Shown here: one piece after another, positions 1 through 64,000 of the stretch
Numbering within the stretch: the stretch's first letter is position 1
How the letters are laid out: each line of letters begins with the position of its first letter
Assembly: GCA_002898375.1 (NCBI GenBank)
Contig: BEIN01000012.1
Location: 3,922-67,921 of the forward strand
From: a bacterium HR37
GTDB taxonomy: Bacteria; Desulfobacterota_D; UBA1144; Nemesobacterales; CSP1-2
Reading direction: 5' to 3'
DNA length: 64,000 nt
Notes under the pieces: generated by a model
Seen by the model: the letters and a program-made list of their open reading frames with translations, nothing else
Told to the model about the DNA's origin: nothing
The model's database searches: none
Position numbers and translations under genes: made by a program

Positions 1-616
1 CCCCATCGAATACGTTTTCAAGCACAAAAACTGTATAGTTAATCAAAGAGAGGTTGGATCTGATACAAAAAGTTTTGCAAACGCATTAAGAAGTGTTTTA
101 CGTGAGGACCCTGATGTTATTCTGATTGGGGAGATGAGAGACCTTGAAACCATAAAGATAGCTCTTGTCCTTGCCGAAACCGGTCATCTAACCCTAGCTA
201 CCCTTCACACAAACACTGCTATTCAAACCATAAACCGTATAATAGATGTTTTCCCTCCACACGAGCAATCGCAGGTAAGGGCCCAGCTATCTTTTGTTCT
301 TGAGGGGATAATCTGTCAAACCCTTATTCCAAGGATAGGGGGTGGTAGAGTGCTTGCTGTTGAGGTTTTGGTTCCAAATCCTGCCATAAGGAACCTTATT
401 AGAGAGGATAAAATACACCAGATTTACTCTCAGCAGCAACTGGGGCAGGAAAAGTGGCAGATGCAAACGCTTAACCAGAGCCTTGCTGACCTGTATCTTA
501 AAAAGCTTATAACCTATGAGGATGCGATATCAAAGAGTCAGGAACCAGAGGAGCTAAAGAGGATGCTTGCTGTAGGTAATGCTGGCCAAGGTAAACCGGA
601 ACGCATGATTAGATAA
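1..616 (+). CDS. pilT: Type IV pilus retraction ATPase, PilT/PilU family, C-terminal fragment (5' end outside window)
   Basis: The frame is open from nt 2 with no start. The translation has the PilT signature AIRNLIRE and is a close paralog of the complete PilT at 45831-46976 (shared segments: REDPDVIL, GEMRDLETI, AETGHL, TLHT). Confidence 0.8.
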   Translation, partial: PIEYVFKHKNCIVNQREVGSDTKSFANALRSVLREDPDVILIGEMRDLETIKIALVLAETGHLTLATLHTNTAIQTINRIIDVFPPHEQSQVRAQLSFVLEGIICQTLIPRIGGGRVLAVEVLVPNPAIRNLIREDKIHQIYSQQQLGQEKWQMQTLNQSLADLYLKKLITYEDAISKSQEPEELKRMLAVGNAGQGKPERMIR

Positions 617-646
617 GAGCAAAACAACTGGAGGTGATGGTAAAGG

Positions 647-1858
647 ATGCCTGTATTCGTATGGGAGGGAAAAGTAAAAGGTAAGGTTCAGAGGGGAGAG
701 ATGGTAGCCCCAAGCAAATCAGCTGTACTTGCTCGCCTAAGGCAGATGCAGATTCAACCTATCCCTGATAAGGTAAGGGAGAAGGGAAGGTTGAGTTTTA
801 GCTTCTCACTAGGTGGTGTTCCCTCAAAGGATTTGGTGGTCTTTACAAGACAGCTTTCGACAATGATTGATGCAGGTCTTCCTATAGTTCAGTCCCTTGA
901 GGTTCTTGCTTCTCAGCAAACCAATTCAAAATTTAAAAAGATACTTAATAACATAAAGGAAGAGGTAGAAGCTGGCTCAACCTTTGCAGATGCCCTTGCA
1001 AAACATAAAGATGTTTTTAACGTTCTCTATGTAAACCTTGTAAGAGCGGGTGAAACTGGTGGTTCTCTTGATGTTATCCTTCAAAGACTTTCAGTGTATT
1101 TGGAGAAAATAGAGGGTATAAAAAGAAAGATCAAAGGGGCCATGGTGTATCCTTCAATTGTTATAAGTGTGGCAATAATAGTTCTTGCTATAGTTCTTAT
1201 ATTCGTTGTTCCAACTTTTGCAGAGCTTTTTAAGGATTTAGGAACAACCCTGCCCTCTCTTACCCAGCTTGTTATAAGCATAAGTGACTTCTTCAAAAAC
1301 AACATTATATACATTCTGAGTTCCCTTGTTTTGCTCTCCATACTGCTAAGTCTTCTGTACGGTAAAACCGAGAAAGGAAGGAAGATTATAGATGGTTTTC
1401 TTCTTAGACTGTGGCTGGTTGGTCCTCTCCTTCTTAAAACCACTACTGCAAGGTTCTGTAGAACCCTTGCTACACTTACCTCGGGTGGCATACCAATACT
1501 TGAGGGTCTTGAGATTACGGCAAGAGCCTCTGGCAATAAGGTTGTGGAGGAGGCTATTTTGGAGGCAAGAAGTGTTGTAAGCGAGGGGCAAACCCTTGCA
1601 GATTCGCTTTCTGCCAGACCAAGGATCTTCCCGCCTATGGTGATTCAGATGATACAGGTAGGGGAGCAAACCGGAGCTTTAGATGACATGCTTAATAAGA
1701 TTGCTGATTTCTACGAGGAAGAGGTAGATGCTGCCGTTGCTGCACTTATGTCTGCTCTTGAACCTGTAATGATTGCTTTTCTTGGGGCCACTGTAGGGGT
1801 AATAGTGGTTTCTATGTATCTGCCAATGTTTAAGCTTATATCTACCCTTGCTGGTTAG
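647..1858 (+). CDS. pilC: Type IV pilus assembly platform protein PilC (GspF family)
   Basis: 403 aa with a polytopic membrane profile and the characteristic GspF/PilC repeat motifs (LSTMIDAGLPIVQSL ... LATLTSGGIPILEGL). It lies directly downstream of pilT. Confidence 0.85.
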   Translation: MPVFVWEGKVKGKVQRGEMVAPSKSAVLARLRQMQIQPIPDKVREKGRLSFSFSLGGVPSKDLVVFTRQLSTMIDAGLPIVQSLEVLASQQTNSKFKKILNNIKEEVEAGSTFADALAKHKDVFNVLYVNLVRAGETGGSLDVILQRLSVYLEKIEGIKRKIKGAMVYPSIVISVAIIVLAIVLIFVVPTFAELFKDLGTTLPSLTQLVISISDFFKNNIIYILSSLVLLSILLSLLYGKTEKGRKIIDGFLLRLWLVGPLLLKTTTARFCRTLATLTSGGIPILEGLEITARASGNKVVEEAILEARSVVSEGQTLADSLSARPRIFPPMVIQMIQVGEQTGALDDMLNKIADFYEEEVDAAVAALMSALEPVMIAFLGATVGVIVVSMYLPMFKLISTLAG

Positions 1859-3518
1859 GAGGGATGGCTTAGATTGTATGAAAAAAAATTCCGAAATAGA
1901 GTTAAAAACCTGTGTAATCTTAAGGGTGGTAGTAGCCACAGTACTTCTGGGTTTTGGTGTTTTAGTCTATCTGGATAATGGGTTAAAAAAAGAGGGGTTT
2001 TTTCTGGCCTTAGTGGTCTCACTTGTTTACTTTTTTAATCTCTCCTATATGCTTCTGCAGTCTCTTTTTGAAAGATACCCTGTGGCCTCTAAGATAGTTC
2101 AGTTAGCAGTTGATCTAATACTTATTTCGTGTGTTGTAGTTGTAACGGGTGGAAAATCAAGCCCATTTGTCTTTCTTTACGCCCTTTTAATAATCTTTGC
2201 TGGCATGACACTTACAAGAACGGCAAGCTTTCTTACAGCTGCCATTTCAGGGGTGTTTTATTTCCTTGTTGTGCTCTATCAGTCTATTCCCGGTCTTGAG
2301 GAAAATTTTCTGTACATATCATCTTCTCATACCCATATATGGGAAGAAAGGCAGATGGCTTATACTTACTTTAATCTTATAGGTTTTATCTTGGTGGCTA
2401 TGCTTAGCGGTTACCTATCCGAAAGGGTACGTACAACCCGAAGGGAACTCGGTGAGAGTAGGGAGAGACTAAGTCTTTTAAAGAATCTCCATGAAAATAT
2501 ACTTCAGAGCCTAGAAAGCGGGGTTATAACCCTTGATCTGGATGGAAGGATTATATCGGTAAACAGAACTGCCCTAAAAATACTTGGAATCCAGAGTGAG
2601 GACTATGTGCTTGGTAAGGATATATCGTCCTGTTTTATAGGGATAACAAATGTAGAGGAGCTTATCTCTAGAAAAAGGGAAGAGTTCTTCTATATAACCC
2701 CTAAGGGTAAGGGGATTGTCCTTGGTTTTTCCTGTTCCATTTTGAAGGATTCTCAGGATAATAAAATCGGTTACATTGTAATCTTTCAGGATCTTACCGA
2801 TATAAGGGAAATGGAGCAACGTCTTAGAGATTCTGAGAAGATGGCACTTTTAGGACAAATTGCAGCTGGTTTGGCTCATGAGATAAGGAATCCGCTCTCT
2901 GCGATAGGTGGGTCAATAGAGATATTGGGTCAGGAGGTTAAACCCTCGGAGGAGAATCTCCGCTTGCTTGGTATTGTGAACAGAGAAATTGAAAGGCTAA
3001 ACCTTCTTGTTGAGGACTTTCTTTTCCTTGCAAAACCCTTCGGTGGAGAGAAGAGTCTTGTTGACCTGGCTCTTATAATAGATGAGACTGTAAGTTCTTA
3101 TCTAAGAATAAAGGGTAGGAGTGAGGTTGAGATAACCGTAAACACAGAGAGGAATCTTCTGGTTAGAGCCGATTCTTATAGGTTAAAGCAGGTTTTTTGG
3201 AATCTTTTGGTTAATGCTGGAGAAGCAATGCAGAATGGAGGAAGGATACTAATTGAATCTGTGTCCGATGATAGCAGTGTTGTCATAAGGGTTTCAGACA
3301 GTGGATGCGGGATAGACAGTGAAGTTATTCCCAGAATATTTGAACCTTTCTTCTCAACTAAATCTATTGGAACTGGCCTTGGTCTTACAATTGTAAAAAA
3401 AATCATTGAGGGTTATAATGGTAAGATAGAGGTTACAAGTGCAAAAGGAAAGGGAACAACTTTTACCATGACTCTGCCGAGGGCAAAAAGGGTTATAGAA
3501 GGACTTAAAAACCACTAA
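1848..3518 (+). CDS. Sensor histidine kinase, PilS-like (multi-TM N-terminus, PAS, HisKA, HATPase)
   Basis: N-terminal hydrophobic helices followed by an H-box (LAHEIRNPLSAI) and a C-terminal ATPase with G-boxes (DSGCGI, GTGLGL). The true start may be the Met at 1878. Confidence 0.8.
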   Translation: MLVRRDGLDCMKKNSEIELKTCVILRVVVATVLLGFGVLVYLDNGLKKEGFFLALVVSLVYFFNLSYMLLQSLFERYPVASKIVQLAVDLILISCVVVVTGGKSSPFVFLYALLIIFAGMTLTRTASFLTAAISGVFYFLVVLYQSIPGLEENFLYISSSHTHIWEERQMAYTYFNLIGFILVAMLSGYLSERVRTTRRELGESRERLSLLKNLHENILQSLESGVITLDLDGRIISVNRTALKILGIQSEDYVLGKDISSCFIGITNVEELISRKREEFFYITPKGKGIVLGFSCSILKDSQDNKIGYIVIFQDLTDIREMEQRLRDSEKMALLGQIAAGLAHEIRNPLSAIGGSIEILGQEVKPSEENLRLLGIVNREIERLNLLVEDFLFLAKPFGGEKSLVDLALIIDETVSSYLRIKGRSEVEITVNTERNLLVRADSYRLKQVFWNLLVNAGEAMQNGGRILIESVSDDSSVVIRVSDSGCGIDSEVIPRIFEPFFSTKSIGTGLGLTIVKKIIEGYNGKIEVTSAKGKGTTFTMTLPRAKRVIEGLKNH

Positions 3519-4958
3519 TTGAAAATGAGGTGTCTTATGGGGCAAGAAAAGAACACGGTACTTGTGGTAGATGATGAACCCGGGATGAGAGAGTTCTTAG
3601 AGATTATGCTTAAGAGAGATGGTTATATAGTGGATACCGCACCTGATGGTGCAAGGGCCCTGGATAAGATAGAAAGCACGCTGTTTGACCTTGCCATTGT
3701 TGATATACAAATGCCAGTTATGAACGGAATCGAACTCCTAAGGAGGATAAATGAGAAAAGCCCCGAGACTACCGTAATAATGATAACTGCATATGCTTCC
3801 CATGAAACCGCTATAGAGGCTATGAAACTGGGAGCTTACGATTACATAACAAAGCCGTTTAAGATAGATGAGATAAAGCTTGTTATAAAGAAGGCTATAG
3901 AGAAAAAGAAGCTTGAGCGTGAGAACAAAAGGCTTAGAAAGGAACTTGAGACGAAATACGGGTTTGGAAACATAATCGGAAGGAGTCCTTCTATAATCAA
4001 GGTCTTTGACCTGATAAAAAGGGTGGCCGACCTTAATGTAAATGTTCTCATCACCGGGGAGAGTGGAACGGGAAAGGAACTTGTAGCACGTGCGATACAC
4101 TACAGCGGTATAAGGCGTGGGGGACCTTTTGTCCCCGTTAACTGTGGGGCTATTCCGGAGTCACTTATTGAAAGTGAGCTTTTTGGTTACAAAAGGGGTG
4201 CTTTTACCGGTGCTTTAAGGGATAAAAAGGGCTTATTTGAGGAGGCCGATGGCGGAACCATATTTCTCGATGAAATTGCAGATTTGCCCTTACATCTTCA
4301 GGTGAGACTTCTAAGGGTTATTGAGGAAAAATCTATTCGCCCTTTGGGCAGTACGGAGACAATTCCAATAGATATTAGGGTAATAGCTGCTACAAATAAG
4401 AATCTGGAGGAAGAGATAGAAAAAGGAAGGTTTAGAGAGGATCTTTACTACAGGCTAAATGTTATAAAGATAGAGCTCCCTCCACTTAGGGAGAGAAAGG
4501 AGGATATAGCTCCCCTTGCCATTCATTTTATCAGCAAATACTCACGGGAGATGGGAAAGGATATTCGTGGAATATCTCCCAAGGCACTGGAGACCCTGGA
4601 AGGCTACCACTACCCGGGTAACGTAAGGGAGCTTGAAAACATAATAGCAAGGTCTGTTGCTCTGGAAACCTCAAATGTTATTCGTCAAGAGACCTTGCCC
4701 CAACTCGTGGGTAGTAAGGATTTTATTGATCTCGGTGCTGACCTCTCATCAGGTACCAATCTGGATGCAGTTCTTGAAAACGTTGAAAGAAGGTTTATAG
4801 AAAAGGCCCTTAAGTCGACTGGGGGAAATAAAACCGAGGCTGCAAAACTGCTTGGAATAACCCTTCGTTCGCTAAGGTACAGACTGGCAAAACTTGGGCT
4901 CTATGATGAGAGCATAGAAGAGAGTGAGTCGGTTGAGGGAGAAGAGGTTGTAAACTGA
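3519..4958 (+). CDS. Sigma-54-dependent response regulator, NtrC/PilR family
   Basis: Receiver domain (VLVVDDEPG ... D), AAA+ sigma-54 activator domain with GESGTGKE and the GAFTGA motif, and a C-terminal Fis-type HTH. The likely start is ATG at 3537, which has a GAGG ribosome-binding site. Confidence 0.85.
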   Translation: MKMRCLMGQEKNTVLVVDDEPGMREFLEIMLKRDGYIVDTAPDGARALDKIESTLFDLAIVDIQMPVMNGIELLRRINEKSPETTVIMITAYASHETAIEAMKLGAYDYITKPFKIDEIKLVIKKAIEKKKLERENKRLRKELETKYGFGNIIGRSPSIIKVFDLIKRVADLNVNVLITGESGTGKELVARAIHYSGIRRGGPFVPVNCGAIPESLIESELFGYKRGAFTGALRDKKGLFEEADGGTIFLDEIADLPLHLQVRLLRVIEEKSIRPLGSTETIPIDIRVIAATNKNLEEEIEKGRFREDLYYRLNVIKIELPPLRERKEDIAPLAIHFISKYSREMGKDIRGISPKALETLEGYHYPGNVRELENIIARSVALETSNVIRQETLPQLVGSKDFIDLGADLSSGTNLDAVLENVERRFIEKALKSTGGNKTEAAKLLGITLRSLRYRLAKLGLYDESIEESESVEGEEVVN

Positions 4959-5024
4959 TTTTAATAAGAAAAAGTATCCTCCTCTCGTTCTAAAAGCGGT
5001 CTTTGTTTCATATAAACCTAAAGT

Positions 5025-5501
5025 TTACATTTTGTACTTTCCAAAGTCACCAGGTGGAATCTTTTCAAGTAGCTCTGTAAGCTTTTCTTTTTCCTCCCCG
5101 CTTTCTAGCTTTCTTGATTTCTCAAGCACTTCCTCTTTTACATAGATTGGAGAACCTGTTCTAAGAGCTATGGCTATTGCATCACTTGGTCTTGAATCTA
5201 TAACGTATTCTTCATCTCCTCTTTTCAGGTATATCTCCGCGTAAAAAGTATCATCCCGTAAATCCGTAACCTCAACCTTCGTTACCGAGAACTTAAGGCA
5301 ATCCAGAACGTTTTTCATAAGGTCATGTGTAAGGGGACGTCCTCTCGGTGTTTTCTCCAACTCCATGGCTATCGAACTTGCTTCCATAAAGCCTATCCAG
5401 ATTGGAAGTATCTTCTCACCGGTAACATCTTTTAGAATAACGATAGGGGTGTTTGTAAACGGGTCCAATGCTATTCCTGATACCTTCATTTCTCGAACCA
5501 T
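5025..5501 (-). CDS. Bifunctional nuclease (BFN/DUF151) family protein
   Basis: 158 aa. The N-terminal pattern (GIALDPFTNTPIVILKD...ILPIWIG..EA.SIA) is typical of BFN domain proteins. Confidence 0.65.
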   Translation of the reverse strand: MVREMKVSGIALDPFTNTPIVILKDVTGEKILPIWIGFMEASSIAMELEKTPRGRPLTHDLMKNVLDCLKFSVTKVEVTDLRDDTFYAEIYLKRGDEEYVIDSRPSDAIAIALRTGSPIYVKEEVLEKSRKLESGEEKEKLTELLEKIPPGDFGKYKM

Positions 5502-5520
5502 GGTTCACCTCCATTCTTTA

Positions 5521-6819
5521 TTAGTATAACTCACCACGAAGGGAGTTTTGAAACCCTTCTGTGATCCTTACCTTTACTATCTTCCCTATAAGCTCCTGTG
5601 GGCCAGGGAAGTTTACGATTCTGTTATGTGGTGTTCGTCCGGAGAGAAAGCTGTTGTTGTGTTTGCTTCTGCCCTCAACAAGAACCTCTTCTATCAGACC
5701 AACCCTGCTCATGTTTTTCTCCAGTGTTATCTTCCTTTGAAACTCCTGCAGTTCCTTAAGTCTCCTGCTTGCGGTGTTGTCGTCTACTCTGTCTGGGAAA
5801 TCAGCTGCAGGTGTACCTGGGCGGGGTGAGAACTTAAAGGAAAATGCGCTATCAAACTTTACCTCTTCAAGAAGTTTCATGGTGTCATGGAAGTCCTCTT
5901 CAGTTTCACCCGGAAAACCCACGATTATGTCTGTAGATATAGCTATATCAGGTATTGCATCCCTTAGTCTGTTTACCGTTTCTATGTACCATTCTCTTGT
6001 ATACGTTCTTTTCATTCTCGCCAAAACCCTGTTTGACCCTGATTGAACTGGAAGGTGTATATGATGACATACTTTCGAAACCTCTCTCATTGCATCTATC
6101 ATTTTTCTTGTTACATCTCTTGGATAAGATGTTGTAAAACGAATCCTTAAGAGCCCTTCTATCTCGGCTACAATTCTTAGCAGGTCACCGAATCTGTATC
6201 GGTCTGTCTTCCAGGAGTTTACGGTTTGGCCTATAAAGGTTACCTCCTTTACGCCTTTTTGTACGAGTTTTCTTGTCTCTTGCAGTATGTCCTCTAGCGG
6301 TCTGTTAATCTCCTTTCCCCTTACGTGAGGGACTATACAGTAGGTGCACATCTTGTTACAACCCTGCTGTATGGATACAAAGGCTGTAACCTTTCCTTCC
6401 TCATGGTATGGTTCGATCTCAAAAACTTCCTCTACATCAAAAGAGGTTTCAATTTTTTTCCTTTGGTCTGATTGTATCTCTGTAATAAGTTTGGGCAGTT
6501 TTGGAATAGACCTTGGGCCTATAACAAGGTCTACATGTGGCATCTTCTCAATGATTTTATCCCCGTATAGCTGGGCTACGCATCCTGCAACACCTATTAT
6601 CACATCTGGTCTTTTTGCCTTTAAGTGTTTGAATCTACCTAGACTGCTAAAGGCCTTCTGATCAGCCTTTTCTCTTATTGCACACGTATTTACTATGATG
6701 ACATCTGCATCGGCAGGATCATCTGTAAGCTCAAAGCTCAGAGCATTTCGTATGCGGTCTGAGTCATACTCATTCATCTGACAGCCGTAGGTTTCTATAT
6801 ATAGCTTTCTTCCATTCAT
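5521..6819 (-). CDS. miaB: tRNA-2-methylthio-N6-dimethylallyladenosine synthase MiaB (radical SAM methylthiotransferase)
   Basis: N-terminal MTTase domain (YIETYGCQMNEYDS), radical SAM CxxxCxxC (CNKMCTYC) and a C-terminal TRAM domain. Confidence 0.85.
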   Translation of the reverse strand: MNGRKLYIETYGCQMNEYDSDRIRNALSFELTDDPADADVIIVNTCAIREKADQKAFSSLGRFKHLKAKRPDVIIGVAGCVAQLYGDKIIEKMPHVDLVIGPRSIPKLPKLITEIQSDQRKKIETSFDVEEVFEIEPYHEEGKVTAFVSIQQGCNKMCTYCIVPHVRGKEINRPLEDILQETRKLVQKGVKEVTFIGQTVNSWKTDRYRFGDLLRIVAEIEGLLRIRFTTSYPRDVTRKMIDAMREVSKVCHHIHLPVQSGSNRVLARMKRTYTREWYIETVNRLRDAIPDIAISTDIIVGFPGETEEDFHDTMKLLEEVKFDSAFSFKFSPRPGTPAADFPDRVDDNTASRRLKELQEFQRKITLEKNMSRVGLIEEVLVEGRSKHNNSFLSGRTPHNRIVNFPGPQELIGKIVKVRITEGFQNSLRGELY

Positions 6820-6992
6820 ATATTATAGAATGTAACGCTTTAGGAATACCAAGTCAAGCAAATAAGGGATGTTTGAAAGTTGGTTGTAAGTGCATAATAA
6901 TTAGTAAAAATTGGATTGACACGTTTGAGGAAATTTAGTAGGCTAGAGCCTAGTATCAATTACCGAGGAAAAAAGCTAGAGGAGCCAACCTG

Positions 6993-8378
6993 ATGAGTAA
7001 CGAAACTACAGAAGTTTCAGCAGGTAGGGAAGGCATATTTAGCTGGTATAAGGATATAAGCAGAAAGCAATGGCTTGCTTTTATTGCTGCTTTTCTTGGA
7101 TGGACACTTGATGCTATGGACCTTCTTCTTTATGTCTATGCACTCCCTAAGATTCGTGATACTTGGAATCTTACTGACAAGGAGGCTGCTTGGCTCTTTG
7201 GGGTTACTCTTTTTTCATCTGCTCTGGGTGGAGCCCTTTTTGGCATAATAACTGATTATATTGGAAGGATAAGAGCTCTTACCTATTCAATTCTTATGTA
7301 CTCGATATTTACAGGGCTTAGTGCTTTTGCTCCAAACGTGGAGTTTTTCCTTGTGTGCCGCTTTTTCTTGGGCCTTGGTATGGGAGGGGAATGGGCTTCT
7401 GGTGAGATCCTTGTAGCTGAAAGTTGGCCAAGACAGCATAGGGGAAAGGTTGTGGGTATGGTACAGAGCGGCTGGGGTATAGGGTATATACTTGCGGCTA
7501 CGCTTGCAATTATTATCCTACCACATGCTGATTTTGAGCTTTCTCTCCCTTACTTTGGGGACGTTTTTATTCACAGCTGGAGGGTTCTTTTCCTTGTGGG
7601 TATTCTTCCTGCCTTCCTTGTTTTCTTTATAAGAAGACACTGTGAGGAACCTGAGATCTGGAAGACAACTGCAGAGCTTAGAAAGCAGGGAAAACTGAGT
7701 GAGAAGGCTAGGACTTTTACATTTGTTCAACTCTGGAAGAAAGACCTTATCGGTTATACGATTAGAGCCACACTTCTTACGAGTTTTTGTATGATTGCTT
7801 ACTGGGGTCTTAACACATGGATTCCCACCTATCTTGCAAGCCCTGTTGAGAAAGGAGGGGCAGGTCTTGGTCTTATAAAGGGTTATGCGTGGACCATTTT
7901 TATAAACCTAGGGGCCTTTATAGGTTGCAACACATTCGGAGCCATAAGTGACAGGCTTGGTAGAAGACCTACCTTTGTAGGATACCTTCTTATAATGGCG
8001 ATTCTGGTTCCAATCTTTGGGGCTATAACCGAGGTGCAGAGGTTTATAGGGTTTTTGAGTGTAGAGACCCTATTGCTTATATTGGGACCGCTCCTTGGTT
8101 TTTTTGGTACCGGCTTTTACTCGGGTTTTGGTGCTTTGATGGCAGAGGTTTTCCCTACAAGGGCACGTGGTACTGCTCAGGGATTTTGCTATAATTTTGG
8201 AAGGGGTGCTTCGGCTCTTGCCCCTTATATATTTGCTGTTGTGGCAAGTATGCGGATACTGGGACACGATGTGGGATATGGCCTTTCCCTTATAACGGCA
8301 TCTGTGTTTGCTGTTCTTGCGGCTATAACAGTTCTTACCTTCCCTGAAACAAAGGGAAAACAGCTTGAGATTGAGTAA
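6993..8378 (+). CDS. MFS transporter
   Basis: 461 aa with about 12 predicted TM helices and an MFS signature loop (GRIRALTYS ... DRLGRR). Confidence 0.75.
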   Translation: MSNETTEVSAGREGIFSWYKDISRKQWLAFIAAFLGWTLDAMDLLLYVYALPKIRDTWNLTDKEAAWLFGVTLFSSALGGALFGIITDYIGRIRALTYSILMYSIFTGLSAFAPNVEFFLVCRFFLGLGMGGEWASGEILVAESWPRQHRGKVVGMVQSGWGIGYILAATLAIIILPHADFELSLPYFGDVFIHSWRVLFLVGILPAFLVFFIRRHCEEPEIWKTTAELRKQGKLSEKARTFTFVQLWKKDLIGYTIRATLLTSFCMIAYWGLNTWIPTYLASPVEKGGAGLGLIKGYAWTIFINLGAFIGCNTFGAISDRLGRRPTFVGYLLIMAILVPIFGAITEVQRFIGFLSVETLLLILGPLLGFFGTGFYSGFGALMAEVFPTRARGTAQGFCYNFGRGASALAPYIFAVVASMRILGHDVGYGLSLITASVFAVLAAITVLTFPETKGKQLEIE

Positions 8379-8416
8379 GTTGGTATAGATTTAGCAGAGT
8401 TAGTATATACGTTTTT

Positions 8417-8809
8417 ATGAGAGGACAAAGATACAGCAGGTACTTTACCGTTGAAGAAGCAAATGCTCTTATTCCTGAGCTGACCATGTTGATTGAGCGT
8501 ATAAGACTCATTAAATCAGAGGTTACCTCTAACATTGCAGAGCTAGAAGCTATTGTTAATAAGGCCCGGGCAAATGGAGGATACGGCAAGGGAACTACTT
8601 ATCTATCAAAGATAACCAGGTTTTATGATTATTTGAATCGAATAGAGGAGATGGGTTGCCTCCTAAGAGACATAGATCTGGGCATAGTTGATTTTCCATC
8701 TATTCATGATGGCAAAGAGGTGTATCTGTGTTGGAAGTTGGGGGAGGAAAGTGTCGGTTTCTGGCATGAGGTGGATGCTGGCTTTGCCGGAAGAAAACCA
8801 ATCCGCTAA
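8417..8809 (+). CDS. DUF2203-like hypothetical protein
   Basis: 130 aa soluble protein. The assignment rests on recalled similarity to a conserved DUF family only. Confidence 0.4.
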   Translation: MRGQRYSRYFTVEEANALIPELTMLIERIRLIKSEVTSNIAELEAIVNKARANGGYGKGTTYLSKITRFYDYLNRIEEMGCLLRDIDLGIVDFPSIHDGKEVYLCWKLGEESVGFWHEVDAGFAGRKPIR

Positions 8810-8960
8810 GTAAAAGTGTTTCTCTGTCCTTAGAGATATGCCCACTAATCATTCTTACATGCCTATTTTTTAAGCATTTGTCTTTTGGTTAGTTGGTGTA
8901 CTTTCCCCAAAAAACGCTTGAATATGTGTAACTTTGCATCTTAATCGTCTCCAGATGCTT

Positions 8961-8976
8961 TGGCACATATGTTGCA
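8961..8976 (+). promoter_or_regulatory. Sigma-54 (-24/-12) promoter: TGGCAC-N5-TTGCA upstream of amt
   Basis: Exact match to TGGCACG-N4-TTGCW spacing. GG is at 8962-8963 and GC at 8974-8975, about 40 nt upstream of the amt start. Confidence 0.6.
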
Positions 8977-9015
8977 AATACCCAAGAGGGTAAGTTTCCC
9001 TTAGGAGGTCAGAAT

Positions 9016-10542
9016 ATGAAAAGAAAAGTTTTAAGTACCCACAGGTTATGTAAGTCTCTTAACCTGATAAGTTACCTCTTTGTCGTTTTTCCCGTATTAC
9101 CAGTAAAGGTATTTGCTCAAGAATCCAGTATGGATGATATCCTGAAACAGATTTCAGATTTAAAGGTTACCGCTGATACAGTTTGGGTATTAGTTGCAGG
9201 CTTCTTGGTGTTTTTTATGCACCTTGGATTTGCTATGGTTGAATCTGGACTTTGCAGGGCCAAGAACACGGTAAACATACTTGCAAAAAACTTTATCGTG
9301 GTTGCAATTACGGCGCTTGCCTTCTGGATAGTTGGATGGGGACTTATGTTTGGAGATGGGAACGGCTTTATAGGTTACAAGGGGCTTTTTTTTCTTAGTG
9401 GACCTGACAATAGCCCTCAAACTGGGGAAGCTTACAGTGGGGTATATAGTGCAATAAGCTGGGCTGGGGTGCCGCTTTGGGCAAAGTTCTTTTTCCAGAT
9501 GGTGTTTGTGGCAGTGGGAGCAACTATTGTTTCAGGGGTAGTTGCGGAACGCATAAAGTTTGTTTCCTTTGTTATCTTTGCGTTCATTATCTCCGGGATT
9601 ATATATCCAATAACCGGTCACTGGGTATGGGGAGGTGGGTGGTTAGCTCAACTAGGTATGTGGGATTTTGCTGGCTCCACTGTTGTGCATTCAGTTGGTG
9701 GATGGGCAGCACTTGCAGGGGTTATTCTTCTGGGCCCTAGAATAGGTAAGTACAAAAAAGATGGAGGGGTTAATCCTATTCCAGGGCATAACATGATTGC
9801 TGCTACAATAGGGACTTTCATCCTGTGGTTCGGATGGTTTGGATTTAACCCGGGAAGTGTTATGGCAGCTTCTTGGAGTGATATAAGCAGGATAGCTGTA
9901 ACCACAAACAGTGCTGCTGCTGCTGCTACGGTTAGTGCTACAATACTTTCCTGGGTCGTTCTTAAAAAACCTGACCTGACTATGATACTTAATGGGTGTC
10001 TAAGCGGGCTTGTTGCAATTACCGCTCCCTGTGCCTTCGTTAGTGTGGGAAGTTCGGTTATTATAGGGCTTATTGCTGGGGTTCTTGCTGTGTTTGGTAT
10101 ACTGTTTTTCGATAAGGTTAGGATAGATGATCCGGTAGGTGCCTTAACTGTTCATCTGTTAAATGGTATATGGGGAACACTTGCTGTAGGGCTATTTGCC
10201 CAGGATGCTATAATGCCGGGAACAACAGGAGATGGACTCTTATTTGGAGGAGGAGTAAAGCTTTTATGGGCACAGTTTGTAGGTATAGTGGCGGTTGGAG
10301 CCTTTACTTTTGTCCTTTCTTTTATAGCATGGTTTATAATCAAATCCTTAATAGGACTCAGGGTATCTCCTGAGGAAGAGATTGAGGGGCTCGATATTGG
10401 TGAGCATGGAATCAGTGCTTATCCTGACTTTCAGCTGGCTGCAACTACCTTCTCTCCTGCTGGGTATCCCTTGATTCCCATGTCTAAGGAGAAAGCAGAG
10501 GCTATAAGCAAGGCATTTTTAAGTGAGAAGGAATCCCAGTGA
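9016..10542 (+). CDS. amt: Ammonium transporter (Amt family) with N-terminal signal peptide
   Basis: 508 aa with 11 TM helices. Amt signature present (VWVLVAGFLVFFMHLGFAMVESGLCRAKN ... HSVGGWAAL). Confidence 0.9.
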   Translation: MKRKVLSTHRLCKSLNLISYLFVVFPVLPVKVFAQESSMDDILKQISDLKVTADTVWVLVAGFLVFFMHLGFAMVESGLCRAKNTVNILAKNFIVVAITALAFWIVGWGLMFGDGNGFIGYKGLFFLSGPDNSPQTGEAYSGVYSAISWAGVPLWAKFFFQMVFVAVGATIVSGVVAERIKFVSFVIFAFIISGIIYPITGHWVWGGGWLAQLGMWDFAGSTVVHSVGGWAALAGVILLGPRIGKYKKDGGVNPIPGHNMIAATIGTFILWFGWFGFNPGSVMAASWSDISRIAVTTNSAAAAATVSATILSWVVLKKPDLTMILNGCLSGLVAITAPCAFVSVGSSVIIGLIAGVLAVFGILFFDKVRIDDPVGALTVHLLNGIWGTLAVGLFAQDAIMPGTTGDGLLFGGGVKLLWAQFVGIVAVGAFTFVLSFIAWFIIKSLIGLRVSPEEEIEGLDIGEHGISAYPDFQLAATTFSPAGYPLIPMSKEKAEAISKAFLSEKESQ

Positions 10543-10567
10543 GCAAGTAAAAAGTGGGTTTTGGTAA

Positions 10568-10607
10568 ACGGTATGCCCAAAAGAACGGGCATACCGTTTT
10601 TATTTTT
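10568..10607 (+). terminator. Rho-independent terminator after amt
   Basis: GC-rich hairpin ACGGTATGCCC / GGGCATACCGT with an AAAAGAA loop, followed by a T-run (TTTTTATTTTT). Confidence 0.55.
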
Positions 10608-10724
10608 ACGACTTTCAGATTTAGGTTGCCAATAAATGGGTCATATGTGATTAATTATTGGGCATGCTTTTTAGCTATCTATAATATGTTACCAATTTTT
10701 TAAAGTTTTCTAATCCCATATAGC

Positions 10725-10740
10725 TGGCATATTTCTTGCA
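10725..10740 (+). promoter_or_regulatory. Sigma-54 (-24/-12) promoter: TGGCAT-N5-TTGCA upstream of porin gene
   Basis: GG at 10726-10727 and GC at 10738-10739, the correct 10-nt GG-to-GC spacing. It lies 43 nt upstream of the 10783 start. Confidence 0.5.
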
Positions 10741-10782
10741 ATTATTCAGCATCTCAAAAAACAAACAAAAAGGAGGAGAAGG

Positions 10783-11946
10783 ATGATAAAGAAGATTATA
10801 GGCATTCTGGCTCTTGGGGTTATAGTTGTAACAGGCGGGGCGAATTTAGTATCTGCTGAAGAGGAAAATAAGGAAAGCAGGTTGTTGGATTTTCTTAAAA
10901 GCATAGAGGTGGGATTTTATCTGGATACATCCTACGAATATAACTTTAATAAACCTGAGTCTGGTAATAATTCTTTAAGGATATTTGACCAGGATCACAA
11001 CGATTTTAATATCCATATGTTTCAGCTTTCATTTAAAAGAACACCAAGTATGGAAGGTGGTATATCAAATCTGGTGGGTTTTGGGGTTAAACTGGATTTT
11101 GGTGAGGACGCTGATGTTATAGCATCAACTGGTTTGGGAGATGAAGATGATGAATTTGATCTTCAGGAGGCCTATATCCATATTCTTGCTCCTATTGGTA
11201 ACGGAATTAGTATATATGCCGGTAAATTCGTTACCCTTGCTGGAGCAGAGGTTATAGAGAGCAAGGATAATTTTAACTTCTCTCGCTCATTCCTTTTCGG
11301 GTTTGCAATTCCCTTTACACATACGGGAATAAGGGTTAATTATCCTGCGGGTGTGTTTGATTTTACCCTGGGGTTGAGTAACGGATGGGATAATGTTGAC
11401 GATAACAATGACGGAAAAACTATTGAGGCGAGAGTAGGCCTAAACTATGATATCTTCTCACTAGGTGTTGCTGGTTATTTCGGGCCTGAGCAGGATGGTA
11501 ATGATGATAACTGGCGTGAGCTTATAGATGTAGTTGCCACCTTTACTCCTTTTGAGAGGCTAACTCTTATGGCAAATCTTGATTTTGGGTGGGAGCAGGA
11601 CGTAAGTGATGTTGAGTTGGGATTGGATAATAGTGATGTATTCTGGTGGGGAATTGCTGGGTATGTAGCTTATGAGTTTAACCAGATGCTTAGTCTGGCT
11701 GTAAGGGCAGAGTACTTTGATGATAGTGACGGTTTTAGAACCGGAACGGAACAAAAGCTCTTTGAGATTACCCCCACTCTTTCCATAAAGCCTTTTGCTG
11801 GGCATGGTTCTTTAGATAATTTGATCCTTAGGGTTGAGTACAGATTCGATAGCTCCGATGAGGATGTCTTTGAAGACGACGATGGTAATTTTAAGGATAC
11901 CCAGCACACGGTAGCTACGGAACTAATTTACTACTTCTCGCTTTAG
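10783..11946 (+). CDS. Putative outer-membrane beta-barrel porin (signal peptide, alternating amphipathic strands, C-terminal aromatic)
   Basis: Signal peptide (LALGVIVVTGGANLVSA), Asp/Gly-rich alternating pattern, terminal ...YYFSL. Position next to amt and its own sigma-54 promoter suggest nitrogen-regulated uptake. Confidence 0.5.
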   Translation: MIKKIIGILALGVIVVTGGANLVSAEEENKESRLLDFLKSIEVGFYLDTSYEYNFNKPESGNNSLRIFDQDHNDFNIHMFQLSFKRTPSMEGGISNLVGFGVKLDFGEDADVIASTGLGDEDDEFDLQEAYIHILAPIGNGISIYAGKFVTLAGAEVIESKDNFNFSRSFLFGFAIPFTHTGIRVNYPAGVFDFTLGLSNGWDNVDDNNDGKTIEARVGLNYDIFSLGVAGYFGPEQDGNDDNWRELIDVVATFTPFERLTLMANLDFGWEQDVSDVELGLDNSDVFWWGIAGYVAYEFNQMLSLAVRAEYFDDSDGFRTGTEQKLFEITPTLSIKPFAGHGSLDNLILRVEYRFDSSDEDVFEDDDGNFKDTQHTVATELIYYFSL

Positions 11947-12006
11947 GTGTTTAAATTGCAAAAAGGCCATCCCCTAGCTGTCCCTCCGTACCTCCTTTGG
12001 TGGCAA

Positions 12007-12041
12007 AGGGTAGGATAAACTCCTACCCTTTGTTCTATTTT
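12007..12041 (+). terminator. Rho-independent terminator after porin gene
   Basis: Hairpin AGGGTAGGA-TAAAC-TCCTACCCT followed by TTGTTCTATTTTT. Confidence 0.45.
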
Positions 12042-12376
12042 TAAACTGGTTTTTTAACGTCAAACGCTCTATTGAAGGAAGGCGATAACAAATGATATAA
12101 TAGTTTTGCAGGGGATTAAAAGAAAGGGGGGAGGTAGATGTTTTATAAAGACGATATTGATGCAAGGCTTTTGGACTTCTATCTTGCCAGTTTATTTGAC
12201 GATTTGCTTGAGGAAACAGTTACAATGAGTCCAGAGGATATGCAGAAGGAAAAGCAGCTTGTAGATGTAACTGGTACTGAAGAGATAGAATTATAGCTTT
12301 TTTAAGCAAATATTTTCTCTTGCAAGCCCAAAAACGGTTAGGTAGAATCAAGTTCTAGTATTCTAGAAGCTAAGGT

Positions 12377-12449
<73 letters not shown>

Positions 12450-12581
12450 TTTTAGCTGTTTGGTTTTGGTATTTTCCAAAAAAACTTGCTAATTTCCTTT
12501 CTTTTATTATAAAATTAAAAAGGCAGTGCTTTTTGCATCTTGTGGCCCTAAATTTGGTTTGAGGGTTCTTGGAGGACAAAA

Positions 12582-12995
12582 ATGAGATTTGGGGATTACC
12601 TAAAAAACAAAAGAAAACAGAAAAACATAACCCAGGAGGACCTTGCTCGTGCCCTTGGGGTTTCAAGTGTGTTTATACATCAGCTTGAAACAGGTAAAGT
12701 GGATGCACCATCTTTTGAGAGGTGTCAGCAGATAGCTGAGATACTGGATGTTCCTATAGATGAGCTCTGGAGCTTTGCAAGAAAAGAAAGACTAAAGAGG
12801 TTTATGGAGAGAGAGGGAATCTCAGAGGATGATCTCGAGATACTTACTGAAGCGGAAAGGATGCTAATCAAGCTATACAGGAGTCTTGATAATGAAATGA
12901 AAAAAGACTTCGGTGGAATGATATACATGCTTCTTAGGCATTCGCAAAATGAAGGAGTTCAAGAAATACTTGAAGAATTTATAAAATGCGCTTAA
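12582..12995 (+). CDS. XRE-family HTH transcriptional regulator with C-terminal extension
   Basis: The N-terminal HTH_3 motif (ITQEDLARALGVSSVFIHQLETGK) occupies about 65 aa of 137. The stop overlaps the next gene. Confidence 0.7.
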   Translation: MRFGDYLKNKRKQKNITQEDLARALGVSSVFIHQLETGKVDAPSFERCQQIAEILDVPIDELWSFARKERLKRFMEREGISEDDLEILTEAERMLIKLYRSLDNEMKKDFGGMIYMLLRHSQNEGVQEILEEFIKCA

Positions 12996-13762
12996 AAAGC
13001 AGAATTTTAACCATACTGGTAGCTATAGGAGTAGAGTTTCTTATATTTGCCCTAATGGGACTGGTTTTTCTCTTTCAATTTGACAGGGCAAAAACTGAGT
13101 TCGTTAACAAAACAAAGGCAATTGCTGAGACAATAGGGGATCAGGCTAGCAGTTTTTACTCCTTAAAGGGAGAGAATACTACAAGCAATGAATTTTTTCA
13201 GTTTCTTGATGAGAGACTAGGGAGAAAAAAGCTGTTTAATACCTTTGATATAGCTCCTGAGTTCTTTAGCATAGTGCTAAAGAAGGATATAGAGAGGGGT
13301 AAAGTGGCGGGTTACTTTATGAAAGACTTTTACCCGGAGGATGGATATTCTGTTAAGAAACACAAAGGTATGATCTCCGTTATTGTTCCTTTTAATATAA
13401 GGGCAAGTGAGAAATCCGAGCCCTTTGGTATAGTTAAGATTGATTCTGATACAAAGTCCATTGCCAAAAAGGTAATAGCTGATAACTTCCTTCTCTATGC
13501 TGCAATGATTGTGGTTTTAAATAACCAAGCCTTTATCTTCTATCTGCTTTTAAGGAAGAGAAAAGAGGTGGTTTTTGAGAAAGGTTACCTTAAGGAACAC
13601 TCAATAGGTGCCCTTAAGATAATGCATAAGGTGCTTGGGGACATAATTCAGGATCATGAGGGTGGTATTGTTAATAAGAAGGATGAGCCTTTGAGGAAAA
13701 AGAGAGAAGAGAAAAAGGTTATCTCAATATCCGAGCTCATAGAGGAAAAAAGAAAGAAATGA
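12986..13762 (+). CDS. Hypothetical membrane protein with sensor-like topology (TM, periplasmic domain, TM, Lys-rich tail)
   Basis: Two hydrophobic helices flank a roughly 140-aa domain and no output domain is recognisable. The gene overlaps the XRE gene by 10 nt and the next gene by 4 nt. Confidence 0.4.
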   Translation: MRLKSRILTILVAIGVEFLIFALMGLVFLFQFDRAKTEFVNKTKAIAETIGDQASSFYSLKGENTTSNEFFQFLDERLGRKKLFNTFDIAPEFFSIVLKKDIERGKVAGYFMKDFYPEDGYSVKKHKGMISVIVPFNIRASEKSEPFGIVKIDSDTKSIAKKVIADNFLLYAAMIVVLNNQAFIFYLLLRKRKEVVFEKGYLKEHSIGALKIMHKVLGDIIQDHEGGIVNKKDEPLRKKREEKKVISISELIEEKRKK

Positions 13763-14151
13763 TCAGGTTAGCCATTTCTGTTTTGGTTGCTATGTTTCTT
13801 CTTTTCCTGGGATGTGGAAGCCCTCATGAAAACGGATTTGTGGTTCTTGACGGGCCGGTTCTTGAAAGCATAAACAAGGATGGAAATCTTGAGTTTAACG
13901 GAGCGGTTATAAACTCCGGTGATACTCCTGTTACCTCAATCTATGTGGTATTGATTTTAAAGGATGATAAGGGAAGGGTTATAGAGGCAACCTCTGCCCC
14001 TGTTTTAGGAGAGGACCCTGGGGCCGTTCTTTACCCCTCTGAAAGGGCATTTTTTACCATAACTACAAAAGCTGATCCGGCAAAGGTGGTTTCAAAAGAG
14101 GTTGAGATATACTATGAGGAGGCTGGGCAACCGGGTTTGCCTTCCTCATAG
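13759..14151 (+). CDS. Hypothetical lipoprotein
   Basis: Signal peptide with a lipobox (LFLGC). Confidence 0.4.
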   Translation: MIRLAISVLVAMFLLFLGCGSPHENGFVVLDGPVLESINKDGNLEFNGAVINSGDTPVTSIYVVLILKDDKGRVIEATSAPVLGEDPGAVLYPSERAFFTITTKADPAKVVSKEVEIYYEEAGQPGLPSS

Positions 14152-15201
14152 TTAGTGGATTTCTATGATTATCTCCACACGACGACCTTTACCTTTTTCT
14201 GGGGTATCTGTAAAACCCTCTGTAGTTAGTCTTTCAGGTACAACTCCCTTGGAAACCAAGTAGCTCTTTATGGTGTCTGCTCTTATCTTGGCCAATTTTA
14301 AATTTGTGGATTCCGTGCTTGATTCGTTTGCATATCCCTTAATAGAGGCCTTTATATCCGGGTGCTTTTTAAATAGCTCTCCGATTGCATCTAAAGAAGG
14401 ATAGGCATCAAAGAGGATTTTTGTTCCAAGTGGGGGGAAAAGCTCAAAAAAAGTTAATTTTACTTTATCCTCAAGGGGTTCTGCTTTGACTCCGTATATC
14501 ACGGATCCTTTCTCGAGGATTTCATCTCTTATTTCGAGCTTTTTCTTTGCTTCGTTTAGGGCTTTATCTGCAATCTCCATTGCTTTCTGTGACAACTCTA
14601 GGGATCCTTCGTAGTTTCCTTGATTTAGCCTATCTTGAGCTTCTTTTTGAATCTGCTTTGCCTGATTAAGCAAGTTAGGGCTAAAGTACTGTGCGAGTGC
14701 ATTTTCTGCATCCTCTATCTTCTCTTCAGATTTGTTTAGGCTATCAAATGCAAGTGAACGCATTCTCTCTTTTGCCACAGCAATTCTGTCTTTAATCTGC
14801 TGAAGTGCCAAGGTGTTTTTCCTTAGCTCGTCTTCGTATTGCTTTTGTATTGAAACCACGTTTTCTATTTCTGCCTGTAGTTTCTTTACCTCGGTTTCAA
14901 GGATTTTTCTCCTCTTTACATGCATAGCGGTTTTTGCCTTTATTTCTGCTATAAGCCTTAGTTCCTCAGCCTTATCGGTATTTCCTCTCTTATACTCTCT
15001 CTCTGCCTGCTGGTAGAAAAGCCTTGCCTCTCTAAATATGTCTGGAGCGTAGCTTTCGATGTCTTCTCTCCTTAAATCGTCTATTAGTGCATATGTTATG
15101 GCCATTTCCTCTGTGGGAGGGGCTGGACTTGAAGATACACACGCTGTAAAAAAAACAAAAATTATGGCTGGAAGCAGTTTAAAGGTTTTTATGGATTTCA
15201 T
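14152..15201 (-). CDS. OmpA-family protein with long coiled-coil region and C-terminal OmpA-like peptidoglycan-binding domain
   Basis: Signal peptide with a Cys (FFTAC) followed by heptad-rich coiled coil. The C-terminal segment ...NLKLAKIRADTIKSYLVSKGV...RRVEIII matches OmpA C-terminal domains. Confidence 0.65.
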   Translation of the reverse strand: MKSIKTFKLLPAIIFVFFTACVSSSPAPPTEEMAITYALIDDLRREDIESYAPDIFREARLFYQQAEREYKRGNTDKAEELRLIAEIKAKTAMHVKRRKILETEVKKLQAEIENVVSIQKQYEDELRKNTLALQQIKDRIAVAKERMRSLAFDSLNKSEEKIEDAENALAQYFSPNLLNQAKQIQKEAQDRLNQGNYEGSLELSQKAMEIADKALNEAKKKLEIRDEILEKGSVIYGVKAEPLEDKVKLTFFELFPPLGTKILFDAYPSLDAIGELFKKHPDIKASIKGYANESSTESTNLKLAKIRADTIKSYLVSKGVVPERLTTEGFTDTPEKGKGRRVEIIIEIH

Positions 15202-15625
15202 TCTCTTTTTCTAGCCTTTTTATCTCCTCTTTAACTTTTTCATTTGTGTCTTTTAGTTGTTGTATCTGATTTCTTAGAGAATAAAGAAGATCATTCATCT
15301 GGGAAACCTTCTTTTCTAGGTTTAGTTCCTCAACAATTGCGTTTAAAAGCTCTATCTGGTAACTGGCCTTTCTTAATTGAAGGTCAGTCAATTCCTTTTC
15401 TGTATTCCCTTGCTCTAAAGATTGTTTTACCTGATTGATCCATACCTCAGCTTTTTTAAGTTCGTGGTATGGAATATCAGAAAACTGCTTTAGCTCTTCC
15501 AGTGTCTCCTGAAGTGTTTTTAACTCTTCCTCTAGTTCTTTTTCCCCTGACCTTTCCTGTCCGGAGGAGGAAAGAGCTACTGTAAGTATGACTAGAATTG
15601 AGGTTATAAAAACAAGCCTTCTCAT
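15179..15625 (-). CDS. Secreted coiled-coil protein, hypothetical
   Basis: Signal peptide followed by Glu/Lys/Leu-rich coiled coil. It overlaps the downstream OmpA-like gene. Confidence 0.4.
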   Translation of the reverse strand: MRRLVFITSILVILTVALSSSGQERSGEKELEEELKTLQETLEELKQFSDIPYHELKKAEVWINQVKQSLEQGNTEKELTDLQLRKASYQIELLNAIVEELNLEKKVSQMNDLLYSLRNQIQQLKDTNEKVKEEIKRLEKENEIHKNL

Positions 15626-15761
15626 TTCTAAACTTAAAATCTACATTTGGTTAGAAATAAGTTCAAGAAGTGTATCGTATTGGACTATAAGTATTGACAA
15701 AAGTTACGTTAAGTAGTATTTTTGAGCTAAGACTAAGGTTTTATAAGAGAGGATAAAGGAT

Positions 15762-16805
15762 TTGTTTCTTGGAAGGAAGGAAGTTACAGGGCTCGATATA
15801 GGAACAAGTGCTGTTAAGCTTGTGGAATTAAAGCACACCAGGAAAGGATATGAACTTAAAAATCTAGGGGAGTCTTTGCTTCCAGAAGAGGCCATAGTCA
15901 ACAAGGTAATAAAAAAGCGCGATGCTGTGGTAGATGCTATAGCTGGCCTTGTTGATGAGCTTAAGTTAAGAAACAAAAACGTTGCCATCTCAATTGCAGG
16001 GCATGGGGTTATAATAAAGAAAGTAAGCCTTCCCAAGATGTCAGAAAAAGAGCTTAAAGAAGCAATACCATGGGAGCTTGAGCAGTATATACCTCAGGGG
16101 GTAGAGGAAGTAAGTTACGATTTTCAGATACTTCCCGGGGAAACTCCCGAAGGTAATATGGATGTGCTTATAGTTGCTGCCAAGAAGGATGTAACAAATG
16201 AGTATGTGGCTGTTGTAAGTGAAGCTGGGTTAAATCCTGTTGTTGTTGATGTTGATGTATTTGCCCTTGAGAATATGTTTGAGTTTAACTATCCAGAAGT
16301 TAATGGTACGGTAGCGCTAGTAAATATCGGAGCATCTATTACAAACGTTAATATAGTGGGGGAAGGGGTATCTGTGTTTACAAGAGATATAACGGTAGGA
16401 GGCAACCAGCTTACTGAATTAATACAAAAAGAGTTCGGTGTGGATTACGAAGAGGCTGAGAGAATGAAGCGTTCCATAGGTGGGGTTGCTCAGATCTCAC
16501 CTGACCTGGATAGGATATTACGTGATTTTACGGACTTGGTTTGTGGTGAGATAAAAAAGACATTGGATTTCTTTGTAAAAACACTCTGGAGAGATGGAAT
16601 AGAGAGGATAATGATAGGAGGGGGATGTTCTAAAATTCCGTATATAAGAGAGACTCTTGGGGGTCTGGTGGACTCTGAGGTTGAAGTCTTTAATCCGTTT
16701 AAGAACGTTTTCTGTGGTTTGGATTTTGATCCTGAGTACATAAAGGATATTGCCCCTAAAATGGGCGTTGCTGTAGGTCTTGCCTTGAGAAAACCAGGAG
16801 AGTAA
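15762..16805 (+). CDS. pilM: Type IV pilus assembly protein PilM (actin-like ATPase fold)
   Basis: N-terminal GLDIGTSAVKLVEL and an actin/FtsA-like fold. It is the first gene of the pilMNOPQ block. Confidence 0.85.
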   Translation: MFLGRKEVTGLDIGTSAVKLVELKHTRKGYELKNLGESLLPEEAIVNKVIKKRDAVVDAIAGLVDELKLRNKNVAISIAGHGVIIKKVSLPKMSEKELKEAIPWELEQYIPQGVEEVSYDFQILPGETPEGNMDVLIVAAKKDVTNEYVAVVSEAGLNPVVVDVDVFALENMFEFNYPEVNGTVALVNIGASITNVNIVGEGVSVFTRDITVGGNQLTELIQKEFGVDYEEAERMKRSIGGVAQISPDLDRILRDFTDLVCGEIKKTLDFFVKTLWRDGIERIMIGGGCSKIPYIRETLGGLVDSEVEVFNPFKNVFCGLDFDPEYIKDIAPKMGVAVGLALRKPGE

Positions 16806-16809
16806 GAGC

Positions 16810-17397
16810 ATGATAAAGATTAACCTGCTCCCTGTAGAAGAGAAGAAAAAGGTAGAGGGAAGAGGGGAATTCTTCTTGGGAGTCTTCGTAATAGTTTTTG
16901 TCCTTGCATTGGTTGTGGTTGTTCACATTATCCAGTCAAGGAAGATAGAGGAAGTAAAAAGACAGACGCTAAGGGTTGAAAAAGAGATCAAGAAGCTTGA
17001 AGAGGTAAAGAAGAAGGTTGATGAGTTTAAGGCAAAAAATAAAGAGCTTGAGGAAAAGATTAGGGTAATAGCGGTGCTTGAGGAAAACCGTACAGGTCCA
17101 CTATACGTTATGGATGCACTTGCAAATTCCATTCCGGATAGAGCGTGGATAGATAAGTTTACCGAGAAGAACAACAAGGCAACAATTGAAGGTGTAGCCT
17201 GGGATGAGTTTACCGTTGCAAGTTTTATGAAAGGGCTTCAATCCTCGCCTTACTTTAAGAATGTGGAGCTTAGAGCTATAAAGACAAAGGAGATACAGCA
17301 ACTTCCGCTTAAGGCCTTTGTAATAGAGACTGCACTGGATTACTCTGGAAAGGTTGCGGGTAAGGAGAATAAATCAAATGGTTTGGTAAGTCAGTAG
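16810..17397 (+). CDS. pilN: Type IV pilus assembly protein PilN
   Basis: Starts IKINLLP, then a single TM helix and a coiled coil. It follows pilM directly. Confidence 0.7.
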   Translation: MIKINLLPVEEKKKVEGRGEFFLGVFVIVFVLALVVVVHIIQSRKIEEVKRQTLRVEKEIKKLEEVKKKVDEFKAKNKELEEKIRVIAVLEENRTGPLYVMDALANSIPDRAWIDKFTEKNNKATIEGVAWDEFTVASFMKGLQSSPYFKNVELRAIKTKEIQQLPLKAFVIETALDYSGKVAGKENKSNGLVSQ

Positions 17398-17414
17398 GAT
17401 AGAACGGAGGGGAA

Positions 17415-18050
17415 ATGGCAAGGCTTGATACCCTTATAGAATCCATACACAGAAAGCCTCTTCACACAAGGCTGGCTATTCTTGCAGGTGTAGTTGTTGT
17501 TATAGTACTGGTTTACTGGTATTTCTTCTGGTCTCCAAAATCTGAAGAGCTTAAAAGAGTAAGGGCAAACCTTCAGAAAAGGGAAAAAACGCTAAATGAG
17601 TACAGGGCTGTAGCTAGAGAGCTTCCCAAGTTTGAACAGGAGTTTAAGAGGCTAAATAAGGAATTTGAGCAAGCGGCCTTAAAACTTCCGGAAGAAAAGG
17701 AGATCCCGAGCTTAATAGAGGGCGTATATGCTGCTGTATCTGCAGCCGGACTTGAGGCTGTTGCCTTTACACCAAAAAGGGAGATACCCAAGGATATATA
17801 TGCTGAGATTCCAATAGAGATGAACGTTTTTGGTTCTTACTACGAGCTTGCTGATTTCTTCTACAGGGTTTCAAAGCTTCCAAGGATTGTAAATGTGAGG
17901 GAGCTTAATCTGGCAAGAGAGGATAAGAGGAGCAGTGGAAACAGCATAGTTCTTAAGGCTTCTTTTACAACCGTTACGTTTAGGTTGTTACCCGCTACTA
18001 ATGCTTCTGATGATAAACAGAAAAAAGGTAAAAAAAGGGGAGCCAGATAG
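17415..18050 (+). CDS. pilO: Type IV pilus assembly protein PilO
   Basis: Single TM helix, coiled coil and a PilO-like C-terminal domain. Assigned by position. Confidence 0.6.
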   Translation: MARLDTLIESIHRKPLHTRLAILAGVVVVIVLVYWYFFWSPKSEELKRVRANLQKREKTLNEYRAVARELPKFEQEFKRLNKEFEQAALKLPEEKEIPSLIEGVYAAVSAAGLEAVAFTPKREIPKDIYAEIPIEMNVFGSYYELADFFYRVSKLPRIVNVRELNLAREDKRSSGNSIVLKASFTTVTFRLLPATNASDDKQKKGKKRGAR

Positions 18051-18578
18051 GTGAAAAGGAGGATTAAGGTTTCTACCAAATCCGGCAAAAGCAGATTTAT
18101 AATAATAACAGGTTTATTGGCTCTCTGTTTTATCTTCTATCCGCCGGGGACAAGGCTTAATTCTCAGGAGTTAGGAGCCAAAACCCAGGAAGGAGCTATA
18201 CCTTCGAGGTTAGAGAATCCTTTTCTTAACCCTCAAAATAGGCGTGATCCATTTAAGCCTTTTATAAAGATAATTAGAGAGCCTGAAGCTAAACCTGCCC
18301 TTAGTGAATTGGTTCCTCCAATAAAGAAGTACCCTCTCCAGGAATTTAGGTTAGTGGGTATAATTTGGGTGGGGAAAGAACCAAAGGCTATGGTTGTTGA
18401 TCCCGAACGTAACACTTATGTTCTTGGTATAGGTGATGAGATAGGAAACAGTCAGGGAAGGATCGTGGAGATAAGACAGAACGGCATAATGGTTGAGGAA
18501 AAAAGATACTTTGAGGATATCTTCGGGGAAAGAAAGGTTGAGGTTAAAAGGTCTGTTTTGGCTTTTAAGGAAGAGTAG
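18051..18578 (+). CDS. pilP: Type IV pilus assembly lipoprotein PilP-like
   Basis: Signal/TM at the N-terminus and a C-terminal beta domain. Assigned by its position immediately upstream of the secretin gene. Confidence 0.5.
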   Translation: MKRRIKVSTKSGKSRFIIITGLLALCFIFYPPGTRLNSQELGAKTQEGAIPSRLENPFLNPQNRRDPFKPFIKIIREPEAKPALSELVPPIKKYPLQEFRLVGIIWVGKEPKAMVVDPERNTYVLGIGDEIGNSQGRIVEIRQNGIMVEEKRYFEDIFGERKVEVKRSVLAFKEE

Positions 18579-18624
18579 AGGCGGTGTTTGTGGGTAATGA
18601 AGTTTTATTAAAGGAGGATGGAGG

Positions 18625-20439
18625 ATGAAGAGGTCCATACTGAGTGCATTTCCCGCCGGTGTTATTCCTTCGTTGTTTTTGTTTTTCTTTCTTATTCATT
18701 TACCTGTTGAAGCAAAGGAACCTGATATTCCAGGCTCAGTTTCCCAATTGCAAGGGATAAACAAAATTGAAGGGATTGATTTTGAAGCCAAAGACGGTAT
18801 AGGTATTGTAACCATAAAGACCTCAGCACCTGTAAGTTACAGGGAGCTTCCCAAGGAAAGAAAAAAGATAAGCATTAAGATAGAGAAGACCTTCCTTCCC
18901 GATGAGCTTCAGGTATCTAGGGATGTAAGTGAGTTTGATAGCCCTGTTAACTTTGTCTCTTCTTTTAGAGACCCTGTTGATGAGAGCGATACGGTGGTTT
19001 TGGTTGAGCTTAAAGAAGATGCTCCTGTGAAGTTTGAGCAGAGAGAAAATGTGGTGGTTATAAGGCTTGGTAAAACCAGAGAGGAGAAGCTTGTGGAGGA
19101 GGAAAGGGCAGTGGTTGAGACAAAGGAGCCTTTCTGGGCTTTTGACTTTCGTATCACCACCACCCCGGGTGTAAAGAAGGTGTATCGTGGACAGATTGTT
19201 TCTTTTGATTTTAAGGATGCCGATATAAGGGATGTACTGAGGATACTTGCTGATATAAGCGGTTTTAATATTATAGTTTCCTCCGATGTTAAGGGAACTG
19301 TAACCCTAAAGCTCTCAAATGTCCCCTGGGATCAGGCCCTGGATGTTATACTTGAAAATGCAGGGCTTGGTGCAGTTGTTGAGGGCAACGTTATAAAGAT
19401 TGCTCCACTTAGAACCCTTCAAGCAAGACAGCAGGCAATTCAAGCTGCTGCAAGGTCGAAAGAACAGCTTGAGCCTTTGATTACAAGGCAGGTATTTATA
19501 AACTATGCAAGTGCAGATGAGCTTGTACCTCTTGCAGAACCCTTACTTAGTAACAGGGGAGATATAAAGGTTGATACACGTACAAACAGTTTGCTGGTTA
19601 CCGATACCGAAGCCAGGGTTGCACAGATTGAAGAGCTCTTAAAGAGTCTTGATACCCGAACACCTCAGGTTCTTATTGAATCAAGAATCGTTCAAGCTAC
19701 ACTGGATTTTACCCGCCAACTTGGGGTTCAGTGGGGGTTTAACTACAGAGCGTCTGCTGCTACGGGTAACCCAACCGGTGCTATCTTTCCCTCAAGCATT
19801 GCGGTTGGGGGTGTTGGTGTTGGAAGCCCGGGACCTTTTGGTAACATAGGTCAGAATTTTATAGTTGATCTCCCTGCTGCGGTTGGTCCTGGTTCGGGTG
19901 GAGCACTGGGCATTGTACTTGGGAGTCTTACAGGGGCTTATGACCTTGATATAAGGCTTTCTGCTCTTGAAAATAGGGGAGATGGGAGGGTTCTTTCCTC
20001 TCCTAAGGTTTTAACCCTGGATAACCAGCCTGCCAGGATTGAACAAGGTGTTTCCATACCGTTTCTAAGTGTTTCTGCTGCAGGAACCCAAACCCAGTTT
20101 GTTGACGCAACCTTAAGGCTGGAGGTTACTCCACAGGTAACGCATGACAACAGGGTTCTTATGAACATAAAGGTTACTGACAATGCTCCTGATCCCTCAA
20201 TTGTTGGGGCAAATGGTCAACCCGCTATAAGAAGGAATGAGGCTGAGACGCAGGTTCTTGCAATGGATGGGGAAACCATAGTAATAGGAGGGATATTTAC
20301 AAGAACTTCAACCGAGAACCTATCTGGAATCCCCTGGTTTTCAAGAATCCCACTACTTGGGTGGTTATTCAGAAACACAGAGACCATTGATCAGAGAAGA
20401 GAGCTGTTGGTGTTTATAACGCCGAGAATAGTCAGATAA
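18625..20439 (+). CDS. pilQ: Type IV pilus secretin PilQ
   Basis: Signal peptide, AMIN/N domains and a C-terminal secretin domain (VIGGIFTRTSTENLSGIPWFSRIPLLGWLFR...ELLVFITPRIV). Confidence 0.85.
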   Translation: MKRSILSAFPAGVIPSLFLFFFLIHLPVEAKEPDIPGSVSQLQGINKIEGIDFEAKDGIGIVTIKTSAPVSYRELPKERKKISIKIEKTFLPDELQVSRDVSEFDSPVNFVSSFRDPVDESDTVVLVELKEDAPVKFEQRENVVVIRLGKTREEKLVEEERAVVETKEPFWAFDFRITTTPGVKKVYRGQIVSFDFKDADIRDVLRILADISGFNIIVSSDVKGTVTLKLSNVPWDQALDVILENAGLGAVVEGNVIKIAPLRTLQARQQAIQAAARSKEQLEPLITRQVFINYASADELVPLAEPLLSNRGDIKVDTRTNSLLVTDTEARVAQIEELLKSLDTRTPQVLIESRIVQATLDFTRQLGVQWGFNYRASAATGNPTGAIFPSSIAVGGVGVGSPGPFGNIGQNFIVDLPAAVGPGSGGALGIVLGSLTGAYDLDIRLSALENRGDGRVLSSPKVLTLDNQPARIEQGVSIPFLSVSAAGTQTQFVDATLRLEVTPQVTHDNRVLMNIKVTDNAPDPSIVGANGQPAIRRNEAETQVLAMDGETIVIGGIFTRTSTENLSGIPWFSRIPLLGWLFRNTETIDQRRELLVFITPRIVR

Positions 20440-20454
20440 AAGAAGGAGGAAGAG

Positions 20455-21003
20455 ATGAAAAGAGCCCTTGTAGAGAACACCTTTTTCCCCTTTCTGGTCG
20501 TTTTTGCAATATTACTGGGGTTGAGTTGTGCTGGAGACAATCCCCCATTTGCTCCTTTTGGCTCAACGGTAGAGATCGTTGACCCTCCTGGTGATATTTT
20601 TATCCCAAGGGAAGCCATAACTACGATAAGGGTTCAGGCTATCGTTCGTGATCCTGATGAGCTACCGTTAAACGATGTAAGGGTTGTATGGGAGCTTTCT
20701 TTTGCAGGAAGGAACGATAGAACCATAGACACAGACGGTGACGGTGTTGCTGATGCACGTTCCCTTCAACTTGTAGATCCAGATGCATGTGGCGAGTTAC
20801 GCTGTGACCTTGTGGATATTTCGCTGTGGAAGGAGTTTGGAGCTTTTGTTGATTCACCATTTACAACGCTTTCGGATGAGCGGGGAATTGCAGATGTAAT
20901 CATACTTATAAACGGTGAGTCTGTAGTTGATCCTGCAAGCCTTGAGGTGTCACTTGAGAACGGAGCGGTTGATGTTATCAATTTTGGGGTAAATGTACCC
21001 TAG
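20455..21003 (+). CDS. Hypothetical lipoprotein (Asp-rich)
   Basis: Lipobox LGLSC. No recognisable domain. Confidence 0.4.
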   Translation: MKRALVENTFFPFLVVFAILLGLSCAGDNPPFAPFGSTVEIVDPPGDIFIPREAITTIRVQAIVRDPDELPLNDVRVVWELSFAGRNDRTIDTDGDGVADARSLQLVDPDACGELRCDLVDISLWKEFGAFVDSPFTTLSDERGIADVIILINGESVVDPASLEVSLENGAVDVINFGVNVP

Positions 21004-21041
21004 AGACTGTAACAAAATCTCTTTAAGGGAGGGAATCATCT

Positions 21042-21935
21042 TTGAAGAGAAGAGAAGAATTTAACCGAAATTTATGCCTTTCCTTGCTGGTCTTTTTTGT
21101 GGTTATGGTTTTATCCATGACTTCCTGTGTTGACGATATTGACAGCCAGAGTTCAGAAGACCCTTTTGGAGCTGGGATAATAGGGATAGAGAGTAATCCT
21201 GATAATCTGTTTGGCAATGCCAACGGTACAAGCGAGATTGAGGTAAATACTGAGGTTTTTCCAGATGGTTCGTCTGTGGAGTTTGAGATAACGGGATCAA
21301 GTACAGGAATATCGTCTTCTGCAAAAGTACATGGGCTTCCTACCTTTCTTAGGGGATGTTTGATAGAGTCTGATTCCACTCTTTCAAATGGAGGAAGGGC
21401 TTTTGCTACCTATCTTGCGGGTATAAATATTGCTCCTGGTGCTTTGCTTGCTTCTGAGAACCCCCCGGTTGAGACGGTTAACGTAGCGGTCAGTATAACC
21501 CCGCCCAATGGGGACAGGGAATCTGATTTTGTTTCTGTTGTACTAAATCCTGTAGGGATAATACCCCCTGAGGATACAGAGATTGAGACAAGACCTGCAG
21601 GTGACCCTTTATCCACTTTCATCACCCTTGAGTTTATAACCGTAGGTATTCCACCGGGTACCATTGTAAATTTCTCCCTGAGTAGACCTGATCTTGGGTT
21701 TCTTAACCCTACGTCTGCACCGGTTGTTGGCTCAGAGGAAATGGGTTCAGTAACCACCCAGTATACAACTTTTAACAATACAGGTGGAACCCAGGTTATA
21801 ATTGCCTCACTTGTCCTTCCAAATCCTTTTGATTTCTACCCCTCAAGGTGTCCTGATGTACCAGAGTTGGATCGCAGGGTTGAGGAACAGGTTGTAATTA
21901 CCCAAACCGTTCCCGAACCTACCCCTGCTCCCTAG
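21042..21935 (+). CDS. Hypothetical lipoprotein (Pro/Thr/Gly-rich)
   Basis: Lipobox MTSC and low-complexity Pro/Thr-rich segments. Confidence 0.4.
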   Translation: MKRREEFNRNLCLSLLVFFVVMVLSMTSCVDDIDSQSSEDPFGAGIIGIESNPDNLFGNANGTSEIEVNTEVFPDGSSVEFEITGSSTGISSSAKVHGLPTFLRGCLIESDSTLSNGGRAFATYLAGINIAPGALLASENPPVETVNVAVSITPPNGDRESDFVSVVLNPVGIIPPEDTEIETRPAGDPLSTFITLEFITVGIPPGTIVNFSLSRPDLGFLNPTSAPVVGSEEMGSVTTQYTTFNNTGGTQVIIASLVLPNPFDFYPSRCPDVPELDRRVEEQVVITQTVPEPTPAP

Positions 21936-21950
21936 TATGTTATCTGGCAA

Positions 21951-21991
21951 GAATTACCGGGATGCGTTTTATATCCCGGTAATTCTTTTTA
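21951..21991 (+). terminator. Rho-independent terminator
   Basis: Perfect 12-bp inverted repeat GAATTACCGGGA ... TCCCGGTAATTC with an 11-nt loop, followed by TTTTTA. Confidence 0.5.
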
Positions 21992-22135
21992 TCTTGACTT
22001 GGCTTCTAACCTTTTGTTTAATATTGTATTATAAGTTATGTATTTTTAGAAGTTTTTCTATACCCGAAGGAAGGTGATCCTTTAGGAACTTGTGTTTCGC
22101 TTCTGTCTTTAAAATTAGATTAAGGAGGTTTTAAT

Positions 22136-23575
22136 ATGGTTAAGGAGTATGGATTTTTGGCAGATGGCAAGTGGCTGCAAGGTGAAAGAAAGAGGGAAAT
22201 AAAGAGTCCTTACAATGATGAGGTTGTGGGTGTTATAAACATTCCCAGTCTGGAGCAGGCAAGGGAGGCGATTAATGCCGCTGAGCGTGCATTTGAGAAG
22301 TTTAAAAATGCCCCAAGCTACGAGAGAAGCAGGATTCTTAGAAACATTGTAGATGGAATTGAAAAGAGAAAAGAGGAGTTTGCACGGATTCTTGTCAATG
22401 AGGGAGGAAAGCCAATAAAAACAGCTCGGCTTGAAGTAAATAGAGCTATGGTAACTTTTTCGGTTGCGGCAGAGGAGGCAAACAGATTCTCTGGTGGTGA
22501 GGTAATTCCTATAGATATAGTTCCCGGAAATGAGGAGAGATTTGGTATAGTTAAGCGTTTTCCTCTGGGGATTGTAATGGGTATTTCCCCTTTTAATTTT
22601 CCGCTTAACCTGGTTGCTCATAAGGTAGCACCTGCAATTGCATCTGGGAACGTAATGATTCTAAAGCCTGCATCCCAAACTCCTCTTTCTGCACTTGCAC
22701 TGGGAGAAGTGGTTATGGAAGCAGGGCTTCTTCCGGGTGGATTGAATATACTTCCATTACCCGGCTCAAAAATAGAGCCTGTTATTGAAGACGAGCGTAT
22801 AAAGAAGGTCTCTTTTACCGGAAGTGATGAGATAGGTTGGGATCTTATGAAAAAGTTTCCAAAGAAGAAGGTTACACTTGAGTTGGGTGGAAATGCGGCA
22901 ACTATAATTGATGAGGACCCACCTGATCTGGAATATGCAGTTAGCAGAAGTAGTTGGGGTGCTTTCTATCAGGCCGGGCAGAGTTGCATTTCGGTTCAGA
23001 GAATGTATGTGCACGAAAAGATCTTTGATAAGTTCCTTGATAAGTTTATATCTGCAACCAAAGCTCTTAAGGTAGGGGACCCAAGGCTTGAGGATACGGA
23101 TGTGGGGCCTGTTATAGATGATGATTCTGCAGACAGAATAATGAAGTGGATAGAAGAGGCAATTAACTCGGGGGCAAAGCTCCTTACGGGAGGACAGAGG
23201 GATGGTAGGTTGATCCAGCCAACGGTGTTAACCAATGTTCCTCCCACATGTAAGGTTAGCTGTGATGAGGTCTTCGGTCCTGTGGTTCATGTGGAGAGAT
23301 ATAAGGACTTTGATGAGGTTTTAAGGTGGGTAAACGATTCAAGGTTTGGACTCCAGGCTGGCATCTTTACAAAGGACATGAAGAAGGCATTTAAGGCTTA
23401 TAGTGCACTTGAGGTAGGAGGCGTTATAGTAAACGATGTTCCCAGTTTCAGAGTTGAGAACATGCCCTATGGAGGGGTAAAGGATTCGGGAGTAGGAAGA
23501 GAAGGGATAAGATACGCTATAGAGGAGATGACGGAGTTAAAGCTGATGGTTGTAAACTTGAAGAACTACCTCTAG
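22136..23575 (+). CDS. NAD(P)-dependent aldehyde dehydrogenase
   Basis: ALDH signatures: ELGGNAA (Glu active-site region) and the catalytic-Cys motif GQSCIS. Confidence 0.85.
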   Translation: MVKEYGFLADGKWLQGERKREIKSPYNDEVVGVINIPSLEQAREAINAAERAFEKFKNAPSYERSRILRNIVDGIEKRKEEFARILVNEGGKPIKTARLEVNRAMVTFSVAAEEANRFSGGEVIPIDIVPGNEERFGIVKRFPLGIVMGISPFNFPLNLVAHKVAPAIASGNVMILKPASQTPLSALALGEVVMEAGLLPGGLNILPLPGSKIEPVIEDERIKKVSFTGSDEIGWDLMKKFPKKKVTLELGGNAATIIDEDPPDLEYAVSRSSWGAFYQAGQSCISVQRMYVHEKIFDKFLDKFISATKALKVGDPRLEDTDVGPVIDDDSADRIMKWIEEAINSGAKLLTGGQRDGRLIQPTVLTNVPPTCKVSCDEVFGPVVHVERYKDFDEVLRWVNDSRFGLQAGIFTKDMKKAFKAYSALEVGGVIVNDVPSFRVENMPYGGVKDSGVGREGIRYAIEEMTELKLMVVNLKNYL

Positions 23576-23652
23576 ATTTGTAAGTTGGCCTTTTATCTTG
23601 TCGGTTGGGTATATAAATAAGGAGGGGATGTTGTTTTTATCTGTCTATACAA

Positions 23653-24291
23653 ATGGATAGGGCTACAAAGAAGATAAAATCGCAGGTTAAAAACAAAGAG
23701 CTTGTAGAGATTCGACGAAAGGAGATTGTCAAAGCTGCAGTTGATCTCTTTGTTAAGAAGGGGTTTCATAAAACCACCGTTAGGGAGATTGCCAGAAGAT
23801 TCGGTATGAGCATAGGTACGATCTACGAGTACATAAGAACAAAGGAAGATATACTCTATCTTGTCTGTGATTATATTCACTCAAGTGTGAGTGAGAGGGT
23901 AAAACCATTTTTAACTTTTGATGAAAATGCCAGAGAGGCGCTTAGGCGAGCTATTAACATCTATTTCTCGATAGTTGATGAGATGCAGGATTACATCCTT
24001 TTCCTGTATCAGGAGACCAAATCTCTTGACCGTGAGGCAAGAAAGTATATCTTCAGAGCAGAAGAACATATGACCGAGATATTTGAAAAGATACTATACC
24101 GGGGTATTGAGGATGGAAGCTTTTCTATTTCCAGTGAGGATGTAAAACTTATGGCCCACAATATTATGGTTCTTGGTCAGATGTGGGCTTTCAGGCGCTG
24201 GGTCCTGCAGAAGCACTATAAGATAGACAGATACATAGATATCCAGACAAGGTTTATATTAAAACAGCTTGATTCAAAGTTAAGGGTTTAG
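23653..24291 (+). CDS. TetR/AcrR-family transcriptional regulator
   Basis: N-terminal TetR HTH (AAVDLFVKKGFHKTTVREIARRFGMSIGTIYEY). Confidence 0.8.
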   Translation: MDRATKKIKSQVKNKELVEIRRKEIVKAAVDLFVKKGFHKTTVREIARRFGMSIGTIYEYIRTKEDILYLVCDYIHSSVSERVKPFLTFDENAREALRRAINIYFSIVDEMQDYILFLYQETKSLDREARKYIFRAEEHMTEIFEKILYRGIEDGSFSISSEDVKLMAHNIMVLGQMWAFRRWVLQKHYKIDRYIDIQTRFILKQLDSKLRV

Positions 24292-24404
24292 CTCTTTATA
24301 CTGGGTAATTGACAAGGGGAAGGTGTTTAATATACAATTCTTTGTGAATGAGCGTTCGTTCAGAATAGAAACTCTTAACCGTTTGTGTTTATAAGGGGGA
24401 TTAC

Positions 24405-25559
24405 ATGAGCATTATAGAGCTTACAGAGGAACAGCGTATGGTAAGGGATACTGCTAGGGAGTTTGCAGAAAGCGAGATTAAGCCCGTTGCTGCAAGACTT
24501 GATAAGGAAGGAAGATTCCCTTCAGAAATTGTTAAAAAGCTGGCAGAACTTGGCTTTATGGGGATATTTATCCCCGAGCACTATGGTGGGAGTGGAATGG
24601 ATACCCTGACCTATGTACTTGCTCTCGAGGAGATCTCTAAGGCCTGTGCCTCAACCGGCACCATAATGTCTGTAAACAACTCTCTTGTATGTGATCCCAT
24701 ATATACATTTGGAACTGAAGAACAGAAAAACAAGTATCTAATCCCTTTGGCCAGGGGAGAGTTGCTTGGTTGTTTTTCGTTAAGTGAGCCGGCAGCTGGC
24801 TCAGATGCAGGTAGTATAAGAACCACTGCCGTAAGGGATGGTAATTACTACATTATAAATGGCACAAAGAACTGGGTAACAAATGGACCCGAGGCAGATA
24901 TTATAATTCTTTTTGCTTCAACTGACCTATCAAAGAAGCATCGAGGGATTTCAGCATTTATAGTAGAAAAGGAAACCCCGGGTGTGATAGTGGGGAAGGT
25001 AGAGGATAAGCTCGGCATAAGGGCCTCAAGCACATCCCAGATTATATTTGAAGACTGTAGGGTTCCGGTGGATAACCGGCTCGGTGAAGAAGGTCAAGGA
25101 TTTAAGATAGCGATGCAAACACTGGATGGGGGGAGAATAGGTATCGGTGCTCAGGCAGTTGGTATTGCTCAAGCTGCCTTTGAGGATTCTATTAGATATT
25201 CCAAGCAAAGAGAGTCTTTTGGTCAACCGATTTCGGAGTTTCAGGCCATACAGTTTATGTTAGCCGATATGGCAACTCGTATTGAGGCCTCCAGGCTCCT
25301 TGTATGGCAAGCAGCGGTTATGAAAGATAAGAAGCTAAATCTTACCAAGTACTCCTCAATGGCAAAACTCTATGCCTCAGAAACGGCAATGTGGGTTACA
25401 ACAAAGGCTATACAGATTCACGGTGGATATGGTTATACAACTGATTATCCGGTTGAGAGGTACTTTAGGGATGCCAAGATAACGGAGATTTACGAAGGAA
25501 CCTCTGAGATCCAGAGACTTGTAATTGCAAGGCGGGTTCTAAACGAATACGGTTTTTAG
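24405..25559 (+). CDS. Acyl-CoA dehydrogenase (short/branched-chain type)
   Basis: ACAD signatures throughout, including C-terminal QIHGGYGY and [10 protein letters not shown]. Confidence 0.9.
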
Positions 25560-25570
25560 GAGGTTTCACA

Positions 25571-27238
25571 ATGTTATTTAACAGGGAAGAGCTTGAGATA
25601 ATAAAGCAGGAGAAAGAGAAGTGGGATAGAGAGTATGAAAGGTTTCCAAAGAGAGATGTAACGTTTACAACCATATCCGGTATGGAGGTTCCTCCACTTG
25701 TTACACCTGCGGATCTGGAGGGATTTAGTTACTTATCTGAACTTGGATTTCCGGGCTCATATCCCTTTACCCGTGGGGTGTATAACACTATGTACAGAGG
25801 CAGGCTCTGGACAATGCGTCAGTTTGCCGGTTTTGGTTCTCCGGAGGATACAAATCGCAGGTTTAAGTTCCTGCTTGAGCAGGGACAGACTGGGCTAAGT
25901 ACTGCGTTTGATATGCCCACACTTATGGGATATGACTGTGATCACCCCAAGGCTACTGGGGAGGTTGGAAAAGAAGGGGTTTCAGTTTCTTCTCTTGCAG
26001 ATATGGAGGTGCTCTTTAGCGGGATAAAACTGGATGAGGTTACCACCTCTATGACAATTAACTGCACAGCAAGTATCGTATTTGCCATGTACCTTGTGGT
26101 TGCAGAGAAGCAGGGTGTAGGTTGGGATAGGTTGGATGGAACCATACAGAACGATATGTTAAAGGAGTTTATAGCTCAGAGAGAGTGGATCTGCCCTCCA
26201 AGGCCATCTGTAAAGATAGTTGTTGATGTAATTGAGTTTTGCACAAAGTATGTTCCTAAATGGCATCCTGTTTCCATATCCGGTTATCATATACGCGAGG
26301 CCGGTTCCACCGCCATTCAGGAACTTGCCTTTACAATAGCTGATGGGATCGGATACGTTGAGGAGTGTATTGAGCGTGGTCTTAATGTTGACGACTTTGC
26401 TCCTCAGCTTTCTTTCTTCTTTAACGTGCATAACGATTTCTTTGAGGAGATTGCAAAGTTCCGTGCTGCACGAAGGATGTGGGCAAGGATCATGAAGGAG
26501 AGATTTGGTGCAAGGAATCCAAGGTCTTGGATGCTAAAAACCCATGCCCAGACAGCAGGTTGTAGCCTTACAGCACAGCAGCCGTTAAACAACATAGTGA
26601 GGGTTGCGATTCAAGCACTGGCCGCTGTTTTGGGTGGTGTACAGTCTCTGCATACAAACTCAATGGATGAAACCCTTGCTCTCCCTACAGAAGAGGCTGT
26701 AAAGGTAGCTCTTAGAACCCAGCAGATTATTGCAGAGGAAAGTGGGGTTGTAAACTCGATAGATCCGCTTGGTGGTAGCTATTTGCTTGAGTTTCTTACG
26801 AATAAGATGGAGAAAGAAGCTCTTGAGTACATAAAAAAGATAGATGAGATAGGGGGTATTATTAAGGCAATTGAGCTTGGATTTCCCCAAAAAGAGATTG
26901 CGGATGCCGCCTATAGGTATCAGCTTGAGCTCGATAGAAAAGAAAGGGTGGTTGTTGGTGTAAACAAATACGTAAGTGATAAGGAGATACCAATCCCTAC
27001 CTTAAAGATTGACGATAGTGTATGTGATAGACAGAAAGAAAGGCTTAAAGAGGTAAGAAGAATGCGAAATAGCAGTGCGGTAAGAAGGTGTCTTCAGGCA
27101 ATTGCTACAGCTGCAAGAAATGGGGAGAATCTGATGCCATACATTATAGAGGCGGTAAAGGAATATGCCACCTTGGGTGAGATTAGCGATGTGTTTAGAG
27201 AGGTTTATGGTGTCTATAGGGATCCGGGTTACTTTTAG
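25571..27238 (+). CDS. Methylmalonyl-CoA mutase-family acyl-CoA mutase, catalytic (large) subunit
   Basis: 555 aa with MCM catalytic TIM-barrel motifs ([33 protein letters not shown]). Confidence 0.85.
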
Positions 27239-27295
27239 ATTTGACCTCGGTTAACTTACATGGTTAATTAATATGTCCTATAGGAAATAACCAAA

Positions 27296-27706
27296 ATGGC
27301 TGCTGAAAGGAAGATTAGAATCCTTATAGGAAAAGCGGGACTTGATGGGCATGACAGGGGGGCAAAGATAGTGGCCAGAGCCCTTAGAGATGCCGGTTTT
27401 GAGGTTATATATACTGGACTTCATAACACTCCCGAGGTTATAGTTGAGACGGCCATTCAAGAGGATGTAGATGCCATAGGTATTAGCATTCTCTCAGGTG
27501 CTCATAACTACGTGTTTCCGGAGATAATACGCCTTTTAAAAGAAAAGGGTGCTGATGATATAGTGGTATTTGGTGGCGGGATTATACCAAAGGACGATGT
27601 TCCGGGGCTTCTGGAAAAGGGAGTTAAGGCAATATTTGAGCCTGGAACTTCCACGGGAGATATAGTTAAGTGGGTTAGGGAGAACATAAAGCCACGCGGT
27701 CTTTAG
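27296..27706 (+). CDS. Acyl-CoA mutase B12-binding (small) subunit
   Basis: Cobalamin-binding motif [11 protein letters not shown] and a Rossmann-like fold, 136 aa. Confidence 0.85.
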
Positions 27707-28383
27707 TGTCTGTGTGTAGGAGGCATTTAGAGGGTGTTATGGGAGTGAAATGTATTCTTTGTGATAAGAGGAAGCCAAAAAGATATTGTCCTGCAAAAAG
27801 GACGTATATATGTCCTGTGTGTTGTGGAGAGAAAAGGGGTATTGAGATAAACTGTCCTCTAGATTGCCCCTATTTCGTTGAAGGCCAAAAGTACCAGCAG
27901 GAGAAGATAACCAAGCAGAGGGTAAAGAAAGAGGGGTTTGAGCCTTATATTAAACGGGCAGAACTCTATAATAAAAGCCCTGAGATCTTTGCTAGAATAG
28001 AACTTGCAATGGTTAATCTATTTCGTGCCGAGAGTGGATTAACAAACAGGGATGTTGCTGAAGCTCTAGAACTGGTTATAAAAACCTTGGAAACGGAAAA
28101 GAAGGGGATAATATACGATTACAGATCCAATAACAGGGTGGTAAATGAGCTTGTACGACAAATCCTATCTGTTCTGAGGGAGTATAAAGACTCTCCTGAG
28201 CTTAAAAGGGAAAGAATCACGGTTGATTATGCAAGGGATGTGGTAGAAGAGTTTTTAAAAGAAGTCAGGTTTTTTATGGAAGTAGACCCCAATCCGCAAG
28301 GCTACCTTGTTCACGTAGCTCGCTACCATCCTGAAAGGATTGAGGCTTTAAAAGACCATGGGCCCTTAATTATATCAACCTAA
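27706..28383 (+). CDS. Hypothetical protein with N-terminal Cys-rich zinc-ribbon-like region
   Basis: CILCD...CPAKRTYICPVCCGE...CPLDCPY pattern. The likely start is ATG at 27739, which has a GAGGG ribosome-binding site. Confidence 0.4.
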   Translation: MSVCRRHLEGVMGVKCILCDKRKPKRYCPAKRTYICPVCCGEKRGIEINCPLDCPYFVEGQKYQQEKITKQRVKKEGFEPYIKRAELYNKSPEIFARIELAMVNLFRAESGLTNRDVAEALELVIKTLETEKKGIIYDYRSNNRVVNELVRQILSVLREYKDSPELKRERITVDYARDVVEEFLKEVRFFMEVDPNPQGYLVHVARYHPERIEALKDHGPLIIST

Positions 28384-28415
28384 GGCTTTTGGCCTCTGCT
28401 CAATATAGAAATTCC

Positions 28416-28595
28416 CTATTTTTTGTTACCACCTGATAAGGAGATCCCTACTATAAATGCAATTGCTAAGACAATGCCTGTTATTTTAAAGTACATGCTC
28501 CAGTTTATATGAACTCCAAGATAAAAGAAGTATCCAATTATTGTGAACAGGATAAGACACACTATTATGCTTCCAACTATGTTAGTTTTTAGCAT
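28416..28595 (-). CDS. Small hydrophobic membrane protein (59 aa), not in ORF track
   Basis: ATG preceded by AGGAGGAGAAG. Translation MLKTNIVGSIIVCLILFTIIGYFFYLGVHINWSMYFKITGIVLAIAFIVGISLSGGNKK has two predicted TM helices. Confidence 0.3.
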   Translation of the reverse strand: MLKTNIVGSIIVCLILFTIIGYFFYLGVHINWSMYFKITGIVLAIAFIVGISLSGGNKK

Positions 28596-28666
28596 CTTCT
28601 CCTCCTAGCTTGGTAATTACGGCTAGAGATCCTAGCTTACAAAAAGCATCTAAATTTTAACCTGAT

Positions 28667-30634
28667 TTGCCTCTGTATCAAATAATTTGTTTTTGCCCTG
28701 CTGATAGAGTATTATTCTTTTATTACAGAATGAAGCTTCCCCATCCAGGTGAGATAGTAAACCTCTTAAAGAAAACCCCTTATCGTCCAATGAGAGCAAG
28801 AGAACTCTCTAAGCGACTCGGTGTTCCTAAAGAGGGTCGAAAGCTGTTTAAGAAGATACTGAAGAAGCTCCTTCGGGAGGGGACTATAAAGAGGGTTAAG
28901 GGCGGTAAATACACCGTTGTTAAAACGGAGAGCAACAAAGGTAAGGAAGAAATTCCTTTGGAAGGCCGCAGGGGAATTTTATCTCCTGAAGGAAGGTTTC
29001 TTGGGAAATTTCTTAGAAGGGGAAAAACTGGAATTATTGTGCCACGGGGATTAAGACTTCCACCTTTTTTCGTCAAGCTCGGTGAGGTTAAGGGGGTAAG
29101 GAGTGAAAGCCTTGTTTTAGCCGAAATTAGGCATCCGGAGCAAGGAGCTTCGGATAAGCGTACTGCAAGGGTTATAGAAGTCCTAGGGAAGGTTGGTAGC
29201 TTGGAGGCAGAAAGAAGAGGTCTGTGTGTAGAGTATGGTCTTCCTGAAGACTTTCCTTTAGCAGTTGTTAAGGAATCGGGAAGGATTCCGGAAGATATTC
29301 CTGCCAGGGTTATATCCAGGAGGGTTGACCTTCGTGATAAAATGATATTTACGATAGATAACGATAAGGCCAGGGATTTTGATGATGCAGTTGGCATCTT
29401 GCGTCTTGATTCTGGTTACAGGCTTTGGGTATCCATTGCTGATGTATCTTATTATGTAGAGGTTGGGAGTGCAATAGATAACGAAGCGCTTGAGCGTGGA
29501 ACCAGTATATATCTGCCGGATAAGGTTATCCCCATGCTTCCTGAAAGGCTTTCTAACTGGGTTTGCAGTTTGGTTCCAGGGGAGGACAGGCTTACAAAAA
29601 CCGTTGAGATGGATTTTGATAACAACGGGGTTATGGTTGAGTTTAGGATTTATAACAGCATTATAAGGAGTTGTGCTCGTCTGACCTATACAGAGGTTTC
29701 AAATATTCTTGAAAAAGGAAAAAAAGTTGGAAGGAAAAACAGTGAGCTGGTAGAAAGCTTAAAGATAATGAAGGAGCTTTTTGAGAAGCTAAAAGAGAGG
29801 GGGATAGAAAGGGGGGAGCTTGATTTTGATTTGCCTGAGCCTGAGATTATAAGAGATGAGCTTGGAAGGACAGTGGATGTTATAAAGTCTGAAAGAAACG
29901 TGGCACATGGAATTATAGAAAAGTTTATGATCTCTGCAAATGCTGCGGTTGCTGAGTATGTTTTCAGGTTAAAGGTTCCCTCCATCTACAGGATTCATGA
30001 GCCACCAGATTACTCTTCCCTAAAGGAACTGGCTGAGGGTTTAAAGAAGTTTGGCTATGCCTTTAAGCCAAGCCGCAAGGTAAAACCAAGCGACATTCAG
30101 AAGGTCATCCTGGAATCCAAGGAGAGGGGTGAGGAGCTTGCAGTTCATACCTTGATTTTAAGGTCTTTAAAGAGAGCCATATATTCTACAAGTGAAAAAG
30201 GGCACTTCGGACTTGCCCTTAAGCATTACACTCATTTTACCTCTCCCATAAGACGTTATCCTGACCTTGTTGTGCATAGAATCATAAACTCTCTCATAGA
30301 AGGTAAAAAGCCTCCATATGATGAGGATACACTTGAGTGGATAGCAAATCATTCATCTGTAAAAGAGAGATTTGCCGATGAGGTTGAAAGAGAGGCAATA
30401 AAGCTTGAGAGAGTCTATATGATGAGATCCCATATAGGAAGAGAGTTTGAAGGCTTTGTAATAAGCGTTCTTCCGTTTGGTATATTTGTTGAACTAAAAG
30501 ACATCTTTGTTGAAGGGTTTGTTCCAAGAGAAAAGCTAAAGGGTAGGAAGTTTGAAGTTGGTCAGGATGTTAGGGTAAGGGTGGTAGAATCTGATATTGA
30601 GAGGAGAAGAATAACCCTTGATCTGGTTCTTTAG
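28667..30634 (+). CDS. rnr: Ribonuclease R (RNB family 3'-5' exoribonuclease)
   Basis: HTH/cold-shock N-terminus, RNB catalytic domain (FTIDNDKARDFDDAV) and a C-terminal S1 domain. The true start is probably the Met at 28730 (MKLPHPGEIV). Confidence 0.85.
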   Translation: MPLYQIICFCPADRVLFFYYRMKLPHPGEIVNLLKKTPYRPMRARELSKRLGVPKEGRKLFKKILKKLLREGTIKRVKGGKYTVVKTESNKGKEEIPLEGRRGILSPEGRFLGKFLRRGKTGIIVPRGLRLPPFFVKLGEVKGVRSESLVLAEIRHPEQGASDKRTARVIEVLGKVGSLEAERRGLCVEYGLPEDFPLAVVKESGRIPEDIPARVISRRVDLRDKMIFTIDNDKARDFDDAVGILRLDSGYRLWVSIADVSYYVEVGSAIDNEALERGTSIYLPDKVIPMLPERLSNWVCSLVPGEDRLTKTVEMDFDNNGVMVEFRIYNSIIRSCARLTYTEVSNILEKGKKVGRKNSELVESLKIMKELFEKLKERGIERGELDFDLPEPEIIRDELGRTVDVIKSERNVAHGIIEKFMISANAAVAEYVFRLKVPSIYRIHEPPDYSSLKELAEGLKKFGYAFKPSRKVKPSDIQKVILESKERGEELAVHTLILRSLKRAIYSTSEKGHFGLALKHYTHFTSPIRRYPDLVVHRIINSLIEGKKPPYDEDTLEWIANHSSVKERFADEVEREAIKLERVYMMRSHIGREFEGFVISVLPFGIFVELKDIFVEGFVPREKLKGRKFEVGQDVRVRVVESDIERRRITLDLVL

Positions 30635-30650
30635 TTCTAGGACTTCAAAT

Positions 30651-32513
30651 TTAGGCTCTTTTCCCTTTTAATGCTTTCCTAAGCACAGTAATTGCCAGTA
30701 CAAGTATAGCTACGTTTGCAACTGCTTCTTTTCCATTGTAGGGGGAGGGCGTTGCCAGAGAGCAGCCGCCTCCGTTACTTTCTCTTGTGTCTTCGTTTCG
30801 GTTGTTTTGCTGGTCAACCGATTTTACTGCCTCAAAGGCATCAACCCTGCCAAAGCCAAATACATTGTCAAAACCGGGTTGACCCAGGTCCAGTGCTGTC
30901 TCTCCCAATATCTCTTTAACTCTGCTTGGTTGTAGGGTGGGGTTTTTATCAAGCATAAGTGCAACAACCCCTGCTACATGAGGCGCTGAAGCTGAAGTAC
31001 CAAAAAACGGATTAAAGTCGGTTAAGCTGGTTGAGACCCCATCAGGGGCAACCAAATCTGGCTTTGGTCTTGATTCAAAAAAAGGAAAAAAAATTGTACT
31101 TGGTCCCTGTGAGCTAAACTCTTCAATGGTATCTGGATTCTTTACATAAACGGCACCCACAGCAATAACATTTGATACAGCTGGATGACCATATACGCTG
31201 TCTTCTGGAACATTAAAGTTAACCGGTACCACGGAGCTACTGAAGAACATCTCCAGGGTTTTTGGAACTCCCTTAAAGAGGTTTATAACTATATCAACAC
31301 CACGGAAGTTATCAGAGCTGGTATTTGAAGCAACCGCAAGCTCTATCGGATTATCATCTCCGTTTTGGATTTCAATACCGTAGTCGATAAGCTCACCCGT
31401 TGAGGAATCAAATAGGAAAAGGTCATAATCATTTGAGGACTTGCCAAACTGGTCGTTCCACTGAAGTACACATATTGTGCTCTGTAGAGGAGGAATAAGA
31501 ATCCTCATTGCGGGATTGCTCTCTTGACCAGCTGCTTTGCCAAAGTCATGAACATGTTTTATGTTTTCGTTTATTGCTCCCCCATCTACATACACTGCCT
31601 GATAGTGTTGGTCTGCATCATTGCCTCCAGCTGAAACAAACACCACCCCTTTGCTTACGCTGTTTTGAACCTCCTTTGCTACCCTTCCATCTTCAAAAAA
31701 GGGTTCCTGTAGGAATCCAAGGTCATCTACGATTACATCTACCCCGATACCGGTTAGGAATTTTATCGAATCTATAAAATCTATGTCCGTTAATCCAGAA
31801 GAGAATGCAAGTTGGGCACCAGGAGCTATGTCGTGGATAATCTCTAAAAGAGCTGTTCCCTCGTTTCCCTTTCCCTCAATCCCTATTATTATGTTGTCTG
31901 GTAGCTCCCCTGTTGATTGAGAAACCGCAATTCCATCTACCCCATCTGAGATAACCCCTATAGTTATGCCGCTTCCATCAAACCCGAGTATTTCTCTTAC
32001 ATCGTTTGAGCCAATTACTACATCCCCCTCTGTTACTACCGAGCCGCTTTTTGTTTTTCCGTAGCTTGGTGGGGTTATCTTTCTTACAAAGCCAAGGTTT
32101 GAGATTTCTTCGAGCCTATAAAATGGGGCCCAACCCTGAACTATACCGTACTCACTATTTACCGATTCAACCCTTACCTCCAGGGCTTTTAGTTGTTCTA
32201 GGTATGTATCCTTAATTTCACTTAGGTATATATAGACCTGTATGTTTCCATCTTTGTCTATTTTAACAAGCGGGGTAGATAGTTCTTCTATCTTAAACTC
32301 TCTTAGATTGCTCTTTGTAACCCCCATGGTTTTCAGTTTGGTTAGAACTTTTTGCACATCGTGACTGATTTTAGAGTCTTTGTACTCGATTGTCCCTTCG
32401 TATTTTTTATCTTTTAGCTTGTAGCCCCATGAGACCTCGTTTCCGGTTGCCCTATTGTCTAGGAATAAGGAAGTAAGCAAAACCAGAAAAAAAGTGCTTA
32501 AGACCTTTTTCAT
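30651..32513 (-). CDS. Subtilisin-like serine protease (peptidase S8) with C-terminal GGG-Cys/TM/basic tail
   Basis: Signal peptide, then Asp/His/Ser catalytic blocks (VISDGVDG ... HDFGKAAG ... GTSASAPHVAG). It ends ...GGGCSLATPSP...VANVAILVLAITVLRKALKGKRA. Confidence 0.8.
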   Translation of the reverse strand: MKKVLSTFFLVLLTSLFLDNRATGNEVSWGYKLKDKKYEGTIEYKDSKISHDVQKVLTKLKTMGVTKSNLREFKIEELSTPLVKIDKDGNIQVYIYLSEIKDTYLEQLKALEVRVESVNSEYGIVQGWAPFYRLEEISNLGFVRKITPPSYGKTKSGSVVTEGDVVIGSNDVREILGFDGSGITIGVISDGVDGIAVSQSTGELPDNIIIGIEGKGNEGTALLEIIHDIAPGAQLAFSSGLTDIDFIDSIKFLTGIGVDVIVDDLGFLQEPFFEDGRVAKEVQNSVSKGVVFVSAGGNDADQHYQAVYVDGGAINENIKHVHDFGKAAGQESNPAMRILIPPLQSTICVLQWNDQFGKSSNDYDLFLFDSSTGELIDYGIEIQNGDDNPIELAVASNTSSDNFRGVDIVINLFKGVPKTLEMFFSSSVVPVNFNVPEDSVYGHPAVSNVIAVGAVYVKNPDTIEEFSSQGPSTIFFPFFESRPKPDLVAPDGVSTSLTDFNPFFGTSASAPHVAGVVALMLDKNPTLQPSRVKEILGETALDLGQPGFDNVFGFGRVDAFEAVKSVDQQNNRNEDTRESNGGGCSLATPSPYNGKEAVANVAILVLAITVLRKALKGKRA

Positions 32514-32551
32514 TTAACTACCTCCCTTATAGGGTTTATACGGGTGTGGTA

Positions 32552-33211
32552 TTAAGAAACACTTAGCTTACCTTCGTTTTTTGCAATTATAAATTCACGG
32601 AGCATATCCTGGTGCTCCTTACCAACCTCAATTATTGAAGCCACAGCGTAGGCTCCTGCTCTTAGGTAGGCAGTTACTTCATCTGGGTTTATCGTATCTG
32701 TTGGGATAAGCTTAATTTTGGGAAATAGTTCCCTAAGAAACCCAAGCCAGCCTATCCCTCCCATGGTCTTACATGGAAAGACACTAACTGCGTTTGCCCC
32801 CAAGTCGTAGGCGCTAAATACCTCGGTTGGGGTAAGTGAGCCCGCTGCATGAAACACACTCTCTTTCTTGCTTCTCTTTATAATTCCCTTGTCTAGGTGA
32901 GTTGAGAACAGGAAGAAGGCTCCTGCATTTATTGCAATTCTTGCCTCTTTCTTTGTGGATATGGAAAAAACCCCAAGGTTTTGTTTTCCAGCTCTTTTTA
33001 GGCTTTTAAGGTGTTCTTTTACCCCCTGTGTTTTAAAGTCAAGGGCAATCAGATTAAACCCTCCATCCCTTGCAAGTTGGTATGCTTCTAGCATCTGCTT
33101 AAAAGAGGGTGCTTTAATCAGGAGAAAAACCTTTTCGTCTTCAATAAGATGAAGGAGTTTTTTTTGAATTTCACGTTTAGATGGTTTTTCAACGATCTTC
33201 TTCTTGGACAT
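32552..33211 (-). CDS. KDPG/KHG aldolase (Eda)-like protein
   Basis: C-terminal half resembles the Eda TIM barrel (VSVFPCKTMGGIGWLGFLRELFPKIKLIPTDTI...AYAVAS). The start is set at the Met at 33211, because the ORF-track start at 33304 would overlap tRNA-Ser. Confidence 0.45.
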   Translation of the reverse strand: MSKKKIVEKPSKREIQKKLLHLIEDEKVFLLIKAPSFKQMLEAYQLARDGGFNLIALDFKTQGVKEHLKSLKRAGKQNLGVFSISTKKEARIAINAGAFFLFSTHLDKGIIKRSKKESVFHAAGSLTPTEVFSAYDLGANAVSVFPCKTMGGIGWLGFLRELFPKIKLIPTDTINPDEVTAYLRAGAYAVASIIEVGKEHQDMLREFIIAKNEGKLSVS

Positions 33212-33222
33212 TTCTAACCCTT

Positions 33223-33310
33223 CGGAGGGGGTGGGATTCGAACCCACGAGGGCCTTAAAAACCCTTCCGGTTTTCGAGACCGGTGCCTTCGTCCACTCGG
33301 CCACCCCTCC
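33223..33310 (-). tRNA. tRNA-Ser (anticodon CGA), long variable arm
   Basis: Reverse complement reads GGAGGGGTGGCCGAGTGG...CCGGTCTCGAAAACCGG...GGTTCGAATCCCACCCCCTCCG. The acceptor stem GGAGGGG/CCCCTCC and the long extra arm are typical of a class II tRNA. Confidence 0.85.
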
Positions 33311-33444
33311 TTTCCCAAGGTATGGATTATACCATTAAATATACTGTAAGTTAGTAAAAGTTTGGAATCATTTGCTACTGCATTACAATATATTGTGTTT
33401 TTAGTATATAATAACGATTCTAGAGAAAACTAACAGGGTTTTGT

Positions 33445-35985
33445 TTGCGGGTGAGTGCTCTTTTTTCGGAAAAGATAAAAAGGGAAATAGAGAAGACGAT
33501 AAAAGAGGCCTCAGGTAATGAGGTTTTCTTTGTTGGTTCTCTTGATGGTGGCGGTGTTGTTAGCAGTTTAAGGGTTGTTGCTCGTGGTAACGAATTCTCT
33601 GTCCCCGCCATTGTTGATTCTGCCAGCAGCGGGGATGTTGTAATTCACAACCATCCTTCTGGCAACCTGACCCCTTCAGCAAGGGATATCGAGATGGCCT
33701 CTGTATTTGGAAACAGGGGGGTTGGTTTTTACATAGTAAACAACGATGCATCTGAGGTGTATGTGGTTGTTGAGCCGTTTTTAAAACGGGAAGAGAGGGA
33801 GCTTAATACAGAGGAATTAAAGGGGTTATTGCTTCCAGGAGGTGGGGTGGCAAAGGTAATGGGAAGGCAGTTTGAGGAAAGAGCTGAGCAGATACAGATG
33901 TTAGAAGCTGTGGCTTTGGCCTTTAATCAGAGCTCTATTTCCTTAATCGAAGCTGGAACAGGAACGGGTAAAACGCTTGCCTATTTGATACCTGCTGTTT
34001 ACTGGTCTATCTTAAACGGTGAGAGGGTTGTGGTGTCAACAAACACCATTAATCTTCAGGAACAGCTTATTAACAAGGATCTTCCCGTTGTTCAACTTGG
34101 TCTGGGTGATAAGGGGTTTAAGTATTCCCTTGTAAAGGGTATGGCAAATTACGTTTGTCTGCTTAGGGTTGAAACCGTATTGGATGGGCTCTTAGACCTT
34201 GCAGGGGATGATGAGATAGATACTCTAAGAAATATAGTAGAGTGGGCAAAGAGTACACAGGACGGTTCACTTTCTGACCTGAGTTTTAACCCTCCTGAGG
34301 AGGTATGGGATAAGGTCTGTGCTGAAAGTGAGAGTTGCCTTCGTATAAGATGCCCTTACTACTCAAAGTGCTTTTTCTATAAATCAAGACGGGAAATGGC
34401 CTCTTCCAATATCCTTGTCGTTAATCATCATCTTCTGTTTTCGGATCTCTCCATAAAGAGTGCAACCGAGGAGAGTGAGGTAGGGATTCTACCTTCATAT
34501 AGAAGGGTAATTTTCGATGAAGCCCACCATATAGGAGATGCTGCCACATCACATTTTGGATTAAGGGCAAGCAAGTACGGGATTGTAAGGACACTGAGAC
34601 GCCTGAGAAGAAGGGGGGAGAAGGGAGAGATAAAAGGGCTGCTTTTCTATACCGCTTCTCTTGCTACCAAGCTGCAGAAGTATTTTAGAAAGGGGATTTT
34701 AACAAGTGTCCTGGAAAGAATAGAGAGTTTCATATCTCCAAGGGTTGATGTGGTTGAGGAGAGTGCAAGAGATGCCTTTGATAGGCTGTATTTCTTTGCC
34801 CTTCCTTTCTCGGAATTAAAAGAAGGAAATTCGGAGGAAATCACTCTTAGGATAACCCATGAGGTAAGGCAGAAAGAAGGATGGGAAGAGGTGGACAAAA
34901 GGCTTTCTCTTCTCAGAATAAGGTTACGTGAGCTTGAGGAAGAGATAAGATCTTTTGTAGAGGTACTTCTGGACTACGAAAATGAGGATGATGTTGCCAG
35001 AATTATTGCAGAGTATAGGGGAATTGCAAATAAAGTTGGTTTCTATTCGGATGTGATAAATTGCTTCCTGAGCTCTGAGGAAGATGGATACGTAAGGTGG
35101 GTTGAGGGAAGGGCGGGAAAGGGAGGGATAGTCTCTTCCATAGGACTTTCTCCGCTTGATATCTCTTCTCACTTAAAGGAGAGGCTTTATTCCAGGTGTA
35201 AGACAGTGGTTATGACATCTGCCACCATGACTGTTAACGGAAGTTTTTCCTTTCTTAAGGGTGAACTGGGCTTAAGTGATGACAGTAGGGTAAAGGAGTA
35301 TGTGATTTCATCTCCTTTTAACTACTCAGAAAATGTAGTTCTTGCAATCCCAAAGGATGTATCTGAACCTTCTGAGGTTGGATATGCAGAGGATCTATCT
35401 TCTATAATAGTTAGAGCCGTTAAGGCTTCGAGGGGAAATGCTCTTATCTTATTTACTTCTTATTCGCTTCTTGATAAGGTTTACGGTCGTGTATACAGGG
35501 AATTGGAAGACTCTGGGATTCTATGTCTTAGACAGGGTAGCTCCCCCAGAAGCAGGCTACTTGACAGGTTCAGGGTGGAGGATAAATCTGTTCTCTTTGC
35601 TACGGATAGCTTCTGGGAAGGGGTTGATATTCCTGGAGATGCCCTTCGTTTGCTTATAATTACAAGACTACCATTTCGTGTGCCAACTGACCCTATAATA
35701 GAGGCCAGGGTTCAGTATCTGGAAAATCAGGGGATAAACTCTTTTCTGGAGTATACAGTTCCACTGGCTGTCCTTAAGTTTAAGCAGGGATTTGGAAGAC
35801 TTATAAGAACGAAAACAGATAAAGGTGTGGTTATGGTTTTGGACAAGCGAATTATAAGCAAGTACTATGGTAAGTACTTCTTGAATTCGCTTCCAAGGTG
35901 TAGAAGGGTAGTTGGTGGGGTTGAGGAGGTGGTAGATGAGATCTGTGCGTTTTTTAACTCCTTAGCTGGCTGTAACGGAGGATAA
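33445..35985 (+). CDS. Fusion protein: N-terminal RadC-like JAB/MPN domain + DinG/XPD-family Fe-S ATP-dependent DNA helicase
   Basis: Residues ~60-85 contain the JAMM motif H-N-H-P-S-G-x4-P-S-x2-D. Then Walker A (AGTGTGKTLAYL), four Fe-S cysteines (VCAESESCLRIRCPYYSKC), a DEAH box (FDEAHH) and C-terminal helicase motifs. Confidence 0.75.
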   Translation: MRVSALFSEKIKREIEKTIKEASGNEVFFVGSLDGGGVVSSLRVVARGNEFSVPAIVDSASSGDVVIHNHPSGNLTPSARDIEMASVFGNRGVGFYIVNNDASEVYVVVEPFLKREERELNTEELKGLLLPGGGVAKVMGRQFEERAEQIQMLEAVALAFNQSSISLIEAGTGTGKTLAYLIPAVYWSILNGERVVVSTNTINLQEQLINKDLPVVQLGLGDKGFKYSLVKGMANYVCLLRVETVLDGLLDLAGDDEIDTLRNIVEWAKSTQDGSLSDLSFNPPEEVWDKVCAESESCLRIRCPYYSKCFFYKSRREMASSNILVVNHHLLFSDLSIKSATEESEVGILPSYRRVIFDEAHHIGDAATSHFGLRASKYGIVRTLRRLRRRGEKGEIKGLLFYTASLATKLQKYFRKGILTSVLERIESFISPRVDVVEESARDAFDRLYFFALPFSELKEGNSEEITLRITHEVRQKEGWEEVDKRLSLLRIRLRELEEEIRSFVEVLLDYENEDDVARIIAEYRGIANKVGFYSDVINCFLSSEEDGYVRWVEGRAGKGGIVSSIGLSPLDISSHLKERLYSRCKTVVMTSATMTVNGSFSFLKGELGLSDDSRVKEYVISSPFNYSENVVLAIPKDVSEPSEVGYAEDLSSIIVRAVKASRGNALILFTSYSLLDKVYGRVYRELEDSGILCLRQGSSPRSRLLDRFRVEDKSVLFATDSFWEGVDIPGDALRLLIITRLPFRVPTDPIIEARVQYLENQGINSFLEYTVPLAVLKFKQGFGRLIRTKTDKGVVMVLDKRIISKYYGKYFLNSLPRCRRVVGGVEEVVDEICAFFNSLAGCNGG

Positions 35986-35989
35986 ACTG

Positions 35990-36826
35990 TTGGGTCTGGT
36001 AATTAGGAAATCTGCATCTAGGGATTTGGGCTCTATTCTTAGATTTTCTTTTTTCCTGTTTCTGGTGCTGTGTGTAGTAGGGATTCATAAGGTTTATGCC
36101 TATAAGGAGCTTATTGTCCTGGGTAAATGGAGTAGGAAGGGATTAAATGAGCTTCTAAGGGATGCTTCTAGAATTAAAGATACAGGGAAACGAATAGACT
36201 TTTTATCAAAACAGTTCCTTGGAGTGCCTTATAAAGGCCATACCCTTATAGGAAACTTGAATGTCCCCGAGGTGTTTGTTATAAACCTTAAAGAGCTTGA
36301 CTGCTTTACCTATATTGACTATGTGGAGGCTATGAGGCTTTCAAATTCCTTTGACGAGTTTAAAGAGCGGCTAAAGGAGATAAGATACAGGTATGGGTAT
36401 GTGGATTTTAAACACAGAAACCACTTCTTTACAGATTGGATTGTATTCAATAGCAGGTACGTAGATGATGTTACCCGGGAAGTTGGTCGTGAAAAAACAC
36501 GTGTTGTGGATAAGGTCCTTAACAGCAGGGAAGATGGCTCTTTTTTCTTACCCGGGATTTCACCTGTTCTAAGACGTATTTACTATATACCTTCTTACGC
36601 TGTGGATGATGGTGTGGTTGGGAGATTAAAGACGGGTGATTACGTTGGGGTGTACTCGGATAAGCAGGGTCTTGATGTTTCGCATACCGGGATTGTTATA
36701 AAATACGGAAACAAAACCTACTTAAGGCATGCATCATCTAGAAGGGGTATAGGTAGGGTTTTAGATGAGGACTTAAAAAGCTACATATTGGGTAAGCCAG
36801 GACTTGTTGTCATTAGACCAAAATAG
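35990..36826 (+). CDS. DUF1460-like hypothetical protein (N-terminal TM anchor)
   Basis: Domain recall only, so the assignment is weak. Confidence 0.4.
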   Translation: MGLVIRKSASRDLGSILRFSFFLFLVLCVVGIHKVYAYKELIVLGKWSRKGLNELLRDASRIKDTGKRIDFLSKQFLGVPYKGHTLIGNLNVPEVFVINLKELDCFTYIDYVEAMRLSNSFDEFKERLKEIRYRYGYVDFKHRNHFFTDWIVFNSRYVDDVTREVGREKTRVVDKVLNSREDGSFFLPGISPVLRRIYYIPSYAVDDGVVGRLKTGDYVGVYSDKQGLDVSHTGIVIKYGNKTYLRHASSRRGIGRVLDEDLKSYILGKPGLVVIRPK

Positions 36827-36843
36827 ATTTTACCCTTTTTGTT

Positions 36844-37611
36844 ATGAAGGAGTTTAACCCAACCAAGAGGTTCTCTAAAAGGGCATTGCACTATAGTAAA
36901 GGGCGTCCGGGGTATCCTGAGGAGATAGTCTCTCTTCTCGAATCTGAATGTTCTCTTACCCCGTTTTGTGTGATTGCAGACATTGGTTCAGGAACCGGAT
37001 TGCTCTCAGAGTTGTTCTTAAAGAATGGAAATACGGTGTTTGGTGTTGAACCAAATGAGGATATGAGAAGGATTGCAGAGAAGAGACTAGGGGGCTATCC
37101 CAATTTCATAAGTCTGGAGGGAACTGCTGAGGCAGTTCCTTTAAAGGATGGAAGTGTGGACTTTGTAACGGTTGGTCATGCTTTTCACTGGTTTAGTGTT
37201 GATAAATCAAGGACTGAGTTTTTACGGATACTAAAGCCAGGTGGGTGGGTTGTTATTGTGTGGAATCAGAGGAGAACCGATTCAACTCCCTTTTTAAAGG
37301 CATATGAGAGGTTACTGCTTAGATTTGGAACGGATTATACAAAGGTAAATCCGTTAAATTTTAACGACAACGTGCTTTACTCTTTCTTTGGGAGATACGG
37401 GTTTAAGCTCAGGGTTTTTAAAAACCTACAGGTTCTGGATTTTGAAGGTTTAAAAAACAGGCTTCTTTCGTCATCTTATGTTCCGATGGAAGGCAGTTTG
37501 GGTTATGATAATATGATGAGGGAGCTGGAGGCTATATTTTACCAACACAGTGAGAATGGAAAGGTTATATTTGAATACGATACCAAAGTTTACTATGGTA
37601 AGCTAACTTAA
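36844..37611 (+). CDS. Class I SAM-dependent methyltransferase
   Basis: Motif I DIGSGTG and a Rossmann fold. Confidence 0.75.
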   Translation: MKEFNPTKRFSKRALHYSKGRPGYPEEIVSLLESECSLTPFCVIADIGSGTGLLSELFLKNGNTVFGVEPNEDMRRIAEKRLGGYPNFISLEGTAEAVPLKDGSVDFVTVGHAFHWFSVDKSRTEFLRILKPGGWVVIVWNQRRTDSTPFLKAYERLLLRFGTDYTKVNPLNFNDNVLYSFFGRYGFKLRVFKNLQVLDFEGLKNRLLSSSYVPMEGSLGYDNMMRELEAIFYQHSENGKVIFEYDTKVYYGKLT

Positions 37612-37628
37612 AAACAAAGGAGAGAGAT

Positions 37629-38024
37629 ATGGCAATTACTCCTCTTCAACTAAACAGCCTTATCACCGAGGCAAGAAAGGCTAGACAGGCCTTGGATAAG
37701 GTTCTGGATTATGCTGATCTTATAAGCAAATACGCAAAGGATTTACCAGATGAGGTGGGAAAGCTAGAGAGTGGAATTAGAGACTGTGCATCAGAAATAG
37801 AGCGACAGATTGAGGAGATTAGATACCATATATATACGGTTCTTAACAGTATGTCTGTTGACCCTGATGAGGTTAAAAACGCAGCCGATAAGCTACTGCT
37901 CTACCAGGGAGATGTCTCCCAGATAATTGAGTGGGTTGAGGAGCAGAAGAGAGGGCATGAGGAAAATTCATACTGGTGGCGGTACTGGCAAGCTGTATCT
38001 GAGGTTCTAAGAAAACGAAAGTAG
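37629..38024 (+). CDS. Hypothetical protein
   Basis: 131-aa ORF with a ribosome-binding site (AAGGAGAGAG). No recognisable domain. Confidence 0.35.
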   Translation: MAITPLQLNSLITEARKARQALDKVLDYADLISKYAKDLPDEVGKLESGIRDCASEIERQIEEIRYHIYTVLNSMSVDPDEVKNAADKLLLYQGDVSQIIEWVEEQKRGHEENSYWWRYWQAVSEVLRKRK

Positions 38025-38027
38025 CTT

Positions 38028-38933
38028 TTACAAAAATGCGGGCAACACGCTCCTGGAAAACTTCTCCATCGTATCAAACATCTGTTTGTCGTTTTCCGTA
38101 CGTATGTCTACTACTATGTAGGAAATTCCCATCTCCTTAAGTGTGTTTATACGTTTTACTATTTCCTCAGGTGTACCGTACAGGGGAAAAGGATGTCTTA
38201 TATCCTCTTTAAAACCCTGTTTCCCTTTCTTATCGAGTATATTGAGTCTGTTCCTTATTGAGTATACAAATGGGGTGGACTCTCTCTTGGCCTCTTTACG
38301 TATCTTTTCTATATACGCTATCCCCTTTTCTATCTCTTTAAGACCAATCCATGTAGGGTGCCAGCCCTCCGCTAACATAGCAGCGCGTTTCATTGCGCTT
38401 TTGCTACTCCCACCTATCCATATAGGAGGATGGGGTTTCTGTACGGGTTTGGGATAGAACCTTATATCTGAGAACTTAAAGAAATCTCCATCAAATCTGG
38501 GATCGTCTTTTTCCCAGAGCTCTTTCATTATCTTTATGTACTCGTTGGTTCTTTTCCCCCTCTCTGTAAATGGTATGCCAAGTATATTAAACTCCTCTTT
38601 CATCCATCCAGCACCTATCCCGAAGATTACCCTTCCATTGGAAAGTACATCCAGGGTGGAGATCATCTTTGCAACAACTATGGGGTTTCTATATGGCAGG
38701 ATTATAACACTGGTTCCAAGTTTTAAGTTTTTCGTACGGGCTGCTATTGTAGAAAGCAGAACAAAAGGATCATAGAAAACCTCAGAGAACCTATCAAGGT
38801 AGTTGGTTGGAACAACTATATGGTCACTTACCCATACGGAATCGAACCCAAGTTCTTCTGCCTTGGTGGCTATATCTAAAGGTACCTGTGGTTCCAGATT
38901 CCTGTGGATTGGGATTGCTATTCCAAATCGCAT
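38028..38933 (-). CDS. LLM-class (luciferase-like) flavin/F420-dependent oxidoreductase
   Basis: TIM-barrel LLM pattern (MRFGIAIP... GFDSVWVSDH ... GR..FGIGAGW). Confidence 0.7.
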   Translation of the reverse strand: MRFGIAIPIHRNLEPQVPLDIATKAEELGFDSVWVSDHIVVPTNYLDRFSEVFYDPFVLLSTIAARTKNLKLGTSVIILPYRNPIVVAKMISTLDVLSNGRVIFGIGAGWMKEEFNILGIPFTERGKRTNEYIKIMKELWEKDDPRFDGDFFKFSDIRFYPKPVQKPHPPIWIGGSSKSAMKRAAMLAEGWHPTWIGLKEIEKGIAYIEKIRKEAKRESTPFVYSIRNRLNILDKKGKQGFKEDIRHPFPLYGTPEEIVKRINTLKEMGISYIVVDIRTENDKQMFDTMEKFSRSVLPAFL

Positions 38934-38971
38934 CCTGTTGCCCTTGATTCCCTTAAGAGCTTTTATGTATA

Positions 38972-39949
38972 ATGTCAGACATGCTAACCCTTAAACAAAG
39001 TATAAACGGAGCGCTTAAATATTTCTATATAAAGGCTACAAAGCGCCCTAAACTCGTTAACCTGGAGGTTACAAAGCTATGCAACGCAAGGTGTGATTTC
39101 TGTGATTACTGGCAGACAAAACACGAGATCAGGCTTTCTGATTACGGCCCTGTAATAAGGAAGATAAATCCTCTTGTGGTTGTAATTACCGGTGGAGAGC
39201 CTATGCTGAGGAAGGATCTTCCAAATATCGTTAGGCAGATAAAAGAGTCTTCTATGTTTATATTTACCTCTATGGTTACCAAAGGTGATCTTCTTACCCT
39301 GGAAAAGGCAAGAGAGTTATTTGAGTCAGGTCTTGATCAGATTGCCATATCACTTGATTTTTTGGGTAGCAAACACGACGCTTATAGGGGGATTCAGGGT
39401 CTGTGGGATCATCTCTCTGATCTCATTCCCAGGCTTGCAAGGACATTCAGTAAAAAAAGTGTGGTACTTAATACCATCATTATGTTAGATAACCTTGATC
39501 AGATAATAGATATTGCTCATCAAGCAAAAGATTGGGGGGTAAGTATCTCTTTTAGTTCCTACTCCGTTATGAAAACCAACAATACCTCTCATTTTGTAAA
39601 GAAACAGCAGATAGAGAGGGTAAGGGAGATAGTTGAAGAACTTATAAGGCTAAGGAGAAAGTGGAAGGGGGTTATTGTATCTACGGAATACTATCTCAGG
39701 GAGGTCCCAAGTTATTTTGAAAAAGGAGGGGTACCGGATTGCTTTGCTGGTATTAATATGATACAGGTAACCCCTAGTGGGCACATAAAGAGGTGCTCTG
39801 AGATGCCCGTTGTTGCCCACTACAGCGAGTACTTTCCCGGGTTCTTTGATAAGACCAGGTGCACCTCATGCTGGTATAGCTGTAGGGGGGAAACTCAAAC
39901 CCCTGTTGACCTTAGAAGGACCCTGGAGTACATGGGGATATGGATTTAA
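38972..39949 (+). CDS. Radical SAM domain protein
   Basis: CxxxCxxC cluster motif CNARCDFCDYW near the N-terminus, with additional C-terminal cysteines. Confidence 0.7.
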   Translation: MSDMLTLKQSINGALKYFYIKATKRPKLVNLEVTKLCNARCDFCDYWQTKHEIRLSDYGPVIRKINPLVVVITGGEPMLRKDLPNIVRQIKESSMFIFTSMVTKGDLLTLEKARELFESGLDQIAISLDFLGSKHDAYRGIQGLWDHLSDLIPRLARTFSKKSVVLNTIIMLDNLDQIIDIAHQAKDWGVSISFSSYSVMKTNNTSHFVKKQQIERVREIVEELIRLRRKWKGVIVSTEYYLREVPSYFEKGGVPDCFAGINMIQVTPSGHIKRCSEMPVVAHYSEYFPGFFDKTRCTSCWYSCRGETQTPVDLRRTLEYMGIWI

Positions 39950-39968
39950 CCGTACCGTGGTTTTTGTT

Positions 39969-41414
39969 TTAGTTGGTTTTTATCCTCCAGATTGTTCCCT
40001 TTGGTGTATCCTCTAGGATTATTCCTTTGGATTTTAGGTACTCTCTTATTTCATCTGCACGCTTCCAGTTCTTTGCCTTTCTTGCTTCTGTTCTCTCCCT
40101 TATAAGCTCTTCAATTTCCTGTTCCGTTATCTCAATGGGTCTTTTGCTTAGCTTTTCTTTTCTTAGATAATCATCCGGCTGATACTCAAGAATTCCAAGT
40201 ATGTTCCCAAGTGTTTTCATCTCTTTTATTGCCTCATCCAGAGTTGGTGTCCATCCAATTGAGTCAACGGATCTATTGATTGCTCTTGAGAGTTCAAAAA
40301 GGTCTCCAAGAGCATCTGCTGTATTAAAGTCATTGCACATTGCCTCAAACCAGCTCTGTTTGAACCTTTTTAAGCTGTTTGCAAGCTCTCTGTCTTCTGT
40401 TAAACTGCCTTCCTTTCTGAGATCACTGGCCCTTTTAATCGTTATATAGAGTCTTTCAAGGGCAGATTCGTTTTCATCTAGGGTCCTTTCTGAGAAATCT
40501 GCAGGGTTTTGATAATGGTGGGAGAGAAAAAAGAGCCTTATTGCCTCCCTGCTCCATCTGGAGAGAGCATCTTTTACGTTTATAATGTTTCCTATAGACT
40601 TTGACATCTTCTCGCGGTTAATCTGAATAAGCCCGTTGTGTATCCAGTACTTTACAAATTCTTTTCCGGTTGCTGCTTCTGATTGGGCTATTTCGTTTTC
40701 ATGGTGTGGAAAGATTAAATCTTTTCCCCCTCCATGAATCTCAAAGCTTGTACCCAGGTATTTCATGCTCATAGCGGAGCATTCTATGTGCCATCCTGGA
40801 CGTCCTTTTCCCCATGGACTTTCCCACCAGGGCTCATCAGGTTTTGCCCCTTTCCAGAGTGCAAAGTCAAGAGGGTCTTCTTTTTTCTCATTTATGTCTA
40901 TTCTTATGCCTGCAAGCATCTCTTCAGGGGTTCTTTTAGAGAGTTTGCCATAGCCTGGAAATTTCTTTATCGAGAAAAAGACATCTCCGTCGGATTGGTA
41001 TGCAAATCCTTTATCAACCAGTATTCTTATAAGCTCTATTATATCAGGTATGTGTTCTGTAACCTTAGGTTCAAAATCAGGGGGTTGGACTCCAAGCGCA
41101 TCCATATCTCTTCTGTATTCTTCTGTGTATATCCGGGCTATCTCATCTGGTGGTATTCCCGTTTGCCTTGATTTGTTTATTATTTTGTCATCTATATCTG
41201 TGAAGTTTCTTGCGTATGTTACCTTGTATCCCACATTTTGTAGAAACCTTCTTATAACATCAAAGGTTACAGCAGCCCTTGCATGACCCAGGTGCGCAGA
41301 GTCATATACCGTGGGGCCGCATACATACATTCTGATCCTGTTCCCTTCAAGGGGAACAAGCTCCTCCATCCTTTGTGAAAGTGTGTTGTAAACCTTTATC
41401 TTTATATCAACCAT
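39969..41414 (-). CDS. cysS: Cysteine--tRNA ligase
   Basis: HIGH motif (GPTVYDSAHLGHAR) and KMSKS motif (KMSKSIGN). Confidence 0.9.
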   Translation of the reverse strand: MVDIKIKVYNTLSQRMEELVPLEGNRIRMYVCGPTVYDSAHLGHARAAVTFDVIRRFLQNVGYKVTYARNFTDIDDKIINKSRQTGIPPDEIARIYTEEYRRDMDALGVQPPDFEPKVTEHIPDIIELIRILVDKGFAYQSDGDVFFSIKKFPGYGKLSKRTPEEMLAGIRIDINEKKEDPLDFALWKGAKPDEPWWESPWGKGRPGWHIECSAMSMKYLGTSFEIHGGGKDLIFPHHENEIAQSEAATGKEFVKYWIHNGLIQINREKMSKSIGNIINVKDALSRWSREAIRLFFLSHHYQNPADFSERTLDENESALERLYITIKRASDLRKEGSLTEDRELANSLKRFKQSWFEAMCNDFNTADALGDLFELSRAINRSVDSIGWTPTLDEAIKEMKTLGNILGILEYQPDDYLRKEKLSKRPIEITEQEIEELIRERTEARKAKNWKRADEIREYLKSKGIILEDTPKGTIWRIKTN

Positions 41415-41421
41415 TGTAACC

Positions 41422-42231
41422 CTATATTAGGTCTTCTCCTCCATCTACCCCTATTACGTTTCCAGTTATCCAGTATGTTCCGGGATGTGAGAGAGCAACT
41501 ATTGCTTCTGCCACATCTTTAGGGGTGGTAAGCCTTCCGCTTGGGTTTGCTTGAAGGGCCTTCTCTATTATCAATTCGTGACCTGGTATCTTGCGGAGGG
41601 CTGGAGTGTCAGTAACGCCTGCTCTCAGTGCGTTTACCGTTATCCCATATGGAGCAAGCTCAACTGCGAGCTGTCTTACATGGGCTTCAAGCGCTGCCTT
41701 TGAAGCAGAAACAGGTCCATAGGTGGGCCATACTCTGTGCCCTCCAGCACTGGTCATTGCAAATATCCTTCCACCTGATACCATGAGGTTTCTAAGAACG
41801 ATTTCCTGTGTCCAGTAAACCAGACTGTGAGCCATAACATCAAGGGTCATATTCATATTTGACTCCGTAACCATTTCCTTGGGAGAGTTTGATATATAGG
41901 GTTTTAGGGTTCCAAAGGCAAGTGAGTGAAGCATTATCTTTATGCCAGAGGGGTTTTGGTTTTCCTTAAGTACCTGCTCTATATGGTCTATGGTTTCTCT
42001 TCGTTTCTCTGAATCCGATGCATTTATGTTAAAAAAAACAGCCTGTCTGCCTTTTTCCTTGATGGTACCTATAATTCGCTCGACATTTGGCATTGTGGAC
42101 TTTCTATCCAGATGGATACCAAATATGTGCATTCCAGCCTCGGCAAGCCGAATTGCAACTGCTTCTCCAAAACCGCTAGAGGCTCCCAGTATAAGTGCCC
42201 AGTTATCTTTTAGATGGGTTTCTGTACTCAA
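41422..42231 (-). CDS. SDR-family NAD(P)-dependent oxidoreductase (enoyl reductase-like N-terminal GASSGFG motif)
   Basis: Rossmann-type G-rich motif ILGASSGFGEAVA. Length 269 aa. Confidence 0.55.
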   Translation of the reverse strand: MSTETHLKDNWALILGASSGFGEAVAIRLAEAGMHIFGIHLDRKSTMPNVERIIGTIKEKGRQAVFFNINASDSEKRRETIDHIEQVLKENQNPSGIKIMLHSLAFGTLKPYISNSPKEMVTESNMNMTLDVMAHSLVYWTQEIVLRNLMVSGGRIFAMTSAGGHRVWPTYGPVSASKAALEAHVRQLAVELAPYGITVNALRAGVTDTPALRKIPGHELIIEKALQANPSGRLTTPKDVAEAIVALSHPGTYWITGNVIGVDGGEDLI

Positions 42232-42538
42232 AGGGTCCTCCCTGAATTTTGATGTTTATAAATACCTTAGAGATTCTACGCACTTTGATGCGAATTTCAA
42301 GAACGGAACCACCTAAATTATAACCTGTTGATTGAGTGCTTTCCCCCATCCAAATCCAACCTTTCTCCTGGCGGTTCTTTAAATCTTACCTGCTTCTTTG
42401 TATCCTGTACCGTTAATCGTCTCTAGGGGGGCTAAGCCTGTGTGCCAGTTTATTTATTAGGTCTGTGCATATACCTGGTTATGGAGTCAATCATTACTTT
42501 AATGATAGACTGGAAAGGAGGTTATTGACAATACGAAG

Positions 42539-43069
42539 GTGTTTAAGGAAATTATTAAGCAACTCCAAGCATATATGAATGCGTATTTTTTTTACTCCAG
42601 TATCTGTGATTCTCTATTTGGAAGCGTAGTCGTTGTTGGAACTCACCGTGGTGTTTTTAGGGTTATATTTGGGGAAGAGGAGTTTAGAAGGTTTATGGTA
42701 AATTTTAGAGGTATTAAGCTTCTTAAAGGAGGAGAGCCTCAAAGGGCTTCTTTGGAGATTAAGAGGTACCTGCGGGGAATGATTAACAATTTTAGTGTAA
42801 GATTGGATCTATCCATGGGAACCCCGTTTCAAAGGTCTGTTTGGGAAGAGGTTTTAAAGATACCCTATGGGCAAGTTAGGACATATGGGGAGATAGCAAA
42901 AAGTATTGGTAAACCCAGGGCATTTCGTGCTGTTGGAAGGGCGGTTGCCCTAAACCCTGTCCCTATACTTGTTCCATGTCACCGGGTGGTTTCATCTTGT
43001 GGTTTAGGAGGATACTCTCCCGGGATTCAGTTTAAGAAAAGGCTTCTTATGATTGAGGGATTTCTTTAA
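42539..43069 (+). CDS. ogt: Methylated-DNA--protein-cysteine methyltransferase
   Basis: Active-site PCHRV and the DNA-binding HTH (YGEIAKSIGKPRAFRAVGRA). Confidence 0.8.
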   Translation: MFKEIIKQLQAYMNAYFFYSSICDSLFGSVVVVGTHRGVFRVIFGEEEFRRFMVNFRGIKLLKGGEPQRASLEIKRYLRGMINNFSVRLDLSMGTPFQRSVWEEVLKIPYGQVRTYGEIAKSIGKPRAFRAVGRAVALNPVPILVPCHRVVSSCGLGGYSPGIQFKKRLLMIEGFL

Positions 43070-43529
43070 TCTGGTGAGAAAACATCTTACACTCCTTTTT
43101 GCAACGTTTTTTTATATGGGATACTCTCCAGTTGCTCCTGGAACGGTGGGTACTATAGGGGCAGTGTTTCTGCTTTTTGCCCTTTCTATGTTTTCCTTGG
43201 AGGTCTATTTTTTCTTTTTGATTGGGTTTATAATTTTCTCTATATGGGTTTCCGGCCGAGCATCATGTCTTTTGGGGGCAGAAGACCCTAGGCAGGTTGT
43301 TATAGATGAGGTGTGTGGATATATGGTAACCATGTCTTTTTTACCCCTTAGCTTAACGAATATGGTTATCGGGTTTTTCTTGTTTAGGTTTTTCGATGTT
43401 GTAAAACCTCCTCCATTAAGGAGACTGGAGTCTTTAAAAGGTGGAGTCGGTATTGTTGCAGACGATATATGTGCTGGGGTATATGCAAACTTTATTCTCC
43501 AGATTATCACAAGGGTAAAGGGGGGTTAA
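43053..43529 (+). CDS. pgpA: Phosphatidylglycerophosphatase A
   Basis: PgpA signature (GYSPVAPGTVGT ... FFLFRFFDVVKPPP). Confidence 0.8.
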   Translation: MRDFFNLVRKHLTLLFATFFYMGYSPVAPGTVGTIGAVFLLFALSMFSLEVYFFFLIGFIIFSIWVSGRASCLLGAEDPRQVVIDEVCGYMVTMSFLPLSLTNMVIGFFLFRFFDVVKPPPLRRLESLKGGVGIVADDICAGVYANFILQIITRVKGG

Positions 43530-43542
43530 AGGGGGTATTTAG

Positions 43543-44772
43543 GTGAATTTAGAGGTTATAACTACAGGTGATGAGATAGTAAGTGGTATAACACTTGATA
43601 CAAATTTCCATTGGATAGCAGGTAGGCTAACCGAGCTTGGTTTTAACGTGGGTTTTCATACCAGTGTTGGAGATAGCAAGGAACTTATACTAAATGCCCT
43701 GGAGATAGCAGGTAAGAGGTCTAGCGTTGTTATAGTATCTGGAGGCCTGGGACCTACACCTGATGATTTAACTGCTGAGGTGGCCTCTCTTTTCTTCGGG
43801 GTTCCACTTGAGCTAAACAAAGAAGCTCTCTACATGGTGGAAGAAAGGTTAAGGGAGCGGGGACGAAAGTTCCTTGAGGCAAACAAGAAGCAGGCATATT
43901 TGCCAAAGGGTGCAACTGTACTTAAAAACCTCTGGGGAACTGCTCCTGGATTTCAATTTGAAAACAAAGGCGTTACATTCTTTTTCCTTCCGGGTGTTCC
44001 AAAAGAGTTTAAAGCGATGGTGGAAGAATACGTTATTCCCTATCTTAATAAGAGGTGTCCGAATAGGGACGTATACAGGGTTAAGACAATTAAAACTTTT
44101 GGCCTAAGGGAGTCTGAGATTGCAGAGAGGTTAAGAGGAATTGAGCGAGAGGGTATAAAAATCGGATTCAGTCCATCCTTTCCCGAGGTTCATATAAGGG
44201 TTGTGGCAAGGGGAAAAGAAGTAGATTCTCTGGTCTCTAAGACTGTGAACGATATTGTCTCCAGACTCGGAGACCATGTGTTTTCCACCGAAGGAGAAAC
44301 CCTTGAGGAGGTTGTTGGAAAGCTTCTTTTCCAAAGGGGACTGATTCTTTCCGTTGCAGAATCTTGCACAGGAGGTCTTCTTGCCCACAGAATAACCAAT
44401 GTTCCTGGAAGCTCAAACTACTTTAATAGAGGAGTTGTTGTTTACAGCAATGAATCCAAAGTGGAGATTCTCGGGGTGCCAGAGGAGATGATTTCATCTT
44501 TTGGGGCTGTAAGTGCAGAGGTTGTTAAGGCAATGGCAGATGGTATAAGGAGGATATCAAACTCGGATCTGGGTGTTGCAATATCAGGGATTGCCGGTCC
44601 TGGAGGTGGAACGCCGGAAAAACCCGTAGGAACCGTTTTTATAGGTATGTCGCACAGTAAAGGGACAGAGTCCAAAAGGTATCTTTTTAAAGGAACCAGA
44701 GAGGAGATAAAGGTTTTATCGTCTGAAACAGCTTTGGATTGGATTAGGAAATTTATTTTAAATGATGTATAA
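43543..44772 (+). CDS. cinA: CinA-family competence/damage-inducible protein (NMN deamidase domain at C-terminus)
   Basis: N-terminal MoCF-biosynthesis-like domain (ITTGDEIVSG) plus a CinA C-terminal domain. It sits immediately upstream of recA. Confidence 0.85.
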   Translation: MNLEVITTGDEIVSGITLDTNFHWIAGRLTELGFNVGFHTSVGDSKELILNALEIAGKRSSVVIVSGGLGPTPDDLTAEVASLFFGVPLELNKEALYMVEERLRERGRKFLEANKKQAYLPKGATVLKNLWGTAPGFQFENKGVTFFFLPGVPKEFKAMVEEYVIPYLNKRCPNRDVYRVKTIKTFGLRESEIAERLRGIEREGIKIGFSPSFPEVHIRVVARGKEVDSLVSKTVNDIVSRLGDHVFSTEGETLEEVVGKLLFQRGLILSVAESCTGGLLAHRITNVPGSSNYFNRGVVVYSNESKVEILGVPEEMISSFGAVSAEVVKAMADGIRRISNSDLGVAISGIAGPGGGTPEKPVGTVFIGMSHSKGTESKRYLFKGTREEIKVLSSETALDWIRKFILNDV

Positions 44773-44803
44773 TCATTAATTATTTAGATAGTGGGTTGGT
44801 GTT

Positions 44804-45829
44804 ATGTCAAGCATAAACAAAGAAAAAGCTATAGAACTTGCCTTATCTTCTATTGAGAAACAGTTTGGAAAAGGCGCCATTATGCGCCTTGGGGCTGATG
44901 CTGCTGCTACCGCTGAGATCTCTGTAATTCCCACCGGCTCTATAGGGCTTGATATTGCCTTGGGCGTTGGTGGATTTCCCAGGGGCAGGATTGTAGAGAT
45001 ATTTGGTCCTGAGGCTTCGGGAAAAACAACCCTTGCTTTACATGCAATAGCTGAGTCTCAAAAACTCGGTGGGATTGCTGCTTTTGTTGATGCGGAACAC
45101 GCACTCGACCTTAACTATGCAAGGGGTCTTGGGGTTAAGATAGAGGATCTTCTTATTTCGCAACCTGACTTTGGTGAGCAGGCACTAGAGATTGTTGATA
45201 CGCTTGTAAGAAGCGGTGCAGTTGATGTTATAGTGCTTGATTCGGTAGCCGCACTTACCCCCAGAGTGGAGATTGAAGGGGATATGGGTGATGCACATGT
45301 CGGTCTTCAGGCAAGGCTTATGTCTCAGGCTCTAAGGAAGATAACGGCCAGTGTCAGCAAATCCAAAACGATAGTTATTTTTGTGAATCAGACCAGGATG
45401 AAAATCGGTGTTCCTTCTTATATGAATCCGGAGACAACTACCGGAGGAACAGCGCTTAAGTTTTATGCCTCGGTTAGGATTGATATAAGAAGGGTGGGTT
45501 CTGTAAAGGACGGAGATGAGGTTTCTGGAAACAGGGTAAGGGCCAAGGTGGTAAAGAACAAGGTTGCTCCTCCTTTTAGGGAGGCTGAGTTTGATATCAT
45601 CTTTGGTAGTGGAATCTCTCAGGAAGGAGAGTTAATTGACCTTGGAACCAAGCTAAAGGTTATAGAGAAAAGCGGAACATGGTTTTCCTTTGAAGGAGAG
45701 AGATTGGGGCAGGGAAGGGAGAATGCAAAGGCCTTTCTCAAGGAACATCCGGATGTAATGGAGAGAATAAAAAGAGAGGTTCTTTCAAGGTCAGCCCTTG
45801 CCAGGGAAGTAAAACCTGAAGAGGTATAG
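44804..45829 (+). CDS. recA: Recombinase RecA
   Basis: Walker [14 protein letters not shown], the L1/L2 loops, and a canonical RecA start ([25 protein letters not shown]). Confidence 0.95.
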
Positions 45830-45830
45830 C

Positions 45831-46976
45831 ATGCACATAGATGATATTCTAAGGGCAGCGGTTAAGGTAGGTGCCTCTGATGTTCATCTAAAAGTTGGCA
45901 GTCATCCCGTTTTCAGGATAGAAGGAAGTCTCTTTTTTATAAAGGAAGCTCCAGTGATCACAGAGGAGTTTATGCAGAGAACTGCTTTTTCAATGATGAG
46001 TGCATTGCAGAGGGAGCGGTTTAAGCAATCAAACGATGTTGACCTGGCGTATAACCTTCCAGGGGTATCCCGTTTTAGGGTTAACATATTTCAGCAACGT
46101 GGTGCACTCTCTATGGCTTTAAGGGTAATCCCTTCTGTTATAAGAGACTTTCGCTCACTTAACCTACCACCCATAATAGAGAAAATAGCACAGGAAGAGA
46201 GAGGGCTTGTGCTTGTTACGGGAACAACAGGAAGCGGAAAGACAACAACCCTTGCTTCCATAATTGATTACATAAACTCAACTCGTGTAAAACACATAAT
46301 AACCATAGAAGACCCGATTGAGTATGTTCATGTGGACAAGAAAAGCTATATAAATCAACGTGAATTGGGTATAGATACCTTCTCTTTTTCGAGTGCCTTA
46401 AGGGCAGCCCTTAGAGAAGACCCCGATGTAATACTGGTTGGTGAGATGAGAGACCTTGAAACGATTGAGATTGCAATCTCTGCTGCTGAAACCGGGCATC
46501 TTGTGTTCTCTACACTTCATACACTGGATGCAAAGGAGACTGTAAACAGAATCCTTGCTGTCTTTCCCTCAAACCAGCAAAACCAGATAAGGTATCAGCT
46601 TTCTCAGGTTCTAAAGGCAATAGTGTCCTTGCGCCTTGTTCCCAGGGCAGATGGAAAGGGAAGGGTTCCAGCCGTTGAGGTGTTGATAGCTACAGCAAGA
46701 ATAAGAGACTGTATAGCCAATCCATCAAAGACCGATGAGATTAGAAGTGCCATTGAAGAAGGGAATCTCCACTACGGTATGCAGACCTTTGATCAGAGCC
46801 TGTTTGATCTCTATCAAAGGGGTCTTATTACTTATGAGGAGGCCCTTGCACAGGCAACAAATAAAGATGATCTGGCTCTTAAGATAAAGGGAGTTACCCC
46901 TGGCTCTGTTTCGGTATCTGAAAGTAGGGTTGATTTCGAGCTTGAAACGGATACTAAGAAGTACTTAAAAAATTAG
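45831..46976 (+). CDS. pilT: Type IV pilus twitching-motility ATPase PilT
   Basis: Walker A GTTGSGKTTT, Asp box and the PilT-specific AIRNLIRE-like region. 381 aa. Confidence 0.9.
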   Translation: MHIDDILRAAVKVGASDVHLKVGSHPVFRIEGSLFFIKEAPVITEEFMQRTAFSMMSALQRERFKQSNDVDLAYNLPGVSRFRVNIFQQRGALSMALRVIPSVIRDFRSLNLPPIIEKIAQEERGLVLVTGTTGSGKTTTLASIIDYINSTRVKHIITIEDPIEYVHVDKKSYINQRELGIDTFSFSSALRAALREDPDVILVGEMRDLETIEIAISAAETGHLVFSTLHTLDAKETVNRILAVFPSNQQNQIRYQLSQVLKAIVSLRLVPRADGKGRVPAVEVLIATARIRDCIANPSKTDEIRSAIEEGNLHYGMQTFDQSLFDLYQRGLITYEEALAQATNKDDLALKIKGVTPGSVSVSESRVDFELETDTKKYLKN

Positions 46977-46995
46977 GTTTTTTATAAGTCTTAGA

Positions 46996-47694
46996 ATGTG
47001 GGTGCTGGGTATTGAAACCTCTACTTATGCAGGGAGTGTTGCTTTAATTGAAGACGAAAGGGTTGTTGGGGAGGTATTTATAAACCTGGGGCCATCGCAT
47101 TCTGAAAAACTCCTTCCCATAATCGAGTGGTTGTTAAGAGAGGTTGGCTTAAATAAGGAAGATGTAGAGGGAATAGCAGTTTCTGTTGGGCCGGGCTCTT
47201 TTACCTCGGTAAGGGTTGGAGTAGCCACTGCAAAGGGACTGGCTTTTTCCCTCGGTGTGCCTGTAGTTGGCGTTTCGTCTCTAGAGGTTCTTGCGCTAAA
47301 TTTCCCTTTTGCACCTTTTGTTATATGTTCTATAATAGATGCAAGGAAGGGAGAGGTCTTTATGGCGCTCTTTAGGTCTCTAAACGGCTCTCTAGAAAGA
47401 ATAAGTGAAGACACCTTAGTACGACCTGAGCAGCTTATATCCATTATTAGGGAGAAAACGGTCTTTGTAGGTGACGGTACTTTATCTTACAGGGAACTGT
47501 TAAAGGACTCTCTTGGAGAGCTTGCTCTTTTTTCAACTCCCAGTTTAAACTTTCCCAGGGCTTCTAATTGTGCCCTTATAGGAATTGAGAGGTTAAAGAA
47601 GGGGCAAAAGGATGATGTATTCTCCCTTGCTCCAAAATATTTAAGAAAATCAGATGCCGAAATTTTAAAAGAAAAGAGAGGTGAAATACAATGA
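46996..47694 (+). CDS. tsaB: tRNA threonylcarbamoyladenosine biosynthesis protein TsaB
   Basis: N-terminal VLGIETSTYAGSVAL and a Kae1/YeaZ fold without metal-binding His pairs. Confidence 0.8.
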   Translation: MWVLGIETSTYAGSVALIEDERVVGEVFINLGPSHSEKLLPIIEWLLREVGLNKEDVEGIAVSVGPGSFTSVRVGVATAKGLAFSLGVPVVGVSSLEVLALNFPFAPFVICSIIDARKGEVFMALFRSLNGSLERISEDTLVRPEQLISIIREKTVFVGDGTLSYRELLKDSLGELALFSTPSLNFPRASNCALIGIERLKKGQKDDVFSLAPKYLRKSDAEILKEKRGEIQ

Positions 47695-47912
47695 AGGAAG
47701 AAGAAATAATAGAGCAGCTACTAGAGAAGGATGAAGAGTTTAGAGCTCTTTATCTTGAGCACAGGAAGTTAGATGATATGGTAAAGGCTCTTGAACAAAA
47801 AGGGCCGATTTCTCTTGACGAAGAGCTAGAAATCAAGAAACTAAAGAAGAAAAAGCTTTCTCTGAAAGATGAGATGGAGCAGAAAATAAGAAAGGTGAAG
47901 CAAAGTTTGTAA
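47691..47912 (+). CDS. DUF465 (YdcH-like) small coiled-coil protein
   Basis: 73 aa with a coiled-coil pattern. The stop overlaps the tsaB stop region. Confidence 0.45.
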   Translation: MKEEEIIEQLLEKDEEFRALYLEHRKLDDMVKALEQKGPISLDEELEIKKLKKKKLSLKDEMEQKIRKVKQSL

Positions 47913-47933
47913 TTAATTCAGGGGGTAATTTAT

Positions 47934-49640
47934 ATGGCAAGAAGAATGATTGGAGCGGAGATGTTTTTTGAGACCTTAATAGACCAGGGGGTCGATATAA
48001 TCTTTGGTCTTCCGGGTGGATACGTGCTTAAGGTATACGATGTTATGCCTAAATACAAACACGCCATAAAACACGTTCTTGCAAGGCATGAGCAGGCAGC
48101 AACACATATGGCGGACGGTTATGCAAGGGCTTCTGGAAGGGCCGGTGTTGTTCTTTGCACTTCCGGTCCTGCGGCTACAAACACCGTTACCGGAATAGCT
48201 ACAGCTCACATGGATTCGTCTCCTGTGGTTGTTTTTACCGGTCAGGTTCCCACTCCTTATCTTGGAAGCGATGCATTTCAGGAGGCTGATCATATAGGAA
48301 TAACGCGTCCCTGTACCAAGCACAACTGTCTGGTAAGAAGAACAAGAGATCTCCCACGCGCTATAAAAGAGGCTTTTTACATCGCTCTTACCGGAAGACC
48401 CGGACCTGTACTTGTGGATATGCCAAAGGACGTTCTTATTGGTGAAGATGAGTTTGAGATTCCAAAAGAGATCAACATAAGGGGGTACAAGCCTGTAACA
48501 AAGGGGCATCCGCTTCAAATAAAACGGGCGGTGGATATGATTCTCTCTTCTAAGAGGCCGGTTATCTTTGGAGGTGGTGGGCTTATATGGTCTGAAGCCA
48601 CCCCTGAACTTATAGAGTTTGCCCACAGGCTTCAGATTCCCGTAGCGCTTACCCTTATGGGGTTGGGAGCTTATCCTGCAGATGACCCGTATTTTCTTAG
48701 CATGCTCGGTATGCACGGCTCATACAAGGCCAATATGGCTGTTCATGAGAGTGACCTTATTATTGCAATAGGGGCCAGATTCGATGACAGGGCAACAGGT
48801 GGAAACTTCTCAAAGTTTGCTCCAAATGCAAGGATAATTCATATAGATATAGACCCCTCTTCAATTGACAAAAACATACGTGTTCACTGTCCGATAGTGG
48901 GTGATGCAAAGCAGGTTCTCAGACAGATTCTTGAGCTTATCCCCTCGGATTTCAAAGTTGATAGAAGAGAGTGGTTTGGTAAGATTGAGGAATGGGAGCG
49001 GCAACATCCTCTTGTATGTAAACAGAGTGATAAGAAGATAATGACCTCATTCTTGATAGATATGCTCTGGAGGCTTACAAAGGGAGATGCCATAATCGTT
49101 ACAGATGTGGGCCAGCATCAGATGTGGGTTGCTCAGTTTTACAAGTTTAAACGCCCACGGACACATATAACCTCAGGTGGACTGGGTACCATGGGGTTTG
49201 GTTTCCCTGCTGCAATGGGGGCTAAGTTTGCGCGTCCTGATGAGCTTGTTATCTGTGTTTCTGGAGATGGAAGCTTCCAGATGAATATGCAGGAGCTTGC
49301 TACCGCGGTGGAGAACAATATGGATTTAAAGGTAATTGTTATTAACAACGAGCACCATGGTATGGTTAGACAGTGGCAGACAATGTTTTTCAATCGTAAC
49401 TACTCAGCTTCCCATTTCGATGTAATGCCGGATTTTGTAAAGCTTGCAGAAGCTTTTGGAGCAAAGGGACTTAGGGCAACTCATCCGGATGAACTGGAAT
49501 CGACCCTTAAAGAGGGGCTTTTCAGTGAGGGTGTTGTTCTTATGGAGATAGTTGTAGATTATGAGGAGATGGTTTATCCTATGATTGCTCCTGGTGGTGC
49601 TATGAACGAGATGATACTGGAGCCTGCCGATGTTGCTTAA
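47934..49640 (+). CDS. ilvB: Acetolactate synthase large (catalytic) subunit
   Basis: Thiamine diphosphate-binding motifs (GLPGG ... [12 protein letters not shown]). Confidence 0.9.
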
Positions 49641-49714
49641 ACACTGAAATAAAGTAAGGTTAATTTTACCTCTGTAATAATCTCTAAATTCCAAGAATTG
49701 GAGGTTTAGGTAAA

Positions 49715-50212
49715 GTGAGGCACACTATTTCGATTCTTGTGGATAACGAACCCGGGGTTCTTGCAAGAATTGCAGGGCTTTTTAGCGCAAGAGGATTTAA
49801 CATCGAAAGCCTCTGTGTTGCTGAAACCCTTGATCCAACGATGTCACGTATAACCCTGGTTACAAGCGGTGATGACTGGATAATAGAACAGATCATAAAG
49901 AGATTCAATAACATGATAAATGTTATAAAGGTCCAGGACCTTACCGAGTTTACACGTGTGGAAAGAGAGATGGTGCTTGTAAGGGTTGAGGCAACTCCAG
50001 AAACCAGGGCTGAGATTCTCCGGACTGCAGATATATTTAGAGCAAAGGTTGTGGATGTAGGCCCAAAGACCTATATGCTTGAGCTTACGGGGGATCAGGA
50101 TAAGATAGATGCCTTTTTGGAGATATTAAAACCACTGGGGATAAGGGAGATTGCTAGAACCGGGACTGTGGCCCTTGCAAGGGAACTTCAAAACAGCAAT
50201 AAGAGGAGATAG
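49715..50212 (+). CDS. ilvN: Acetolactate synthase small (regulatory) subunit
   Basis: ACT domain (HTISILVDNEPGVLARIAGLFSARGFNIESL). GTG start. Confidence 0.85.
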   Translation: MRHTISILVDNEPGVLARIAGLFSARGFNIESLCVAETLDPTMSRITLVTSGDDWIIEQIIKRFNNMINVIKVQDLTEFTRVEREMVLVRVEATPETRAEILRTADIFRAKVVDVGPKTYMLELTGDQDKIDAFLEILKPLGIREIARTGTVALARELQNSNKRR

Positions 50213-51866
<1,654 letters not shown>

Positions 51867-51888
<22 letters not shown>

Positions 51889-52703
51889 AGATGAGAAGAA
51901 AAAAAACAAGAAGGCAGAGTTTAATACCACTTCTGCCCAATCTTCTTACAACAGGCAACCTTTTTTTTGGTTTGTTATCCATAATGACTTCTATACAGAT
52001 TGTGGCTTTGCGTGGATTGGGGGATGTTTCTGGTGAATGGGTTTATAGAAAATTCTGGTGGGCTTCAGCTTTTATAGCGATTGCTGCGGTCCTTGATTTC
52101 TTTGATGGAAAACTGGCAAGGGCACTTAAATCTGAAACCAGTTTTGGCCTATCGTACGATTCGCTCTCTGATCTGGTCTCTTTTGGTGTTGCTCCTGGAG
52201 TGCTTATGTATAGCTGGGTTCTTATTGATTCTGGAAAACTTGGACTCATGGTGGTTTTGTTCTATATAGTGTGCACTGCATTAAGGTTGGCAAGGTTTAA
52301 TGTTCAATCAAAGACGGTTGAGAAATTCGGTTTTAAAGGGCTTCCAAGCCCCATGGCTGCCGGGCTTGTTTACTCTCCAATCATGCTTTTTTCTGCGATT
52401 CTAAGTTCACCCGATGAAAAGGTAATGTGGTTCTATCTTGTGGTTGCTCCCTTTGCCGGCCTTCTCATGGTAAGTGATATTCCGTATTGGAAGTATCCCA
52501 GATTTAGGTTCTGGGGGCCTTTTAATGCTCTGGTTGTTGCCTCAATAATTATTACTGCGGTTGTTACCAATCCTGAAATAGCCATAATCTCTGTAGTCTA
52601 TCTATACTGCTTGCTTGGATTGGTTTTTTATCTGATAAGGCAGTTAAGGAAGAAAACAGCCCCCGTGGTAGATGAGCTCGAATCCAGAGAAACTCATTTA
52701 TAG
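51867..52703 (+). CDS. pssA: CDP-diacylglycerol--serine O-phosphatidyltransferase
   Basis: CDP-alcohol phosphatidyltransferase motif DFFDGKLAR...G...DSLSD. Multi-TM protein. Confidence 0.8.
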
Positions 52704-52755
52704 CTTGTATTTAACTTTTTTCTTTTAAGTAAGTAGTCCTCTTAGGAGACAAAGC

Positions 52756-55455
52756 ATGCGTTATTTACTAGGCTTTCTCTCAGGTATAATGATACTCACA
52801 CATTCAATGGAGTACAGGTCGATGGGTATTGAGAGAAGCAAAGATAGGTTTGAAGGTGTAATGTTAGTTGAGGATAAACTTGGTGTTACAAAGCTAAGAC
52901 TTGAGAATGGTCTTACTGTTCTTCTTGAAGAAAACCATTCCGCTCCCGTTGTTTCTGTAAATGTCTGGGTTAAGGTGGGAAGCGTTTGTGAGCAGGAAGG
53001 AGAATATGGGCTTGCCCATGTTCACGAACATATGGTCTTTAAGGGAACGGAGAAGAGAAGCGTTGGGGAGATAGCAAGGGTTATTGAGGGTGATGGAGGC
53101 GATATAAACGCTTTTACCTCCTTTACACAGACCGTCTATTATGTAACCATAGCCAGCAGGTTTCTTGATACGGCACTCGATGTCCTTTCAGATGCTATGG
53201 GCAATGCCACTTTTGATGCAGGTGAGCTCAGGAAAGAGCTTGAGGTTATACTTGAGGAGATAAGGCGGGGTGAGGATATTCCCTCAAGGGTACTCAGTGA
53301 GAGGTTGTTTGCAGAGGCCTACAGGGTTCATCCTTTTAGAAGACCGATTATAGGAACCAGGGAAAGCGTTAGCAGTTTTACCCGTGAAAAGGTACTCAAT
53401 TTCTATAGAAAGTGGTATTCACCAAACAATATGGTGCTTGTTGTGGTTGGTGATTTTGATACCGGTAAGGTTATACCAAAGATAAAAGAGATGTTTGGAA
53501 CTCTAAAACCAAAGCCTGTTCCCGATTGCAGGGTTCCACAGGAACCACCTCAAAATGAGCTAAGACCGTTTGTGTTTGATAAGGCTGTCCAGGAAGGATA
53601 CTTTTCCCTTGCCTTTCATATTCCGGATGTAAGACATGAGGATTCTCCGGTTCTAGATGTAATAGCACACATACTTGGTGGTGGAGAAAGCTCAAGACTC
53701 TACAGGAGAGTAAAGGAGGATAAGGGGCTTGTAACAAGAATCTACAGCTATTCGTTTACCCCAAAGTATCCCGGTCTCTTTGTTGTTGGTGGAACGCTTG
53801 ATCCCGACAAAGCCAGTAGTGCTCTCTCTGAAATCCTTAAGGAAACATACCGTTTAAAATACGAACCTGTTAGCCTGGAAGAACTTTCAAGAGCAAAGGT
53901 TAACATAGAAAGTGAGTCCATATATTCTAAGGAGACAGTACAGGGACAGGCTCAGAAATTGGGATATTACGAGGTTGAAGCTGGTGATTACAAGTATGAA
54001 AGTGAGTACCTGTGGAGAATATCACAGGTTACACAGGAAGATATAATAAGGGTTGCCAGAAAGTATTTTAAGAACACCAACCTTACAGCTGGTTTTCTGT
54101 TACCTACCGGACAGCAAACGATAAAGGAAGAGGATATAGTTGAGATTGCGCGTTCTTCTTCAGAGGCAATTGAGAGGGAGTTTAAAGCCTTATTGGTGTC
54201 TCCATCAAGTGAGGTAAAGAGGGTTGTTCTAGAAAACGGTATTACCGTCCTTATAAAGGAGAACCATTCTGTTCCGCTTTTTGCTGCCCGTGCTGTTTTT
54301 CTAGGAGGAACCAGATTCGAAGACGAAAAAACAAACGGTATCTTTAACTTCTTATCCGAGATGTTTACACGTGGCACCGAAAAAAGAAGCACTGAGGACA
54401 TTGCACGTGAGATAGAATCAATTGCAGGTGAGGTAAGTGGTTTCTCCGGAAGGAATAGCTTTGGTGTGACTGTAGAGGCTCTTAGCAGAAACTTCGATAA
54501 GGCCATGGATATATTTGCAGATGTTATACTCAATCCGTCCTTTAAACCTGAGGAGGTTGAGCGGGCACGAAGGGACATACTATCCGATATAAACCGTGAA
54601 GCGGATAACCCGGTAAAGGTAGCTGTAAATCTCTTCCTGGAAACCTTATATAAGAAGCACCCATACAGGTTTAATATCCTTGGTACCAAGGACACTGTAA
54701 GCAGGATAACAAGGGATGAGTTGGTTTCTTTCTACAGAAGGTATGTCCGTCCAGAAAACATGGTTATAGCTGTTGTAGGAGATGTTGGGGAAAAAGATGT
54801 ATTGAGTGTGGTGGATAAGTATTTTAAACACATGGAAAAGGGTCATTTTAAACCTCCTGCAGTAAGCCCTGAGCCACCTCCAGATAGTGTAAGGGTAGGG
54901 GTAGTTAAACAGAAGGACAAGGCTCAAACCCATATAATACTTGGTTTTCAGGCACCCACTATTAAAGACCCTGATCAGTATCCTTTTGAGGTTTTAAATG
55001 CGGTTCTTGCAGGTCAGGGAGGAAGGCTTTTTATAGAGCTTAGAGATAAAAGAAGCCTTGCTTACTCTGTTACTTCTTTTCTTAACTTTGGGCTGGAGCC
55101 GGGTTTCTTTGGAGTCTACATAGGGTGTGCTCCGGAAAAAGAAGAAGAGGCTATCTCCGGTATAAAAGAGCAGCTCTCTTTGATTCTAAAAGAAGGTATT
55201 ACTCCAGATGAGTTAAAACGTGCTCAGAACTACCTTGTAGGAAACTTTGAAATAGGTCTTCAGCAGAACTCCTCTCAGGCTGCAAAAATCGCCTTTGATG
55301 AGCTCTATGGAGTAGGATGGGATGAATACAAGAAGTATCCGGAGAAGATATACTCGGTAACTAGAGAAGATGTACTTAGAGTAGCAAGAAAGTATATAGA
55401 CCTCAACAAATATGCTATTGCTATAGTGAGACCGGAAGAAGAGGGAAATCTCTGA
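52756..55455 (+). CDS. M16-family zinc peptidase (tandem M16 units, pitrilysin-like)
   Basis: Inverted zinc motif HVHEHMVFKGT near the N-terminus and a second inactive-type M16 repeat in the C-terminal half. 899 aa. Confidence 0.8.
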   Translation: MRYLLGFLSGIMILTHSMEYRSMGIERSKDRFEGVMLVEDKLGVTKLRLENGLTVLLEENHSAPVVSVNVWVKVGSVCEQEGEYGLAHVHEHMVFKGTEKRSVGEIARVIEGDGGDINAFTSFTQTVYYVTIASRFLDTALDVLSDAMGNATFDAGELRKELEVILEEIRRGEDIPSRVLSERLFAEAYRVHPFRRPIIGTRESVSSFTREKVLNFYRKWYSPNNMVLVVVGDFDTGKVIPKIKEMFGTLKPKPVPDCRVPQEPPQNELRPFVFDKAVQEGYFSLAFHIPDVRHEDSPVLDVIAHILGGGESSRLYRRVKEDKGLVTRIYSYSFTPKYPGLFVVGGTLDPDKASSALSEILKETYRLKYEPVSLEELSRAKVNIESESIYSKETVQGQAQKLGYYEVEAGDYKYESEYLWRISQVTQEDIIRVARKYFKNTNLTAGFLLPTGQQTIKEEDIVEIARSSSEAIEREFKALLVSPSSEVKRVVLENGITVLIKENHSVPLFAARAVFLGGTRFEDEKTNGIFNFLSEMFTRGTEKRSTEDIAREIESIAGEVSGFSGRNSFGVTVEALSRNFDKAMDIFADVILNPSFKPEEVERARRDILSDINREADNPVKVAVNLFLETLYKKHPYRFNILGTKDTVSRITRDELVSFYRRYVRPENMVIAVVGDVGEKDVLSVVDKYFKHMEKGHFKPPAVSPEPPPDSVRVGVVKQKDKAQTHIILGFQAPTIKDPDQYPFEVLNAVLAGQGGRLFIELRDKRSLAYSVTSFLNFGLEPGFFGVYIGCAPEKEEEAISGIKEQLSLILKEGITPDELKRAQNYLVGNFEIGLQQNSSQAAKIAFDELYGVGWDEYKKYPEKIYSVTREDVLRVARKYIDLNKYAIAIVRPEEEGNL

Positions 55456-55458
55456 TTC

Positions 55459-55734
55459 TTACACAACGATTACATCATCTTGTAGTACCCTCTTTACTGT
55501 TCCAAGCCTCTCAATCTTTTGAAGGCATCTGGGACAGAGTTCATAGAAGATTACGCTGTCTTCTTTTTTTATTATCTTCTCAACCTTTCTTTTCATTATA
55601 AGCAGGTTTGTATCACTAAGCCTACATTCAAAGACGCTTAGTTGCACAGGGGTTCCAAAACCCTCAAGGGTTTTAAACAGTTTTAACCTCCTCTTATCAT
55701 CTGTTATGTCGTAGGCAAGAACTATGTTTCTCAT
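55459..55734 (-). CDS. cas2: CRISPR-associated endoribonuclease Cas2
   Basis: 91 aa with the Cas2 pattern (LVLAYDITDDKRR.K..K.L..FG..VQ.SVFEC). It lies directly downstream of the cas4-cas1 fusion gene. Confidence 0.85.
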   Translation of the reverse strand: MRNIVLAYDITDDKRRLKLFKTLEGFGTPVQLSVFECRLSDTNLLIMKRKVEKIIKKEDSVIFYELCPRCLQKIERLGTVKRVLQDDVIVV

Positions 55735-57347
55735 CTAAGTGCAAAGGGTATGTATTCCTCTATCTCTCCCTTTATGAACTTGGCAAGGAGCCTTGCTTGT
55801 ATCTCAAATGCCCTGCGATAGCTTACCCGGTACTCAAAGATAGGATGCAGTATCTCAGATTGAATTTTTCCTATATAGGCCTTAAAGAAGGTTTCTCTAC
55901 CCTTTTCCTGTATGTATATGCCACCGAATCTTTCTTTAAAATCCTCTTTTGTAAACATGTTTCTGTTAAGAACGGATAAAACAAGTGAGTCCACTATTAC
56001 CGGACGAAACTCCTCCATCAGATCAAGTGCAAGGGCTGGTCTTCCATATCTTGTGGAGTGAAGAAAACCAATGTAGGGGTCAAACCCCACGGTGGATACG
56101 GTTGATATAAAATTACCCACAAGAAGACTATATCCGAAGCTAAGAAGGGCATTTACCGGGTCTCTAGGTGGTCGTTTTGTTCTCTTCTCAAAATCAAAGT
56201 CAAGCTTTGGTTTTAATAGCTTTCCAAATACTCTAAAGTAGTCTCTTGTTGCAATCCCTTCAAGACCAAGGAGTTCTTCTTTATCTCCTGCATCGGGTAT
56301 CCTGGTAATAACATTTTTAATCCGAATGCATGCTTCATCTATCTCTCTGTCCCCAAATTCCCTGTTTTGTCTTAGTAGAAGAGTTCGCATGTTAAGTAGC
56401 TTTCCCTTTACAAAGGACTTTGATACCTCTAGGGTAAAATCCCTGTCTATATGTCTTCTGTACTGCTCGATCCTCAAAAGAGAGTTTTTGTTCTCTTCGG
56501 GAACAAATTTACCCTCAAATCTACCGAATGTGGATTGATATACTATATCAACATTAAGCCTTAGGAGGAACTTTAGGGCTTGTGTGGATATGTTTGCGTT
56601 TGCTGATATAATTAACTGCCTAAGATAAGAGGCGGGTATCTCTGTTATAACTTTTCCGTCTTTAGTAACCGTAATCTTCCCTCCTCTCTTACCGATATAA
56701 GCACCGTGTTCGTCCACATAGAGGACTCTTCCGGTGTTGAGTTCGGTTATAATGCGTTTTGGTTTTTCCCCTTTTTCCTTAATAAACCTGGTTTCAAAGG
56801 GAAGGCATACAGAAAGCAGAGAACAACCATGACATCGTGTGTCTGCAACGGGTTCAGGGATCTCACCTCTGTAGAGTATTTCCCTGGCTTTATCTATTGC
56901 CTCAATGGATTTGTTTCTGAGTTCCTGACTAAATTCTACCCTTCTTCTTACCCTAGATGAGTAGTAGTATATGTATCCATATTGAACCGTTTTCCCCACG
57001 TGTTCTTCTAAAAGAAGTGCCTCAAGACAGAGTTGAACATCGTCTGAAAGGCTCTCCTTTAGGTATCCCCTTTTATACTCTATTGGGTAGATTTCTCCGT
57101 CATTTTCAACAGCATCAAGAACCCCAATTATACCAAGCCTTTCAGAAGAGAGGGTTATTTCTTTAACCTGTAGTTTTTCCTGTGTTCTAAGCCTTTCTCT
57201 TTCTTTTCTCTTCTCATCCTTAATGTTTCCTTCCACTACAAATCTGTTTACTGTGTTTTCTCCTTCGCATGCCCGATAGTAAAAGTTTCTTGGACAGAAT
57301 ACAAGCTCTGCAACCAGTGATACCGGTATAAGCTCATCCCACATCAT
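55731..57347 (-). CDS. cas1: Cas4-Cas1 fusion protein
   Basis: N-terminal Cas4/RecB nuclease with one N-proximal Cys (FCPRNF) and a C-x2-C-x5-C cluster (CHGCSLLSVC). The C-terminal ~340 aa form a Cas1 integrase fold (GRVLYVDEHGAYIGKRGGKITV...). Confidence 0.85.
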   Translation of the reverse strand: MMWDELIPVSLVAELVFCPRNFYYRACEGENTVNRFVVEGNIKDEKRKERERLRTQEKLQVKEITLSSERLGIIGVLDAVENDGEIYPIEYKRGYLKESLSDDVQLCLEALLLEEHVGKTVQYGYIYYYSSRVRRRVEFSQELRNKSIEAIDKAREILYRGEIPEPVADTRCHGCSLLSVCLPFETRFIKEKGEKPKRIITELNTGRVLYVDEHGAYIGKRGGKITVTKDGKVITEIPASYLRQLIISANANISTQALKFLLRLNVDIVYQSTFGRFEGKFVPEENKNSLLRIEQYRRHIDRDFTLEVSKSFVKGKLLNMRTLLLRQNREFGDREIDEACIRIKNVITRIPDAGDKEELLGLEGIATRDYFRVFGKLLKPKLDFDFEKRTKRPPRDPVNALLSFGYSLLVGNFISTVSTVGFDPYIGFLHSTRYGRPALALDLMEEFRPVIVDSLVLSVLNRNMFTKEDFKERFGGIYIQEKGRETFFKAYIGKIQSEILHPIFEYRVSYRRAFEIQARLLAKFIKGEIEEYIPFALR

Positions 57348-57958
57348 GACTCTCTGTATGTTCTTTTTACAGAAGGTATTTTTGAGTATCTGCCTTTCTC
57401 AAAGTGAAATAGCTCAATATTGTAGTGTGATAGCCCTATAAGCTGTCCTAACTGAAACCCAAGAACAACTGGCATTGATAGAAACAGTTGAATTTTTGGG
57501 CCCTTGTGTACGGTGTTTATTGTTCTAACAAAGTTCCACACCCTTTTTGCAATTGTGGGAAAAGCGGTTAGTGGTATCTCTTCTACATGGGAGATCAGGT
57601 ATTCTACGGGTCTTTCAAGCTGTATTCTTACGTCTTCTTCAATCTTTCTGGAGAATTCTACAACAAGTGTTATATCGTTTTCCAAAGCAGCTTTTTTAAT
57701 GTAGTTGTTTATCGCCGTTATATCGTTGTTTTGGATGAACTCTTTATAAGCACACATAAGGTCGTTTCCAAGCTCTCCTTTAAGTGATATCAAGGGTAAG
57801 GAGGGTGTTTTATCTCTGGTGTTGGTATCTTTTTTCTGATTCGCCAAGGATAGAGAACCTCTTCTTCTCACTCCTTTATTTACAGCAATCTGTATGACTT
57901 TCCCAAAGATAAGTCCAGAGACGCTTTCCAGTAAGGAGGTTGCAAGTATCTCAATCAT
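57344..57958 (-). CDS. Unassigned cas-locus protein (204 aa), translationally coupled to cas4-cas1
   Basis: Its stop overlaps the cas4-cas1 ATG (ATGA). The first ~26 aa are hydrophobic and the C-terminus carries a Gly/Leu-rich motif (LSMPVVLGFQLGQLIG). No family recognised. Confidence 0.4.
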   Translation of the reverse strand: MIEILATSLLESVSGLIFGKVIQIAVNKGVRRRGSLSLANQKKDTNTRDKTPSLPLISLKGELGNDLMCAYKEFIQNNDITAINNYIKKAALENDITLVVEFSRKIEEDVRIQLERPVEYLISHVEEIPLTAFPTIAKRVWNFVRTINTVHKGPKIQLFLSMPVVLGFQLGQLIGLSHYNIELFHFEKGRYSKIPSVKRTYRES

Positions 57959-58056
57959 GGTAAACGTTTTTTTCTCTTTTGGGTAATCTTAAAACAGTTA
58001 GGGATTTGGTTAAAGGTAGAGCAACCTTTCAGAAATATTTCAGATTATTTGGTTAG

Positions 58057-59139
58057 CTAAGTAAGGACTACAGGCCTTATCTTGCTTCTGTCAATGTGAA
58101 TTCCGTATCTTGTATGGCCATAAACTCTTTTTTGCCCTAATGGGGTTATTTTGTAATATATTGCTATCTTTTTATCATCAAGGGCATTTTCTATAGCCCT
58201 GTTAATCTTACTTATATCCTGGAGTAGATTCTCTGTAGAGAATTTATATCTTCTGAGATCAGCATCTGGTATCATGCTTTTTATATAAGACTTAATATCA
58301 TCCAGGTTGTTTTTTATCGAGTGTGTTCCTTTAAGTGCCTGAAAGCACTCTTCTTCGCTCATGTTAAGTCTTCTCTGTACGAAGTAGGTGTATAGAGCCA
58401 GGAGTTTGGGATTTAGTTTTATTTCCCTATTTCCAATTAGCAATCTCCTATTTTTGAGATCAACTTGAAGGGAGTACAGTGAGGGGCTTATATCTATTTC
58501 CCTCTGGGCTATCTTAACCAGTTCACTGAACGAGAATTTTTCAGAACCAAACAGATTGTCTAGCTTCCCTCTTAACCTTACGTAAGGAATCTCAGCTAGG
58601 TGAATGGGTGCTTTTTCTCTTCTTGATTTTGATGGATAAAAGAAGCTCTTGTTCTGTTCCAGTTTTTCATCTACAAGGACATGTGAGAGAGTATCTTCCT
58701 TTCTTCCAAACAGCATAAGGGCATAGGCAAGGTAGATAGACATTGTTTTTCTTCCTCCTGCAATGGAGCAGTGAAGAATGACATCTGGATCTTTTGTCTT
58801 TTCTTTTATAAACTCTGTAATCTGGTCCGCAACCAGCTCATTATCTTTTACGGTGCGTATATCCTTAAGTGGTTTTCCTTTTGAGTCTTTAAGCAGTATT
58901 ATGGAATCTTCACCAAATTGGATTGATGATGGAGTTATACCATATTCTTTACAGAATGATAAAAGCATCTTTTTGTTGATGAGTTTATCTACAACCTCTT
59001 TTTTCCCGTTTAAAGTTGTTATGACAATGATTCTTGATATTCTGGCAGGAGGTTTCTTTATTTGGGTAAGGTAGTATAGTGTTTCTGTTATAACTTGAGG
59101 ATTAAGTCCAGCAACTGCGACGAGTATTTCCTCTTTCAT
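58057..59139 (-). CDS. CARF-domain protein with C-terminal wHTH-like region (Csa3/Csx1-like sensor, no HEPN motif)
   Basis: N-terminal Rossmann-like CARF motifs (ILVAVAGLNPQVITETLYYL ... ILHCSIAGGRKTMS). The C-terminal stretch (KLNPKLLALYTYFVQRR...) looks like a winged helix. No R-x4-6-H found. Confidence 0.55.
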   Translation of the reverse strand: MKEEILVAVAGLNPQVITETLYYLTQIKKPPARISRIIVITTLNGKKEVVDKLINKKMLLSFCKEYGITPSSIQFGEDSIILLKDSKGKPLKDIRTVKDNELVADQITEFIKEKTKDPDVILHCSIAGGRKTMSIYLAYALMLFGRKEDTLSHVLVDEKLEQNKSFFYPSKSRREKAPIHLAEIPYVRLRGKLDNLFGSEKFSFSELVKIAQREIDISPSLYSLQVDLKNRRLLIGNREIKLNPKLLALYTYFVQRRLNMSEEECFQALKGTHSIKNNLDDIKSYIKSMIPDADLRRYKFSTENLLQDISKINRAIENALDDKKIAIYYKITPLGQKRVYGHTRYGIHIDRSKIRPVVLT

Positions 59140-59465
59140 CGTTTTCTTTTAACCTTAGTCTGAACCTTTCTCTGTTCTACTATATTTAAACCAGAAAGAT
59201 AACTCATTCAACCTGTAAATACTATTATGTATAACCTTAAATTTTACCTCTTCTTTTCTAAACCAAGCCCGTTTAAATTCCAAGAAAAACATGATCAAGC
59301 ACTCTCTCTATACCCGAGCTGAATGCTGAAGCCTTTCTATGCATTTAAACTGTTATACCTGTTGCAACAGGTATATAGGTTCAAACCGTCAAGTAGTATA
59401 TAGGATTTCAACTTATTTTATAGGTTCCCGTATCAGGTTTGATAAGACTGATATTGCATAAATGC

Positions 59466-59633
59466 TTAAAGCGTTATTCGTCCTCTCCCAAAAATAAGAG
59501 ATATTACAAATAAGACCAGGAAAAGTATAAATAGAATCTTTGCAATACCTGCTGCGGTGCCTGCAATACCACTGAATCCTAAAACTCCTGCGACCAATGC
59601 TATAATTAAAAAAACTGCTGCCCATCCCAGCAT
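59466..59633 (-). CDS. UPF0391/DUF1328-family small membrane protein (55 aa), not in ORF track
   Basis: ATG with ribosome-binding site GGAGGTAGG. Translation [55 protein letters not shown] matches the conserved YtjA-like pattern (GFSGIAG.A..IAKILF). Confidence 0.55.
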
Positions 59634-59844
59634 TTATCCTACCTCCTTTTTATTACCCGAAAGCGGGTTTAACCCGTTTTATACATAAACCTCTTCCTAT
59701 AGTCTCACGAATAGTTCCTCCTGTCAATAAAAATTTGCTCTCCAATGGGTCTGTGTTTGTTAAAATAAGCTTTTTACCTTAATGAGGACTGTGAATATTT
59801 CCCAAAGGAATTACAACCTGAAGCAAATGTACCCTTTGGTGAGA

Positions 59845-60665
59845 TGTGAAATTCCCTACGGGAATTAGAGGTATTTCTACAAGTGATAATCTCCACTTCC
59901 TACCTCTGGAGACTGCAAAAGGGGCGTTTCAATTCCCTACGGGAATTAGAGGTATTTCTACCTGGTAAGAGACTTTGTGTCTTTTGTTGGTTCTACTACC
60001 ACTCATGTTTCAATTCCCTACGGGAATTAGAGGTATTTCTACGTAGAACTGGTACGTGAGAAAGTAACAATTCCAACGAAGTTTCAATTCCCTACGGGAA
60101 TTAGAGGTATTTCTACCCACGTCATACCTTTGAGGTGGCTCACGATATTATTGTTTCAATTCCCTACGGGAATTAGAGGTATTTCTACAAAGACTGTCAA
60201 CAAACCAGAACCTTCTCCACTCCTTAACAACGAGTTTCAATTCCCTACGGGAATTAGAGGTATTTCTACGAAATACTAACTGTTTCTCTAGTCCGTGTAT
60301 TATCACCAACTTATGACAAGAGTTTCAATTCCCTACGGGAATTAGAGGTATTTCTACGGAACAATAATGCTACCTGTCTGCCTTGACCTTACAAGTTTCA
60401 ATTCCCTACGGGAATTAGAGGTATTTCTACCGTATCACCCTACGGAGAACAATATCCGCTTGCTTGACTGTTTCAATTCCCTACGGGAATTAGAGGTATT
60501 TCTACTAGTCAAAACAAGAGGGCTAACATACGAACAGGCAAGGGAGATCCTGTTTCAATTCCCTACGGGAATTAGAGGTATTTCTACTTGCCTGTCTTGG
60601 TACTAAAGTCAGTGATGATGTATGGAAATGTTTCAATTCCCTACGGGAATTAGAGGTATTTCTAC
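59845..60665 (-). CRISPR. CRISPR array: 11 x 36-nt repeats, consensus on + strand GTTTCAATTCCCTACGGGAATTAGAGGTATTTCTAC, 10 spacers of 36-52 nt
   Basis: Repeat starts are 59845 (degenerate: ATGTGA instead of GTTTCA), 59926, 60007, 60081, 60153, 60234, 60322, 60395, 60470, 60552 and 60630. Spacer lengths are 45, 45, 38, 36, 45, 52, 37, 39, 46 and 42 nt. The internal palindrome is TTCCCTACGGGAA. The strand is inferred: on the minus strand the repeat ends ...ATTGAAAC, the classic Cas6 8-nt handle, and the degenerate repeat is at the low-coordinate (distal) end. Confidence 0.95.
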
Positions 60666-60968
60666 AGCACCCTTATTTTCTCTAATGATTTAAATGAGTT
60701 AGTATGCAGTTTTCGAGAACCTCTAGTTATCAACAACTTATCCACAGGACAATTTTTGTCAATGTTACATAACCCATTTAAATCACTTGATTTTCTAAAT
60801 TCGAGCAACCCCCCACTTTTTTGCATTCCCTCGATGCTCGATGAAAATAATTATCATTATTACCTGATAAATATTAAAAATTAAGTTTTCAAAGAACCGA
60901 TTTCACTGAACAAGTGCTTTAAGCTCAATCTTAGTAAATTTAAAATCCCATGTCAATACTTTTTTATA
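60666..60968 (-). promoter_or_regulatory. Putative CRISPR leader (AT-rich, between csm6-like stop and first repeat)
   Basis: A 303-nt AT-rich non-coding stretch that abuts the intact terminal repeat. It lies downstream of the effector genes in the minus-strand direction. Confidence 0.4.
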
Positions 60969-62090
60969 TTATCCGTTAAAATATGTTTCATTCAGGTCAA
61001 CAAGTGCAGCCTTTAAAGTAACCTTGTTTTGTGAGGGAATCTCCACATTAAACTTTGCGGTTCTTTTTCCATCGCTGAATATAAGCACAATCTTGTTATG
61101 GTTGGGGTCGAATTCGAATCTGTTCCTTTCCGGCAAATCTGGATGTGTGTAGAAATCTCTAATAGTTTTTACGTATCTTTTATCTCTCCATACCTTCTTT
61201 ACAAAAGTTTCTGCTCCAAAGGGTGGCCTGTGATAAAAGTGTTTGGAAAAAGCAGGTTCTTCTTTAACCGGTTGAATGTCTCCAAGCAGGTAGCTCTTTT
61301 CTTTTTTAAACCTGTAGAGAAACATTTCATGAAAGAGTTGGCCAACCGGAGTTAAGGCAACGTGTTTTTCTTGGTTTATTGTTTCCACTTCTATAAGTGT
61401 TTTTAACCTCTCATCTGCCACCAGTTCTTTTACTTCTTCATACGGAGCTATGCTCTTTTTGGAGAGGTTGTCCAGGCTTTCATAATGTAGAAGCCAGAGA
61501 TCAAAATTAAAACTTATAGGCTGGGGAGGAAGTTCTATTATGTCTTCAAATTTTTCAAACATATACATAACCGGTATTTCCAGAGCCTGTCCTATAAGGC
61601 CTGCAAATGAGGTTTGCGCTTTATATCCTCCTGTAGCGTTTATAACAATACGTTCCGTTCCTTTTTCTCTTACGATCTTTGCAATCTCTTTCACAAGATT
61701 TTTAAGTCCTTCAGTTTTAAACTTTTTTACATCGTAGTCTTTAAGGCCTTCTATTACGGTTGCAACTACCCTCTCAAATTTATAGGGGTTCTGAGAATCC
61801 TGATAGTAGTGCTTAAGTATTTCACCTATTTCCCAGCCTTCATCGGTATGAGAGATAAGAAGGTGAAGTTCGTTTCTTTCCGAAAGTTTCCCTTTTTCAA
61901 TGATACTTGTAATGGAGTTTATCTCGGCTCCGCATACTCTATCTCTTGGATTTCGTTTAAGCAGTTCTTTTACAAGGCCTATAATGTTTCCTTTTTTCTC
62001 ATATACTTTTAGAGGCTCTTTATCATCTAGCCGTTCGATGTTGCTAAGCAGGCTTGTCCCCACTGTGCAAATCAGTGTATCACGCCTCAT
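60969..62090 (-). CDS. CARF-HEPN protein, Csm6/Csx1-like (putative cOA-activated RNase)
   Basis: N-terminal CARF motifs (LICTVGTSLL ... INATGGYKAQT) and a C-terminal R-x4-H motif (IRDFYTH). Its start overlaps the cas6 stop (ATGA). Confidence 0.6.
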   Translation of the reverse strand: MRRDTLICTVGTSLLSNIERLDDKEPLKVYEKKGNIIGLVKELLKRNPRDRVCGAEINSITSIIEKGKLSERNELHLLISHTDEGWEIGEILKHYYQDSQNPYKFERVVATVIEGLKDYDVKKFKTEGLKNLVKEIAKIVREKGTERIVINATGGYKAQTSFAGLIGQALEIPVMYMFEKFEDIIELPPQPISFNFDLWLLHYESLDNLSKKSIAPYEEVKELVADERLKTLIEVETINQEKHVALTPVGQLFHEMFLYRFKKEKSYLLGDIQPVKEEPAFSKHFYHRPPFGAETFVKKVWRDKRYVKTIRDFYTHPDLPERNRFEFDPNHNKIVLIFSDGKRTAKFNVEIPSQNKVTLKAALVDLNETYFNG

Positions 62091-62896
62091 TGCTTTACCC
62101 TTACTGCTTGTCCCATTCCCATTGTGGTTTTATATCCTATCCCTGAGTAAAAAGCAAAATCGGCAAGGGTATTTAAAATCTTTTTTTCTTTCCGGACAAA
62201 TTCTTTTCCCAGTCTGTATTCTAGTATACCTTTAAACCCTATAACCTTGTAATTTGAGAAAGTTACAATCTCGCTTTTTAACTCAAACTGTGATGGATAG
62301 ATTGTGTTTAGTTTCTCTGTAAAGCTTTTGTCAAAGGTTATACCTGAAAATGAGTTCCATCTATCAATCAGAGAGCCAAAGATGAGGTAGGCTTCGGGTA
62401 ATGTACACTGCTTTCCCCTGATTCTGAAAGAAGTGGGTGAGAAAAACTTAAGTCGTATTTTGTCATCTGGTTGTGCTTCCTCAAACAGTTTGGGGTAGAG
62501 GGATGACCTTACCCAAAGATTTGAACTTTCCTTATAGTGTATGTTATTAAGAAGTATCTTTCCGTTTCCCAGTGTAAGGCTGGTTTTAAGGTTTAGGGCT
62601 TTCCCAAATGCAGCAAGGGTGTCAGGAAGAAGTTTTTCTTCCAGTATGGATATTCTAAAGGAGGCCTTTTCCCCACCTTCCAGTATTATTTTCCCTTCGG
62701 TTTTTGGTTTTTTCTCAAGAATGCCGGATAGTGAAAATGGTTTTTGTCTATTGCTTCCATTGTGGAGGTACTCTGCCACTTTTTTGGAGTAATTTTTTAA
62801 GACCTCAAAGAAAAGCCCGTGTATTGCTTCTCCCCCATAGCCATTTAGGACTATAGCCTCTAGGGTTTCAAACTCGATAACAAAGCTTGAGAGCAT
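62087..62896 (-). CDS. cas6: CRISPR repeat endoribonuclease Cas6
   Basis: C-terminal glycine-rich loop GIGYKTTMGMG (GhGxxxxxGhG) and a ferredoxin-like N-terminus. Its start overlaps the upstream RAMP stop (TAATG). Confidence 0.85.
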   Translation of the reverse strand: MLSSFVIEFETLEAIVLNGYGGEAIHGLFFEVLKNYSKKVAEYLHNGSNRQKPFSLSGILEKKPKTEGKIILEGGEKASFRISILEEKLLPDTLAAFGKALNLKTSLTLGNGKILLNNIHYKESSNLWVRSSLYPKLFEEAQPDDKIRLKFFSPTSFRIRGKQCTLPEAYLIFGSLIDRWNSFSGITFDKSFTEKLNTIYPSQFELKSEIVTFSNYKVIGFKGILEYRLGKEFVRKEKKILNTLADFAFYSGIGYKTTMGMGQAVRVKQ

Positions 62897-64000
62897 TACT
62901 CGACCTCTATTCTGATCCAGCCAAGTGTTAATTCTTCTTTTGTTGCTGGATTTATTACAACTTTTCTGGTTTTTGGAAAGTTACTTGTATTTATTCTTCT
63001 ACCTGTGGTTTTAAGAAGTTCAACGTAGTTTCTATAGGTTTCATCTCCCAGGTGTTTTATAAGTTTTGCAAGTGTTATGCTTATAAAACCTTGATGTTTT
63101 CCAATCCTTATTACTGGGGCATTTTCGCTATTGGTCCTTTTTATGTTCTCAAGCTGGCTTATTGCACTGTATACCTTTAACTTTCTGTAAAAATCAAGTT
63201 CCTCTTCAATGATTTCCTTAGACATTTCATAACATGCTTTAAGTACCTGATCAAGATTGCCAAAAAAAGATTTTTTCTGAATATCTGTACCAAAGTGATT
63301 TGCAAAATCTTCGAACTGTTTTCCTTGTATAATTCCAATTTCTCCTTGAAACTCGGTATTACTTGAAATAATTTCGTGAAATTCCCCTGTGATTCGGGAA
63401 CTGTTTTTAATTTGTATCTTTGCTATTATTCTTTCCGCATTTTTAGAATAAGCATCGGATACAAGTATAAACTTTAAAAAATCAAATTTGGCATCATTTC
63501 TAAGCCTTAGAACTTTTTGAGAGATTTTCTCCTCTAATTTTTTCAATTCTTCTCTAACTTCTTTTCTATTGCCTAGGGACTTTCTTTTAATTTTATTTAT
63601 CTCATTGGAAAGGAAGCTGGTTAAGGAGCTATCAAGAATTAACTTCCTAAGAATAGCTGTTCTTAGTGCCCCTTTAATCTCAGTACCCGGTATGTAAGGT
63701 TGGTTTCTTGATTTGATAAGTGTCCAGATTTTTTGAGGAGTTTCACTGCCCCATAAAGGCAGTGAAGAAGAAGCTCTTTTAGAGGCGAACTTTAATATTT
63801 TCTCAGTATTGCTATATGTTTCAAAAAAACCCAGAAGACTGGGTGATTCGCTGTTGGTGACGTATTGAATAAAATCCTCAAGTTGGTCTTTTGTTAGGAA
63901 TCTCTTTAGCTGTTCGGAGTTAAACAAATGGATTTTTCTGTTATAGTAGAAGTATTCTAAATTGCTTAAGGTGTTTCCATCACCTATATGGATTGGGGAA
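62896..64000 (-). CDS. Type III RAMP protein, Csm5-like (Cas7 group), 5' end beyond window
   Basis: Contains the RAMP motif YIPGTEIKGALRTAIL. The ORF-track start at 63927 is a TTG, and the frame stays open upstream to the window edge (...SPIHIGDGNTLSNLEYFYYNRKIH-L-FNSEQ...). Confidence 0.6.
   Translation of the reverse strand, partial: SPIHIGDGNTLSNLEYFYYNRKIHLFNSEQLKRFLTKDQLEDFIQYVTNSESPSLLGFFETYSNTEKILKFASKRASSSLPLWGSETPQKIWTLIKSRNQPYIPGTEIKGALRTAILRKLILDSSLTSFLSNEINKIKRKSLGNRKEVREELKKLEEKISQKVLRLRNDAKFDFLKFILVSDAYSKNAERIIAKIQIKNSSRITGEFHEIISSNTEFQGEIGIIQGKQFEDFANHFGTDIQKKSFFGNLDQVLKACYEMSKEIIEEELDFYRKLKVYSAISQLENIKRTNSENAPVIRIGKHQGFISITLAKLIKHLGDETYRNYVELLKTTGRRINTSNFPKTRKVVINPATKEELTLGWIRIEVE

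What the first reader, a model, noticed from the sequence alone, without database searches (positions are those of the whole stretch)
33445..35985. RadC-type JAB/MPN domain fused to a DinG/XPD-family Fe-S helicase
The N-terminal ~115 aa carry an exact JAMM motif (HNHPSGNLTPSARD, that is H-x-H-x7-S-x2-D) as found in RadC. The remainder is a complete DinG-like helicase with Walker A, four Fe-S cysteines, a DEAH box and C-terminal motifs. I do not recall this fusion as a described architecture. In B. subtilis DinG the fused domain is a DnaQ-like exonuclease. A JAB domain here could act as a nuclease or peptidase module in DNA repair.
Basis: partly seen in the sequence, partly recalled or inferred. 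Interest (0 to 1): 0.55.

Follow-up and report, generated by a model that had tools for sequence, protein, structure and literature searches.

The report
Known RadC-JAB–DinG helicase fusion gene
This is a real, intact gene that joins a small zinc-hydrolase (RadC/JAB) domain to a DinG-type iron-sulfur DNA helicase, but the fusion was described in 2011 and named "RadC-like DinG" in 2025, so the architecture is not new; only its biochemical function remains untested.

Summary
ORF 33445-35985 (+) encodes 846 aa. It has an N-terminal RadC-type JAB domain with E26 and H68-x-H70-x7-S78-x2-D81. The rest is a complete XPD/DinG-type helicase: Walker A at 171-177, four Fe-S cysteines (238, 298, 303, 309), DEAH at 358-361 and Helicase_C_2 at 655-818.

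It is not a misassembly. The same single-ORF architecture occurs in 70 of the 80 best loci, out of at least 474 species genomes that encode this JAB subtype. It also occurs in 73 of the 150 best 50%-identity cluster representatives; most of the other 77 look like fragments. The spacing from the JAMM motif to Walker A is fixed at 87-89 residues.

The novelty claim fails. Iyer et al. 2011 (PMC3239186) described RadC-JAB fused to DinG/Rad3 helicases and inferred a nuclease role. Cheng 2025 (PMC11981726) defined the subgroup "RadC-like DinG" and noted that no experiments exist. The protein itself is in GenBank as GBD39305.1 (bacterium HR37).

The context is housekeeping. No partner gene is conserved across phyla, and the type III CRISPR locus about 20 kb away is unrelated.

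The best reading is a 5'-3' repair helicase that delivers DNA, or a DNA-bound adduct, to an active Zn hydrolase. Whether that hydrolase is a nuclease or a peptidase is unresolved.

Interest is low (0.25) and the novelty rating is "already known".

The parts
33445..35985 (+). Complete RadC-like DinG gene, 846 aa including stop. TTG start at 33445; alternative GTG start at 33451.
   Evidence: 100% identical to GBD39305.1, 'putative ATP-dependent helicase DinG [bacterium HR37]'.
33445..33780 (+). N-terminal RadC-type JAB/MPN+ domain (aa 1-112): alpha1-beta1-beta2-beta3-alpha-beta4-beta5.
   Evidence: Pfam PF04002 above the gathering cutoff. AF2 model pLDDT 93.8. Foldseek top hit is RadC 2qlc, followed by JAMM isopeptidases. 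The family profile against PDB sequences hits 2qlc at 6.5e-7.
33520..33522 (+). Codon for E26, the predicted general-base Glu of the JAMM site (GNEVFF).
   Evidence: Invariant in 35 diverse homologues. One Asp substitution among 16 close homologues.
33646..33687 (+). JAMM motif H68-N-H70-P-S-G-N-L-T-P-S78-A-R-D81 (Zn ligands H, H, D; Ser78).
   Evidence: H68, N69, H70, P71, P77, S78 and D81 are invariant. The exact motif is present in 148/150 cluster representatives.
33781..33864 (+). Linker between JAB and helicase (aa 113-140). The length is tightly constrained.
   Evidence: Distance from JAMM-D to Walker A is 87-89 residues in all loci measured.
33955..33975 (+). Walker A / helicase motif I, GTGTGKT (aa 171-177).
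   Evidence: Invariant in alignment A1.
34156..34371 (+). Fe-S domain with four cysteine ligands: C238, C298, C303, C309.
   Evidence: All four are invariant in A1. They align to the Fe-S cysteines of E. coli DinG in the 6fwr alignment. Actual cluster binding is not tested.
34516..34527 (+). DEAH box / Walker B (aa 358-361).
34627..35079 (+). Probable Arch domain: long helical insertion, about aa 395-545.
   Evidence: Helices 395-542 in the whole-protein model, which has low confidence. The assignment is by analogy to the XPD/DinG architecture and is inferred.
35407..35898 (+). Helicase C-terminal motor domain (Pfam Helicase_C_2, aa 655-818).
   Evidence: E = 1.4e-48. Aligns to E. coli DinG residues 418-688.

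Best explanation
The gene encodes a typical member of the already described but experimentally uncharacterised 'RadC-like DinG' subgroup. It is a chromosomal housekeeping DNA-repair or fork-maintenance enzyme. An XPD/DinG-type [4Fe-4S] superfamily-2 helicase core, close to YoaA and to the helicase part of ExoDinG, translocates 5'-3' on single-stranded DNA. That polarity is inferred from family membership. The N-terminal RadC-type JAB domain is a catalytically competent Zn2+ hydrolase held at a fixed distance from the motor, and it acts on what the helicase threads or runs into. I commit to coupled helicase-hydrolase processing of damaged or blocked DNA. [quoted passage not shown] Hydrolysis of a peptide or amide bond in a protein or adduct attached to DNA comes a close second, at about 0.30. 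Shown here: the domain identities, the intact catalytic residues, conservation of the fusion, and the housekeeping context. Inferred: helicase polarity, Fe-S and Zn binding, the repair role, and the hydrolase substrate. The confidence of 0.7 applies to the identity plus the general coupled helicase-hydrolase model. Family membership alone is about 0.95, and the specific nuclease chemistry about 0.35.
For: Identity. Pfam RadC, DEAD, ResIII and Helicase_C_2 all match. YoaA and DinG models align over the full helicase (550.6 and 526.6 bits), and the ExoDinG models align only from position about 250, so the JAB sits in the exonuclease slot. E. coli DinG 6fwr matches at 3e-47 and ExoDinG 8zef at 2e-44.

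Active JAB. E26, H68, H70, S78 and D81 are invariant in 35 homologues of 42-64% identity. The exact HxHx7Sx2D motif is in 148/150 representatives. The domain is one of the best-conserved stretches of the 16-sequence alignment. The fold model is confident, and its nearest solved structure is RadC 2qlc.

Real and selected fusion. There are more than 100 full-length homologues at 63-74% identity. Of the 150 best 50%-cluster representatives, 73 are at least 780 aa, and the JAB is N-terminal in nearly all of them. At least 474 species genomes encode the JAB subtype, and 70 of the 80 best loci carry a single ORF of at least 780 aa, in Dadabacteria, Thermodesulfobacteriota, Geobacteraceae, Hydrogenedentota, KSB1, Nitrospinota, Acidimicrobiia, Spirochaetia and Calditrichota. 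The JAB-to-Walker A spacing is 87-89 aa.

Repair context elsewhere. In KSB1, Calditrichota and related MAGs the gene lies immediately downstream of, or overlaps, a homologue of the ligase-associated DNA-damage-response exonuclease, on the same strand. In three of those loci uvrA lies upstream.

Literature. Iyer 2011 made the same nuclease inference by domain displacement, and Cheng 2025 named the subgroup.
Confidence: 0.7

Rival explanations
1. The JAB domain is a peptidase or amidase, not a nuclease. The helicase translocates along ssDNA until it meets a covalently or tightly bound protein or peptide adduct (a DNA-protein crosslink or roadblock). It presents or unfolds that adduct for cleavage by the JAMM site. 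This would be a one-polypeptide analogue of eukaryotic FANCJ (an XPD-family helicase) working with the SPRTN metalloprotease.
Against: According to Iyer et al., RadC-clade JABs lack the groove that holds the ubiquitin tail. No Ubl, E1-like or other peptidase-substrate gene is linked to it. No paper connects RadC with DNA-protein crosslinks. In other DinG subgroups the accessory domains are nucleases or nuclease-derived: Exo, pseudo-Exo, Endo and HNH.
Confidence: 0.3
2. The JAB domain is non-catalytic. It would be a structural, DNA-binding or autoregulatory module of the helicase, as proposed for some fusobacterial copies that have lost the Zn ligands.
For: Iyer 2011 noted inactive versions in certain fusobacteria. 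Pseudo-exonuclease DinGs (pExoDinG) set a precedent for degenerate N-terminal domains.
Against: Here, and in 148 of 150 representatives, the catalytic motif is exact. E, H, H, S and D are invariant at 42-64% overall identity. The acidic pI argues against a DNA-binding role.
Confidence: 0.07
3. The helicase is a defence protein of the CasDinG or other anti-phage DinG kind, linked to the CRISPR locus in the same window.
For: A generic PADLOC 'typeIV_DinG, CAS-IV-A associated' model matches the helicase core (433.7 bits). A CRISPR array and cas genes lie at 55.7-64 kb.
Against: That CRISPR-Cas locus is type III (Csm5, Cas6, Csm6-like CARF, SAVED, Cas4/Cas1). It is about 20 kb away, with housekeeping genes such as CysS in the part of the interval I annotated. 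The Csf4 equivalog model scores 116.8 against a cutoff of 400. No csf genes are adjacent. All four Fe-S cysteines are kept, whereas CasDinG has lost them. The gene keeps chromosomal synteny (tRNA-Ser, aldolase, S8, RNase R) across Dadabacteria.
Confidence: 0.02
4. The fusion is an artefact: a frameshift or misassembly joining a separate RadC gene to a DinG gene.
For: A few relatives appear split. L082 has an in-frame TAG after the JAB domain. L081, at 93% identity, is broken into four ORFs.
Against: Independent assemblies from many phyla give the same single ORF, with an identical 87-89 aa spacing between the JAMM motif and Walker A. L081's neighbouring genes are also fragmented, so that assembly is error-prone. 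In L082 the helicase continues in the same frame after the stop.
Confidence: 0.01

Closest known systems
RadC-like DinG subgroup (Cheng 2025, PMC11981726 section 3.8; first noted by Iyer, Zhang, Rogozin & Aravind 2011, PMC3239186)
   Same: Same architecture: N-terminal RadC-type JAB with conserved E, H, H, D, followed by a YoaA-like MD1/FeS(CCCC)/Arch/MD2 helicase. Chromosomal, single polypeptide of about 840 aa. Five-stranded minimal JAB fold.
   Different: Nothing architectural. The lineage (bacterium HR37, nearest to Candidatus Dadabacteria) is not among the phyla that Iyer et al. 2011 list, and I did not open Table S1 of the 2025 review. My survey adds Dadabacteria, Hydrogenedentota, KSB1, Nitrospinota, Nitrospirales, Acidimicrobiia, Calditrichota and Acidobacteria.
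ExoDinG (Bacillus/Staphylococcus DinG with an N-terminal DnaQ-like 3'-5' exonuclease; PDB 8zef; NCBIfam PRK08074, TIGR01407)
   Same: The helicase core is homologous over its full length (526.6 bits; aa 138-836 align to model positions 251-928). An accessory hydrolase sits at the same N-terminal position.
   Different: The accessory domain is a JAB/MPN+ Zn hydrolase of the deaminase-like fold, not an RNase H-fold DEDD exonuclease. The score is below the equivalog cutoff of 789.
YoaA (E. coli DinG paralogue that binds HolC/chi; NCBIfam NF053712)
   Same: Best-scoring helicase model (550.6 bits). Fe-S helicase of similar size. According to the 2025 review, the predicted structures are very similar.
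   Different: Below the cutoff of 680. YoaA has no N-terminal domain. According to the review, organisms with RadC-like DinG lack HolC; this could not be checked for this genome.
Canonical RadC (YicR; HhH + JAB; PDB 2qlc; PF04002)
   Same: JAB domain of the same Pfam family, with the same HNHPSG...PS..D signature. 2qlc is the closest solved structure by both sequence profile and fold.
   Different: There is no HhH domain. Full-length RadC models fail (19-23 bits against cutoffs of 134-180). The JAB forms a separate subfamily: a phmmer search of 1.84 billion representatives returned only 608 hits at E <= 0.001, and the 150 I could inspect are fusion-type proteins or their fragments, none with a canonical RadC layout.
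JAMM/MPN+ isopeptidases (AfJAMM, PfJAMM1, Rpn11, AMSH, BubCD)
   Same: Same fold and the same E...HxHx7Sx2D Zn site.
   Different: A minimal domain of about 110 aa with no room for the Ins-1/Ins-2 ubiquitin-binding insertions. No ubiquitin-like or E1-like genes are linked. It is fused to a DNA helicase.

Membership tests
RadC-like DinG | N-terminal RadC-type JAB domain | tested here: met
   PF04002 scores 26.2 bits (whole protein) and 31.4 bits (domain), against a cutoff of 22.1. 35/35 diverse family members hit PF04002. RadC 2qlc is the top hit by sequence profile and by fold.
RadC-like DinG | Conserved putative catalytic centre E / H / H / D (plus Ser) in the JAB domain | tested here: met
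   E26, H68, H70, S78 and D81 are present and invariant. The exact motif is in 148/150 representatives.
RadC-like DinG | DinG/XPD-type SF2 motor domains (Walker A, DEAH, Helicase_C_2) | tested here: met
RadC-like DinG | FeS domain with a CCCC motif between Walker A and DEAH | tested here: met
   C238, C298, C303 and C309 are invariant and align to the Fe-S cysteines of E. coli DinG. Actual cluster binding cannot be tested here.
RadC-like DinG | Arch domain inserted in MD1 | tested here: inconclusive
   A helical insertion at about aa 395-545 is present, but the whole-protein model has a mean pLDDT of only 59.5.
RadC-like DinG | JAB and helicase in one polypeptide, conserved across taxa | tested here: met
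RadC-like DinG | Host genome lacks HolC (chi), as reported for carriers | not testable with these tools
YoaA (NF053712 equivalog) | Score at or above the curated cutoff; no N-terminal accessory domain | tested here: not met
   550.6 bits against a cutoff of 680, and a JAB domain is present.
ExoDinG (PRK08074 / TIGR01407 / PRK07246) | N-terminal DnaQ-like exonuclease domain and a score above the cutoff | tested here: not met
   526.6 against 789 and 383 against 547.7. The alignments start at model positions 251 and 242, so there is no exonuclease domain.
E. coli-type DinG (PRK11747) | Score at or above the curated cutoff | tested here: not met
   422.2 bits against a cutoff of 598.
CasDinG / Csf4 (type IV CRISPR) | Csf4 equivalog score, adjacent csf genes and array, degenerate FeS domain | tested here: not met
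   TIGR03117 scores 116.8 against 400. The neighbours are housekeeping genes. The four cysteines are kept. The only CRISPR locus in the window is type III, about 20 kb away.
Canonical RadC (TIGR00608 / PRK00024) | HhH + JAB two-domain protein of about 220 aa scoring above the cutoff | tested here: not met
   19 bits against 133.85 and 23.3 bits against 180; only the JAMM-motif stretch (aa 56-86) aligns to these full-length models, and there is no HhH domain. Membership holds only at the JAB-domain level.
JAMM/MPN+ (iso)peptidases | E...HxHx7Sx2D Zn site on an MPN fold | tested here: met
JAMM/MPN+ (iso)peptidases | Functional link to a ubiquitin-like substrate (adjacent Ubl/E1-like genes, Ub-binding insertions) | tested here: not met
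   No such genes are found within +/-5 kb in the window or recur in the 80 loci. The domain is a minimal MPN core of about 110 aa. Peptidase activity itself is not testable here.

The most novel reading that the evidence does not exclude
RadC-like DinG is a self-contained bacterial helicase-protease for DNA-protein crosslinks or protein roadblocks. The Fe-S helicase tracks 5'-3' along the damaged strand and feeds the attached protein or peptide to the JAMM site. This would mirror eukaryotic FANCJ plus SPRTN, and it would finally give the RadC clade of JAB domains a biochemical function. Nothing in my data excludes this. The intact peptidase-type site, the isopeptidase structural neighbours, the acidic JAB domain and the separately encoded exonuclease in some lineages all fit it.
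Probability: 0.25. Interest if true: 0.7.

Novelty: already known. Interest (0 to 1): 0.25.

Why it matters
The architecture is not a discovery. It has been in the literature since 2011, is a named DinG subgroup since 2025, is visible in precomputed Pfam annotations, and this very protein is in GenBank. What remains open is the function of the RadC clade of JAB domains, one of the most widespread bacterial domains with no demonstrated activity. The DinG fusion is arguably the cleanest handle on that question, because the helicase fixes the substrate context to ssDNA. This survey adds four practical points. First, the catalytic site is under strong purifying selection across many phyla. Second, the JAB-to-helicase spacing is fixed. 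Third, cultured and possibly genetically tractable carriers exist (Geomonas spp., Citrifermentans bremense, Marispirochaeta). Fourth, some lineages place the gene in an apparent operon with a DNA-damage-response exonuclease homologue, with uvrA close upstream in three of them, which supports a repair role. These points help in designing experiments, but they do not make this window's gene remarkable.

Tried and rejected
1. Whole-protein AlphaFold2 with a 16-sequence alignment failed once. The rerun gave a mean pLDDT of 59.5. That is too poor to place the JAB site relative to the DNA channel, so no inter-domain claim is made.

3. The search for homologous proteins with the JAB domain alone returned mostly contig-end fragments. 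The three long-contig 'stand-alone' candidates all proved uninformative. P0121 lies in a frameshifted assembly. P0152 is separated from its helicase only by an in-frame TAG. P0143 lies at the end of a fragmented contig.

4. The first search for related loci attempt, with a 35-sequence alignment, found no usable conserved stretch. A 7-sequence alignment worked.

5. The search for a conserved partner gene found only clade-level synteny: RNase R, S8 and aldolase in Dadabacteria; chromate-transporter-like and two-component genes in Geobacterales; a beta-CASP exonuclease in KSB1 and Calditrichota. Nothing is conserved across phyla, and none of the window's downstream genes recur.

6. Aligning the upstream regions of Dadabacteria relatives showed the conserved tRNA-Ser but no palindrome or shared operator in the window's 134-nt intergenic region. 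An SOS/LexA link is therefore unsupported.

7. The defence or CRISPR link was considered and rejected.

8. Literature searches for any functional test of RadC-DinG, or any link between RadC and DNA-protein crosslinks, found none.
Full report
**Observation**

One search lists an ORF at exactly 33445..35985 on the + strand, 846 aa, starting with TTG. A GTG two codons downstream (33451) is an equally plausible start, because members of the same 90%-identity cluster are annotated at 844 aa. A tRNA-Ser(CGA) lies at 33223-33310 on the opposite strand, followed by a 134-nt intergenic region.

The protein carries HNHPSGNLTPSARD at residues 68-81, an exact HxHx7Sx2D motif. The upstream Glu of JAMM enzymes is E26, in GNEVFF. 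The helicase part has Walker A GTGTGKT (171-177), DEAH (358-361) and four cysteines (238, 298, 303, 309). C238 aligns to DinG C120, and the other three to the three cysteines of its Fe-S region, in the PDB 6fwr alignment. A fifth cysteine, C292, is not conserved.

The bare JAMM regular expression is only moderately improbable. It occurs in 14 of 20000 shuffles of this protein. It matches three times in the six-frame translation of the window, and two of those matches lie in stop-ridden frames. The motif alone would therefore be weak evidence.

The profile, structural and conservation evidence is decisive:
- Pfam RadC (PF04002) scores 26.2 bits in the whole protein and 31.4 bits on the isolated domain, against a gathering cutoff of 22.1.
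- A profile of the domain family hits the RadC crystal structure 2qlc at E = 6.5e-7.
- An AlphaFold2 model of residues 1-125 has pLDDT 93.8. Its best PDB matches are RadC 2qlc, then the JAMM isopeptidases BubCD, AfJAMM, the Caldiarchaeum Rpn11 homologue, PfJAMM1 and AMSH.

**Is the fusion real?**

Yes. The protein is 100% identical to GenBank GBD39305.1, 'putative ATP-dependent helicase DinG [bacterium HR37]'. HR37 is an unclassified bacterium in the NCBI taxonomy.

More than 100 full-length homologues of 63-74% identity share the PF04002-plus-helicase architecture. Most are labelled Candidatus Dadabacteria, or 'Deltaproteobacteria' or Thermodesulfobacteriota MAGs.

A phmmer search with the JAB domain alone, against 1.84 billion cluster representatives, found 608 proteins at E <= 0.001 and 425 at E <= 1e-10. 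In nearly all of the 150 best the JAB is at the N-terminus. Seventy-three of them are at least 780 aa. Most of the rest look like fragments that break off in the linker or in the helicase N-terminus.

A scan of one genome per species, using the pattern [DE]VVIHNHP, found at least 474 genomes that encode a relative. In the 80 best loci:
- 70 carry a single ORF of at least 780 aa.
- The others run off a contig end or contain an internal stop.
- 79 of the 80 show a helicase Walker A after the JAB; the one exception (L031) runs off its contig after 159 aa.

The distance from the JAMM Asp to Walker A is 87-89 residues in every case. This rules out misassembly. It also shows that the two modules are held in a fixed geometric relationship.

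**Is the JAB site functional?**

Across 35 homologues of 42-64% identity, the invariant residues of the domain are E26, G48, H68, N69, H70, P71, P77, S78 and D81. That is the complete JAMM catalytic set plus the RadC-clade HNHP signature. The exact motif is present in 148 of 150 representatives, and the other two carry an insertion inside it. The domain is also one of the best-conserved stretches of the 16-sequence alignment. This pattern is that of an active enzyme, not a degenerate module.

The domain is consistently acidic: median pI is 4.9 and none of the 35 is above 7.

**What the helicase is**

- The best NCBIfam models are YoaA (550.6 bits, cutoff 680) and Bacillus-type ExoDinG PRK08074 (526.6 bits, cutoff 789).
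- E. coli DinG PRK11747 scores 422.2 bits against a cutoff of 598.
- The type IV CRISPR model Csf4 scores only 116.8 bits against a cutoff of 400.
- The protein is therefore a member of none of these equivalogs, but it is clearly a DinG/XPD-family Fe-S helicase.
- The ExoDinG models align only from positions 251 and 242 onward. The JAB domain thus sits exactly where ExoDinG has its DnaQ-like exonuclease.

**Context**

In the window the neighbours are, in order: RNase R (+), an S8 subtilase (-), a KDPG/KHG aldolase (-), tRNA-Ser (-), the gene itself, an AmiA-like gene 4 nt downstream (+), a SAM methyltransferase, a 131-aa ORF with no family, an LLM oxidoreductase, a radical SAM protein and CysS.

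The upstream genes are syntenic only within Dadabacteria, and the downstream genes recur in none of the 80 loci. Clustering all flanking ORFs showed only clade-level synteny.

One clade-level neighbour is informative. In seven loci (KSB1, Calditrichota and unclassified MAGs), a gene of about 320 aa with an MBL/beta-CASP fold lies upstream on the same strand. In four of them it ends 3-6 nt before the fusion ORF or overlaps it by 4 nt; in three the gap is about 70-120 nt. The two metagenome contigs L082 and L083 have an RMMBL-domain gene upstream as well. Its best match is the 'ligase-associated DNA damage response exonuclease' TIGR04122 (242.7 bits over its full length, cutoff 325). In three of these loci uvrA lies upstream. 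This supports a DNA-repair role for the family, although it is not evidence from this window.

A generic PADLOC type IV DinG model matches the helicase core. The only CRISPR-Cas locus in the window is type III and lies about 20 kb away. No csf genes are adjacent. The four Fe-S cysteines are retained, whereas CasDinG has lost them. A defence role is therefore rejected.

**Comparison with the literature**

The fusion is not new.
[quoted passage not shown] They noted that these helicases are closely related to versions carrying a 3'-5' exonuclease in place of the JAB. By non-homologous domain displacement, they concluded that the JAB might be a nuclease.
- The same group repeated this in 2017. 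They added that RadC-type JABs probably lack the ubiquitin-tail groove.
- My further searches found no functional study.

**Mechanism**

Shown: an intact JAMM site, an intact Fe-S helicase, a selected and rigid fusion, and a housekeeping chromosomal location. Inferred from family knowledge: 5'-3' translocation on ssDNA, a [4Fe-4S] cluster and Zn2+ in the JAB site.

I commit to a coupled helicase-hydrolase that processes damaged or blocked DNA. For the chemistry, two readings are nearly tied.
- Nuclease or nucleic-acid processing, about 0.35. It rests on positional equivalence with the exonuclease of ExoDinG, which I verified through the model alignments, and on the DNA-linked fusion partners of other RadC domains.
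- Peptidase or amidase, about 0.30. The domain would act on proteins or adducts attached to DNA. This reading rests on chemical precedent, because all characterised JAMM enzymes hydrolyse (iso)peptide bonds. It also rests on the invariant Ser78, the structural neighbours, and the separate exonuclease gene in some lineages. It would resemble the eukaryotic cooperation of the XPD-family helicase FANCJ with the SPRTN protease, which I recall from memory and did not check here.

A non-catalytic role is unlikely, at about 0.07.

**Verdict**

The novelty claim is not supported. The gene is a typical member of a described but uncharacterised family. Interest is 0.25 and the novelty rating is 'already known'.

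Noticed in passing
window 55731-64000 (array 59843-60675): A type III CRISPR-Cas locus in a low-GC stretch (0.36-0.40). The array has at least 11 copies of a 36-nt repeat, GTTTCAATTCCCTACGGGAATTAGAGGTATTTCTAC. Around it lie a Cas4/Cas1 fusion (55731-57347, -), a small SAVED-like protein (57344-57958, -), a Csm6-like CARF protein (58057-59139, -), a CARF/ring-nuclease-like protein (60969-62090, -), Cas6 (62087-62896, -) and Csm5 (62896-63927, -). The locus runs off the window end.
   Followed up: partly
loci L023, L034, L037, L040, L042, L062, L070 (just upstream of the fusion gene); also L082, L083: In KSB1, Calditrichota and unclassified MAGs the RadC-like DinG gene is preceded, on the same strand, by a ~320-aa MBL/beta-CASP gene. 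In four loci that gene ends 3-6 nt before the fusion ORF or overlaps it by 4 nt. It is most similar to the ligase-associated DNA-damage-response exonuclease TIGR04122 (242.7 bits, cutoff 325). uvrA lies upstream in L023, L037 and L062. I did not find this association mentioned in the papers read.
   Followed up: partly
all 80 loci and the window, aa 81-171 of the protein: The spacing between the JAMM Asp and the helicase Walker A is 87-89 residues in every homologue measured, across many phyla. The JAB domain is always acidic (median pI 4.9). Together these suggest a rigid docked arrangement rather than a flexible tether.
   Followed up: partly
L082 4001-6565: One relative has an in-frame TAG right after the JAB domain (VVEPF*KKEK...). 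The helicase continues in the same reading frame and was called as a separate 717-aa gene. This could be a nonsense mutation, a sequencing error or a real split gene.
   Followed up: partly
L081 (JGI 3300066320, 102-kb contig): The closest relative outside the 90% cluster (93% identity in the JAB) has the gene broken into four ORFs. The neighbouring aldolase is split as well. Synteny with the window is otherwise identical (RNase R, S8, aldolase). This looks like an error-prone assembly.
   Followed up: yes
window 32552-33304 (-) and 33223-33310 (-): The 250-aa ORF listed for the KDPG/KHG aldolase runs through tRNA-Ser(CGA), so its true start must lie downstream of the tRNA. The tRNA-Ser immediately upstream of the helicase gene is conserved in most Dadabacteria relatives.
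   Followed up: partly
window 33445 vs 33451: The start codon is ambiguous. TTG at 33445 gives 846 aa, as in GBD39305.1. GTG at 33451 gives 844 aa, as in several members of the same 90% cluster.
   Followed up: partly
window 30651-32513 (-): The S8 subtilase ends in ...NGGGCSLATPSPYNGKEAVANVAILVLAITVLRKALKGKRA: a Gly-rich/Cys motif, then a hydrophobic helix and a basic tail. This resembles a C-terminal sorting signal of the GlyGly-CTERM kind, but no NCBIfam sorting-domain model matched.
   Followed up: no
window 35990-36826 (+): An AmiA-like (PF07313) gene starts 4 nt after the helicase stop codon, so it is probably co-transcribed. This adjacency recurs in none of the 80 related loci.
   Followed up: yes
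window 37629-38024 (+): A 131-aa ORF has no Pfam, NCBIfam or PADLOC family and no homologue in the related loci.
   Followed up: no
window 52756-55455 (+): An 899-aa protein looks like a fusion of two M16-type peptidase halves. It matches the EF-P modification-associated YfmH-like model (N-terminal half) and the YfmF-like model (C-terminal half), both below their cutoffs.
   Followed up: no

What the first reader, a model, noticed from the sequence alone, without database searches (positions are those of the whole stretch)
55459..64000. Type III-like CRISPR-Cas island with a cas4-cas1 fusion and two different CARF sensors flanking the array
On the minus strand the order is csm5-like, cas6, a CARF-HEPN gene, the leader, the array, then a second CARF-wHTH gene, an unknown gene, a cas4-cas1 fusion and cas2. 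Cas4-Cas1 fusions are typical of class 1 adaptation modules, but pairing one with a type III effector set and two distinct CARF proteins is uncommon. It implies elaborate cyclic-oligoadenylate signalling. The cas10 and backbone genes must lie beyond coordinate 64000.
Basis: partly seen in the sequence, partly recalled or inferred. Interest (0 to 1): 0.6.

Follow-up and report, generated by a model that had tools for sequence, protein, structure and literature searches.

The report
Type III-A CRISPR locus, three cOA sensors
This is a real, intact type III-A CRISPR-Cas immune locus of a hot-spring bacterium. It carries a fused Cas4-Cas1 spacer-acquisition enzyme and three second-messenger sensor proteins; its parts belong to catalogued families, but the way it appears to be regulated is worth a specialist's look.

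Summary

On the minus strand, in order:
- csm5, which runs off the window end
- cas6
- a 373-aa CARF7-wHTH protein whose C-terminus is a 'DUF2103-like' domain, not HEPN
- leader
- an array of 11 repeats and 10 spacers
- a CARF5/NE0113 protein with an OmpR/PhoB-like winged helix
- a Cas4-Cas1 fusion
- cas2

The prediction that cas10 lies beyond 64000 holds. The source genome (bacterium HR37) encodes Cas10/Csm1 with HD and GGDD motifs, Csm2 and Csm3 on the same contig, in serial order with Csm5. A relative 92.9% identical in DNA shows cas10-csm2-csm3-csm4-csm5. The subtype is III-A.

New here:
- A palindrome, CAATATTTC-N-GAAAnnTTG, follows the CARF5 gene ahead of the SAVED-cas4cas1-cas2 operon. 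It also lies upstream of cas10 in related loci. This suggests a cOA-responsive regulator that controls both interference and adaptation, as Csa3 does.
- Closely related strains carry a III-A cassette, a III-D cassette or no effector cassette next to the same adaptation block.

Verdict: a new member of a known kind, of moderate interest.

The parts
55459..55734 (-). cas2 (91 aa)
   Evidence: Pfam CRISPR_Cas2 1.3e-22 and TIGR01573 1.6e-16. dN/dS is 0.12 against close strains.
55731..57347 (-). cas4-cas1 fusion (538 aa), closest to the type I-G kind
   Evidence: Cas4 covers residues 10-182 and Cas1 residues 209-491. NCBIfam NF049935 Cas4g/Cas1g scores 601 bits against a cut-off of 560. All of the following are invariant in alignment A5: the four Fe-S cysteines C18, C172, C175 and C181; the RecB residues D78, E90 and K92; and the Cas1 residues E363, H430, D442 and E445.
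57344..57958 (-). mini-SAVED gene (204 aa): hydrophobic N-terminal helix, variable basic linker, then a domain matching the C-terminal half of SAVED. Its stop overlaps the cas4-cas1 start.
   Evidence: Pfam SAVED scores 28.2 bits (cut-off 26.2), with residues 90-192 matching profile positions 75-185 of 190. PADLOC SAVED4--SAVED gives 3.7e-40. Only 7 homologous clusters exist. The gene always lies between the CARF5 gene and cas4-cas1. dN/dS is 0.10-0.12.
58018..58042 (-). Palindromic operator-like motif TGAAATATTTCTGAAAGGTTGCTCT (core 58023-58039), between the CARF5 stop codon and the mini-SAVED start
   Evidence: It is conserved at this position in every related locus. It recurs upstream of cas10 in L001, L002, L007 and L025, and directly after the CARF5 stop codon upstream of cas10 in L023. 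It is the only hit of 12 bits or more in the 64-kb window; shuffles gave 0-1.
58057..59139 (-). CARF5 / Cas_NE0113 protein (360 aa): N-terminal CARF, C-terminal OmpR/PhoB-like winged helix. Predicted cOA-responsive regulator, possibly also a ring nuclease.
   Evidence: Pfam Cas_NE0113 1.2e-38; TIGR02584 1.1e-54; PADLOC CARF5--CARF 7.7e-94 over the full length. A profile of the C-terminus hits OmpR/PhoB DNA-binding domains in the PDB: KdpE at E=0.011, then SaeR, MtrA, PrrA and PmrA. hhalign to PhoB gives 50% probability. The family is predicted to be a transcription regulator in PMC4012209.
59845..60665 (-). CRISPR array: 10 perfect 36-nt repeats (GTAGAAATACCTCTAATTCCCGTAGGGAATTGAAAC) plus a degenerate terminal repeat at 59845-59880; 10 spacers of 36-52 nt
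   Evidence: The repeat folds into a 7-8-bp hairpin near its 3' end and ends in ATTGAAAC. No spacer is shared with strains that are 93% identical.
60666..60968 (-). Leader with a promoter-like site (TTGACA-17-TAAGAT at 60956-60928)
   Evidence: The leader is homologous to those of L003 and L004 as far as about 60897 and 60964 respectively.
60969..62090 (-). CARF7 (Cas_APE2256) - wHTH - 'DUF2103-like' protein (373 aa): the candidate cA4-activated effector, with ring-nuclease residues in its CARF domain. It is not HEPN.
   Evidence: PADLOC CARF7--CARF_DUF2103 6.3e-115. The AF2 model has pLDDT 92. The best Foldseek match is Cami1 (8phb, 2.7e-17), followed by Crn1-type SSO1393 and Sis0811. Sequence homology to Cami1 covers only residues 6-255. 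K157 aligns with the catalytic K169 of Sis0811, and S13 and K157 are invariant. More than 880 full-length homologs exist.
62087..62896 (-). cas6 (269 aa)
   Evidence: Pfam CRISPR_Cas6 plus Cas6_N; TIGR01877; the best PADLOC model is Cas6d, 2.9e-43.
62896..64000 (-). csm5, truncated by the window end (full protein 380 aa; the start is inferred at about 64038)
   Evidence: TIGR01899 Csm5 8.3e-27. It is 100% identical to P0001, HRbin37_01608. The ORF is open to the window end and matches P0001 from residue 14.

Best explanation
The region is the downstream two-thirds of a complete, active type III-A (Csm) CRISPR-Cas locus of bacterium HR37, from a lineage whose relatives here are labelled Candidatus Dadabacteria.

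Shown:
- The order is cas10(HD+GGDD)-csm2-csm3-csm4-csm5-cas6-CARF7 gene-leader-array-(DUF1328)-CARF5 gene-palindrome-miniSAVED-cas4/cas1-cas2.
- All ORFs are intact and under purifying selection.
- The array turns over between strains.

Inferred from established type III biology:
- Cas6 cuts the repeat hairpin to give crRNAs with an 8-nt AUUGAAAC tag.
- The Csm complex binds a complementary transcript.
- The Cas10 HD domain cuts ssDNA and its palm domain makes cyclic oligoadenylate. The messenger is probably cA4, because the closest characterised relatives of the sensors all use cA4: Cami1, Crn1/Sis0811 and CalpL.

Inferred here:
1. The 373-aa CARF7-wHTH-DUF2103-like protein is the main cA4-activated toxic effector. 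It has the architecture of Cami1 but a different C-terminal domain of unknown activity. It switches itself off, because its CARF domain keeps the Ser and Lys ring-nuclease residues.
2. The CARF5/NE0113 protein is a dimeric cA4-sensing winged-helix regulator. It binds the palindrome CAATATTTC-N-GAAAnnTTG, which lies in front of both the cas10 operon and the miniSAVED-cas4cas1-cas2 operon. Interference and spacer acquisition would then be co-regulated by the signal, as with Csa3a and Csa3b in Sulfolobales.
3. The mini-SAVED is a third small cOA-binding protein, most likely tethered to the membrane by its N-terminal helix and acting as an accessory effector or sensor.
4. The Cas4-Cas1-Cas2 module, of type I-G/I-D ancestry, supplies spacers to the type III array.

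The confidence given applies to the identity and the general mechanism. The regulatory inference (point 2) on its own is about 0.4.
For: Identity:
- HMM hits for every gene.
- HR37 Cas10, Csm2 and Csm3 lie on the same contig, with serial accessions and locus tags.
- HD and GGDD motifs are present.
- L002 is 92.9% identical in DNA and shows the same synteny.

Activity:
- dN/dS is about 0.1 for all genes tested except cas6 (0.23).
- No spacers are shared among strains that are 93% identical.
- Cas4 and Cas1 catalytic residues are invariant.

Effector:
- AF2 model with pLDDT 92. Foldseek finds Cami1 at 2.7e-17 and Crn1-type nucleases.
- K157 aligns with K169 of Sis0811.
- The DUF2103-like domain is described as a candidate toxin or effector domain fused to Cas_APE2256 (PMC12065111).

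Regulator:
- The C-terminal profile hits OmpR/PhoB DNA-binding domains.
- The palindrome was found by alignment, by an exact 13-mer, by BLAST and by PWM.
- It lies upstream of cas10 in L001, L002, L007 and L025.
- In L023 (CARF5 56% identical) it lies right after the CARF5 stop codon upstream of cas10, and again beside csm6. Chance expectation there is 0.11.
- The right arm varies without compensating changes, and the window copy does not fold as RNA (-1.2 kcal/mol, z = 0.23).
- Csa3a is a precedent (PMC8699464), and the NE0113 family is predicted to be a regulator (PMC4012209).
Against: - The window itself does not contain cas10 or its upstream region. These are inferred from protein records of the same contig and from a 92.9%-identical relative.
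- No biochemical activity is known for the DUF2103-like domain. Profile comparison with RelE, YoeB and HigB was negative.
- The winged-helix assignment rests on marginal E-values (0.011-1.2) that cover only the first third of the domain.
- Some other factor could bind the palindrome.
- OmpR/PhoB domains usually bind direct repeats, not inverted repeats.
- The N-terminal helix of the mini-SAVED is only a marginal transmembrane candidate (Kyte-Doolittle 1.7-2.0; Hessa sum +4 to +5 kcal/mol).
- No protospacers were found, so targets and any PAM are unknown.
Confidence: 0.75

Rival explanations
1. The CARF5/NE0113 protein is only a ring nuclease, an off-switch like Crn1 or Csx14. The palindrome has nothing to do with it: it is the CARF5 gene's terminator, or a site for some other factor.
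For: - NCBIfam names TIGR02584 a 'ring nuclease'. There are weak hits to Csx14 (2e-9) and Crn1 (2.1e-5).
- The related CARF5 domain of Cad1 is described as a ring nuclease in a paper title.
- Crn1-type proteins also carry wHTH-like domains with no known DNA binding.
- The copies upstream of SAVED are followed by a T-run, and the L007 copy folds at -4.5 kcal/mol.
Against: - The copies upstream of cas10 have no T-run and follow no gene that would need termination.
- The window copy does not fold.
- The arms vary without compensation.
- The motif tracks CARF5 orthologues into a lineage with a different gene order (L023).
- Ring-nuclease activity and DNA binding do not exclude each other.
Confidence: 0.25
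2. The mini-SAVED is an independent small membrane effector or cOA sponge, like Cam1, Csx23 or TM-SAVED. It sits next to cas4-cas1 only through shared ancestry and plays no part in adaptation.
For: - A conserved hydrophobic N-terminal helix is followed by a basic stretch.
- PADLOC shows similarity to SAVED_TM and to 1TM CBASS effectors.
- All known copies come from one narrow clade, so the conserved synteny may be inherited rather than functional.
Against: - Its stop overlaps the cas4-cas1 start.
- It is absent from L023, the lineage that lacks cas1 and cas2.
- It is retained, together with the adaptation genes, in strains that have no adjacent effector cassette (L003, L004).
- The transmembrane prediction is marginal.
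Confidence: 0.45
3. The adaptation block is a relic of a lost type I (I-G or I-D) system that merely lies beside an unrelated type III-A cassette. The two do not work together.
For: - The Cas4-Cas1 fusion types as I-G, and Cas6 scores best as Cas6d.
- The effector cassette varies between strains (III-A, III-D or none) while the adaptation block stays.
Against: - No type I effector gene was found in the window or in any related locus.
- There is a single array with one repeat type, flanked by both modules.
- The same palindrome precedes both operons.
- CARF and SAVED sensors only make sense alongside a Cas10 cyclase.
- Spacer turnover shows that adaptation is active.
Confidence: 0.08
4. The locus is decaying and non-functional.
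For: A related locus (L007) is heavily fragmented: cas10, csm5, the CARF7 gene and cas4-cas1 are broken, and a transposase fragment is present.
Against: - All window ORFs are intact.
- dN/dS is about 0.1.
- The catalytic motifs are intact.
- Spacer content differs between near-identical strains.
Confidence: 0.04

Closest known systems
Type III-A (Csm) CRISPR-Cas systems, e.g. Staphylococcus epidermidis, Streptococcus thermophilus, Thermus thermophilus
   Same: - The cas10(HD+GGDD)-csm2-csm3-csm4-csm5-cas6 operon, the adjacent array and the CARF accessory genes.
- The predicted mechanism: transcript-activated cOA signalling plus HD DNase.
   Different: - The adaptation module is a Cas4-Cas1 fusion of the I-G type rather than a plain cas1-cas2 pair.
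- There is no Csm6 HEPN effector in this strain.
- There are three sensors from less-studied families.
Cami1 (CARF-wHTH-RelE; PDB 8phb/8phj)
   Same: - The CARF7 and wHTH domains are homologous (E = 2e-21 over residues 6-255).
- It is the best structural match, and the overall three-domain layout and size agree.
- The expected ligand is cA4.
   Different: - The C-terminal domain shows no detectable sequence relation to RelE, YoeB or HigB.
- It belongs to the 'DUF2103-like' group, whose activity and fold assignment are unknown.
Crn1-type ring nucleases (Sso2081, SSO1393, Sis0811)
   Same: - The CARF7 fold.
- The Ser (GTS) and Lys (GG[YF]K) catalytic positions are conserved.
- A wHTH follows the CARF domain.
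   Different: The window protein carries an extra C-terminal domain of about 100 aa and is 373 aa long, against about 180-275 aa.
Csa3a/Csa3b CARF-wHTH regulators of Sulfolobales
   Same: - A CARF sensor fused to a winged helix, encoded beside the adaptation genes.
- Palindromic sites in the promoters of the cas operons.
- The proposed link from type III cA4 to expression of adaptation and interference genes.
   Different: - A different CARF clade (CARF5/NE0113).
- An OmpR/PhoB-like rather than a Csa3-type wHTH.
- A bacterial host, and a type III rather than a type I target operon.
- DNA binding has not been tested.
CalpL (SAVED4-Lon) and TM-SAVED, Cam1 and Csx23 small membrane effectors
   Same: - Homology to the SAVED4 family in the C-terminal lobe.
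- A small protein with an N-terminal hydrophobic helix, encoded in a type III locus.
   Different: - There is no protease or other effector domain.
- Only half of a canonical SAVED domain is matched.
- It is encoded as the first gene of the cas4-cas1-cas2 operon.
Type I-G (I-U) adaptation module (Cas4-Cas1 fusion plus Cas2)
   Same: The fusion architecture, the catalytic residues and a score above the NCBIfam Cas4g/Cas1g cut-off.
   Different: No type I-G effector genes (cas3, cas8u, cas7u, cas5u). It serves a type III array.

Membership tests
Type III-A CRISPR-Cas | Cas10/Csm1 large subunit with a cyclase palm (GGDD), with or without an HD domain | tested here: met
   The gene is not in the window, but the protein is from the same HR37 contig. 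P0370 (GBD39337.1, 854 aa) has GALLHDIGK and YSGGDDLF. The relatives L001 and L002 have the same motifs.
Type III-A CRISPR-Cas | Csm2 small subunit plus the Csm3, Csm4 and Csm5 RAMPs in one operon | tested here: met
   - Csm5 is in the window (TIGR01899, 8.3e-27).
- HR37 Csm2 (HRbin37_01611) and Csm3 lie on the same contig.
- The full order is seen in L002 and L001, with PF03750 Csm2_III-A.
- Csm4 of HR37 itself was not retrieved.
Type III-A CRISPR-Cas | Cas6 and a CRISPR array with a hairpin repeat | tested here: met
Cas4-Cas1 fusion (type I-G kind) | Cas4 nuclease with a 4-Cys cluster and RecB motifs, fused to Cas1 with the E/H/D triad | tested here: met
   NF049935 scores 601 bits against 560. 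C18, C172, C175, C181, D78, E90, K92, E363, H430 and D442 are invariant.
Type I-G CRISPR-Cas system | Type I-G effector genes (cas3, cas8u/csx17, cas7u, cas5u) adjacent | tested here: not met
   No such genes were found in the window island or in any related locus.
Csm6/Csx1 (CARF-HEPN) | C-terminal HEPN domain with a conserved Rx4-6H motif | tested here: not met
   - For the 373-aa protein there is no HEPN Pfam hit.
- No Arg is invariant or nearly invariant and the only conserved His is H254, so no conserved Rx4-6H motif exists in 43 homologs.
- True Csm6 HEPN genes are present in the relatives L001, L010 and L015 but absent from the window.
Cami1 (CARF-RelE) | CARF7 plus wHTH sensor module | tested here: met
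   Profile against 8phb: E = 2.1e-21 over residues 6-255. Foldseek: 2.7e-17.
Cami1 (CARF-RelE) | C-terminal RelE-family RNase domain | tested here: inconclusive
   The Foldseek alignment spans the full length (398 columns, TM 0.54) and the topology is alpha-alpha-beta4-alpha. However, hhalign against RelE, YoeB and HigB gives probabilities below 1%, and there is no Pfam hit.
Crn1-type ring nuclease | Catalytic Ser in the beta1-alpha1 loop and Lys in the GGxK motif of the CARF domain | tested here: met
   S13 and K157 are invariant. K157 aligns to K169 of Sis0811. Activity itself cannot be tested here.
Csa3-like CARF-wHTH transcription regulator | DNA-binding winged helix C-terminal to the CARF domain | tested here: inconclusive
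   For CARF5/NE0113, 8 of 12 PDB hits are OmpR/PhoB DNA-binding domains, the best at E = 0.011, but they cover only the beta-sheet and helix 1. hhalign to PhoB gives 50%. There is no Pfam hit.
Csa3-like CARF-wHTH transcription regulator | Specific operator in the promoters of the regulated cas operons | tested here: met
   A conserved palindrome lies upstream of the SAVED-cas4cas1-cas2 operon in all loci, and upstream of cas10 in L001, L002, L007, L025 and L023. Binding by this protein cannot be tested here.
SAVED-domain cOA sensors (CalpL/SAVED4) | Complete two-lobed SAVED domain | tested here: inconclusive
   Pfam SAVED is just above its cut-off but only profile positions 75-185 of 190 are matched. 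The NCBIfam score of 30.8 is below its cut-off of 33. The AF2 model is unusable (pLDDT 44.6).
SAVED-domain cOA sensors (CalpL/SAVED4) | Fused effector domain (Lon protease, nuclease, TIR and the like) | tested here: not met
   The N-terminal 98 residues have no family hit. They comprise only a hydrophobic helix and a linker.

The most novel reading that the evidence does not exclude
cA4 made by the Csm complex during interference feeds back on the locus in two ways.
- The CARF5-winged-helix protein, bound to a palindromic operator shared by the cas10 operon and the miniSAVED-cas4cas1-cas2 operon, switches both operons.
- The mini-SAVED, translationally coupled to Cas4-Cas1, passes the cA4 signal directly to the acquisition machinery.

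Spacer uptake would then be stimulated exactly when a target transcript is detected. That would be a type III counterpart of primed adaptation.
Probability: 0.15. Interest if true: 0.75.

Novelty: new member of a known kind. Interest (0 to 1): 0.4.

Why it matters
How type III systems decide when to acquire spacers, and how cOA signalling feeds back on cas gene expression in bacteria, are both poorly understood. This locus offers a compact, testable case:
- a predicted cA4-sensing DNA-binding protein;
- a defined 19-bp palindrome in front of both the interference and the adaptation operons;
- a tiny SAVED protein encoded as the first gene of the cas4-cas1-cas2 operon.

It also carries a full-length member of the large CARF7-'DUF2103-like' family (more than 880 homologs), which has not been characterised experimentally. 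This is a likely new cA4-activated effector with a Cami1-like layout.

Comparison of near-identical strains shows type III-A, type III-D or no effector cassette beside the same adaptation block. That is a clean natural example of CRISPR module shuffling.

Tried and rejected
- Looking up the window's own contig by exact protein: the truncated Csm5 ORF and P0001 are not on record.
- First scan of genome contigs with Csm5: no relative found.
- HEPN reading of the 373-aa protein: rejected.
- RelE homology of its C-terminus: hhalign against RelE, YoeB and HigB was negative, and there is no Pfam hit even at E <= 10.
- AF2 model of the mini-SAVED from 8 sequences: pLDDT 44.6, unusable, so no fold search was run.
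- Pfam on the C-termini of 44 CARF5 homologs: nothing beyond Cas_NE0113.
- PDB search with the full-length CARF5 profile: only a marginal hit to the Cad1 CARF domain.
- Protospacer search in viral contigs with two spacers: no hits. No spacer matches the window or the related loci outside their arrays.
- Rfam over 55000-64000: no hits.
- Other arrays or cas genes elsewhere in the window: none.
- The idea that the type III cassette is flanked by the palindrome as recombination sites: rejected, because in L003 and L004 the homology breaks at the leader, not at the motif.
- The idea that Csm6-HEPN and the CARF7-DUF2103-like protein exclude each other: rejected, because L007 and L023 have both.
- The paper of Makarova et al. 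2020 that classifies CARF and SAVED families is not held. Statements about its CARF5, CARF7 and SAVED4 clades rest on the PADLOC model names and on my own knowledge.

Full report
**Observation.**
The region 55459-64000 carries a run of minus-strand genes and a CRISPR array, as described. HMM searches identify the following:
- cas2 (55459-55734).
- A Cas4-Cas1 fusion (55731-57347). NCBIfam Cas4g/Cas1g scores 601 bits against a cut-off of 560.
- A 360-aa Cas_NE0113 / CARF5 protein (58057-59139).
- The array. Ten perfect copies of GTAGAAATACCTCTAATTCCCGTAGGGAATTGAAAC lie at 59926-60665, and a degenerate terminal copy lies at 59845-59880. The ten spacers are 36-52 nt long.
- A leader (60666-60968) with a TTGACA-17-TAAGAT site.
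- A 373-aa Cas_APE2256 / CARF7 protein (60969-62090).
- cas6 (62087-62896).
- csm5 (62896 onwards).

The repeat ends in ATTGAAAC, and the degenerate copy lies at the low-coordinate end. The array is therefore read on the minus strand, like the genes. The repeat forms a 7-8-bp hairpin.

**Is it type III, and is cas10 beyond the window?**
- The csm5 ORF is open to base 64000 and matches residues 14-380 of P0001, 'HRbin37_01608 [bacterium HR37]', at 100% identity. That protein is on an 84,349-nt contig.
- The contig could not be fetched.
- Cluster look-ups of the proteins of a close relative returned HR37 members on that same contig: Csm3 (GBD39335.1), Csm2 (GBD39336.1 = HRbin37_01611) and Cas10/Csm1 (GBD39337.1, 854 aa). 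Their serial numbers run on from Csm5 (…01608).
- HR37 Cas10 has the HD motif GALLHDIGK and the cyclase motif YSGGDDLF.
- The relative L002 is 92.9% identical in DNA to window 60850-64000. Its order is tRNA-Lys, cas10, csm2, csm3, csm4, csm5, cas6 and the 373-aa CARF7 gene.
- A more distant relative, L001, shows the whole locus: cas10-csm2-csm3-csm4-csm5-cas6-CARF7, then 19 repeats, two MazE/PIN pairs, csm6 (HEPN), CARF5, SAVED, cas4cas1 and cas2.

**The three sensor proteins.**

*(a) The 373-aa protein is not CARF-HEPN.*
- Its best model is PADLOC 'CARF7--CARF_DUF2103' (6.3e-115, full length).
- The family is large and uniform in length, with more than 880 hits.
- An AF2 model built on 43 sequences has pLDDT 92. 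It shows a CARF domain, a winged helix (about 196-246), a long helix, and an alpha-alpha-beta4-alpha C-terminal domain.
- Foldseek puts Cami1 (CARF-wHTH-RelE, 8phb) first at 2.7e-17, aligned over the full length. The Crn1-type ring nucleases SSO1393 and Sis0811 come next.
- Sequence homology to Cami1 stops at residue 255.
- The C-terminal domain has no Pfam hit and shows no profile similarity to RelE, YoeB or HigB.
- A 2025 paper describes a 'DUF2103-like' domain fused to Cas_APE2256 in CRISPR loci as a candidate effector with no confident structural homolog (PMC12065111).
- Conserved C-terminal residues are H254, E255, Y306, Y314, K346 and D365.
- The CARF domain keeps S13 and K157. K157 aligns with the catalytic K169 of Sis0811, so self-limiting ring-nuclease activity is likely.

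*(b) The CARF5/NE0113 protein.*
- It belongs to a very large family: 2583 representatives at E <= 1e-3.
- A profile of its C-terminal 150 residues finds OmpR/PhoB-family DNA-binding domains as 8 of its 12 PDB hits. These are KdpE (three entries, best E = 0.011), an unnamed DNA-binding response regulator (6lgq), SaeR, MtrA, PrrA and PmrA. All align on the beta-sheet and first helix.
- hhalign to PhoB agrees, at 50% probability.
- Makarova et al. 2014 predicted that NE0113 proteins regulate transcription, like Csa3 (PMC4012209).

*(c) The mini-SAVED.*
- It matches only the C-terminal half of SAVED profiles.
- It has a conserved hydrophobic N-terminal helix followed by basic residues. This is a marginal transmembrane candidate.
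- It is rare, with 7 clusters among 5.8 billion proteins.
- Its structure could not be modelled.

**Conserved block and strain variation.**
- In every locus that encodes the mini-SAVED, the order is CARF5 - SAVED - cas4/cas1 - cas2. A Csm6-HEPN gene often precedes it. The block often lies beside the same housekeeping genes: M16 peptidase, pssA, psd and ilvC.
- The genes are under purifying selection (dN/dS 0.05-0.23).
- Strains that are about 93% identical share no spacers, so acquisition is active.
- Upstream of the leader or of cas6, the strains differ:
  - the window and L002 carry a III-A cassette;
  - L018 (SAVED 95% identical) and L020 carry III-D-type genes: a III-D Csm2, three Csm3-like RAMPs, Csx19 and an extra CARF5;
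  - L003 and L004 have no effector genes there at all.
- This fits the published picture that Cas4-containing adaptation modules stay in place while effector modules are exchanged, including exchange for type III modules (PMC5704561).
Only this specific block is rare.

**A shared palindrome.**
- Aligning the CARF5-SAVED intergenic regions exposed a conserved motif, (G)CAATATTTC-N-GAAAnnTTG.
- An exact 13-mer drawn from it also hit 150 nt upstream of cas10 in L001.
- BLAST had already linked that site to one 100 nt upstream of cas10 in L002.
- A PWM then found copies upstream of the decayed cas10 of L007 and of cas10 in L025. It found exactly one site in the 64-kb window, at 58018-58042; shuffles gave 0-1.
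- In L023 the CARF5 orthologue (56% identical) sits directly upstream of cas10. There the palindrome AACATTTCTAAAATATT starts one base after its stop codon, and a second copy lies in the csm6 intergenic region. Chance expectation is 0.11.
- The left arm is nearly invariant. The right arm varies at two central positions without compensating changes, and the window copy does not fold as RNA. A protein-binding site therefore fits better than a terminator.
- The simplest reading is an operator for the dimeric CARF5-winged-helix protein. That would make the cas10 operon and the SAVED-cas4cas1-cas2 operon one cOA-responsive regulon. Csa3a and Csa3b, and the cA4 binding shown for Csa3a, are the precedent (PMC8699464).
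- This reading is an inference: binding has not been tested.

**Mechanism.**
- Shown: the gene content, the intact catalytic motifs, purifying selection, array turnover and the shared motif.
- Inferred from established type III biology:
  - Cas6 processing to crRNAs with an AUUGAAAC tag;
  - transcript-activated HD DNase and cOA synthesis, with cA4 the likely messenger given the sensor families.
- Inferred here:
  - the CARF7-DUF2103-like protein is the self-limiting effector;
  - CARF5 is the regulator;
  - the mini-SAVED is a third, possibly membrane-tethered, sensor.
- Whether the mini-SAVED acts on Cas4-Cas1 is the speculative but most interesting reading.

**Verdict.**
- This is a genuine and essentially complete type III-A locus. 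Every protein falls into a catalogued family, and the source genome is public. It is a new member of a known kind.
The HEPN call was wrong, and the third sensor was missed.
- Interest is moderate (0.4). It rests on the putative shared operator, the SAVED gene inside the adaptation operon, the uncharacterised DUF2103-like effector and the clear effector-cassette swapping among strains.

Noticed in passing
window 59466-59633 (minus strand): A 55-aa DUF1328 (YtjA-like) membrane-protein ORF lies between the array and the CARF5 gene. It is conserved at the same place in close strains, with dN/dS of 0.05. The relatives L001 and L010 carry toxin-antitoxin or other small genes and csm6 in this position instead. 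It is probably a passenger gene.
   Followed up: partly
L018:1-7000 and L020:1-6200, compared with window 60969-64000: Strains whose cas6 matches the same Cas6 model very strongly (552 and 564 bits), and in L018 also a CARF7-DUF2103-like gene, plus the same adaptation block carry a type III-D-like effector cassette upstream of cas6 instead of csm5. It comprises a III-D Csm2, three Csm3-like RAMPs, Csx19 and a second CARF5 protein.
   Followed up: partly
L003:1-5350 and L004:1-790: Strains about 93% identical to the window have the leader, the array and CARF5-SAVED-cas4cas1-cas2, but unrelated genes (Adhesin_E-like, FrhB and others) where the type III cassette should be. Whether an effector lies elsewhere in those genomes is unknown.
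   Followed up: partly
L002:37-112: A tRNA-Lys(CTT) gene lies about 230 nt upstream of cas10, on the opposite strand, in the close relative. It could be an integration hot-spot for the variable effector cassette.
   Followed up: no
L007:1600-12600: This is a decayed copy of the whole locus in a Candidatus Dadabacteria MAG. cas10, csm5, the CARF7 gene and cas4-cas1 are broken into fragments and a transposase fragment is present. The mini-SAVED and cas2 remain intact.
   Followed up: partly
L014:1-11900: The most distant Cas4-Cas1 relative (41% identical) lies in a cas6-cas4cas1-cas2 block. Next to it, on the opposite strand, is an operon with a 950-aa DnaQ-exonuclease/DinG-helicase fusion, three proteins with no family hit (639, 341 and 207 aa) and an ECF-sigma-like protein. 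This may be a type IV-like or otherwise unclassified system.
   Followed up: no
window 59881-60629, compared with L001:13086-14465: Spacer lengths in the window array are unusually spread out (36-52 nt). In L001 nearly all repeat spacings are 72-75 nt, which gives spacers of about 36-39 nt. This is odd for an array fed by a Cas4-containing module, which is expected to trim prespacers precisely.
   Followed up: no
alignments A4 and A7 (CARF5 homologs), region matching window protein residues about 255-270: Most CARF5/NE0113 homologs carry a Cx5-6CxxCxxC insertion, probably a zinc ribbon, inside the winged-helix domain. The window protein and its close relatives lack it.
   Followed up: no
L025:1123-3689: In this relative cas10 is called as two ORFs: a 200-aa HD part and a 626-aa remainder. 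This is either a frameshift or a genuine split.
   Followed up: no
window 55459-64000, compared with 1-55458: The island has lower G+C (37.6%) than the rest of the window (42.3%). csm5 is the lowest, at 33.6%.
   Followed up: no

What the first reader, a model, noticed from the sequence alone, without database searches (positions are those of the whole stretch)
58057..59139. CARF protein with a winged-helix-like C-terminus but no HEPN motif, sitting between the array and the adaptation genes
The CARF motifs are clear (ILVAVAGLNPQVITETL; CSIAGGRKTMS). The remaining ~170 aa lack an R-x4-6-H HEPN signature and look like wHTH plus an extra C-terminal segment. This fits a Csa3-like cOA-responsive transcription factor that could regulate the array or adaptation. 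It could equally be a CARF effector with a novel output domain.
Basis: partly seen in the sequence, partly recalled or inferred. Interest (0 to 1): 0.55.

Follow-up and report, generated by a model that had tools for sequence, protein, structure and literature searches.

The report
CRISPR signal-sensing transcription factor with operator
This gene encodes a known but untested type of CRISPR accessory protein that probably senses the type III alarm molecule and switches on neighbouring CRISPR genes, and I found the DNA site it most likely binds, just upstream of the spacer-acquisition genes.

Summary
Window 58057-59139 (minus strand) encodes a 360-aa CARF protein with no HEPN motif in its C-terminal half. 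It lies between an 11-repeat CRISPR array and a SAVED4-cas4/cas1-cas2 operon.

It is a full-length member of the known TIGR02584 / Cas_NE0113 family (CARF5 clade). Makarova et al. (2014) already predicted that family to be effector-less transcription regulators.

New here:
- **DNA-binding domain.** Residues ~224-355 model confidently as one OmpR/PhoB-type winged helix. This is not the MarR-like domain of Csa3 and not an enzyme.
- **Candidate operator.** A tandem GAAAYRTTTC-N-GAAAYRTTTC motif occurs 80 times in 51 of 84 homologous loci (0-2 in shuffles). It sits upstream of the CARF5 gene, of cas10 and of cas2.
- **Promoter geometry.** TTGnnn starts 6 nt after the motif and TAnnnT 29 nt after it, an activator-like arrangement.
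- **In this window.** The only site in 64 kb is 58021-58041, 16 nt after the CARF5 stop and ahead of SAVED4-cas4/cas1-cas2.

Most likely function: a cA4-sensing, possibly self-limiting, activator of cas operons. This is a new member of a known kind with a directly testable regulon. Nothing is shown biochemically.

The parts
58057..59139 (-). Gene for the 360-aa CARF5 (NE0113/TIGR02584) protein with a winged-helix C-terminal domain
   Evidence: ORF. Pfam, NCBIfam and PADLOC matches. 100% identical to NCBI 'hypothetical protein HRbin37_01604 [bacterium HR37]'.
58555..59139 (-). CARF domain, residues 1-195. Motif I is GLNPQ (res 11-15) and motif II is AGGRKT (res 127-132).
   Evidence: AF2 model pLDDT 92.4. 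Nearest solved structures are the Cad1 CARF domain (TM 0.72 over the target) and the Crn1 proteins Sso2081/Sis0455. Invariant residues listed in alignment A1.
58471..58554 (-). Linker with one long helix, residues 196-223
   Evidence: Secondary structure of the models.
58060..58470 (-). OmpR/PhoB-type winged-helix domain, residues 224-360: three-stranded sheet, a1 244-259, a2 275-289, recognition helix a3 302-320 (…QDISKINRAI…), and wing hairpin 331-347
   Evidence: Foldseek against the PDB: top hits are CadC, BaeR, RpaA, SaeR, PhoP, VicR, KdpE, PhoB and OmpR DNA-binding domains. Profile A2 against PDB sequences: KdpE E 0.001. S310, I312, Y345 and G346 are at least 90% conserved.
58021..58041 (-). 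Candidate operator GAAATATTTC-T-GAAAGGTTGC, 16 nt after the CARF5 stop codon
   Evidence: The only match in the 64-kb window (24.6/28.1 bits of a maximum 36). Homologous sites sit at the same position in L001, L003, L008, L010 and L012.
57986..57991 (-). Predicted -10 hexamer TAAGAT, starting 30 nt after the operator, with a weak -35 around 58009-58015
   Evidence: Sequence. In the family, TAnnnT starts at +29 in 30 and at +30 in 9 of 79 sites. No canonical promoter was found by the consensus scan.
57344..57958 (-). 204-aa SAVED4-type protein with a hydrophobic N-terminus; first gene of the predicted target operon
   Evidence: PADLOC SAVED4--SAVED E 3.7e-40, Pfam SAVED 1.9e-6. Homologues lie downstream of CARF5 in 7 loci.
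55731..57347 (-). cas4-cas1 fusion (Cas4g/Cas1g type); its start overlaps the SAVED4 stop by 4 nt
   Evidence: NCBIfam NF049935, 601 bits. Coordinates.
55459..55734 (-). cas2; its start overlaps the cas4-cas1 stop by 4 nt
59845..60665 (-). CRISPR array: 11 repeats of 36 nt. The leader side is 60666-60968. The repeat at the low-coordinate end is degenerate.

Best explanation
The gene encodes a one-component, cyclic-oligoadenylate-sensing transcription factor of the NE0113/CARF5 family.

**Proposed mechanism**
1. The N-terminal CARF domain dimerises and binds the type III second messenger, most likely cA4. It has the D...GGRK pocket of cA4-binding ring nucleases.
2. The signal passes through a linker helix to an OmpR/PhoB-type winged-helix domain.
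3. That domain recognises two 10-bp units (GAAAYRTTTC) spaced 11 bp apart, so both lie on one face of the DNA.
4. In the family these sites end 5 bp upstream of a -35 hexamer. The protein therefore most likely acts as an activator at about -61 to -41.
5. Its targets in the family are its own promoter, cas10 effector operons and cas2/cas1/cas4 adaptation operons.
6. In this window the single site precedes SAVED4-cas4/cas1-cas2. Type III target recognition would thus raise expression of a second sensor protein and of the spacer-acquisition machinery.
7. The CARF domain may also cleave cA4 and so switch the factor off again. In this protein, however, the usual catalytic Thr/Ser of motif I is Asn.

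**Shown here (computationally):** family membership, the fold of both domains, the motif and its positions, and the promoter geometry.

**Inferred:** that this protein is what binds the motif, the identity of the ligand, the sign of regulation, and any ring-nuclease activity.
For: - **Family.** TIGR02584 at 185.6 bits and a full-length CARF5 profile match. There are 3028 homologues, most of them full length at 360-400 aa.
- **DNA-binding domain.** High-confidence models. PDB neighbours are nearly all OmpR/PhoB domains. KdpE profile hit at E 0.001. The recognition helix and the wing are the best-conserved C-terminal parts.
- **Gene context.** cas10 lies within the available flanks in 50 of 86 CARF5 loci. 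The CARF5 gene usually sits directly upstream of cas10, or of cas2/cas1, on the same strand.
- **Motif abundance.** GAAATATTTC occurs 40 times against 1.7 expected in 1.22 Mb. The tandem form gives 80 distinct sites in 51 of 84 loci against 0-2 in shuffles.
- **Motif positions.** 26 sites lie upstream of CARF5 and 24 at its stop codon. 8 lie upstream of cas10 and 9 upstream of cas2; these two counts overlap the stop-codon class.
- **Promoter geometry.** TTGnnn starts at +6 in 31 of 79 sites and TAnnnT at +29 in 30 of 79. Background is about 2 per offset.
- **Window.** One site in 64 kb, at 58021-58041. It is syntenic with sites in five close relatives.
- **Reciprocal search.** Of about 35 metagenome contigs that carry the exact motif and are not part of a repeat family, 12 carry cas genes.
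- **Helix-motif link.** 49 of 50 proteins with the canonical recognition helix have a site, against 13 of 30 with a divergent helix.
- **Ligand pocket.** The Sis0455 residues S11/D75/R105/K106 (PMC9638899) align to T13 (N13 in this protein)/D93/R130/K131. The CARF5 relative Cad1 binds and cleaves cA4 (PMC12669630).
Against: - There is no biochemical or expression evidence of any kind.
- Pfam Trans_reg_C does not match the C-terminal domain. Foldseek E-values are weak (0.02-1), and the sequence-profile hit covers only the sheet and helix a1.
- The motif could be bound by another factor that travels with these loci. The loci were chosen because they contain CARF5, and the helix-motif statistics are not corrected for phylogeny or for flank length.
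- In this window the promoter-proximal unit is degenerate (6 of 10) and the -35 is poor, so the operon could simply be read through from the CARF5 gene.
- In close relatives the CARF5 gene follows csm6 in an operon and is not always next to adaptation genes.
- The exact motif also occurs in an unrelated ORF-poor repeat family.
- The cas10 promoter of this genome lies outside the window and could not be fetched.
Confidence: 0.6

Rival explanations
1. The protein is mainly a stand-alone ring nuclease, as the NCBI product name says. It would degrade cA4 to switch off the other CARF/SAVED effectors of the locus. The winged helix would be structural, as in the long Crn1 proteins (CARF+HTH), and would not regulate genes.
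For: - NCBIfam names TIGR02584 'CRISPR-associated ring nuclease Csm6'.
- Motif I G-x-T/S-P, D93 and R130-K131 match the catalytic and binding residues of Sis0455.
- The CARF5 relative TaqCad1 cleaves cA4.
- Structural neighbours include Crn1 Sso2081/Sis0455.
- The locus holds at least two other cOA sensors that would need switching off.
Against: - The Crn1 model scores 24.3 bits against a cut-off of 125.
- This protein has Asn in place of the catalytic Thr/Ser, which 2 of about 80 aligned homologues share.
- It does not explain why the recognition helix and wing are the most conserved C-terminal parts.
- It does not explain the conserved promoter-linked motif at the gene's borders.
- It is not exclusive: the protein could be both a regulator and a ring nuclease.
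Confidence: 0.15
2. It is a cOA-released repressor. In uninfected cells the protein sits on the tandem sites and keeps cas promoters low, and cA4 binding removes it.
For: The evidence for DNA binding is the same as for the main explanation. Many one-component regulators are repressors. In Csa3 proteins the effect of ligand differs between paralogues (PMC8844856).
Against: The sites end 5 bp upstream of the -35 hexamer and do not overlap -35, -10 or the transcription start. Many associated -35 hexamers are weak, as in activator-dependent promoters. Geometry alone does not settle the sign of regulation.
Confidence: 0.18
3. It is a cOA-activated effector whose C-terminal domain is a new enzymatic or toxic output module.
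For: The C-terminal 165 residues match no Pfam family. Most homologues carry a Cys4 insertion there.
Against: The domain folds confidently as a winged helix, with no enzymatic neighbour among the top PDB matches. There is no conserved catalytic-type residue set, because no C-terminal column is invariant. There is no HEPN motif.
Confidence: 0.03

Closest known systems
Cas_NE0113 / TIGR02584 family (CARF5 clade of Makarova et al.)
   Same: Full-length profile match. It has the same motifs I and II, the same 360-400 aa architecture, and the same type III association. The family was predicted in 2014 to regulate transcription because it lacks an effector domain (PMC4012209).
   Different: This subclade lacks the CxxC…CxxC insertion found between a1 and a2 in most members. 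It has Asn13 instead of Thr/Ser in motif I. It sits after the array and ahead of SAVED4 and the adaptation genes rather than ahead of cas10.
Csa3 (Csa3a/Csa3b) CARF-wHTH transcription factors of type I-A systems
   Same: CARF sensor plus winged-helix output. Csa3 binds cA4, and Csa3a activates adaptation genes and arrays (PMC8844856). The role predicted here is equivalent.
   Different: The CARF clade differs, and no Csa3 model matches at E of 0.01 or better. Csa3 is a smaller protein (the solved Csa3 chain 2wte_B is 210 residues) with a MarR-like wHTH, whereas here the domain is OmpR/PhoB-like. Csa3Sso has no ring-nuclease activity, whereas this family keeps ring-nuclease-type residues. This family is bacterial and linked to type III.
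OmpR/PhoB-family response-regulator DNA-binding domains (Trans_reg_C), including ToxR/CadC-like one-component forms
   Same: Same fold order: N-terminal sheet, a1, a2, recognition helix a3, wing hairpin. Binding sites are tandem units one helical turn apart next to the -35 region, as at pho boxes (the pho-box comparison rests on established knowledge).
   Different: Pfam Trans_reg_C does not match. The helices and the a1-a2 and a2-a3 connections are longer, about 130 aa against about 100 aa. The input is a CARF domain and not a phosphorylated receiver. Each DNA unit is itself palindromic.
Cad1 (CARF-adenosine deaminase), the characterised CARF5 member
   Same: Closest solved CARF domain (TM 0.72 over the target). 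It shares the GG(R/I)K(T/S)MS and HVL motifs. It binds cA4/cA6, and TaqCad1 cleaves cA4.
   Different: Cad1's output is an ATP deaminase hexamer. Here the output is a DNA-binding domain.
Crn1 ring nucleases (Sso2081/Sis0455 and the long CARF+HTH forms Sso1393/Sis0811)
   Same: Similar motifs (GTSP/GLTP, GGRK) and structural similarity. The long forms also have an HTH domain (PMC9638899).
   Different: They belong to other clades, CARF_m13 and CARF7. The Crn1 model scores far below its cut-off. No operator or regulatory role is known for them.

Membership tests
Cas_NE0113 / TIGR02584 (CARF5) | Score above the curated cut-off of the family models | tested here: met
   TIGR02584: 185.6 bits against 80.65. 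PF09623: 133.5 bits against 23.
Cas_NE0113 / TIGR02584 (CARF5) | Full-length architecture of the CARF5 'CARF-only' group, including the conserved C-terminal region | tested here: met
   PADLOC PDLC01904 matches residues 3-355 to profile positions 2-348 of 351, E 7.7e-94. Homologues cover 96-100% of the query.
Cas_NE0113 / TIGR02584 (CARF5) | CARF motif I (G-x-T/S-P-Q…ET) and motif II (S-x-A-G-G-R-K-T) | tested here: met
   G11, P14, Q15, E19, T20, S125, G128, G129, R130, K131 and T132 are invariant in A1. Position 13 is Asn here where nearly all homologues have Thr/Ser.
Cas_NE0113 / TIGR02584 (CARF5) | Association with type III CRISPR-Cas loci | tested here: met
   csm5, cas6 and the array lie upstream in the window. 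cas10 lies within the flanks of 50 of 86 homologous loci.
Csa3 | Match to Csa3 family models | tested here: not met
   No Csa3 model appears among the Pfam, NCBIfam or PADLOC hits at E of 0.01 or better. There is only a weak CARF-level structural match to 2wte (rank 47).
Csa3 | [quoted passage not shown] | tested here: not met
   The protein is 360 aa. Its C-terminal domain resembles OmpR/PhoB domains and not MarR.
Csa3 | Binds cA4 and controls cas/adaptation promoters | not testable with these tools
   Only indirect evidence: a conserved pocket and an operator-like site ahead of cas4/cas1-cas2.
OmpR/PhoB winged-helix domain (Pfam Trans_reg_C) | Sequence match to the Pfam model | tested here: not met
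   Trans_reg_C is not among the families listed when the 32 C-terminal sequences were scanned at E up to 1. A family profile does reach the KdpE, MtrA and BasR DNA-binding domains in the PDB (best E 0.001), but only over the sheet and a1.
OmpR/PhoB winged-helix domain (Pfam Trans_reg_C) | Fold: N-terminal antiparallel sheet, three helices with a3 as recognition helix, C-terminal hairpin wing | tested here: met
   Model elements E224-241, H244-259, H275-289, H302-320 and E331-347. About 40 of the top 50 Foldseek PDB hits are OmpR/PhoB-family domains, with TM over the target of 0.5-0.66.
OmpR/PhoB winged-helix domain (Pfam Trans_reg_C) | Recognition of tandem sites about one helical turn apart near the -35 region | tested here: inconclusive
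   A tandem motif with an 11-bp period lies 5 bp upstream of -35 hexamers. Binding by this protein is inferred, not shown.
Crn1 ring nuclease | Score above the cut-off of NF040581 | tested here: not met
   24.3 bits against a cut-off of 125.
Crn1 ring nuclease | Catalytic Ser/Thr in motif I together with the Arg-Lys pair and the positioning Asp | tested here: inconclusive
   D93, R130 and K131 are present. The Ser/Thr position is Asn13 in this protein.
Csm6/Csx1 CARF-HEPN effectors | C-terminal HEPN domain with an R-x4-6-H motif | tested here: not met
   No such motif in residues 190-360 and no HEPN-like structural neighbour for the C-terminal domain.

The most novel reading that the evidence does not exclude
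The NE0113/CARF5 proteins would be a widespread bacterial class of cA4-gated OmpR-type activators. They would form a positive feedback loop: type III target recognition produces cA4, which induces the regulator itself, the cas10 effector operon and the cas1/cas2/cas4 adaptation operon. In this genome a membrane-anchored SAVED4 protein would also be induced. A built-in ring nuclease would act as the timer. This would be the bacterial, type III-centred counterpart of archaeal Csa3a, built from unrelated CARF and DNA-binding clades, with a defined operator of two GAAAYRTTTC units 11 bp apart.
Probability: 0.35. Interest if true: 0.7.

Novelty: new member of a known kind. Interest (0 to 1): 0.55.

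Why it matters
How type III CRISPR signalling feeds back on expression of CRISPR genes in bacteria is largely unknown. Within the held literature, the characterised CARF transcription factors are Csa3-family proteins studied in type I CRISPR contexts. The NE0113 family is large (about 3000 relatives found here) and often sits at the head of cas10 operons, yet I found no experimental study of it.

A defined protein, a defined 21-bp candidate operator and a predicted regulon (its own gene, cas10 operons and adaptation operons) turn the 2014 prediction 'probably a regulator' into simple experiments. If confirmed, infection sensing by type III systems would be linked directly to induced spacer acquisition. 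It would also provide a compact cA4-responsive promoter switch.

Tried and rejected
- **Tandem Repeats Finder** found nothing in the array region because the spacers differ. The repeat finder recovered the 11 repeats.
- **Single-sequence search against the PDB** gave only a marginal Cad1 CARF hit.
- **Pfam on the C-terminal domain** gave noise only.
- **Makarova 2020 CARF census** is not held under the DOI or the PMC id I tried, the latter recalled from memory. I could not check whether it already describes the C-terminal domain.
- **Palindrome at 59344-59385** was considered as an operator. It is unique in the window and was not searched for in the related loci, so it is left unexplained.
- **120-aa gene downstream of CARF5** in L001/L004 was tested as a possible SAVED relative. 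It is a lipoprotein-like protein and unrelated.
- **Genes between CARF5 and cas10** in other loci are heterogeneous insertions, not a conserved partner.
- **Reciprocal motif search in metagenomes** was swamped by an ORF-poor repeat family carrying 4-5 GAAATATTTC units. I judged this unrelated and probably eukaryotic.
- **Rest of this genome's contig.** Attempts to fetch it to inspect the cas10 promoter failed.
- **Literature searches** for the motif and for CARF-OmpR fusions found nothing relevant.
Full report
**1. Observation**

The ORF lies on the minus strand, from 59139 down to 58057, and encodes 360 aa.

The match to CARF families is very strong:
- Pfam Cas_NE0113: E 1.2e-38.
- NCBIfam TIGR02584: 185.6 bits against a cut-off of 80.65.
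- PADLOC 'CARF5--CARF': residues 3-355 of 360 match profile positions 2-348 of 351, E 7.7e-94.

The protein is identical to 'hypothetical protein HRbin37_01604 [bacterium HR37]'. R-x4-6-H patterns exist only at residues 146, 173 and 174, all inside the CARF part. None lies in residues 190-360.

All neighbours are on the minus strand. In order of transcription they are:
- csm5 (62896-63927)
- cas6 (62087-62896)
- a second CARF protein of the CARF7/DUF2103 type (60969-62090)
- leader and an 11-repeat array (about 59845-60665)
- a 55-aa DUF1328 gene (59466-59633)
- the CARF5 gene
- a 204-aa SAVED4 protein (57344-57958)
- a cas4-cas1 fusion (55731-57347)
- cas2 (55459-55734)

The last three genes overlap by 4 nt each, so they form one operon.

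**2. The two domains**

A 53-sequence alignment (A1) gave an AlphaFold model with mean pLDDT 92.4.

*CARF half.* It is closest to the CARF domain of Cad1 (9c68/9c69, TM 0.72 over the target) and next to the Crn1 ring nucleases Sso2081 and Sis0455. Cad1 is the one characterised CARF5 member (PMC12669630).

A family profile aligns motif I (family GLTPQ, GLNPQ here) to the GTSP motif of Sis0455. It aligns motif II (AGGRKTMS) to GGRKGMS. In Sis0455, S11 positions the attacking 2'-OH, D75 positions R105, and R105/K106 bind cA4 (PMC9638899). The equivalents here are N13 (Thr or Ser in nearly all homologues), D93, R130 and K131. D93, R130 and K131 are invariant in the family. TaqCad1 binds cA4 at 13 nM and cleaves it.

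I therefore infer cA4 binding. Ring-nuclease activity is possible for the family but uncertain for this protein.

*C-terminal 165 residues.* Modelled alone (alignment A2), they give pLDDT 91.7. The order of elements is:
- linker helix
- three-stranded sheet (224-241)
- helix 244-259
- helix 275-289
- helix 302-320
- hairpin 331-347

Foldseek against the PDB returns almost only OmpR/PhoB-family DNA-binding domains: CadC, BaeR, RpaA, SaeR, PhoP, VicR, KdpE, PhoB, AdeR, OmpR and others. TM over the target is 0.5-0.66 and E-values run from 0.02 to about 1. Independently, an HMM built from A2 finds the KdpE DNA-binding domain (E 0.001) and other OmpR-family regulators as its top eight PDB hits.

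Pfam itself does not recognise the domain. The best-conserved C-terminal positions fall in the recognition helix (…SKIN…) and the wing (…RYG…). Most homologues carry a CxxC…CxxC insertion after helix 1, and this subclade lacks it.

No enzymatic fold appears.

**3. Genomic context in relatives**

Eighty genome loci and several metagenome loci were compared.
- cas10 lies within the available flank in 50 of 86 CARF5 loci.
- The CARF5 gene is typically the gene directly upstream of cas10 on the same strand. The gap is often under 160 bp, sometimes with one unrelated inserted gene.
- A second recurrent position is directly upstream of cas2/cas1/cas4.
- In the closest relatives (56-65% identity) it follows csm6 or the array. 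In WIN, L003, L007, L008, L010, L012 and L052 it is followed by a homologue of the small SAVED4 protein.

**4. A conserved cis-element**

Counting k-mers in the 300 bp upstream of the CARF5 genes showed strong enrichment of pieces of the palindrome GAAATATTTC. For example, AATATTTC occurs in 26 of 79 regions against 2.1 expected.

*Abundance.* The 10-mer occurs 40 times in 1.22 Mb against 1.7 expected from base composition. It is nearly always one of two units spaced 11 bp apart. Allowing 4 mismatches in 20 positions gives 80 distinct tandem sites in 51 of 84 non-redundant loci, against 0-2 in shuffled sequence.

*Positions*. The cas10 and cas2 counts overlap the stop-codon class (7 cas10 sites and 1 cas2 site are also stop-codon sites).

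| Position | Sites |
|---|---|
| Within 300 bp upstream of the CARF5 start | 26 |
| At the CARF5 stop codon (-25 to +120) | 24 |
| Within 300 bp upstream of cas10 | 8 |
| Within 300 bp upstream of cas2 | 9 |

*Promoter geometry.* When the sites are oriented by their T-rich flank, TTGnnn starts at +6 in 31 of 79 and TAnnnT at +29 in 30 of 79 (+30 in 9 more). Background is about 2 per offset. That is a sigma-70 -35/-10 pair with a 17-bp spacer, which puts the tandem site at about -61 to -41. This is the geometry of an activator next to the -35 region, not of an occluding repressor.

*In the window.* A position matrix built from 59 sites finds exactly one site in the whole 64-kb window, at 58021-58041 (24.6/28.1 of 36 bits). 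It lies 16 nt after the CARF5 stop codon. A TAAGAT hexamer starts at +30 and the -35 is weak.

*In close relatives.* L001, L003, L008, L010 and L012 each have a site beginning at the CARF5 stop codon. L007 has one between CARF5 and its SAVED gene. L001 and L012 have a second site in the intergenic region at the head of the type III effector genes.

**5. Is this protein the binder?**

This step is inferred, with three supports.
1. The motif travels with the gene across many phyla.
2. A reciprocal scan of metagenome contigs for the exact motif returned 120 loci. About 85 of them belong to one ORF-poor repeat family that is unrelated. Of the other roughly 35, 12 carry cas10, cas1, cas2, csm6 or CARF5 on the same short contig.
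3. 49 of 50 proteins with the canonical recognition helix (.Q.[IVLMF][SA]K[IVL][NKRS]) have a site in their locus, against 13 of 30 with divergent helices (Fisher 1.7e-8). Tyr at position 308, compared with Asn/Ala, goes with C rather than T at base 5 of the half-site (p 0.003).

Neither statistic in point 3 is corrected for phylogeny or flank length, so I treat both as suggestive only.

**6. Mechanism proposed**

A CARF dimer senses cA4 made by the type III complex. The signal changes how the two OmpR-type domains engage the tandem site next to the -35 hexamer, and transcription is activated.

In most genomes the targets are the regulator's own gene, the cas10 operon and the adaptation operon. 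In this window the target is the SAVED4-cas4/cas1-cas2 operon. Ring-nuclease activity of the CARF domain, if retained with Asn13, would end the response.

The rivals are a pure ring nuclease, a cOA-released repressor and a novel effector. Each is set out in the Rival explanations section with the experiment that would exclude it.

**7. Comparison with known systems**

*What it works like.* It works like Csa3a, a CARF-wHTH factor that binds cA4 and activates adaptation genes (PMC8844856). It is not a Csa3 member: no Csa3 model matches, and the DNA-binding domain is OmpR/PhoB-like rather than MarR-like.

*What it is.* It is a bona fide member of the NE0113/TIGR02584 family. Makarova et al. wrote in 2014 that this family, like Csa3, lacks effector domains and is predicted to regulate transcription (PMC4012209). 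The NCBI product name 'ring nuclease Csm6' is a family-level label. I found no experimental paper on this family in the held literature. The 2020 CARF census could not be read.

**8. Verdict**

- The protein is a new member of a known, computationally predicted kind.
- What this analysis adds: the identification of the output domain type, a statistically strong candidate operator with activator-like promoter geometry, and a predicted regulon that in this window points at the adaptation operon.
- All functional steps remain to be tested.

Noticed in passing
window 57344-57958 (-): A 204-aa protein with a C-terminal SAVED4-type domain (PADLOC E 3.7e-40) and a hydrophobic N-terminal helix followed by a basic cluster, so it may be membrane-anchored. 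Homologues follow the CARF5 gene on the same strand in 7 loci, including a distant alphaproteobacterial one (L007). Its start is preceded by the candidate operator, and it is translationally coupled to cas4-cas1.
   Followed up: partly
window 59466-59633 (-): A 55-aa DUF1328 (UPF0391) small membrane protein gene with a strong AAGGAGG ribosome-binding site sits between the CRISPR array and the CARF5 gene (Pfam E 9.1e-17). It has no evident link to CRISPR.
   Followed up: partly
window 59344-59385: A 42-bp imperfect palindrome with a perfect core TACCTGTTGCAACAGGTA, unique in the window. It lies about 215 bp upstream of the CARF5 start, just after the DUF1328 gene. It is not GC-rich and not followed by a T-run, so it is not a typical terminator. 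Its function is unknown, and I did not search for it in the related loci.
   Followed up: partly
window 60969-62090 (-): A second CARF protein (373 aa) matches the PADLOC 'CARF7--CARF_DUF2103' profile over its full length (E 6.3e-115), with weaker similarity to CARF-RelE profiles. It is a likely cOA-activated effector of this locus. A similar gene accompanies CARF5 in 12 loci.
   Followed up: no
window 55731-57347 (-): The adaptation module is a Cas4-Cas1 fusion of the 'Cas4g/Cas1g' type (NCBIfam NF049935, 601 bits), here attached to a type III (csm5/cas6) locus.
   Followed up: no
alignment A1, columns ~420-450 (between residues 259 and 275 of the window protein): Most family members carry a four-cysteine insertion (C…CxxC…CxxC, probably a zinc knuckle) between helices 1 and 2 of the winged-helix domain. 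The window protein and its closest relatives have lost it.
   Followed up: no
L088-L207 (metagenome contigs, many from sample Ga0209679): About 85 contigs share a repeat element with 4-5 tandem GAAATATTTC units and conserved flanks (…cgtgaaattttt / cacgccaaaaaa…). The contigs have almost no long ORFs and no cas genes, so this is probably a eukaryotic or mobile repeat that coincidentally shares the 10-mer.
   Followed up: partly
L003 (JGI Ga0137716_10000544) 3908-11556: A related metagenome contig has the same flanking housekeeping genes as the window: peptidase M16, CDP-alcohol phosphatidyltransferase, PS decarboxylase, ketol-acid reductoisomerase and the acetolactate synthase subunits. It lacks the cas4/cas1 genes between them and CARF5/SAVED4. 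The adaptation module is therefore a variable insert at this chromosomal position.
   Followed up: no
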